Notes: a model not told the origin generated them from the sequence alone. 31,006 bases of DNA from Gammaproteobacteria bacterium (GCA_050298595.1 JBNKUM010000005.1:1-31006); one strand, 5' to 3'; numbered from the stretch's first letter, positions 1-31,006 are shown. Numbers and translations: made by a program.

Positions 1-1071
1 AGTGACAACGACAGCATCAGCAATTTTGATGAAATGCTCAGTGGTGGAAGCGCACCGGTAGTGAGTTCGGTATCTCCTTTAGAGGGAGCGAGCGGAGTAT
101 TAGAAACCACGGCCATCACTGCCACCTTCGACGATCCAATGATCGCATCCACATTAACGACCTCCAGTTTTATGGTGACTGGTGCCAGTTCTGGTGAGGT
201 GAGTGGTACAGTTTCTTATGATAGCGTGACAAAAGTTGCGACCTTCACGCCTTCATCGGCACTTAATTACGCCGAAGTCTATACTGTAACGCTAGGTATG
301 ACAGTACAGAATAGTGCATCCATCGGTCTGGCCAGTGCAAAAAGCTGGAGTTTCACGGTCAAATCTGCTCCGGTTGTACAGGTGATCGATATCACCTTTA
401 CTCTGCCTCAGATGCTCTTACAATCCAGGCTGTCTGACACGGGTGCTACGACTGCTTATGTACAGGTCGATGGGGGATCACGTCAAGCGATGACACTGAC
501 CGGTTCAGCTGCCAGCATCCAGCTAAGCGGACTGACTCCAGGTACGCATCAGTTCACCGTTATTCTGGAGTACGCACTGACTTCAGATCCGCAAAACCCG
601 GTTACCCTGGTGGAATCTACCAAAAGTGTCAGCATCACCACAGGCAGTAATAGTATCAGCTTCGTTGACAGTGATTTTGATTTCAGCCTGTTTGACAGTG
701 ACAACGACAGCATCAGCAATTTTGATGAAATGCTGAGTGGTGGAAGCGCACCGGTAGTGAGTTCGGTATCTCCTTTAGAGGGAGCGAGCGGAGTATTAGA
801 AACCACGGCCATCACTGCCACCTTCGACGATCCAATGATCGCATCCACATTAACGACCTCCAGTTTTATCGTGACTGGTACCAGTTCTGGTGAGGTGAGT
901 GGTACAGTTTCTTATGATAGCGTGACAAAAGTTGCGACCTTCAGGCCTTCATCGGCACTTAATTACGCCGAAGTCTATACTGTAACGCTAAGTACGACAG
1001 TACAGAATAGTGCATCCATCGGTCTGGCCAGTGCAAAAAGCTGGAGTTTCACGGTCAAATCGGCTCCGGTT
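1..1071 (+). repeat. Intragenic tandem repeat, period 696 bp (copies 1-375 and 697-1071)
   Basis: Direct comparison of the two copies gives 7 mismatches in 375 bp (counted by eye). Confidence 0.95.
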
Positions 1072-3861
1072 ACGCAGGTTGGAAGCGTGTCCACTTTGAG
1101 CACTAGCTCTTCTCCGATCCTGGCATACAATGATGCCGGCGATGGTGTAGCAGTATGGATAGTTCAGGATGTCGGCTATTCTTTGAAGTATTCGATGTAT
1201 GACAGGAGCAGTGACACTTGGTCATCCGAAGCTTTACTGTCTTCAAGTGCCTTCTCAAATTTGATGGAGCCTCAACTCGTCAGTAACGGTGCAGGTTTTG
1301 CTCTGGTTTGGGAGGAGTCTGATGACGTAGAACACCAGCTCTACGGGAGTTTTTACGATGGCTCTAACTGGTCCACGCCGGTAATTATTGATACCGAAGT
1401 TGAAGCTGTGAACTCTCCTGTACTGGCATCCAACGGCACTGGATATGCCGTTACCTGGTATCAGAATATCGTTGGGGATAGCCGCATCTTTGCCAGTGTT
1501 TCAACCGATGCAACATCCTGGGGGGCTCCAGTTGTTATCGACAATGGACTATTGAATGCCAGGTATCCGAAAATAGTTTCCAATGGATCTGAATATGCTG
1601 TGGTTTGGCAAGAGGCTTTACCAGAAAGGATAGGTGTCAATATATATCATGAGGGCTGGGGTGTTGGTACTGCTATTTTGCTGGATGATGAAACCAGTAC
1701 ATATGGCTCTTATGGGTATGATATTGCTTCCAATGGATCGGGTTTCTCTGTGGTCTGGGGTAATAATAATAGTGTCTACAATCGAACTTATTACAACTCA
1801 GGAACATTCGGTTGGAGTCCCATCATCGAGATCAATGGTTCTATATCGCCAGCTTATCTGGGGGGGGCTTCAGATGGTCCAGTGTTCTCGATTGCCTCAA
1901 ATGGTACTGGGTACGCAACAATTTTTTCAGGTTTAGCCAATTCAATTAAGTATGCAGTCATTAATACTGCTGGTGATAGTAGCTGGGGTACACCTGCGGC
2001 ATTACAGCTGGAATCTAACTTCCATGAACCTGGAAATCCGATGATTGTCTCCAATGGCAATACCTATGCTGCGTTATGGCCGCAATACACTGACGCCTCC
2101 ACATTCGACTTATTCTCAAGCGTCTATGATGGTACTTCCTGGCCTATAGCTGCTGCTATTGATACGGGTGTCCGCTCGATTAAAGGGGGCTATAGCTTGG
2201 TAGGCAGTGGTTCTCAGTATATCGCTACATGGGCTAAACAGTTTGGAAATTCCACTAAGGTGTATGCCAAAGTTTATACGGAAACCTCTCCTCAAAACGA
2301 ATGGGGTCAGGTTCAAGCCCTTGATACGGGGTCTCAAAATGTCACTCCTCCTACTATTAAAGCGCGCCCAAACGGTGGAGCAACTGTTTCCTGGAGCCAG
2401 CTTGACTTAGGTGTGTTTGCTAACACTTTTAATAGCTCAAACTGGTCTGGTGAACGCTTACTTGCCAGTGCTCCGGGCGGTAGTAGTCTTTCTTCCAGGC
2501 TGTTCAGTAATGGACATGGTCAGACATTGGCCGTGTGGAAGCAGAAATCTAGTAACAACTATGACCTGTATGTAAATATCAGCAAAAATGGCATCTGGGG
2601 TCAACCGCAGCTCCTGTTTTCCGGTTCCGATCAAATAGAGTTTTATGTTACGACTGATGGCATCGGTTTCGCCATGGTCTGGAACGATTATGATGGTGCT
2701 TATTGGTCTATATATGCGAGTATTTTTGATGGTATCCAATGGGGGGCGGTTACGGAGGTTGATGATAGCTCGATCGCAGGTCATGCGTACACTGGTGGTA
2801 GGTTTTCACCCATAGTCTCAAATGGTAATGGCTATATGCTGGTTTATAGCCAGTATGATGGCAGTAATTACTATGACACCTATGCCCGTCAATATAAGGG
2901 GTCAGGCTGGAAAGCGCCGGTAGTTTTGAATTCACATAGGAACAGCTCAAATGTCAGCGTAACTCCTTCAATTGCAACCAATGGTATGACTTATCTCGCT
3001 GTCTGGGTTCTCAGGTCGAGCATTACGCTACCCTCAACAGAGGCGTATTCTAGTGAGTTTGATGGTACCAGCTGGTCTGATGCAGAGCGTTTTATCAATG
3101 GCGGTTCCAGCAATGATATTAGCGCTTCGATTATAGGACTGGTTTCTAATGGTGCGGATTATCTCGCTGTGTGGGCACAGGATGATGGAACATCGCAGTA
3201 TCGAGCGTTAAGTAATTTCTATGCTGCTGGTAGCTGGGGCACAGCTTCAACCCTGGATACAGGAACAACCGGGCATCAGCTTACTACGCCATCAGCGATA
3301 TCAAATGGTACGGGTTATGCGGTCGTATGGGATGAGCATACAGGGACAGCGGATAGTGTAGTGGTCAATATCTACAACGGCACGAGTTGGCTAGGTCCAG
3401 TTACTTTAGATGACGGGGCGTCTGGTTCTGTTCATCTGTCATATTTTCCCAGGGACTTTATCTCTAGCTATGCGGATAGCTATGCAGTGACCTGGTCGCG
3501 GGATGATGGTACTGGAGTGCTTAATCCCTTTGTTAGTGTTTTCGACGGGACCTGGTCACCCGCCACAGCACTGGAAACGAATGCCGGAACTATCGACTAT
3601 CTGCAGATCGCTAGCAATGGTAACGGATTCCTGGCTGCCTGGATTCAGCAGGACGATTCCGATATTCATCATGTTATGCAAAACCGTTATGATCCAGTCA
3701 ATGGCTGGAGTGGTTCGACAATACTGGACGCAGATCTCAATAATAGAGTTTTTGATTTATCGTTAATTGCTTCCCCGGATGTCTACCAGGCTATCTGGAC
3801 CCAGGCTGAACCCAGCGGCGATCCAATAGTGCGCTTCCCATGGGCCAGGATGGGCTTTTGA
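1..3861 (+). CDS. Large surface protein (5'-truncated): Big_5/SbsA-type Ig-like repeats, acidic Ca-binding-like motif, C-terminal multi-blade beta-propeller region
   Basis: Frame 1 is open from base 1 (SDNDSISNFDE precedes the ATG at 34), so the true start lies upstream of the window. 'APVVSSVSP..A.GV....AITATFDDPM...VSGTVSYD....ATFTPS..L.Y...YTVTL....SWSFT' is a Big_5-like Ig domain and occurs twice. FDSDNDSISNFDE resembles a DxDxD Ca-binding motif. The C-terminal ~920 aa are ~50-aa repeats with an SNGxG[YF]AVxW core. Confidence 0.8.
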   Translation, partial: SDNDSISNFDEMLSGGSAPVVSSVSPLEGASGVLETTAITATFDDPMIASTLTTSSFMVTGASSGEVSGTVSYDSVTKVATFTPSSALNYAEVYTVTLGMTVQNSASIGLASAKSWSFTVKSAPVVQVIDITFTLPQMLLQSRLSDTGATTAYVQVDGGSRQAMTLTGSAASIQLSGLTPGTHQFTVILEYALTSDPQNPVTLVESTKSVSITTGSNSISFVDSDFDFSLFDSDNDSISNFDEMLSGGSAPVVSSVSPLEGASGVLETTAITATFDDPMIASTLTTSSFIVTGTSSGEVSGTVSYDSVTKVATFRPSSALNYAEVYTVTLSTTVQNSASIGLASAKSWSFTVKSAPVTQVGSVSTLSTSSSPILAYNDAGDGVAVWIVQDVGYSLKYSMYDRSSDTWSSEALLSSSAFSNLMEPQLVSNGAGFALVWEESDDVEHQLYGSFYDGSNWSTPVIIDTEVEAVNSPVLASNGTGYAVTWYQNIVGDSRIFASVSTDATSWGAPVVIDNGLLNARYPKIVSNGSEYAVVWQEALPERIGVNIYHEGWGVGTAILLDDETSTYGSYGYDIASNGSGFSVVWGNNNSVYNRTYYNSGTFGWSPIIEINGSISPAYLGGASDGPVFSIASNGTGYATIFSGLANSIKYAVINTAGDSSWGTPAALQLESNFHEPGNPMIVSNGNTYAALWPQYTDASTFDLFSSVYDGTSWPIAAAIDTGVRSIKGGYSLVGSGSQYIATWAKQFGNSTKVYAKVYTETSPQNEWGQVQALDTGSQNVTPPTIKARPNGGATVSWSQLDLGVFANTFNSSNWSGERLLASAPGGSSLSSRLFSNGHGQTLAVWKQKSSNNYDLYVNISKNGIWGQPQLLFSGSDQIEFYVTTDGIGFAMVWNDYDGAYWSIYASIFDGIQWGAVTEVDDSSIAGHAYTGGRFSPIVSNGNGYMLVYSQYDGSNYYDTYARQYKGSGWKAPVVLNSHRNSSNVSVTPSIATNGMTYLAVWVLRSSITLPSTEAYSSEFDGTSWSDAERFINGGSSNDISASIIGLVSNGADYLAVWAQDDGTSQYRALSNFYAAGSWGTASTLDTGTTGHQLTTPSAISNGTGYAVVWDEHTGTADSVVVNIYNGTSWLGPVTLDDGASGSVHLSYFPRDFISSYADSYAVTWSRDDGTGVLNPFVSVFDGTWSPATALETNAGTIDYLQIASNGNGFLAAWIQQDDSDIHHVMQNRYDPVNGWSGSTILDADLNNRVFDLSLIASPDVYQAIWTQAEPSGDPIVRFPWARMGF

Positions 3862-3901
3862 TGCTGTTTTGTAATTGCATGATTGCTGATGGCCAAAAGT
3901 T

Positions 3902-6589
3902 ATGAATTCAATCGTTAACGATCTGCAACCCGGTTTTTCCATACTCTGGTACGAGATTAAATCTGTACTAGGTCGTGGCGGCTTTGGTATTACCTATCTG
4001 GCCACAGATAACAACCTGGGTCATCAGGTTGCCATCAAGGAATACCTGCCTCGCGATTTCGCTACGCGTAGTGGTGATAGCACGGTCCAGCCCGTTTCTA
4101 TTGAGCAAAGAGATCTGTTCGACTGGGGCCTTGAACGGTTTATGAGTGAAGCTCAGACACTGGCCAAGTTTAAACACCCCAATATCGTTCGTGTATCCAG
4201 TGTTTTCATGCATAACAACACGGGCTATATGGTGATGGATTACGAGCAGGGTGAAGTTCTCAGTCATGTTTATAGACGGAAAAAAAAGCTCACTCAGCAA
4301 GCGCTGGAAAACATCTATTATCCAATCATTCATGGCCTGTCATTAGTACATAAAGAAGGTTTTATACATCGTGATATCAAACCAGCTAACATTTATATTC
4401 GAGCGGATGGTTCACCGGTATTAATTGATTTTGGAGCGGCAAGACAGCCGGTAGGAACCAGAACGGAAAAGTTAACTACGATGCTTTCCGTTGGCTATGC
4501 TCCCTTTGAACAGTACAATGAGACGCCGGGAAAGCAGGGATCGTGGAGCGATATCTATGCGCTAGGTGCAAGCATGTATCAGGGAGTTACCGGAGAAAAA
4601 CCTGTAGAATCAAGCATACGTGGAATAGGCCTGTTGCACAATGAGGCTGATCCATATGAACCTCTGTCCGTAGTATCCAGATCGGCTGGATATAGCCGCT
4701 CATTTTTACGAGCAATTGATCAGGCATTGATGATGCAGATTCAGGATCGCCCGCAGACATTGAATGAGTTTTTAGCAATGTTGAAAGGTGACATCGCTTT
4801 GCCTGATTTGTCAGGTGATGTCGCTTTACCAGATTTGTCAGGCAGGTCGTTAACAGACAAGGAACCTTCCATTGGGTCGTTAGGTGGTATCGCTTTGCCT
4901 GATTTGTCAGATGGGGCGTTAACAGAGATTGAACCAACCATGATTCTCGAAAAGGCAGTCATCAGCCCGAGGAATCATAAATTTTCTGGAATGGTGGCAA
5001 AGCGGCCTGGTCCAGTAACCCGTACAGCAGCGGACGAGCGTACTGCAAAGAAGTCTCTATTCAGTCAGCCAGGAATTCGGATCATTACAGTAATGGTTGT
5101 AGCTATTGTATTGGCTTTTTTACCTTTGCGGTTGCCGTTGCCTGATCAGATATTTGAGCAAGATACAGCGCAGCAGAAAATTCGAACCTTATTTGAAAAA
5201 GCTGAAAATCAAATTCAAGCCGGGCTGTATTATGACAAATCTGGTGAGGGTGCATTAAATGCTTACCAGAAAATTCTTAGCATTGATGAACAAAATTCGG
5301 CAGCCAAAAAAGGTATAAATCAAGTTGGGCTTCTGCTATTGAAACAAGCTCAGCAATCTTTGGATAACAAAGACCTGGCCAGCACGGATAAAGAGTTAAG
5401 AATAATTAGTCAATTTGTTCCTATGTTAAACGGGTTGTCCGAAACCCAGCAAAAGTTTAAGCACCTTCTGAGTAGTGAAAAGCAAATAGAAGTCCTTCTG
5501 GGCAAGGCTGACATTGCGCTGGGCAAAGGACAGGTTTATGAACCAGAGCAGGAAAATGCAATTTTCTATTACCAGAATGTAATCCAGCTGGATCAGAATA
5601 ATGTTACTGCCAGGCTTGGATTATCTGATATTTCAGACAAGTTGATCATTGATGCACAAAGCGAGATAGCCGGAAAGCACTTTAAGAATGCAGAAAAGCT
5701 GATATCTCTTGTTGAAACTATTAAGCCCGAAAGTCCTTCAATTAAAAATTTGCGAGAGAAGGTTAAAAGGTCTAATCAGCTGGAACACCTGCTGGCCAAG
5801 GCGGATACGGCTTATAAGCAACATCACTACCTTGTACCAGAAAATGACAATGCCTATCTGTTTTATAAAAAAGTATTAATCCTGAAGCCTTCGAACTTAA
5901 TTGCGCGAGATCGACTTTCTGAAGTGGCTGACCTGTATGCAGCTAAGGTGAACAAAAACATACAAACTGGTGACATAACTGAAGCAAAGAGAAATCTGGC
6001 TGTTCTGGATAAGTATTTTCCAGACTATTCAGGATTGTCTGATTTAAAATCCGGTTTGGCAAGAATGGAAACCAGGATAAAGAATGCAGAAAAAGCTTAT
6101 CAAAACCTGGCGGTAGATAATACATCTCTTGCGACAGGAAATAACCCGGCACAGGATAAATTTCAGAATCAACCCTGGATAACGGATGCAGAAAAAGCTA
6201 ATCTAAATCTAGCTACAGCTAATACATTTCTTCCGCCAGGAATTAACCAGAAACAGGATGACTTTCAGGTCGTTCAGGATATTGTTGGACAGTTTATGGA
6301 GTCATTCAGATCCATGGATATGCGGGGCTTGTTAAAAGTTTCACGACTAACAGATCAGCAGCATGCGCTTTATTCCGAGATATTTAAGTCCTACGAATCT
6401 TTGAGAATCACTGTGGTACCTAATACTTTTAAGCTGATGAAAGAACATGGTACGGGTCGTGTTGAGTTTGAAGTTAGCGACCTGGTTGATGTTAAAGGAC
6501 GTCCTGTTAGTACAGCTGCTGGCTGGACGAAAATAGAAATTAAGATAACAAGAAAAAATGATAACTGGCTAAAGGTTGAAATTTTATGA
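3902..6589 (+). CDS. Membrane-anchored Hanks-type Ser/Thr protein kinase with extracytoplasmic TPR-like repeats
   Basis: Kinase motifs LGRGGFG, VAIKE, HRDIKPANI, DFG, GYAPFEQ and SDIYALG. One TM segment (IITVMVVAIVLAFLPL). Three helical repeats 'A..YQ.IL.[IL]D..N..A..G' and a C-terminal alpha/beta domain. Confidence 0.93.
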   Translation: MNSIVNDLQPGFSILWYEIKSVLGRGGFGITYLATDNNLGHQVAIKEYLPRDFATRSGDSTVQPVSIEQRDLFDWGLERFMSEAQTLAKFKHPNIVRVSSVFMHNNTGYMVMDYEQGEVLSHVYRRKKKLTQQALENIYYPIIHGLSLVHKEGFIHRDIKPANIYIRADGSPVLIDFGAARQPVGTRTEKLTTMLSVGYAPFEQYNETPGKQGSWSDIYALGASMYQGVTGEKPVESSIRGIGLLHNEADPYEPLSVVSRSAGYSRSFLRAIDQALMMQIQDRPQTLNEFLAMLKGDIALPDLSGDVALPDLSGRSLTDKEPSIGSLGGIALPDLSDGALTEIEPTMILEKAVISPRNHKFSGMVAKRPGPVTRTAADERTAKKSLFSQPGIRIITVMVVAIVLAFLPLRLPLPDQIFEQDTAQQKIRTLFEKAENQIQAGLYYDKSGEGALNAYQKILSIDEQNSAAKKGINQVGLLLLKQAQQSLDNKDLASTDKELRIISQFVPMLNGLSETQQKFKHLLSSEKQIEVLLGKADIALGKGQVYEPEQENAIFYYQNVIQLDQNNVTARLGLSDISDKLIIDAQSEIAGKHFKNAEKLISLVETIKPESPSIKNLREKVKRSNQLEHLLAKADTAYKQHHYLVPENDNAYLFYKKVLILKPSNLIARDRLSEVADLYAAKVNKNIQTGDITEAKRNLAVLDKYFPDYSGLSDLKSGLARMETRIKNAEKAYQNLAVDNTSLATGNNPAQDKFQNQPWITDAEKANLNLATANTFLPPGINQKQDDFQVVQDIVGQFMESFRSMDMRGLLKVSRLTDQQHALYSEIFKSYESLRITVVPNTFKLMKEHGTGRVEFEVSDLVDVKGRPVSTAAGWTKIEIKITRKNDNWLKVEIL

Positions 6590-6665
6590 CGCTTACTTTA
6601 GCCCGCTATTGCCTGCTAGTTGTTTCAGTCGAACTAATACCCCGTCATAATGGAGAATATTGAGT

Positions 6666-7277
6666 ATGAAAAAAAATCTGATTCGTTGGTTTACCCTTAT
6701 ATTTTTTCTGCAAATTACTATACCTTCTGTATCAGCTGAGCAGTTAGAACTAAAAACTCCAGATATCGAACCACCAAAGATATTTTTTGATGTAAACATT
6801 GGTTTACTGGAGGAGGGGATACAAACTTTTTCAGTCACGGCTACCGATAATGTAGGTATTGCATCCGTCACCCTGTACTACAAAGGCGTTAATGATATCG
6901 CTTTTATACCGAGAAAAATGAAGCAGTCTACATCTGATCCGACGTTATACACGGCTGATGTATCTATCGATTCCGTAATATCCAATAAACTTGATGTTTA
7001 TATCCGTGCAGATGATGTATCGGGAAATAGCATTTTAGAAGGCCAGAAATTCTCGCCTTTTACATTTGCCATTATACCAAGAGATACATCAGAAAAAGTG
7101 GCTGATACTGTAACCGAGCCACCTGTTGAAGAAGAAGGGATGAGTATGTTCACCATGATACTGATTGGTGTCGGAGTACTTGCCCTGGTTGGAAGTGGCG
7201 GCGGTGGCGGTGGTGGAAGTAGTTCAAGTGATAATACTGGATCTATAACCATTACGTCTCCTATACCCGGTGAATAA
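6666..7277 (+). CDS. Exported hypothetical protein: signal peptide, Ig-like domain, C-terminal hydrophobic helix plus Gly/Ser tail
   Basis: MKKNLIRW...PSVSA-E signal peptide (ATG 6666 preferred over the track's TTG 6660). 'DIEPP...VTATDNVGIASVTLYY' Ig-like motif. Ends MILIGVGVLALVGSGGGGGGGSSSS. Confidence 0.8.
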   Translation: MKKNLIRWFTLIFFLQITIPSVSAEQLELKTPDIEPPKIFFDVNIGLLEEGIQTFSVTATDNVGIASVTLYYKGVNDIAFIPRKMKQSTSDPTLYTADVSIDSVISNKLDVYIRADDVSGNSILEGQKFSPFTFAIIPRDTSEKVADTVTEPPVEEEGMSMFTMILIGVGVLALVGSGGGGGGGSSSSDNTGSITITSPIPGE

Positions 7278-7338
7278 AATACGATTCATTCTTGAGATGC
7301 TGTCTGAAAGGTCTCGGGGATAATTATTAAACCATATT

Positions 7339-7360
7339 CCCTGAAATGATTATTTCAGGG
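7339..7360. terminator. Hairpin between convergent genes (possible bidirectional terminator)
   Basis: ccctgaaat-gatt-atttcaggg, a perfect 9-bp stem; no strong U-tract. Confidence 0.4.
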
Positions 7361-7401
7361 TCGAACAGGTAGACTGATAGTGCGACATAAGAAAAGGGCG
7401 G

Positions 7402-8598
7402 TTAATTGTCGAGTGCCTGTTTGATATCAGCAAGTATGTCACTATAGTTTTCCAACCCAACCGAGAGCCTTATCAATCCATTGCTGATGCCGTGTTTTAG
7501 TCGGTCTTCTTCAGAGTAAGTAATATGCGTCATACTGGCAGGGTGTTGCGCCAGTGTTTCTGCATCGCCCAGACTGACGGCGCGCATGGCTAATTTCAGC
7601 TTGTCCATAAAGTGAATCCCTGCTTCATAGCCACCTTTAAGTTCAAATGCAATCATGCCTCCAAAGTCACTCATCTGAGTTTTGGCTAACTCATGTTGAG
7701 GGTGTGATTGAAGACCTGGGTAATAAACCTGAGAAACTGCCGGGTGTTGCTCAAGAAACTCGGCGAGCTTAAATGCGGAGTTCGAGTGTCGGTCCATTCT
7801 TATTTCGAGCGTTTTCAAACCTCTGAGTACGAGATAGGCGTCGAAGGGTGAGATGACCGCACCAGTCATGTCTTTAACACCGTACAGATGAATATGTTGA
7901 ATATCCTCCTGCGGGCCGATGATCGCTCCAGCAATAACATCACCATGACCGCACAGATATTTAGTCATTGAGTGCACAACGAAATCAGCACCCATTTCGA
8001 TGGGTCTCTGTAGGTAAGGCGTGCAATAGGTGTTGTCAACAATCACTCTGGCGTTAGATTGATGCGCGATGTCGCAAACCTTTTTTATATCGATAAGGCG
8101 CATATTGGGGTTTGCTGGAGTTTCGAAGAAAAGGAATCGAGTTTTCTGCGTTATTAAACCCTTTAGTTCATTGGGCTGGGTAAAGTCTGCAAACACAATC
8201 TTTACGCCAAATTTTGACAGGCCTTCGGTAAATAGTGCGTAGGTACAGCCATACAGCGTTTTATCGGACAATATCTCATCACCGGGCTGAATAAATGACC
8301 AGATTAAAGCGGTGATGGCTCCCATGCCTGATGCTACTGCTAAAGCAGCTTCGCCACTTTCTAAATTGGCCAGTTTCTTTTCCAGTACAGATTCGGTGGG
8401 GTTGCCTATTCTCGAGTATACAAACCCCTGTTCTTCACCAAGAAAACGTTTTTGCCCTTGTTCGGTGGATTCAAATGCATAAGTTGAGTTGAGATATACC
8501 GGTGGGTTCAGGGCGCCATGATGATCAAATGGATTGTATCCACTGTGAATGGCTCGAGTACTGAACCCCTGTTCTTTATTCTTTAGTTTATCGTTCAT
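7402..8598 (-). CDS. megL: Methionine gamma-lyase (PLP-dependent, Cys/Met metabolism family)
   Basis: YSRIGNPT, SGMGAI, LYGCT (Tyr-Gly-Cys typical of MGL), DNTYCTP, HSMTKYLCGHGD (PLP lysine), AVSLGDAE, HPASMTH, LIRLSVGLE. Confidence 0.9.
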   Translation of the reverse strand: MNDKLKNKEQGFSTRAIHSGYNPFDHHGALNPPVYLNSTYAFESTEQGQKRFLGEEQGFVYSRIGNPTESVLEKKLANLESGEAALAVASGMGAITALIWSFIQPGDEILSDKTLYGCTYALFTEGLSKFGVKIVFADFTQPNELKGLITQKTRFLFFETPANPNMRLIDIKKVCDIAHQSNARVIVDNTYCTPYLQRPIEMGADFVVHSMTKYLCGHGDVIAGAIIGPQEDIQHIHLYGVKDMTGAVISPFDAYLVLRGLKTLEIRMDRHSNSAFKLAEFLEQHPAVSQVYYPGLQSHPQHELAKTQMSDFGGMIAFELKGGYEAGIHFMDKLKLAMRAVSLGDAETLAQHPASMTHITYSEEDRLKHGISNGLIRLSVGLENYSDILADIKQALDN

Positions 8599-8695
8599 TA
8601 CGTCAATAATTCGTTTAAATATGATTTAGCTAGGATATGCTATGAGATACTTTAAATATATCGAATAAACTGCGGAAAACTGAGGGTGACAGGCA

Positions 8696-9163
8696 ATGGA
8701 TCGAATTGATTTCGAAATTATCAGGCATTTACAGAATAATGGTCGAATTTCTAATAAATCTCTGGCAGCGAAGGTAAATCTTGCACCTTCAAGCTGTTTT
8801 GAAAGAGTTAAGCAGCTCTATGCTGAAGACATTATTGAGGGAATTCATGCTGACGTTAAGCCTAAAGCTATGGGTATAGAGCTGGAGGCCATGTATTTTA
8901 TTGGATTGAATAAGCATTCCAGGGATCTGGTTGAAAACCTCCAGAAAGAGATAGCGCTAATGCCTGAAGTTCGTTCAGTTTATCTGGTGTCAGGTCAGTT
9001 TGATTTTCTGATTCACGTTGCGGTTAAAGATACCGATCATTTACGCAACCTGGCACTGGACTATTTTACCGTTCGTCCAGAAGTCACCCGGATTGAAACA
9101 GTGTTAATTTTTGATCATCAGCGGAATTTTGAGCTGCCTAACTATAAAATCGATCAGAGATAA
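8696..9163 (+). CDS. Lrp/AsnC family transcriptional regulator, divergent from megL (MdeR-like arrangement)
   Basis: MDRIDFEIIRHLQNNGRISNKSLAAKVNLAPSSC..RVKQL HTH plus a C-terminal RAM domain (VSGQFDF). Confidence 0.93.
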   Translation: MDRIDFEIIRHLQNNGRISNKSLAAKVNLAPSSCFERVKQLYAEDIIEGIHADVKPKAMGIELEAMYFIGLNKHSRDLVENLQKEIALMPEVRSVYLVSGQFDFLIHVAVKDTDHLRNLALDYFTVRPEVTRIETVLIFDHQRNFELPNYKIDQR

Positions 9164-9410
9164 CAGGAAAGTTAAAATAAACCCACATTAGCTTTGTGGG
9201 AAATTCATTTTGAAAAAGGAGTAAAAATCTATTTTTTTAAATTTTGGGAATTATTTCCCTTTCACTTATCTTGATGTAAGACTAAAATCCTTCAGATTTG
9301 AATCATCAAACTTGCAGGGTTATGCCCCATCATGGCGCATAAATAGAAATGATTCGATTAATATACAAATAATTATCTATTAACATTTGCAGGGTGAAAG
9401 TGAGCTTATA

Positions 9411-12400
9411 ATGCTAGTAAAAGCGCTATCTAGAAAGTTATCAGGCTATTTTGTCACATTTTTGTTTATCGCAACAGTTGCTGGCTGTGGCGGTGGTGGT
9501 GACTCAACTGGAAAAACGCCAGAGTCTCCTATTCCTGGTAATACTGTTCTTATTGAAGCTAAAACTGCTGGTGGGGTTATGTCTGCCAGGGTAAATGAAA
9601 CGGTATATCTAGACGGCAGTAAATCCTATATTTCATCTAATCAACCTAGCTTTACTTCAACGAATGCTGGACTTATTTACAGCTGGTCATTTTCTCATGT
9701 TCCTGAGGGTAGTGCTGCTACTTTAGAGGGTGCAACGAGTGTTAACTCAAGTTTTGTAGCTGATGTTGCAGGTGATTACCTTGTTCAACTTATCGTTTCT
9801 GCAAATGGATATACCAGTAAACGTACTGTACAACTCATTGTTGCCACAGAAGCAGGCGATAGATTTCCGGTTGGCCCTTATTCGGGGCATCTGGGGCTAT
9901 CTTCAAATTGTGAACAGTGCCATATGGGCAATAAAACATTTGTTGATGTGAATGGGGTTATTAAAACGATAAGGGGTAAGTCGGCTACTCATGTTGCAAC
10001 CTCTCAACTTTGCGAAACCTGCCATACAACCAGAGGTTTTGCTATTCCGGTTAAAACCGATCATGCCGAAGTTTTTGGGAACTGTAGTGAATGTCATGAT
10101 GGTGTAAAGGCTACTGGTAAATCTGAGTTCCATCAGGTTACCCAGCTCGATTGTAATCAGTGCCACAATACCATCAGCTTTTTGGAGCTAAACCCTGATG
10201 GCACTTATGATCATTCAAATATAACTCGCGCCTGCGCGGGTTGTCATGATGGTAAGATTGCCAGGGGTAAGCATGATACGCATATAGATACCGTAACCGA
10301 TTGCGGATTCTGCCACACCACTGTCGATTTTAAGAACGCCTATCCTGACCATACTGGCCCAGAGGTGGTTGGAAAAGCATGTGCTAGTTGCCATAACGGT
10401 ACAGATGCGAAAGATAGTGCCGGTTTTCATCCAGATATGAGCGTAGATTGCGCGGTCTGTCATACAGTGATCAAGTTCAATTCTGGCGGCGTTTTCGATC
10501 ACACAGTTATTGGTGTAAATCCATTTCTGCCAGCCTGTTCAGAATGTCACGCTGTGAGTAATAACATTGGTGCGATCGGTAAGTCTGTAAATCATCCAGT
10601 TACTTCTGATGTCTGTAGCGATTGCCATAACACGGTATCTTTTGCTGACGTGACAAATTTTGATCATGGCACGCTAGCCTCTGGTAAGCGCTGTGATGAT
10701 TGCCATGGAAATACAACTGCAGTAACTCCAGATATCCCCGCTAGTGGCTTATCGGCTAACCATATTGCCACGAATGGCACTGATTGCGGTGTTTGCCACA
10801 CACCAGGAACTTTTACCACTGGTATTTTTGATCACGCTACAATCGGTACAGCCAGGTGTGATTCCTGTCATGACGGAAGTATCAGCAAAGGCGTTTCACT
10901 TCATCATATACCGACTAATGGTGCGGATTGTAATGGCTGTCATGGTAATACAGACAGTTTTGCTACTGCAGTTGTAATGGATCATGCTCTGGTTGATGTC
11001 AGTGTCTGTAGCGCCTGTCATGATGGCGATATCAGTTCCGGTAAGCCCAATAATCACGTGCCCACAAAGGCGCTGGATTGCAAGGACTGTCATTATGATT
11101 TTGACTCCTTTGCGCTTACTACATTCGATCATGCTGCAATAGAAGCTAATGATTGTGCTTCCTGTCATGATGCCGGTTTCGCGACACCTAAATCGACAAA
11201 TCATATTCCTTCAGTGAGCGAGTGTAGTGTTTGCCATACTGATACCAGTGTAGGAGGATTCAAGAATAATAACTTTAGGGCAGCTGTGCATGACAGTCTG
11301 ACTACGGGTTGTGAAGGTTGCCATATAAGCACATTCTTCCCTGATAATTCGGCAGCGTATAAATCAGCGACTCATCTACCAACCACTCAGGATTGTTATC
11401 TGTGTCATAGTGCAGCGGCTGCTGATTTTACGACTTCAATATTCAGTCACCAGGGGATCTCTAGCAACTGTGTTTCCTGTCATAATGGTAGCGCGAATAA
11501 TGTGGCGGCAAATGCTGTGGGTGAGCCCAACGATTCCGTGCATACTGGAATCGATGGAGATTGTTCAATCTGTCACAATACTGTTGCATGGGCACCTCAG
11601 GATGTGGATCATACCCGATCAGACGTTTTGAGTGTGCGCTGTGATTCCTGTCATAACGGTAATTTCGAGCCGGGTATTCCGGGTAAAAATCAGGGCCATA
11701 CAGCCACTTCCAGCGATTGCTCGGTGTGTCATAAGACAACAACTTTTGTGGGTGGTATGGTTGACCATTCCAGCCCGCAGGTTACCAGTGTGCGTTGTGA
11801 TTCCTGTCATAACGGTACCGATGCGACTGGCGTTTCTGATCATCCAACCAACAAACATATTCCAACCACTGATGATTGCGGTGCCTGCCACAAAGCGGGA
11901 GGCTCTTTCAAGCCATCAACGTTTGCGCATGTAGGTGTGACGAATAATTGTGAGACTTGCCATAATGGTAATTTCGTTGACAGTGGTGCAGCAGGTAAAA
12001 ATGCTGGTCACGTGACGACGTCGAGTGATTGTTCCGTTTGTCATAATACCGAGGATTTTTCCGTAGCTCGGTTTGATCATAGTACCGTCTCTTCAACGAC
12101 CCGTTGCGACTCCTGTCATAACGGTACTACAGCTGCGGCAAAAGAACCGCCAGTGGGGCATGTACCGACTAACCAGGATTGCCGAGACTGTCACCAGACA
12201 ACGGGATTCAAGCCTGCTATTTTTGCCCATACAGGCATAGTTGATAATTGCTCATCCTGTCATGATGCGGGCTACGCAACTCCAAAGTCATCAGGACATA
12301 TTACTACCAGTCTGGATTGTGGTGTCTGTCATTCCGGTTTTGATACTTTCAAAGGTGCAACCTTTGATCACAGTACGGTCTCTTCAAGTACCCGATGTGA

Positions 12401-12929
12401 CTCCTGCCATGATGGTAGTACTGCGAAGGGTAAGGCTGATGCGGTACCTGCTCATTTGGCAACAAATCTGGATTGTCGTTCCTGTCATACCACGGCTACG
12501 TTTAAAGGCGGTACCTGGGAGCACGATGCATCTGCATCTGGGCGTTGCGACGAGTGTCACAGTAGCGGTAATGGAGCAACACCTAAATCATCGGGGCATA
12601 TTAATACCACCGCTCAATGTGATGATTGTCATACTACAAGTGGATGGGGGTTTGATCATCCTTTGTCAATCCCAGGGTTAGGTGGTAGTGGTCCATACAA
12701 CCCACTCGACCATCGGAAGCCCCTGAGCTGTACGGACTGCCATGGCAATACCATAACCCCCATCATTCCCAATAATGAATGGTCGAATACAAACTATAAG
12801 CCTTACTGCGCAGGTTGTCATGACCGTGACTATGATACGGGTGAGAGAAGGCATAGAGGCATCGATGCTGACAAAGATTGTTATGGTTCATGCCATGAGC
12901 ATAGGATCAGCAGTGGTGGATTCGACTAG
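9411..12929 (+). CDS. Giant multiheme c-type cytochrome lipoprotein (38 CXXCH + 1 CX3CH) with N-terminal PKD-like domain
   Basis: Lipoprotein signal ending VAG-C-GGGG (ATG 9411 is more plausible than TTG 9387). PKD-like 'VYLDGSKS...YSWSF...P.GS.ATL...SFVADVAGDYLVQLIVS'. Heme motifs counted manually in the translation. Confidence 0.93.
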   Translation: MLVKALSRKLSGYFVTFLFIATVAGCGGGGDSTGKTPESPIPGNTVLIEAKTAGGVMSARVNETVYLDGSKSYISSNQPSFTSTNAGLIYSWSFSHVPEGSAATLEGATSVNSSFVADVAGDYLVQLIVSANGYTSKRTVQLIVATEAGDRFPVGPYSGHLGLSSNCEQCHMGNKTFVDVNGVIKTIRGKSATHVATSQLCETCHTTRGFAIPVKTDHAEVFGNCSECHDGVKATGKSEFHQVTQLDCNQCHNTISFLELNPDGTYDHSNITRACAGCHDGKIARGKHDTHIDTVTDCGFCHTTVDFKNAYPDHTGPEVVGKACASCHNGTDAKDSAGFHPDMSVDCAVCHTVIKFNSGGVFDHTVIGVNPFLPACSECHAVSNNIGAIGKSVNHPVTSDVCSDCHNTVSFADVTNFDHGTLASGKRCDDCHGNTTAVTPDIPASGLSANHIATNGTDCGVCHTPGTFTTGIFDHATIGTARCDSCHDGSISKGVSLHHIPTNGADCNGCHGNTDSFATAVVMDHALVDVSVCSACHDGDISSGKPNNHVPTKALDCKDCHYDFDSFALTTFDHAAIEANDCASCHDAGFATPKSTNHIPSVSECSVCHTDTSVGGFKNNNFRAAVHDSLTTGCEGCHISTFFPDNSAAYKSATHLPTTQDCYLCHSAAAADFTTSIFSHQGISSNCVSCHNGSANNVAANAVGEPNDSVHTGIDGDCSICHNTVAWAPQDVDHTRSDVLSVRCDSCHNGNFEPGIPGKNQGHTATSSDCSVCHKTTTFVGGMVDHSSPQVTSVRCDSCHNGTDATGVSDHPTNKHIPTTDDCGACHKAGGSFKPSTFAHVGVTNNCETCHNGNFVDSGAAGKNAGHVTTSSDCSVCHNTEDFSVARFDHSTVSSTTRCDSCHNGTTAAAKEPPVGHVPTNQDCRDCHQTTGFKPAIFAHTGIVDNCSSCHDAGYATPKSSGHITTSLDCGVCHSGFDTFKGATFDHSTVSSSTRCDSCHDGSTAKGKADAVPAHLATNLDCRSCHTTATFKGGTWEHDASASGRCDECHSSGNGATPKSSGHINTTAQCDDCHTTSGWGFDHPLSIPGLGGSGPYNPLDHRKPLSCTDCHGNTITPIIPNNEWSNTNYKPYCAGCHDRDYDTGERRHRGIDADKDCYGSCHEHRISSGGFD

Positions 12930-13000
12930 TGTAGTGCTCTAAATTAAACTCGTATTAAGAAAGCGCAGTCAGGGGGGCGCAGCAAGGCGCAACTCGTAGG
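12927..13000 (+). repeat. Partial ERIC/Correia-like MITE arm
   Basis: Begins at the TAG stop of the cytochrome gene. Contains gcagCAAGGCGcaac (12983-12989), the same core as the elements at 16220 (reverse strand) and 17822. Confidence 0.4.
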
Positions 13001-13052
13001 TAGGAGTGATACAGGGATGCGCCGTTTACGAGGAAAGAGAGGCTTTCATGCA

Positions 13053-13283
13053 TCACACGAGGCGAGTCATCACTGGAAGCGCCATGGCATGGCTTGGGAT
13101 GCGAACGATAACATCGTCCCGATCCGACAGGATATGATGGCCTTTTTCACAGGCGCAAAAATAGAGTTGCAACAGGGTAGCCAGGTTCATCACCAGAAAA
13201 ATACTGGTAATCCACGCCACAGAGGTATCCGCACGCCTGGCCCGGATGTAATTCAGTCGATAGCTATTCTTGCCCTGGCCAAA
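13053..13283 (-). pseudogene. IS5-family transposase C-terminal remnant
   Basis: The minus strand reads *FGQGKNSYRLNYIRARRADTSVAWITSIFLVMNL. This matches the remembered IS5-type DDE C-terminus (EGKFGQGK.GY.L..I.A....TS..WI..I.LVMNL). An in-frame TAG sits at the expected Lys and no upstream portion is present. Confidence 0.75.
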
Positions 13284-13300
13284 CTATTCGGCCTAGAGTG

Positions 13301-13331
13301 TGGCTATCATCCATTATTAGGGTGATAGCCA
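13301..13331. other. 12-bp inverted repeat/hairpin at the edge of the IS remnant
   Basis: tggctatcatcc-attatta-gggtgatagcca (one G-U/mismatch). Confidence 0.6.
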
Positions 13332-13518
13332 GAATTTGATTCTTGTTGATAGGTCCTGGTTTAATCTGTTATTCTTCATCGCTGCTAGCGTAGGATGTGC
13401 TATTGTATAGACAATCCCCTGTGACCTTGCTCACTCATCATTTATAAAATAATATCTTCCAAAAGTTTTGCTTAAAAACTTTTAATTATTTACTATTTTC
13501 TTATCAGCTTATTAACTA

Positions 13519-15924
13519 TTGTCAGCTCAACTTGTTTTACTAATTGAGCGTGTTGTGAGTTTTTTTAAACCCAATAATTTTTTTCATCTTTTCATTCTTG
13601 TTTTGCTGTCATTCAGTTTGACTGCCTGTGGCGGCGGTTCTGGCGGCTCCGGCGGTACAGTAACTCCAGATGTCAGCCTCGATTCAATTCAAGTGATCCC
13701 ACAAAATGTAGAGCTTGCGAGTGGTGTGCAGCAGTCATTTCAGGCAATTGGTAATTATTCTGATGGCAGTACAAAGGATCTTAGCAAGCAGGTTGAGTGG
13801 CTAAGTAGCGATACTCAGGTTGCGCAAGTAACTGCGGCTGTCGCGGTGAGTAATGCGGCTGGCACAGCAACCATATCGGCTACATTGAATGGAGTGTCTG
13901 GTCAGGCTAGTTTGAGTGTGAATAGTGAGATACTCCAGAGCATTGAAATTATTGTGAATAATCCGAATCTACCGGTTGGCTTAAGCAGCTCAATAACTGT
14001 TCTGGGATTCTACAGCGATCAAACTATTAGAGATGTCACTGAGCTTGCTAGCTTGCAGGTTGATGACGCTTCGCTGGTATCGATTGATTCTACAACGGCT
14101 ATGGTTCAGGCGATTGCGATTGGTCATACGACTATTAGGGCAGACGTATCAGGTATTCAGGATGAAATGGCTCTGCAGGTGAATGACGCGGTACTCAGCA
14201 AGATAAAAATTTCACCTGAGAATTCTACTATTGCAGCCGGATATAAACAGCAATTTACTGCTACAGGCATCTACAATAATCAATCCTCCTGGGATTTGAC
14301 AGGGTTAGTAACCTGGGATTCCAGTGATGAGCTTATCGCTGAAGTAGACAATCAATTGCAGACGAAAGGAGAAGTAACTGCGATCAAAAAAGGTAGCGCG
14401 ATACTTTCGGCCCATTTTGACGAAAAGAGTGCATCCACCAATTTAATGGTGAACGATGCTACGTTAGTGAGTATCGAAGTGACACCGGCTAGTAGAACAG
14501 TCGCCGTGGGCTTACAGCTACAGTTTGAAGCTATTGCGCTGTATTCCGATGGATCACAGAAAGTAGTCACCGATCAGGTCGAGTGGAGTAGTGATAGTCA
14601 AATTGCATCTTTGGTCAGTAGCAATAACCCTGGCCGGTTCAAGACTAACAGTCCGGGCGATGTATTACTGATTGCGAAACTCAATAACAAGCAGGGGTTC
14701 ACCAACCTGAAGATTAGCGATGCTACGCTCGACAGCCTGAATGTAGTAGCTGTAACTGATAAGCAAGCATTGGGCACATCGCAAAAATTGACTGCCAACG
14801 CTAAATTTTCGGATGGTAGTGAGGTAGATGTGACTGATCAGGTGAGCTGGGTCAGTACGGATGCGACTGTAGCCCATGTGAGCAATGCAGCCGGTGACAG
14901 GGGGCTGGTTACAGCCCTGTCCACGGGTACGGTGAGTATTTCAGCACATATGGAATCGATATCATCCAGCCAGACGCTAGAGGTTACTGAAGGCATTTTG
15001 CAGCAGATTCAACTGTCTTCTTCCTCTGAGGATCCTTTATATATCAACCAGCAGCGATCTTTGGACGCTGTTGGGATCTATTCAGACGGTAGCCAGCAAA
15101 ATCTCACACAGCAGGTGCAGTGGATGAGTTCTGACGACCAAATTATTGCTGTGAGTACTGCCAGCGAATCGCCAGGTTTACTGACAGCTTTATCCGCTGG
15201 TTCAGCCAGCGTTAGCGCCAGTTTTGCCGGCGTTACCGCGAGCGAGCTGTCATTTCAGGTTATTGATAACCCAGATTATCCAGCATCGATTAGCCTGTCG
15301 GCGAGTCCGAATGTGATTCTCAATGATGGAGCAGATTCAACAACCCTGCAGGCTACAGTAAAGCCTTTGCAGACAAGTGGAGCTATCGAAGATGGTACTG
15401 TCGTAAATTTTATTATTCTGGAAAATGGAGTTACACGTAACGATACTGCGACTACGATTGATGGAGTTGCCAGTGTCAGGCTGACATCGGTAGACGTTGG
15501 GTCTATTCTCGTAACAGCCGAGGTTGTTGATACCGATATCAACGCAACAACCACTGTCAATAGTACCGACAACTTCGCCCGTGCCCTGCTGATAGGAAAG
15601 TCTGCCGAAGTCATTATGTCGAGTGATAAGTCTACCTATCAGCCCGGTAGCAAATTCTTTTTGTATTTGCGTAATCTGTCGAACAGGGACTTCAATATAC
15701 TGGCCTTTTTGGCCAGGCTTGACGGTGTTGATTTCCCCGACTCTCCTATAAAGGATGCTAGCTATCTGAGTGAAGGTGTACTGGAAGGCGGTGAGTATAC
15801 CAGTGCTGGGTATCAACTGGATCAAGTAGTTACAGCCGATAAAGTTATTAGTACTGGCTACATCCTGTCTGATTCGGCAACGAATAAAGTATTCTTTTTT
15901 ACAGTGGATTATACAGTGCCATAA
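13519..15924 (+). CDS. Ig-repeat surface lipoprotein: six Big_2 domains, one Big_1/invasin-like domain and a unique C-terminal domain
   Basis: Lipobox LTA-C-GGGSGGSGG. Six repeats of 'L.SI.V.P........QF.A.G.YSDGS..D[LV]T.QV.W.SSD..[IV]A.V'. Then 'ASISLSASPNVILNDGADSTTLQATV' (Big_1-like). Start uncertain (TTG 13519 or GTG near 13555). Confidence 0.9.
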   Translation: MSAQLVLLIERVVSFFKPNNFFHLFILVLLSFSLTACGGGSGGSGGTVTPDVSLDSIQVIPQNVELASGVQQSFQAIGNYSDGSTKDLSKQVEWLSSDTQVAQVTAAVAVSNAAGTATISATLNGVSGQASLSVNSEILQSIEIIVNNPNLPVGLSSSITVLGFYSDQTIRDVTELASLQVDDASLVSIDSTTAMVQAIAIGHTTIRADVSGIQDEMALQVNDAVLSKIKISPENSTIAAGYKQQFTATGIYNNQSSWDLTGLVTWDSSDELIAEVDNQLQTKGEVTAIKKGSAILSAHFDEKSASTNLMVNDATLVSIEVTPASRTVAVGLQLQFEAIALYSDGSQKVVTDQVEWSSDSQIASLVSSNNPGRFKTNSPGDVLLIAKLNNKQGFTNLKISDATLDSLNVVAVTDKQALGTSQKLTANAKFSDGSEVDVTDQVSWVSTDATVAHVSNAAGDRGLVTALSTGTVSISAHMESISSSQTLEVTEGILQQIQLSSSSEDPLYINQQRSLDAVGIYSDGSQQNLTQQVQWMSSDDQIIAVSTASESPGLLTALSAGSASVSASFAGVTASELSFQVIDNPDYPASISLSASPNVILNDGADSTTLQATVKPLQTSGAIEDGTVVNFIILENGVTRNDTATTIDGVASVRLTSVDVGSILVTAEVVDTDINATTTVNSTDNFARALLIGKSAEVIMSSDKSTYQPGSKFFLYLRNLSNRDFNILAFLARLDGVDFPDSPIKDASYLSEGVLEGGEYTSAGYQLDQVVTADKVISTGYILSDSATNKVFFFTVDYTVP

Positions 15925-16288
15925 TCCTGGATTCCGCAGTTGACCACTCGTATTAGTGGGTAACCCTCGTTATGTAAACGATCATGATCAGTTTGTATTT
16001 TTACGCCCCTATGCATCGATGCTGAAAACCCAACAGGTGAATCCCACTACGAGCTGAATTGCACGATTGGGCGGCGTATCTCTGCGTTGCCTATAGGGAC
16101 ATAGGTAAGGGGCGTAAGCAGGACGCGGAAGCCTTGCCTATAGGGACATAGGTAAGGGGCGTAAGCAGGACGCGGAAGCTTTATAACTCCAGGGAATAGC
16201 CCGCTATTCCGCGTCGTCACGCCTTGATCTACACCACCGCAAACGCACACTTCAACTCATCCAACTGCGGAATCCAGGATAATGGTAC
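15916..16288. repeat. 27-bp inverted repeats (15916-15942 and 16262-16288) bracketing a repeat-rich intergenic block
   Basis: gtgccataatcctggattccgcagttg versus the reverse complement gtaccattatcctggattccgcagttg: 25/27 identical with a 19-bp perfect core. Confidence 0.85.
16048..16261 (-). mobile_element. ERIC/Correia-like stem-loop MITE containing a tandem 46-bp duplication
   Basis: Imperfect ~30-bp terminal arms (gagctgaattgcacgattgggcggcgta / tacaccaccgcaaacgcacacttcaactc). Minus-strand CAAGGCG...GCAACGCAG motifs. Internal hairpin ggaatagc-cc-gctattcc (16193-16210). Exact 46-bp copies at 16087-16132 and 16134-16179. Confidence 0.6.
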
Positions 16289-16525
16289 ACCAGATATTGA
16301 ATGCACCGGCAAATATATAGTCAACCTTGATAATATTAATGCTGAAGATGGTCAATATTTTCCTGCTCAGTGAGGGGGGTGGGTAACAGATACTGATAAA
16401 AAATAATCTTGCCTGTTTTTTAAAGTAAAAGTTGATCCAGGTTGTAGATAATGAGTAAGGTTTCATAAAATTTTAACTTCTAGAGGGATACAATAGGACA
16501 TTGGCCAAAAAGAAGGGGGGGAGTT

Positions 16526-16990
16526 ATGGATTATGAAGCTACAGAATTTGTGATTTCTGAACGTGATTTTCAGCTAAAGCGCCTGGAAGAAATCAGATCT
16601 GCGCTAGCAGATGCCCGGGAAACCGGTAACTGGACCAGGGTACCTGCAGATGTATATAGGCAATACCTGACAAAAGTGATTCTTACTGCTGCATCAACAG
16701 TCATTGAAAGACCTGTCATCTCACAAATAGATTTTGTCTCGGCAGAAACCATCTTTACTACGGAAATGCCGGGCTTAGGCGAGAATGAAAGACTTGAAAA
16801 AATTGTTGAGCAGGACTTCCAGAATGCGAAGCAGAAAGTTATGCAGCTTTTAAGGGCTCAGGCCCTACGCTGCAATGCCGAAGCTATCACCGATGTTAAG
16901 CTGAGTCACACCTTGATTGATTCACAGGACAGGAAAAAACGGTTTTTAATCGTTGCTACAGGTACTGCAGTACATTTGAAGGCTGTCTAA
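16526..16990 (+). CDS. YbjQ/UPF0145 (putative heavy-metal-binding) family protein with N-terminal extension
   Basis: C-terminal 'AKQKVMQLLRAQALRCNAEAITDVKL...LIVATGTAVHLK' is the YbjQ signature. Purine-rich RBS upstream. Confidence 0.75.
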   Translation: MDYEATEFVISERDFQLKRLEEIRSALADARETGNWTRVPADVYRQYLTKVILTAASTVIERPVISQIDFVSAETIFTTEMPGLGENERLEKIVEQDFQNAKQKVMQLLRAQALRCNAEAITDVKLSHTLIDSQDRKKRFLIVATGTAVHLKAV

Positions 16991-17120
16991 CTAAGATATA
17001 AAACATATTAATGTTTATCAAATGCTGGCGTACAGGGGTAAGGGAAAATTTATTCATTGAATAATTAGTTTCAATTTGAGACTATTCATTTTTCTCAACA
17101 ATAACCTGGAATTTCTATCA

Positions 17121-17768
17121 ATGTCTCAAATGAGCAGTTCAGAGTATTCTACAGGTGAAGAAATAGCCCATACCATTACCCATGGTATTGGTGTTTTGTT
17201 AAGTATTGCGGGACTCGCAGTACTGGTGGCTTTTGCAACACTGAATGGAAATGTCTGGCATATAGTTAGCAGTAGTATTTATGGTGCCAGCCTGGTTATT
17301 CTTTATAGCGCATCTTCTCTATATCACGGTATACCTAATCCCCGTGCCAAGTCGGTGTTACAGCAACTGGACCATGCGGCGATCTATGTTTTGATCGCAG
17401 GGACTTATACCCCCTTTCTGCTGGTCAGTTTACGTGGAGTCTGGGGCTGGTCTTTGTTTGGGGTGATCTGGTCAATCGCAATTATTGGTATAGTTATTGA
17501 GTTTATCAATGCGTCGCATCTGAAGAAGTTATCGCTTGGTCTTTATCTGGGGCTAGGATGGATAGTTGTTGTAGCCATTAAACCCATGCTGACTCAGGTT
17601 GAAACCGGTGGGCTACTTTTGCTGTTATTAGGCGGCTTAAGTTATTCGTTTGGGGTAATTTTTTATATTCGTGACAAGATGCCCTTTAATCATGCCGTCT
17701 GGCACCTGTTTGTTCTTGCGGGTAGCGTATTGCACTACTTTTCAGTGTTATTCTTCGTCATTCCATAG
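17121..17768 (+). CDS. trhA: Hemolysin III / PAQR family membrane protein (TrhA/YqfA-like)
   Basis: EEIAHTITHGIG, SSLYH, LDHAAIYVLIAGTYTP and HAVWHLFVL motifs; multiple TM helices. ATG 17121 preferred over the track start. Confidence 0.88.
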   Translation: MSQMSSSEYSTGEEIAHTITHGIGVLLSIAGLAVLVAFATLNGNVWHIVSSSIYGASLVILYSASSLYHGIPNPRAKSVLQQLDHAAIYVLIAGTYTPFLLVSLRGVWGWSLFGVIWSIAIIGIVIEFINASHLKKLSLGLYLGLGWIVVVAIKPMLTQVETGGLLLLLLGGLSYSFGVIFYIRDKMPFNHAVWHLFVLAGSVLHYFSVLFFVIP

Positions 17769-17831
17769 GGCACCTCTGATCAATTATGTTATGTTTCTGC
17801 GAGATCTGAAGCATACAGATTCAAGGCGCGC
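17766..17831 (+). repeat. Partial MITE arm abutting the DUF302 truncation
   Basis: Starts at the trhA TAG stop (tagggcacctctgatcaatta...) and ends with agattCAAGGCGcgc exactly where DUF302 homology stops. Confidence 0.45.
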
Positions 17832-18091
17832 TTTATTAAGGGGCTTCCCACCTTGGGGTTACCAAAGATCAACAGCTCCATTGGCGATAGCTCGACTCCG
17901 ACATCTTTGTCAGCTTCTGAATGAGACACTGGTCCTAAGATTTTCATGCCTTTTGATTTGAGTACTTTTTCCAGATTATTTGCGGTCTGACTAACCGAAT
18001 GATTACTGGCTACATCAATCATACCGTCAACAGCCTGAGCAACAAATGAAAGGGGTAATAAGGCAATTATAAGAATTATTGATTTATACAT
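17789..18091 (-). pseudogene. DUF302 family exported protein, 3'-truncated
   Basis: Signal peptide, S.HSV..T...LE..LKSKGM and LLIFGNPKVGSPL are present. The usual following 'IDLP.K.L.WED...YN.P' half is absent and replaced by repeat-derived sequence. Confidence 0.75.
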
Positions 18092-18230
18092 TGCTCCACA
18101 CTTTTTTTGAGTTAAGAAATATTAACTTCGACTACCCAGGGTATGGCTGTAGCTTATAGTATTAATTCAACTCACTTCGTTATGTGGTGAGAATCAAATC
18201 ACGTTTGATTTATTTAAGTGGGCAATGTCT

Positions 18231-18812
18231 CTAATTGTTAACAGATAAATCTATTTCCGACTTTCCTGCGGCAACCAGTATTTTAAAAGCAGAATTAACC
18301 GGAATTTTTGTGAGTGTCACCATCTCTGGTTTAGAGATGACCAGGCGACCGCTAGTCGGGTTGGGGGATCCAGGAATGAAAATAATCAGACTTTCACTAC
18401 CATCGGGTAATTTTATACGATTGGTAACCAGCCCAATTTCCATGCCAGTACCACCCTGAGCAGGGACTAATACGGTTTGTTGAAAAATAGCGTCTTCACC
18501 TTCACCATAGCCAAGAATCTGTTTTAAGGTCTGGTATAGCTTACCCAGTGCGGGCAGGTTATTCAGCAGTTTATCGATCACATTCCATAACCATTTACCG
18601 ATAAAGGTCGTGAGTATCATTCCAATCAGATAGATTAAAACCAGAACCAGCAATATACCAAGCCCAGGGAAGTAAAAGGGTAGTCGAGTTAAACCAGCGC
18701 TGGAGATAGAGGTTTCCAGATAGCCGATGGTAAGGATTAATCCACCGATGGGTAGGATAGCGACCAGCCCGGCGAGGATATTTTTGGTGAAGTGGCTGCT
18801 TATCGAATTCAT
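18231..18812 (-). CDS. DUF502 family membrane protein
   Basis: AGL...LPI, two TM helices, LP..GKLY..LKQI, IFIPGSPNPTSG. Confidence 0.88.
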   Translation of the reverse strand: MNSISSHFTKNILAGLVAILPIGGLILTIGYLETSISSAGLTRLPFYFPGLGILLVLVLIYLIGMILTTFIGKWLWNVIDKLLNNLPALGKLYQTLKQILGYGEGEDAIFQQTVLVPAQGGTGMEIGLVTNRIKLPDGSESLIIFIPGSPNPTSGRLVISKPEMVTLTKIPVNSAFKILVAAGKSEIDLSVNN

Positions 18813-18837
18813 GGTTTTCCCTGTTGTGTAAATCGAA

Positions 18838-19326
18838 TTAATTACGTACCTTAAAAGTTGGTTGATGTTGATCCAGCAATTGATAGCGCTGTAGCCAGGC
18901 TAATGCATCCTCTGCATCCCGCTCAAACCAGACTTTTGATGAGCCTAATCTAAAGGTGTAACCCCAGGCATCCATATCCTGCATCATACGATCCCTGCCC
19001 ATATCGGGCAGCTCATCAGCCAGTAAAATTTGCAGGTAACAAACACCGTTCTCCTCGTCATAATCACCTTCTGCATTCGTATCCAGTTTATCGCGGCGTT
19101 GTTGGTCCATACAGATATAATGACAGACTTCGTGCAGTATAGAGTGTATCGGTGTATCAAGTCGTGCATACAATTTATTGGCGATAAGTCCCGCTTCTGT
19201 ATCACCCCAGTAGCTGCCGGGTATGTTTGCATCGGGAACAATTTCCAGTGTCATTTGATAGCGATCTAGCAATTGGGTAAGGGTGTCGACCTGAATGTCG
19301 GAAAGTCTAAGTGTTGATTCTGGCAC
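18838..19326 (-). CDS. Conserved hypothetical protein with HExxH motif
   Basis: IPGSYWGDTEAGL, HSILHEVCHYICM, EENGVCYLQILLA, MDAWGYTFRLGS. GTG at 19326 avoids overlap with the TetR gene (track start 19395). Confidence 0.75.
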   Translation of the reverse strand: MPESTLRLSDIQVDTLTQLLDRYQMTLEIVPDANIPGSYWGDTEAGLIANKLYARLDTPIHSILHEVCHYICMDQQRRDKLDTNAEGDYDEENGVCYLQILLADELPDMGRDRMMQDMDAWGYTFRLGSSKVWFERDAEDALAWLQRYQLLDQHQPTFKVRN

Positions 19327-19364
19327 GTTTTTATCGCTGGTTATGTGGATGGGTAAATGAAGAG

Positions 19365-19967
19365 TTATTGCTTTATTGTTGTATTGGTACTGCAACTTAA
19401 CAGACTGCTAATGGTCTGTTCCAGGCGCCACCATTCTTCAGTTTTATATTCGGATTCGCTATGTCGTGTGCGAATTATCAAATAATTAATAGCTGCGCCA
19501 AAAATGCCCAGAATACCACCTACGTCTATATTGGGTTGATTAAAATGCAGGCGTACCTTTTTCACGAGCAGCATGCCCTGTTCGCTACGGATTTTATTTA
19601 GCGTCTGTGTCAATGGATTACTGGCGGACATTTCCCAGGCCATGATTTCCTGTGTCAATGGGCGGCTTTGTACCGCCTTGATATGACGTTTGAGTAACTG
19701 ATCGAGAAATTGAGGTAGAGACATCTGGCTGATCTCATCCATGTTTTCAGTAATGATTTCATTGATATTCCACCAAAGGTCCTGTTCATCGGCAAAGCGT
19801 TGCAGCAGGCCATCTATTCCACCGAAATAGCGATAGATGAGTACCTTATCGCAGCCTGCGGCGCGGGCAATGGCATTGATGCCCACTTCGGGAAACCCCT
19901 TTTCAAGCAGCAGGGTTTTGACAGCGGAGAGAATCCGGCTTTCGGTTTTAATTCGACTTTTTTGCAT
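19365..19967 (-). CDS. TetR/AcrR family transcriptional regulator
   Basis: RILSAVKTLLLEKGF..VGINAIARAAGCDKVLIYRYFGGIDGL HTH. Confidence 0.93.
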   Translation of the reverse strand: MQKSRIKTESRILSAVKTLLLEKGFPEVGINAIARAAGCDKVLIYRYFGGIDGLLQRFADEQDLWWNINEIITENMDEISQMSLPQFLDQLLKRHIKAVQSRPLTQEIMAWEMSASNPLTQTLNKIRSEQGMLLVKKVRLHFNQPNIDVGGILGIFGAAINYLIIRTRHSESEYKTEEWWRLEQTISSLLSCSTNTTIKQ

Positions 19968-20003
19968 GGGATAAAAGTTTACCCAAACTTATGCGATTTG
20001 TCT

Positions 20004-20783
20004 CTATCCAGTGACGCTTTTGCTCTGTTGCCAGAATTTCTCCATAAGATCGAGTTGTTCAGGACTGAAATCAGTACCAGATAATTGCATTTGCTCAACT
20101 ACATAATCGAAGCGGCGGATGAATTTTTCATTGGTGTTGCGTAGCGCAGATTCTGCATCTACATCTACATGGCGAGCGAGGTTTATACAGGCAAACAGAA
20201 TATCGCCCATCTCAGATCGCACATGCTGCTGGTCGCCCTGTATGAGCGCCTCACGCAGTTCGGTAATTTCCTCCTCAATCTTATCTAGCACTGGCATAGC
20301 ATCTGGCCAGTCGAAGTAATATTCGGCGGCGACATCCTGCAGTTTCTGGGCGCGCATCATGGCAGGGAGCTTTTGTGCTACTTCATCAAGTACACGGCTA
20401 CTTTCATTTTTATCTTTCTGCTTCAGGCTGGCCCATTGTTGTTTAAGGGCATCATCGTCGAGTCGATTATCGAAGTCTTTATCGAATACATGGGGGTGGC
20501 GATAGGTCATCTTGTCAACTATGGCTTTGATTACATCATTGATATCGAATTGCTGATTTTCTGAGGCGATCTGGGCGTGGAATACGATGTGGAATAGCAG
20601 GTCGCCTAGCTCTTCTTTGGTGTGTTCGATATCGCCGCTTTCGATGGCGTGGAGCAATTCGTAGGTTTCTTCCAGTGTGTAGGAGGCGATTGAGGCGCTG
20701 GTTTGTTTTATGTCCCAGGGGCAGCCGGTTTCTGGATGACGCAGGGCGGACATGAGTTGGGTTAGGGGGCTTAGGTCTGGCAT
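20004..20783 (-). CDS. mazG: Nucleoside triphosphate pyrophosphohydrolase MazG
   Basis: LR.P..GCPWD..QT, EETYE, EELGDLLFHIVFH, RHPHVF, and a second domain EE..EL...EMGDILF. Confidence 0.95.
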   Translation of the reverse strand: MPDLSPLTQLMSALRHPETGCPWDIKQTSASIASYTLEETYELLHAIESGDIEHTKEELGDLLFHIVFHAQIASENQQFDINDVIKAIVDKMTYRHPHVFDKDFDNRLDDDALKQQWASLKQKDKNESSRVLDEVAQKLPAMMRAQKLQDVAAEYYFDWPDAMPVLDKIEEEITELREALIQGDQQHVRSEMGDILFACINLARHVDVDAESALRNTNEKFIRRFDYVVEQMQLSGTDFSPEQLDLMEKFWQQSKSVTG

Positions 20784-20993
20784 TTTTATGATTCAAGTTT
20801 TGATTTGTGGTTAATCATGGCATTGTGGGGGTGGGGCGGCAATACTGCTATTTGGATGTGTAATTTATGCTGAGCGGATTTGTTGTTTCCACACACCATA
20901 GCTTCCTTAATTCGTAGTATCTGACGAGTATGCGCGTGAAACAACTGTTCAGATCGTTCCCATTCAATTCAAAAATTATCCATGCATTCTCAA

Positions 20994-21023
20994 TTGCATT
21001 AAATCCACCATCAGCGCCATAAT
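20994..21023 (+). promoter_or_regulatory. Putative sigma70 promoter for amgK-murU
   Basis: TTGCAT-18 bp-CATAAT, 33 bp upstream of the ATG. Confidence 0.45.
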
Positions 21024-21056
21024 ACGCGCCTCAAAAAATTCATCCCAAAGTAATAC

Positions 21057-22052
21057 ATGAACGATAGAATGACCGCTATGAAAACCTGGCTGGATAGCCT
21101 GGGGTATCAGAATTACTCTCTCGATATAGCTTCCGAAGATGCCAGCTTTCGCCGCTATTTTCGTCTAAAACAGGGCGTTGAAAGCTGGATCGTGATGGAT
21201 GCGCCTCCAGAAAAAGAACCCTGTGACGCATTTGTTAACATCGCACATAAAATCCGCGATATCCGCCTGAGTGCGCCAGAAATCATCCATGAAAATCACG
21301 ATGAGGGCTTTTTGCTTCTTACCGATTTCGGTAACACGTCATATCTGGATGTATTGAAACCAGAAACAGTCAATGGCCTGTACGGCGATGCTATGGCTGC
21401 CATTATGCAAATGCAAACCCGCATTGATGCTGATGATTTACCTTTGTATGACGAAGCCCTGTTGCGCCAGGAAATGGGCCTGTTTAAGGAATGGTTCCTG
21501 GAAAAACTGCTGGGCATAGAATTAACCCCAAACCAGATGAGTATGTGGAAGATGACGGTGGATAGCCTGGTGCAAAGCGCTCTGGAACAACCACAGGTAT
21601 TTGTACATCGGGATTTCCATTCGCGCAATCTAATGAAACTGGATAAAGGTAACCCCGGTATTCTGGATTTTCAGGATGCGGTGAAAGGGCCAGTGACTTA
21701 CGATCTGGTTTCTCTGTTGCGTGACTGTTATATCGATTGGCCTGAGCCGCAGGTTGATCAGTGGGTGATTGATTTCCATGATTTTGCTGTACTGGAACAT
21801 TTACAGGGTATCAAGGCGAGTCAGTTATTACGCTGGTTTAATCTGATGGGCGTGCAGCGTCATCTTAAAGCGATTGGTATTTTCTCTCGCCTCAAGTTAC
21901 GTGATGGCAAGGAGCAGTTTTTGCGGGATATTCCACGCACCCTGAATTACCTGAAAATTGTGGGTATGCATGAAATGAGTATGGTTGGCCTGTATACTAT
22001 CATCAATGAGTTAAGCCTTAATTTCAGGGTTAAATCAATGATTCGGAAGTAA
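21057..22052 (+). CDS. amgK: Anomeric MurNAc/GlcNAc kinase (APH family)
   Basis: DASFRRYFR, VMDAPP, HRDFHSRNLM, LDFQDA, YDLVSLLRDCY, QRHLKAIGIF; adjacent to murU. Confidence 0.88.
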   Translation: MNDRMTAMKTWLDSLGYQNYSLDIASEDASFRRYFRLKQGVESWIVMDAPPEKEPCDAFVNIAHKIRDIRLSAPEIIHENHDEGFLLLTDFGNTSYLDVLKPETVNGLYGDAMAAIMQMQTRIDADDLPLYDEALLRQEMGLFKEWFLEKLLGIELTPNQMSMWKMTVDSLVQSALEQPQVFVHRDFHSRNLMKLDKGNPGILDFQDAVKGPVTYDLVSLLRDCYIDWPEPQVDQWVIDFHDFAVLEHLQGIKASQLLRWFNLMGVQRHLKAIGIFSRLKLRDGKEQFLRDIPRTLNYLKIVGMHEMSMVGLYTIINELSLNFRVKSMIRK

Positions 22053-22056
22053 CAAA

Positions 22057-22710
22057 TTGAATGCAATGATCCTGGCTGCCGGTCGCGGTGAGCGCATGCG
22101 TCCGCTTACCGACAGTTGTCCTAAACCTTTACTCGAAGTCAATCATAAAGCTTTGCTAAGTTACCACCTGGAGTCATTAAAACGTGCAGGTGTTGAACGA
22201 GTGGTTATCAATGTTTGCTGGTTGGCCGAACAGATAACAAGCTACGTTGGTGATGGTAGTCAATTTGGATTAACGGTCGACTACAGCTTTGAACAGCAAG
22301 CTCTGGAGACAGCCGGTGGTATCGTGCAGGCGCTGGATAAGCTGGATGATGAATTTATTGTGGTGAATGCCGATGTATTTACCGATTACGATTTTTCTCA
22401 GCTTTTAGAGATTAATGCTGATGCGCATCTGGTGTTGGTCGCAAATCCTGAGCATAACCAGACTGGTGATTTTGCCATTGAAGATGGATTTTTATCTAAT
22501 GCCGAGCATTTGCGCCATACTTTCTCAGGAATTGCGGCCTATAAAAAAATATTTTTTAAAGGACTATCAGAAGGAAGACAAGCTTTGGCACCTTTATTGC
22601 GGCGGGCGGCGGATGAAGGTCGAATAACGGCTGAACTCTATTCAGGCCTGTGGAGCGATATAGGTACCCCCGAACGTTTGCAGCAGCTAAACGAAAGCTC
22701 TTCAATTTAA
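22057..22710 (+). CDS. murU: N-acetylmuramate alpha-1-phosphate uridylyltransferase
   Basis: AMILAAGRGERMRPLTD..PKPLL, LETAGGI, LVANPEHN..GDF, WSDIGTPERL; TTG start. Confidence 0.9.
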   Translation: MNAMILAAGRGERMRPLTDSCPKPLLEVNHKALLSYHLESLKRAGVERVVINVCWLAEQITSYVGDGSQFGLTVDYSFEQQALETAGGIVQALDKLDDEFIVVNADVFTDYDFSQLLEINADAHLVLVANPEHNQTGDFAIEDGFLSNAEHLRHTFSGIAAYKKIFFKGLSEGRQALAPLLRRAADEGRITAELYSGLWSDIGTPERLQQLNESSSI

Positions 22711-22714
22711 CAGG

Positions 22715-23947
22715 CTAAGTCTCCGGATCGGTTTCCACGATCTGTTTCAGATATTCAAGTCGGTAATTATCAATCGCTATGCCCATCTCTTTTCCCTGCT
22801 TACCCGATTGCAAAACCGGGGTCAGATCTAGCGCATTCAATTTTTCTACTAATCGAACGGCATAATCAGCCTGAGGGTAGGGATCATTTTCAAAGCCTGT
22901 TCGGCCTCGTGCATCCGCTATGCAGGCTCGGGTCATTTTTATGAATCGTTGCGGGCGTCTAAAGATATCGGTTTTATTAAAAAACCGTAGCAGGGTAGAG
23001 GGCGTCATTTCATACATGCGGTGGATGTGGGTATGAAACTCGCAGGTCATGATCGCAAGTTCACTACAGGATTTGGGTACGCGCCATTTTTTGCAAAAAT
23101 CACGCGTCAGGCTAACACCGCGTTTTTCATGTCCATGATGGCTGGGCAGGATGTCTGCCGGGGTATTGGCTTTGCCGAGGTCATGCGTGAGTACAGCAAA
23201 ACGGGTTTCATTATCATAACCAAGTTCAGCGGATTTTTTTAATGCCAGCATCAGGTGTATGCCGGTATCCACCTCGGGATGATATTTTGCGGTCTGTGCT
23301 ACACCGAATAGATTGTCGATTTCCGGGAATAGTTTATTCAGTACTCCACATTCACGCAGGCTAGTAAAGAAAACCTGAGGATCGGGCTCGGATAGGGCTT
23401 TGTTCATTTCGGACCATACCCGTTCCGAGACTAATGCATCCAGTTCTCCAGACTCTCCAATCTGCCGGATTAAATCACGAGTTTCCTTTGCGATGCTAAA
23501 TCCCAGATGAGCAAAACGTGCTGCAAAGCGGGCAATTCTAAGTACACGAACTGGGTCTTCGACAAAGGCATTAGACACATGACGTAGTAGTCGATTCTCA
23601 ATATCCTGTTGGCCGTTGAATGGATCGATTAACACACCCTGCTCATCTTCAGCAATCGCATTGATGGTCAGGTCGCGGCGTTCGAGATCCTGTTCGATAG
23701 TGATATCTGATGCTGTATTGAATTTGAAGCCGGCATATCCACGAGAGACCTTTCTTTCGGTTCTTGCCAGTGCGTATTCCTGCTGAGTCTCAGGGTGCAG
23801 AAATACCGGGAAATCCTTACCTATAGGTCTATAGCCCAAAGCTGCCATCTGTTCTGGTGAGCTACCAGTAACTACCCAATCGGTATCCTTAACAGTTAAA
23901 CCTAGAAGCTGATCCCGGATTGCTCCCCCTACACGGTAAACCTGCAT
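22715..23947 (-). CDS. cca: Multifunctional CCA-adding enzyme with HD domain
   Basis: VGGAIRD, DTD, DFPVFLHP, RRDLTINA, EDPVRVLRIARF, HPEVDTG.H, HDLGK. Confidence 0.96.
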   Translation of the reverse strand: MQVYRVGGAIRDQLLGLTVKDTDWVVTGSSPEQMAALGYRPIGKDFPVFLHPETQQEYALARTERKVSRGYAGFKFNTASDITIEQDLERRDLTINAIAEDEQGVLIDPFNGQQDIENRLLRHVSNAFVEDPVRVLRIARFAARFAHLGFSIAKETRDLIRQIGESGELDALVSERVWSEMNKALSEPDPQVFFTSLRECGVLNKLFPEIDNLFGVAQTAKYHPEVDTGIHLMLALKKSAELGYDNETRFAVLTHDLGKANTPADILPSHHGHEKRGVSLTRDFCKKWRVPKSCSELAIMTCEFHTHIHRMYEMTPSTLLRFFNKTDIFRRPQRFIKMTRACIADARGRTGFENDPYPQADYAVRLVEKLNALDLTPVLQSGKQGKEMGIAIDNYRLEYLKQIVETDPET

Positions 23948-23952
23948 AGCGG

Positions 23953-24900
23953 TTATTTTCTGGGTAGCTGTTGCCGATAGCGAGCATAATCGCTGCGGCG
24001 ATCATAGGAACAACTCAGACCCTTTATATAACCGGAGAATGAAGTTTTACAGGGCTGTGAAGATTCACTACAGGTGCTGGGCGTCTGTAAAGAGCGAAAA
24101 TTATCCAGGGTAAATAATTTACCGGGCAGGTTCTGTAACATGACTGCCTGTAATTTAGCCAGGCCATCTGGTAGACCTACTATTTTGCATCGACTCCCGA
24201 TGGCGTGAGCGACCTGTTGAACAATCTGTTTCAGGGTATAGGTTTCCGGACCACATACTGCATATCTTTTTGACCAGCTATTCTGATCCTCAATACTGTC
24301 TGCCATGAGTGTTACGAGATCTTCGATGTAAACGGGTGAGAAGCGACTGTCGGCACAGGCGATGGGGAAAACTCCAAAGCAAAACTTTAAAATCCCGGCA
24401 AATCGATTGATGAAACTATCATCAGCCCCGAAAATGACGGAGGGTTGAAAGCTGGTAACACGCAGGTCTTTCTGGCCAAAGGTATGTATCATGTTTTCAC
24501 CTTCACCCTTGCTGCGTAGGTAATTACTGCTGCCCGTCGCCTGGTCAGCGCCTAAGGCACTGACATGCAATAGACGTTTTATTTTCTGTGACTGACAGGC
24601 CTGCACAACAGTCTTTACAAAATCAACATGCATATGGCGAAAGTCGTTTTTTCTCGATTCATTCAGAATGCCCAGCAGGTTGATGACGACATCATGACCC
24701 TTGCATATCTCTGAAAGTTTATCCGCTTGCATGATGTTGGCTTCAATAAGAGAGATATTGGAGAGCACTTTTAACGCATTATGTCGCTGAGGTCTGCGGC
24801 AGGGTATGGTTACCTGATATCCGCGTTGGGCGAGTTCAACAGCCAGATGACGGCCGACAAACCCACTGCCACCGAGTAAGATAATCTTTTGATAGTTCAC
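23953..24900 (-). CDS. NDUFA9-like NAD(P)-dependent epimerase/SDR
   Basis: GGSGFVG, VINLLGILNE, HVSALGA, YLRSKGEGE, PSVIFG. Confidence 0.88.
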   Translation of the reverse strand: MNYQKIILLGGSGFVGRHLAVELAQRGYQVTIPCRRPQRHNALKVLSNISLIEANIMQADKLSEICKGHDVVINLLGILNESRKNDFRHMHVDFVKTVVQACQSQKIKRLLHVSALGADQATGSSNYLRSKGEGENMIHTFGQKDLRVTSFQPSVIFGADDSFINRFAGILKFCFGVFPIACADSRFSPVYIEDLVTLMADSIEDQNSWSKRYAVCGPETYTLKQIVQQVAHAIGSRCKIVGLPDGLAKLQAVMLQNLPGKLFTLDNFRSLQTPSTCSESSQPCKTSFSGYIKGLSCSYDRRSDYARYRQQLPRK

Positions 24901-24905
24901 GAATG

Positions 24906-26243
24906 TTAACCTGTAGTCGTTGTTGCTTTGTTACCTGATGGTTTTCTGCGGCGATTACCCGAGTTGCGGTTTTGATTGTTAGAGCGAGGACGGCCTCTGC
25001 TATTGTTGCCAGGCCGGCCTTTATGCTGGTTAGCCTTAGGCAGACTGCCCTGCATTTTTTTGCGTGGTTCGGGTTTAATCAGCAACTCACTGGTGATTTG
25101 TTCTGTAGGAATGGATTTTTCGATATAGCTTTCTATGTCCATCAAGTTCATCGCGTAATCTTCGCAGGCAAAGCTGATGGCCATGCCTTCTTTACCAGCG
25201 CGAGCAGTACGGCCAATTCTGTGCACGTAATCTTCACCCAGGTCGGGCAGGTCGTAATTAAATACATGCGTTACGTCTGGAATATGTAATCCTCTGGAAG
25301 CGACATCGGTAGCGACCAGAAAAGCATATTCTCCATCGTGGAACTTCTTTAGCAGCTTTTCGCGTTTATTCTGATGGATATCACCTGAAATGACGGCAGC
25401 CGGATAGCCATTGCCCATCAGATACTCCCATACTCGCATAGCGGCATGCTTGGTATTAACGAAAACAATCGAACGTTGTGGCTCAAGCTGTTTAATCAGG
25501 CCCAGTAGTAGTGGGATCTTTTCGGGGTTGGCCGGATGGTAGGCCACCTGCTGGATACGATTTACCGCAGGGCTGTCGGATTCGATCTTGACCAGTACGG
25601 CATTGTTCATATGCTCGTAGGCCAGCTCCATTACTTTTTGAGCCATGGTGGCAGAGAACAGCATGCTCAGGCGTTTTTCCGGCGGCGGCAGGCGACGTAA
25701 CAGGTAGCGCACATCCTTGATGAAACCCATGTCGAACATACGGTCAGCTTCGTCCAGTACCATGCATTCAGCAGATTTGAGGTTGAACAGGTGTTGCTTG
25801 AAAAAATCGATTAGTCGGCCAGGCGTGCCTATTAAAATATCAACCGGTTTATCAAACTGTCTTTTTTGTTCTTCATAGGCTTTTCCACCATAACAGATAG
25901 CCACATTGAGCCCACAGTGAGGTATCAGGGTTTCGGCATCTTTATGTATCTGTAATGCCAGTTCCCGGGTCGGTGCCAGTATCAGAACGCGTGGTTTACC
26001 CGGTTCAGTTTTTACTTCTGGTTGAGATAAAAGGCGTTGCATGCAGCCTAGTAAAAAAGCCAAAGTTTTACCGGTTCCAGTTTGTGCCTGTCCGGCACAA
26101 TCTTTGTGCTCAAGCAACAAGGGTAAGGTCTCGGCCTGGATAGGAGTGCAAAATTCGAGATTATTTTCCTGCAGTGCCTGTTGTAATCGGGGATCAATGG
26201 ACAAGGTACTTAAGCGGATGTCTGTCAGATGATGTGTACTCAT
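24906..26243 (-). CDS. rhlB: DEAD-box RNA helicase RhlB
   Basis: CTPIQA, AQTGTGKT, PTRELA, DEAD, SAT, ATDVASRGLHI, HRIGRT; divergent from trxA-rho. Confidence 0.93.
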   Translation of the reverse strand: MSTHHLTDIRLSTLSIDPRLQQALQENNLEFCTPIQAETLPLLLEHKDCAGQAQTGTGKTLAFLLGCMQRLLSQPEVKTEPGKPRVLILAPTRELALQIHKDAETLIPHCGLNVAICYGGKAYEEQKRQFDKPVDILIGTPGRLIDFFKQHLFNLKSAECMVLDEADRMFDMGFIKDVRYLLRRLPPPEKRLSMLFSATMAQKVMELAYEHMNNAVLVKIESDSPAVNRIQQVAYHPANPEKIPLLLGLIKQLEPQRSIVFVNTKHAAMRVWEYLMGNGYPAAVISGDIHQNKREKLLKKFHDGEYAFLVATDVASRGLHIPDVTHVFNYDLPDLGEDYVHRIGRTARAGKEGMAISFACEDYAMNLMDIESYIEKSIPTEQITSELLIKPEPRKKMQGSLPKANQHKGRPGNNSRGRPRSNNQNRNSGNRRRKPSGNKATTTTG

Positions 26244-26383
26244 TTAGTCCTGTATTGTTGGCTTTATTATCCGCATGATAGCACGCCTGAAGCTGGTGTC
26301 GGGCGAAAAATTCCTGTACAGGTACTCAGGCGTGAAGATCTTCTGGATTGATAATCGTTATCCGGGAATCACAATTAGTTAGC

Positions 26384-26412
26384 TTGACAGTCAGGTTGGT
26401 TATGAATAAATT
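26384..26412 (+). promoter_or_regulatory. Putative sigma70 promoter for trxA
   Basis: TTGACA-17 bp-TAAATT. Confidence 0.65.
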
Positions 26413-26459
26413 GACCTTCCTTAATACTGAATGCGTAAATTTGAGCTGGAGAACACCTC

Positions 26460-26786
26460 GTGAGTGAAAAAATTGTATACCTGACCGACGACAGCTTCGA
26501 AGCTGAAGTTATTCAGTCTGAGCAACCTGTTCTGGTCGATTACTGGGCAGACTGGTGCGGCCCTTGCAAGATGATTGCGCCTGTACTGGAAGAGATTGCC
26601 AGTGAATACGAGGGCAAGATCAAGGTTGCCAAGCTCAATATTGATGAGAACTCCGGAACTCCACCCAAGTATGGAATCCGTGGTATCCCAACATTAATGT
26701 TGTTTAAAGGCGGGAATGTTGAAGCGACCAAGGTTGGTGCCCTATCTAAATCACAGTTAACTGCCTTCATCGATAGTAATCTGTAA
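26460..26786 (+). CDS. trxA: Thioredoxin
   Basis: [21 protein letters not shown]; GTG start with GGAG RBS. Confidence 0.97.
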
Positions 26787-26796
26787 AATGATCAAT

Positions 26797-26833
26797 AACG
26801 GGTCGTTCAAATAAATTGGACGACCTGTTTTTT
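26797..26833 (+). terminator. Intrinsic terminator after trxA
   Basis: aacgggtcgttcaa-ataaa-ttggacgacctgtt stem (two G-U pairs) followed by a T tract. Confidence 0.7.
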
Positions 26834-26845
26834 GTGTGCTAACCT
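26816..26845 (+). promoter_or_regulatory. Putative rho promoter overlapping the trxA terminator
   Basis: TTGGAC-18 bp-TAACCT with an extended -10 (TGc). Confidence 0.45.
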
Positions 26846-26981
26846 CAGTTTTAATTAATCGCCCATTCGTTGGCGCGTTTCAAAAAAATAAACCCCTATA
26901 TTTTTCAAATTAATTTTTCTAACAGGCTATATTTCCGGCAGTCATTTCTGACTTTCTTATTTCGTTCTGAATAAAAAAACT

Positions 26982-28238
26982 ATGAATTTAAGTGAATTAA
27001 AAAAACTAAGTGTCCCCGAACTGGTTGAAATGCTGAAAGAAATGGGGGGTGATCATTCATCGCGCATGCGTCGACAGGATATCATCTTCAGCCTGCTTAA
27101 AGCACAGGCTAAAAAAGGTGAAGATATTTTTGGCGATGGGGTTCTTGAAATACTTCAGGACGGGTTTGGTTTTCTTCGTTCAGCAGATAGTTCATACCTG
27201 GCAGGACCTGACGATATCTATGTTTCACCCAGCCAGATTAGACGCTTTAACCTTCGTACTGGTGATACCATCAGTGGCAAGATCCGACCACCTAAAGATA
27301 GCGAACGTTATTTTGCATTGTTAAAGGTTGATCAAATCAACTTTGATTCTCCTGAAGCGGTTAAACATAAGGTCCTATTTGAAAATCTTACTCCTTTGCA
27401 TGCCGAAAAACGTATGCATCTGGAGCGTGGAAATGGCAGTACCGAAGACATCACCGCACGTATTATCGATATGGTGTCACCTATCGGCAAAGGTCAGCGT
27501 GGCCTGATTGTTTCACCTCCTAAAGCTGGTAAAACCCTGATGTTGCAGAATATTGCACAGAGTATTGCTAGTAATAATCCTGAATGTTACCTCATTGTAT
27601 TGCTGATCGATGAACGACCAGAAGAGGTTACCGAAATGACGCGTATGGTTAAGGGTGAAGTGGTTGCTTCAACCTTTGATGAGCCTGCTAGCCGTCATGT
27701 TCAGGTTGCAGAAATGGTTATAGAAAAGGCCAAGCGGCTGGTAGAGCATAAACGTGATGTCGTCATCTTGCTCGATTCAATAACCCGTCTTGCCCGAGCC
27801 TACAATACAACTATCCCATCTTCAGGCAAGGTGTTGACTGGTGGTGTAGATGCACATGCTCTGCATCGTCCTAAACGTTTTTTTGGTGCAGCACGAAATA
27901 TCGAAGAGGGCGGTAGCCTCACTATCCTGGCAACTTCATTGATTGAAACAGGCTCCAAGATGGATGAAGTTATCTATGAGGAATTTAAAGGCACCGGTAA
28001 TATGGAAATCCATATGGATCGTCGTATCGCTGAAAAACGCGTATTCCCAGCGATCAATATCAATCGCTCCGGCACACGTCGTGAAGAGTTGCTGATGGAT
28101 CCTGATGAATTACAGAAGGTATGGATTTTACGTAAATTTCTGCATTCTATGGATGATCTGGAAGCGATGGAGTTTGTTCTGGCTCGTATGCAGAACTCCA
28201 AGACCAATAGCGAATTTTTCGATCAAATGAAGAAGTAG
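26982..28238 (+). CDS. rho: Transcription termination factor Rho
   Basis: [44 protein letters not shown]. Confidence 0.98.
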
Positions 28239-28334
28239 TTCGATCTTTACCCGCAGCTAATTAAAATGAATGGGTTTAATACTTAGCTGAAAGTATTTGA
28301 AATTAACCGCAAGATTCAAACCTGATTATTCTGG

Positions 28335-28844
28335 ATGTCTTTGCTCCACTCTTTCCAGCCGATTATCGGTCAACAGCCCAAGGTCCTGATTCTCGGCAGC
28401 ATGCCTGGTGTGAAATCTCTGCAGGATCAACAATATTATGCCCACCCCAGAAATACCTTCTGGCCAATCATGGCAGAGCTTTTCTCAATCGAGTGGTCCG
28501 ACTGTTATGCAAGGCGGGTTGATCAAATCAGGCAGTTTCCTGTGATCCTGTGGGATGTGCTACAGAGCTGTCATAGAGAAGGTAGTCTTGATTCGAATAT
28601 TCGTCAAGATCAATTGCAGGCCAATGCTATACCTCAGTTGTTACTCGATTATCCGACTGTATCGCTAATAGCATTTAATGGAGCTACGTCGGAAAAAATG
28701 TTTAAACAGCATGTGATGAATCAAATTTCACACCCTGACCGATATACTCTGCTACGATTGCCCTCTAGCAGTCCAGCGCATGCGGGGAAAAGCTTTCAGC
28801 AGAAATTATCCGAATGGTCGGTGATACAACAATTCTGTAATTAA
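28335..28844 (+). CDS. DNA-deoxyinosine glycosylase (UDG family 6/HDG)
   Basis: LILGSMPG..SL..QQYYAHPRN.FW, LWDVL, GSLDS.I, FNG, LPSSSPAHA. Confidence 0.88.
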   Translation: MSLLHSFQPIIGQQPKVLILGSMPGVKSLQDQQYYAHPRNTFWPIMAELFSIEWSDCYARRVDQIRQFPVILWDVLQSCHREGSLDSNIRQDQLQANAIPQLLLDYPTVSLIAFNGATSEKMFKQHVMNQISHPDRYTLLRLPSSSPAHAGKSFQQKLSEWSVIQQFCN

Positions 28845-28877
28845 CTTCCTGCTAGCCCTTTTTCTATTAAGAAATCG

Positions 28878-28886
28878 TGATAGAAT
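28878..28886 (+). promoter_or_regulatory. Extended -10 promoter upstream of fusA
   Basis: TGaTAGAAT followed by a GC-rich discriminator-like sequence (atgcgccgg). Confidence 0.45.
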
Positions 28887-29063
28887 ATGCGCCGGTAAGA
28901 ACTCCGCCGACCAAAATTACCTTTGAAATCAATATGTTAAGGTTTCTGGCATGTTATATGGTGACCAGGATTGGGGTGGTATTCACTGAATTTTACCGTT
29001 GTTGCCCTGAAAAAGTGGTAATGGCGGCCTGATTTTTATAACCTTTTTTATTAGAGAACGACT

Positions 29064-31006
29064 ATGGCAGACCTAGATCACTATCGGAACATAGGTATTT
29101 TCGCTCACGTTGATGCAGGCAAAACAACGACTACTGAACGTATCCTGAAGTTGACCGGTAAAGTACATAAAACCGGTGAAGTACACGACGGTGAGGCGAC
29201 CACTGATTTTATGGATCAGGAACGCGAGCGAGGTATCACCATTCAGTCAGCGGCTACCAGCTGTTATTGGAAAGATCACCGTTTTAATATCATCGACACC
29301 CCTGGACACGTTGACTTTACTATCGAAGTTTATCGTTCCCTGAAAGTACTTGACGGCGGCGTTGGCGTTTTCTGTGGTTCTGGCGGTGTTGAGCCTCAGT
29401 CAGAAACCAACTGGCGCTATGCCAATGACTCTGAGGTCGCACGTGTAATTCTGGTCAATAAACTGGATCGTCTGGGTGCTGATTTTTACCGAGTAGTTGA
29501 TCAGGTTGAAAACGTATTGGGTGCGAACCCTCTGGTCATGGTGTTACCGATTGGTATCGAAGACGATTTCGTGGGTGTTGTTGATCTACTAACTCGTAAA
29601 GCCTGGGTGTGGGATGAATCTGGACTGCCAGAGAATTACACTCTGGAAGACGTGCCTGCAGACATGGTCGACAAGGTTGAACAATATCGTGAAGAGCTGA
29701 TTGAAAAAGCACTAGAGCAGGATGACGAACTGCTGGAAGCCTATCTGGAAGGTGAAGAGCCGTCTATTGAAGACATTAAGCGTTGTATCCGCAAAGGCAC
29801 AATTGCGCTGGACTTCTTCCCCACTTACTGTGGTTCTGCATTTAAGAACAAGGGTATACAGCTGGTACTGGATGCCGTTGTTGATTATCTGCCTAGCCCT
29901 ACAGAAGTAAAGCCTCAGCCTATCGTTGATCTGGAAGGTAATGAAACTGGTGACGTTGCAACCGTTTCTGTAGACGAGCCTCTACGCGCCTTAACCTTCA
30001 AGGTTATGGATGATCGCTTTGGTGCGCTTTACTTTACTCGTATCTACTCAGGTAAACTGGAAAAAGGTTCAACCGTATTAAATACTGCGACAGGTAAAAC
30101 CGAGCGTATCGGCCGTATGGTTGAAATGCACGCTGATTCGCGTGAAGAAATTTCAACTGCACATGCAGGAGACATTATTGCGATTGTTGGTCTGAAAAAT
30201 GTTCAGACTGGACACACGCTCTGTGACCCTAACCATCCTGCAACTCTGGAACCAATGATATTTCCTGATCCGGTTATCTCGATTGCTATCAAGCCAAAAG
30301 ATAAGAGTGCTTCTGAAAAAATGGGTATCGCTCTAGCCAAGATGATTGCAGAAGATCCATCGTTTCGTGTAGAGACCGATGAAGACTCTGGAGAAACCAT
30401 CATCAAGGGTATGGGTGAATTACACCTGGATATCAAGGTGGATATTCTACGTCGTACACATAATGTTGATGTTGAAGTGGGTAAGCCTCAGGTTGCTTAT
30501 CGTGAAACGATTACACAGCGCGTTGAAGACAGTTACACCCATAAGAAACAGTCTGGTGGTTCTGGTCAGTTTGGTAAGATCGATTACGTGGTTGAACCGG
30601 GTGAGCCAGGTTCAGGCTACATCTTTGAGTCTAAGGTAACTGGTGGTAACGTTCCTCGTGAATACTGGCCTGCAGTAGAAAAAGGCTTCAAGATGATGAT
30701 GGAAGAAGGTGTACTTGCAGGCTTCCCTCTGCTGGACGTAAAGGTAACCCTGATGGATGGTGGATTCCATGCTGTTGACTCCTCGGCAATTGCATTCGAA
30801 ATTGCGGCTAAGGGTGGTTATCGTCAGACTATTCCTAAGGCTTCACCTCAGTTGATTGAACCCATCATGAAAGTCGATGTGTTTACTCCAGAAGATCACG
30901 TGGGTGATGTTATCGGTGACCTTAATCGTCGCCGTGGCATGATCAAGTCACAGGAACCAGGTCCAACCGGCGTACGTATCAAGGCGGAAGCTCCTCTGTC
31001 AGATAT
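29064..31006 (+). CDS. fusA: Elongation factor G, stand-alone paralog (3'-truncated by window end; absent from the ORF track)
   Basis: Manual translation: [32 protein letters not shown]...[10 protein letters not shown]...[10 protein letters not shown]...NKLD...GMGELHLDI...PQVAYRE...[10 protein letters not shown]...FHAVDSS. Confidence 0.96.

Follow-up and report, generated by a model that had tools for sequence, protein, structure and literature searches.

MtrC and OmcA of Shewanella are lipid-anchored, bis-His multiheme cytochromes that work with a porin–cytochrome core and depend on type II secretion. The c7 polymers of Geobacter (GSU1996-type) are soluble periplasmic proteins with 12 hemes, some of which have His-Met ligation. 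MtrA is a soluble 10-heme protein threaded through MtrB, and a length of ~100 Å for its 10 hemes is quoted in the literature.

The described system closest to the protein studied here is PCC3, which He 2017 (PMC5566968) defines as a porin, a periplasmic cytochrome of ~21 hemes, a 5-TM inner-membrane protein and a variable cytochrome. According to He 2017 and Hoover 2023 (PMC10734462), PCC3 cytochromes have 10–85 hemes and are proposed to serve as wires or capacitors. In the literature, their AlphaFold models are called “long and mostly linear”, and their “extracellular” location is given from PSORTb and CELLO predictions only. PCC3 is known from genome analysis; our literature search found no experimental study of its giant cytochromes, and PCC3 goes unmentioned in a 2026 FEMS review.

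Few known proteins are as dense in heme as the giant cytochromes of the PCC3 type. Here we describe a 39-heme member that has a predicted lipid anchor and a PKD-like domain. Very long heme wires made of one chain have already been proposed in print, so the value of this protein lies in its lipoprotein and PKD form and in its testability rather than in the principle.

Gene organization

The gene lies in a 31,006-nucleotide stretch from a gammaproteobacterial genome (the window), and its features are listed in Table 1. The ORF (9387..12929, plus strand) opens at a TTG; starting instead at the ATG at 9411 gives a protein of 1172 residues, and this start matches those of the orthologues, which likewise begin MLVKAL. 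The reading frame is intact and free of stops in five orthologues from the same genus (59–81% identity). With intergenic gaps of 248 nt upstream and 590 nt downstream, the gene looks monocistronic. Four terminator-like sites were found where 4.0 were expected, so the hairpin in Table 1 is no evidence on its own; a promoter scan, with 8 found and 10 expected, was not above chance.

Table 1. Features of the 39-heme cytochrome gene, in window coordinates.
Feature	Residues	Coordinates	Strand	Basis
Whole gene, multiheme cytochrome c lipoprotein (predicted)	1–1172	9411..12929 (stop codon included)	+	ORF scan
Predicted signal peptide	1–25	9411..9485	+	Read from sequence: K4, R8, K9; hydrophobic core; V-A-G before Cys26
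Cys26 and GGGG-D...P-rich flexible tether	26–44	9486..9542	+	Sequence; AlphaFold pLDDT
PKD/Ig-like β-sandwich domain	~45–150	9543..9860	+	Pfam, PDB profile, AlphaFold, Foldseek
Heme array, hemes 1–35, tandem ~50-aa diheme units	His160 to just before Cys1070	9888..12617	+	CXXCH, then one conserved distal His
Extra diheme unit	CXXCH at Cys718 and Cys744; His711, His734	11508..11690	+	Occurs in the 39-heme subgroup only (11/120)
Non-repetitive C-terminal cap, hemes 36–39	1070–1172	12618..12926	+	BLASTP; alignments A1 and A3
Terminal CX3CH (CYGSCH)	1157–1162	12879..12896	+	Regular-expression count
Conserved C-terminal tail E-H-R-I-S-S-G-G-F-D, aromatic near end		12897..12926	+	Family comparison
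Terminator-like hairpin downstream		13301..13331	+	Consensus match only

Pfam identified the neighbors as an AsnC protein, a Big_2 lipoprotein and a methionine gamma-lyase. The cytochrome gene has no porin, secretion or redox gene beside it in the window, and neither have five distant family members. The Big_2 lipoprotein was considered as a partner and rejected: it is syntenic at four loci (L001, L009, L010 and L011) but missing at the orthologous locus of G004 and at the distant loci.

Heme motifs and ligands

A regular-expression count gave 38 CXXCH motifs and one CX3CH, exactly as originally predicted, and no CX4–5CH or CXXCK in the 1172 residues. By comparison, 2000 shuffled versions of the protein had on average 0.36 CXXCH and at most 4. 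There are 79 Cys, of which 78 are in heme motifs and the other is the lipobox Cys26, together with 83 His and 6 Met. Motifs are separated by 23–37 residues, the protein has ~26 residues per heme, and its composition is rich in T, S, G, D and A, as described for PCC3 cytochromes. The proposed diheme units of ~50 residues are evident in the similarity between heme units, which is 1.56 at an offset of two and 0.67 at an offset of one; the second half of the array additionally has a four-heme period. Pfam Cytochrome_C7 (PF14522) matched 14 stretches (E 1e-56, 189.1 bits against a cut-off of 24.8), and TIGR04257 (nanowire_3heme) scored 77.1 bits against a cut-off of 40.

In a 117-sequence alignment (A1), the Cys and His of the CXXCH motifs found family-wide, and one extra His per heme, are invariant or at least 90% conserved. 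The columns of the extra diheme unit are not invariant, whereas the hemes on either side of it are. Counting His711 and His734 of this insert, the protein has one candidate distal His for each of its hemes, 39 in all, the number that the original prediction had put forward for ligation throughout by two His. Every heme is thus predicted to be capable of bis-His ligation by way of one conserved distal His, and no motif for Met or Lys ligation is present.

The terminal motif varies among 120 family proteins: it is CX4CH in 79, CX6CH in 34, CX3CH in 3 and CX5CH in 1, while 3 have only CXXCH. It is best described, from these sequences, as a conserved position with a loop of variable length (n = 2–6). 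Some in-cluster PCC3 relatives lack it.

Predicted lipid anchor and PKD-like domain

The N-terminus conforms to the Sec/SPII lipoprotein pattern, for which we looked for a positive n-region, a hydrophobic core and [LVI][ASTVI][GAS]C within the first ~40 residues. The core GYFVTFLFIAT is followed by the lipobox V-A-G-C26, and Cys26 is the predicted lipidation site. The Cys-GGGG tether reported earlier is also present, and AlphaFold gives residues 25–40 a pLDDT below 50. Depending on the regular expression, 105–110 of 120 family members have a lipobox.

Lipoproteins with a residue other than Asp at position +2 are sorted by Lol to the outer membrane, and by default the outer-membrane lipoproteins of proteobacteria face the periplasm. 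The +2 residue in 105 family lipoboxes is Gly in 80, Ser in 18 and Asp in 2. The lack of Asp at +2 favors only the outer membrane as such, and neither of its two faces.

The PKD-like domain is more evident in the predicted structure than in the sequence. Pfam PF22352 (K319L-like PKD) scored 20.4 bits (E 5e-4), under its 27-bit cut-off, and reached 28.9 bits, over the threshold, on the paralogue from contig C74. A profile search of the PDB matched 6nz0_Z (AAVR/KIAA0319L PKD, E 5e-4) and 2yrl. The AlphaFold model of the domain is a confident β-sandwich (pLDDT ~86–97), and Foldseek matches it best to structures of PKD domains, namely 2yrl (E 7.6e-6, TMt 0.74) and 6ihb_R (TMt 0.81).

This is the only confident part of the full-length AlphaFold2 model (mean pLDDT 57.3, pTM 0.34), in which the heme regions have a pLDDT of ~45–67. 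A separate model of the C-terminal 350 residues had a mean pLDDT of 66.7 and a pTM of 0.38. With this low-confidence model, Foldseek returned nothing at E ≤ 0.001, the best matches being GSU1996 and PpcD at E >1, and VIA-align against 48,161 chains gave no Z ≥ 2.

A lipoprotein subfamily with a near-fixed heme number

The original prediction implied that the protein was unique. This proved not to be so: besides the published PCC3 cytochromes of up to 85 hemes, the genome itself encodes paralogues with 37 and 76 hemes, the latter a near-complete duplication of the heme array, and a related PCC3 cluster holds an ORF with 133 CXXCH. There are at least 414 homologues. Of the best 120, 117 have 36–39 heme motifs and 116 have exactly 36, 37 or 39, with outliers of 73–74; genome matches of the lipoprotein type have 32–39 hemes or a doubled number. 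The in-cluster PCC3 relatives range from 9 to 133. A near-fixed heme number is unexpected for a wire with a free end and may point to a set distance or to an architecture that is defined. It invites a structural explanation.

A quick tree places the lipoprotein-type cytochromes together on a long branch of their own (SH-aLRT 100, 24/25 rows), and none of 29 in-cluster variable cytochromes has the lipobox that is so frequent in the lipoprotein family. At the level of sequence, these comparisons show the lipoprotein and PKD form to be a distinct, stand-alone subfamily within the variable (“extracellular”) multiheme PCC3 cytochromes. We found no description of this subfamily in the literature, though members may be listed in the supplements to He 2017 and Hoover 2023.

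Relationship to PCC3 and other multiheme systems

Homology to PCC3 had been proposed as a check, and was found within the same genome: residues 823–1172 align end-to-end with residues 61–390 of the 13-heme cytochrome of its PCC3 cluster (35% identity, E 8e-49, BLASTP). In PCC3 clusters the gene for such a cytochrome lies between those for the 21-heme cytochrome and for the outer-membrane protein. By homology the 39-heme protein thus belongs to PCC3, and it also matches the in-cluster cytochromes of L002–L007 and L017. By gene position it does not belong, since its gene is outside the cluster. The C-terminal cap is conserved in alignments A1 and A3 and is common to the in-cluster cytochromes, and an aromatic residue is among the last three in nearly all lipoprotein-family proteins (118 of 119) and in most variable PCC3 cytochromes (24 of 29).

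The single PCC3 core of the genome is on a separate contig, C62, and has the PCC3 gene order, with a 21-heme cytochrome (21 hemes are found in 22 of 27 PCC3 periplasmic cytochromes). Its 263-residue inner-membrane protein has WX3HX13H motifs at residues 76 and 238, and both are present in 26 of 26 orthologues. The candidate outer-membrane protein has 705 residues and matches in Pfam only SPOR and TPR, at its N-terminus. A complex prediction of residues 22–705 of this protein with four hemes and residues 1060–1172 of the cytochrome scored 0.00, which is neither for nor against binding.

Among 41 relatives, the PCC3 inner-membrane protein is present in 17, including all nine genomes that have a lipoprotein-type cytochrome. 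In a 401-genome sample of the class, it occurs in six of seven genomes matching the N-terminal module, against 47/400 overall; the exception, G274, is a genome 72% complete that has a family member and in which no PCC3 inner-membrane protein was found. In G019, G067 and G205 the two genes are on different contigs. The lipoprotein-type gene is never linked to the PCC3 core, yet it is found almost only in genomes having one. Because there are no redox or porin neighbors, the link to PCC3 rests on homology and on co-occurrence among related, non-independent genomes.

The 39-heme protein shares with the PCC3 variable cytochromes the features reported for them in the literature, namely tandem heme-binding repeats, very few residues per heme, a T/S/A/G-rich composition and a proposed role as wire or capacitor, as well as the non-repetitive cap with its aromatic tail and the presence of a PCC3 core in the genome. 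It differs in its lipobox, Gly tether and PKD domain, in its separate clade, in the distance of its gene from those for the porin, 21-heme cytochrome and inner-membrane protein, and in its restriction to 36–39 or doubled hemes.

A single-sequence phmmer search of PDB chains gave 0 matches, so a profile search was used instead. Its best match to a solved structure is MtrA-type 6r2q chain A (E 1e-9), and MtrA/DmsE likewise have a chain of hemes with one distal His per CXXCH; the score against DmsE/MtrA TIGR03508, at 124.1 bits, is below the cut-off of 192.2, and a soluble 10-heme protein within a porin is unlike a 39-heme lipoprotein. MtrC domains II/IV are weakly similar (PF22113, E 1e-17; PDB 6qyc, 6r2q_C and 4lm8, E ~2e-9). 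The protein scores 88.6 bits against OmcA/MtrC TIGR03507, where the cut-off is 209.3, and MtrC and OmcA combine a staggered cross of 10 hemes with two β-barrel domains, compared with a tandem array of 39 hemes and a single PKD-like domain here. The GSU1996-type polymers and the triheme c7 proteins PpcA–E share Cytochrome_C7 and TIGR04257 above their cut-offs, and the polymers, too, are conceived as heme wires made of one chain; in structure, 3ov0, 3oue and 3h4n give no significant match (E >1), and His-Met ligation as at some Geobacter hemes contrasts with the paucity of Met here. OmcS, OmcE and OmcZ nanowires, in which long chains of stacked bis-His hemes lie outside the cell, are a functional analogy only, since they are non-covalent filaments of 4–8-heme subunits whereas here the whole chain is on one predicted lipid-tethered polypeptide.

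Proposed function

The original reading as an electron wire stands in part: the protein is a lipobox-bearing, PKD-containing repeat protein of c7/MtrA-like type, apparently capable of bis-His ligation, and a homologue of PCC3 cytochromes, while its conduction, elongated shape and surface location are predictions. As a whole, the explanation that we find somewhat more probable than its competitors combined is a PCC3-type, surface-sited lipoprotein that acts as a heme conduit coupled to the PCC3 core. The protein would be exported by Sec, lipidated at Cys26, fitted by Ccm with ~39 covalent bis-His hemes and sorted to the outer membrane, as sequence and genome suggest. The array would pass electrons from heme to heme along a single chain and could also store charge; fully extended, it would be roughly 30–40 nm long. 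The C-terminal cap and tail would form the end that exchanges electrons with the single PCC3 core on C62, presumably made up of a b-heme-type inner-membrane protein, the 21-heme periplasmic cytochrome and the outer-membrane protein, and the PKD domain and lipid anchor would tie the opposite end to the outer membrane. By analogy with MtrC/OmcA, the protein would most likely be sited at the cell surface, having arrived there via type II secretion. There the array would widen the redox-active surface of an autotrophic sulfur oxidizer towards minerals, electrodes or partner cells, with electrons flowing either outwards or inwards.

A less probable arrangement, although one to be taken seriously, is that the protein faces the periplasm from the inner leaflet of the outer membrane, as a cable or bus bar that links inner-membrane redox enzymes, including the PCC3 protein, to outer-membrane conduits and buffers electrons. 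The fixed heme number would then mirror a dimension of the envelope, as may also be the case for the PCC3 periplasmic cytochrome with its equally constant 21 hemes. This arrangement agrees with Gly or Ser at +2 in 98 of 105 lipoboxes, which leads by default to the periplasmic face, with a heme number so much more uniform than that of the in-cluster cytochromes, and with the lack of a dedicated surface-lipoprotein translocator beside the gene. The location at the surface is favored by the PKD/Ig domain and the Gly-rich tether after Cys26, both typical of surface proteins, by the closest relatives, which are PCC3 cytochromes predicted in the literature to be extracellular (by localization software only), and by length, since 37–39 hemes at ~1 nm each would exceed the usual width of the periplasm.

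The surface-sited conduit can be elaborated further, in a form that we regard as doubtful. The subfamily would consist of length-quantized cables of ~37 hemes and ~35 nm, or of 74–76 hemes when doubled, whose cap and tail plug into the PCC3 core while the PKD “foot” and lipid pin the far end to the outer membrane. The resulting arches or bus bars at the surface would let uncultured gammaproteobacterial sulfur oxidizers trade electrons with minerals, electrodes and partners such as cable bacteria, and proteins with 13, 37, 39 and 76 hemes would be interchangeable outer modules on one trans-envelope core.

The quantized heme number, with its doublings at 73–74 and 76, would also suit a capacitor of defined architecture, in which 36–39 hemes form a hairpin, ring or bundle that holds charge while the supply of donor or acceptor fluctuates, and such a role has been suggested in print for PCC3 cytochromes. 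We consider this unlikely, because the strict diheme and tetraheme periodicity and the few residues per heme leave little globular scaffold, and because published models of PCC3 relatives are mostly linear; the functions of wire and capacitor are not, however, mutually exclusive. A catalytic enzyme such as a reductase or oxidase that binds its substrate at a high-spin heme, or a gene without function, is very improbable: the non-canonical CX3CH and weak sub-threshold matches to NrfH, HmcA and TmcA models could be read that way, but a conserved sixth-ligand His candidate at all 39 hemes and the lack of CXXCK leave no sign of a catalytic high-spin site, which would have counted against the original prediction, there is no catalytic domain beyond the PKD domain and c7-type repeats, some relatives do without the terminal motif, and the intact orthologues argue against loss of function.

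With its stand-alone gene, predicted lipid anchor and clear genomic partner in the PCC3 core, the lipoprotein subfamily offers a well-defined first object for experiment.

Host genome

Cytochrome c maturation, whose absence would have counted against the original prediction, is represented by CcmE (121 bits in a profile search). The same searches identified two GspD secretins, RuBisCO, DsrA and SoxB, from which the host is predicted to be a sulfur-oxidizing autotroph with type II secretins. No MtrB/PioB score in the genome exceeded the cut-off (the best, 19.8 bits, was sub-threshold). Searches for Slam (PF04575) and AMO (PF02461) also gave no match; their controls matched nowhere either, so these searches are uninformative.

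Since the host joins RuBisCO, DsrA and SoxB with several giant cytochromes, the family may help to explain how sulfur oxidizers in sediments reach distant acceptors or donors.

Among 153 candidate lipoproteins of this genome, the only set counted, 18 have at least two Gly at positions +2 to +5. They include proteins with Big_2, Big_7, He_PIG, DUF11, β-helix and fn3 domains, and also an S41 peptidase and LPP20.

Sequence and domain structure

Translation of the cytochrome gene from the start codon common to the orthologues, which likewise open MLVKAL..., gives a protein with 38 CXXCH motifs and one CX3CH (CYGSCH, residue 1157) on a script count, and with no CX4-5CH or CXXCK motif. Of its 79 cysteines, 78 lie within heme motifs and the other is the lipobox Cys26; there are 83 His and 6 Met. 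When the protein was shuffled 2000 times, CXXCH occurred 0.36 times on average and at most four times. The N-terminus consists of a K/R-rich stretch, a hydrophobic stretch and the sequence V-A-G-C26-GGGG-D, and thereby has the sequence hallmarks of an exported lipoprotein.

The heme motifs are spaced 23–37 residues apart, with about 26 residues per heme, and form two alternating unit types (unit similarity 1.56 at offset 2 vs 0.67 at offset 1), with an additional four-heme period in the second half of the array. In an alignment of 117 sequences, the family-wide heme Cys and His, together with one more His per heme, are invariant or at least 90% conserved; once the two His in a diheme insert peculiar to one subgroup are counted, the protein has 39 candidate sixth ligands for its 39 hemes. 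With its hemes, it would be expected to run at about 145 kDa. We confirmed the feature as real and found it well conserved, and the sequence observations of the original prediction were borne out in every detail.

Residues 45–150, approximately, form a PKD/Ig-like domain. The Pfam K319L-like PKD match (E 5e-4) is below threshold; profile matches in the PDB are to the PKD domains of KIAA0319L/AAVR, the AlphaFold pLDDT of the domain is about 86–97, and the top Foldseek matches are PKD domains (TMt 0.74–0.81). Further profile matches are to cytochrome c7, found by Pfam in 14 stretches (E 1e-56), and to the NCBIfam c7 'nanowire_3heme' domain, whose cut-off is exceeded. The protein scores far under the cut-offs of both the DmsE/MtrA and the OmcA/MtrC decaheme models, and its best profile relatives of solved structure, MtrA (6r2q chain A) and MtrC domains II/IV, reach only E about 1e-9.

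Coordinates of the features discussed
Feature	Sequence	Position	Strand	Remarks
Upstream trio	window	34-7277	+	>1275-aa Big_5 protein; 895-aa Ser/Thr kinase with TPR repeats; 205-aa Big_7-like protein
Cytochrome ORF	window	9387-12929	+	intact; ATG at 9411, 1172 aa
C-terminal part of cytochrome gene	window	12400-12929	+	compared with L018 and P0002
Gap 3' of cytochrome gene	window	12930-13518		590 nt; holds only the next two features
Unsupported ORF	window	13017-13325		102 aa
Terminator-like hairpin	window	13301-13331		
Big_2 lipoprotein	window	13519-15924	+	801 aa
37-CXXCH lipoprotein paralogue	L019 (G000:C74)	5446-8736	+	PKD above threshold
76-CXXCH lipoprotein paralogue	L018 (G000:C91)	7030-13335	-	2101 aa
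133-CXXCH ORF	L059 (G325:C17)	3222-15437	+	4071 aa
Divergent oxidoreductase	L020	12427-15785	+	also in L002-L007

Homologous proteins

A search over 5.8 billion proteins found at least 414 homologues. We describe the best 120 of these, the top scorers in a length window and hence biased towards full-length look-alikes; nearly all are 1050–1270 residues long. Some homologues are encoded on contigs of megabase size, such as P0035 on one of 5.47 Mb. A lipobox is present in 105–110 of the 120, depending on the regex used, followed at position +2 by Gly (80), Ser (18) or Asp (2). By total heme motifs, 27 of the proteins have 36, 78 have 37 and 11 have 39, with outliers at 35, 50, 73 and 74, and the terminal motif is fixed in position and variable in its loop (CXnCH, n = 2–6). 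Matches derived from genomes have 32–39 CXXCH, or are doubled forms.

Relationship to PCC3 clusters

PCC3 gene clusters were defined by He et al. (2017; PMC5566968). Contig C62 of the host genome carries a cluster of four genes, whose products are a membrane protein of 263 residues, two cytochromes with 21 and 13 hemes, and an outer-membrane-type protein of 705 residues ending ...YTYQF. The membrane protein has two WX3HX13H motifs, as described for PCC3 inner-membrane proteins (He et al., 2017; PMC5566968), and so do 26 of 26 orthologues. The match between residues 823–1172 of our protein and the 13-heme cytochrome is end to end (35% identity, E 8e-49) and takes in both the terminal CXnCH and the C-terminal tail. 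Searching GTDB genomes with our protein led to six distant loci (L002–L007), all of which proved to be orthologous PCC3 clusters, and twenty clusters from other genomes were added to these. The periplasmic cytochrome varies little, having 21 hemes in 22 of 27 matches, 24 in three and 20 in one; the remaining match, with 34, probably represents the variable cytochrome of locus L006. The second cytochrome ranges from 9 to 133 CXXCH. The shared cap is usual in these second cytochromes; none of 29 has a lipobox, and an aromatic residue occurs in the last three positions in 24 of 29. Of 119 lipoprotein-family proteins, 118 have such a residue there. By alignment and occurrence, the comparison shows our protein to be homologous to the PCC3 variable cytochromes and to co-occur with the PCC3 core.

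The lipoprotein form is a separate subfamily. We built a quick maximum-likelihood tree from the C-terminal 300 residues of 25 lipoprotein-type and 19 in-cluster rows. In it, 24 of the 25 make up a single, long-branched group (SH-aLRT 100) apart from the in-cluster rows; the outlier, homologue P0100, sits on a very long branch of its own and has no lipobox. Nor does the gene have conserved neighbours across the family: orthologues within the genus retain AsnC and methionine gamma-lyase on the upstream side, the orthologous locus of genome G004 lacks the downstream Big_2 lipoprotein, and five distant members have unrelated genes on both sides. In three genomes (G019, G067 and G205) the lipoprotein-type gene and the PCC3 inner-membrane gene lie on separate contigs. 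Among 41 relatives, the PCC3 inner-membrane protein is present in 9 of 9 genomes with the lipoprotein form and 17 of 41 overall, and among 401 evenly drawn genomes of the class, seven of which match the N-terminal module (residues 26–200), it is present in 6 of 7 vs 47 of 400 overall; these figures are counts, not a test, because related genomes are not independent. The one matching genome without it is 72% complete. The subfamily is distinct and unlinked, yet by these counts it tracks the PCC3 core as a dependent would. There is a weak trend for its carriers to have mostly short in-cluster cytochromes. The heme number is 13 in each of five genomes of the same genus and 9 in two genomes; further carriers have 19, 27+11 and 43, and the range in non-carriers is 15 to 133.

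The 133-CXXCH ORF belongs to a PCC3 cluster, where it follows the genes for the inner-membrane protein and a 24-heme cytochrome; it may be genuine, or repeats may have misled the assembly. The largest heme number in one protein given by He et al. (2017; PMC5566968) is 85.

Divergent from the PCC3 inner-membrane gene is a gene for a membrane-anchored oxidoreductase of 2x[4Fe-4S] plus FAD/NAD(P) type, kept in all six distant loci, with an adjoining ankyrin/TPR protein in five of the six. Together with the two-b-heme-type membrane protein it resembles a split NOX/ferric-reductase arrangement, which would indicate cytoplasmic NAD(P)H or ferredoxin as the electron source.

Host genome and proposed function

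The window is an entire 31-kb contig of a 5.49-Mb genome that is 98.6% complete. The genome encodes the RuBisCO large subunit, DsrA (622 bits) and SoxB (858 bits), which mark the host as a sulfur-oxidising autotroph. Cytochrome c maturation genes, whose absence the original prediction took as grounds for abandoning it, are represented by CcmE (121 bits). Two GspD secretins score above cut-off in the genome, and nothing scores above that for MtrB.

The original prediction was of a membrane-tethered heme wire or capacitor for extracellular electron transfer, which is reasonable, with location and shape as predictions, and not new in principle. The protein would be lipidated, matured by Ccm and sorted by Lol to the outer membrane, and electrons would hop from heme to heme along the chain. 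MtrC and OmcA are exposed at the surface by type II secretion, and by analogy our protein might be too. The shared cap would be the site of electron exchange with the PCC3 core, and electrons might either leave the cell, passing from sulfur oxidation to an acceptor outside, or enter it from Fe(II), a mineral or a cathode. If extended, the chain would measure about 30–40 nm, a value extrapolated from the figure of roughly 100 Å quoted for ten-heme MtrA by He et al. (2017; PMC5566968). The main rival is a cable facing the periplasm. Of all the observations, the near-constant heme number fits the simple picture of a free-ended wire worst.

For PCC3 extracellular cytochromes, He et al. (2017; PMC5566968) report heme sites numbering 34 at the median and 85 at most, a low ratio of residues to hemes, richness in T/S/A/G and internal repeats, and propose a molecular-wire role. 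Hoover et al. (2023; PMC10734462) count 10–35 hemes, describe the AlphaFold models as 'long and mostly linear', and suggest capacitor and long-range functions. PCC3 is functionally unverified according to an AEM 2025 paper, and the catalogue of Garber et al. (2024) holds many unnamed multiheme families. We found no description of a stand-alone lipoprotein and PKD subfamily with 36–39 hemes in full-text searches of the literature. The lipoprotein and PKD form is new, in a PCC3 kind already known bioinformatically and experimentally untouched; its main merit is a clean, testable way into the PCC3-type giant cytochromes.

Paralogues and neighbouring genes

The host genome has further multiheme clusters besides the cytochrome and its two lipoprotein paralogues. 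The 76-CXXCH paralogue (L018) consists of an N-terminal module and an almost completely duplicated array, aligning with residues 9–1041 of our protein and then with 186–724 and 763–1171; similar forms of 2085–2121 residues occur in genomes G011 and G013, and 73–74-heme forms among database matches. The last 300 residues of our protein cluster with this paralogue (SH-aLRT 95; 63% identity across residues 763–1171) and not with the 79–81%-identical orthologue P0002, whose C-terminal tail differs, which suggests gene conversion between the paralogues.

We found no link between the upstream trio and the cytochrome; no member of the trio was found in the searched loci, where orthologue loci except L001 extend only about 1.5 kb past the gene. 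The downstream lipoprotein has five Big_2 domains and a Gly-rich tether like that of the cytochrome, here reading Cys-GGGSGG. Gly-rich tethers occur in 18 of the host's 153 candidate lipoproteins, many with Ig-like, beta-helix or fn3 domains, and may mark a class of surface lipoproteins.

The 37-CXXCH paralogue (L019) is preceded, at a distance of 1.3 kb, by an oppositely oriented cytochrome b561-type gene and has, beyond the conserved C-terminal tail, an Asp/His-rich extension (...DGDDDHDDHDDHDDDDDD) that may be a metal-binding tail.
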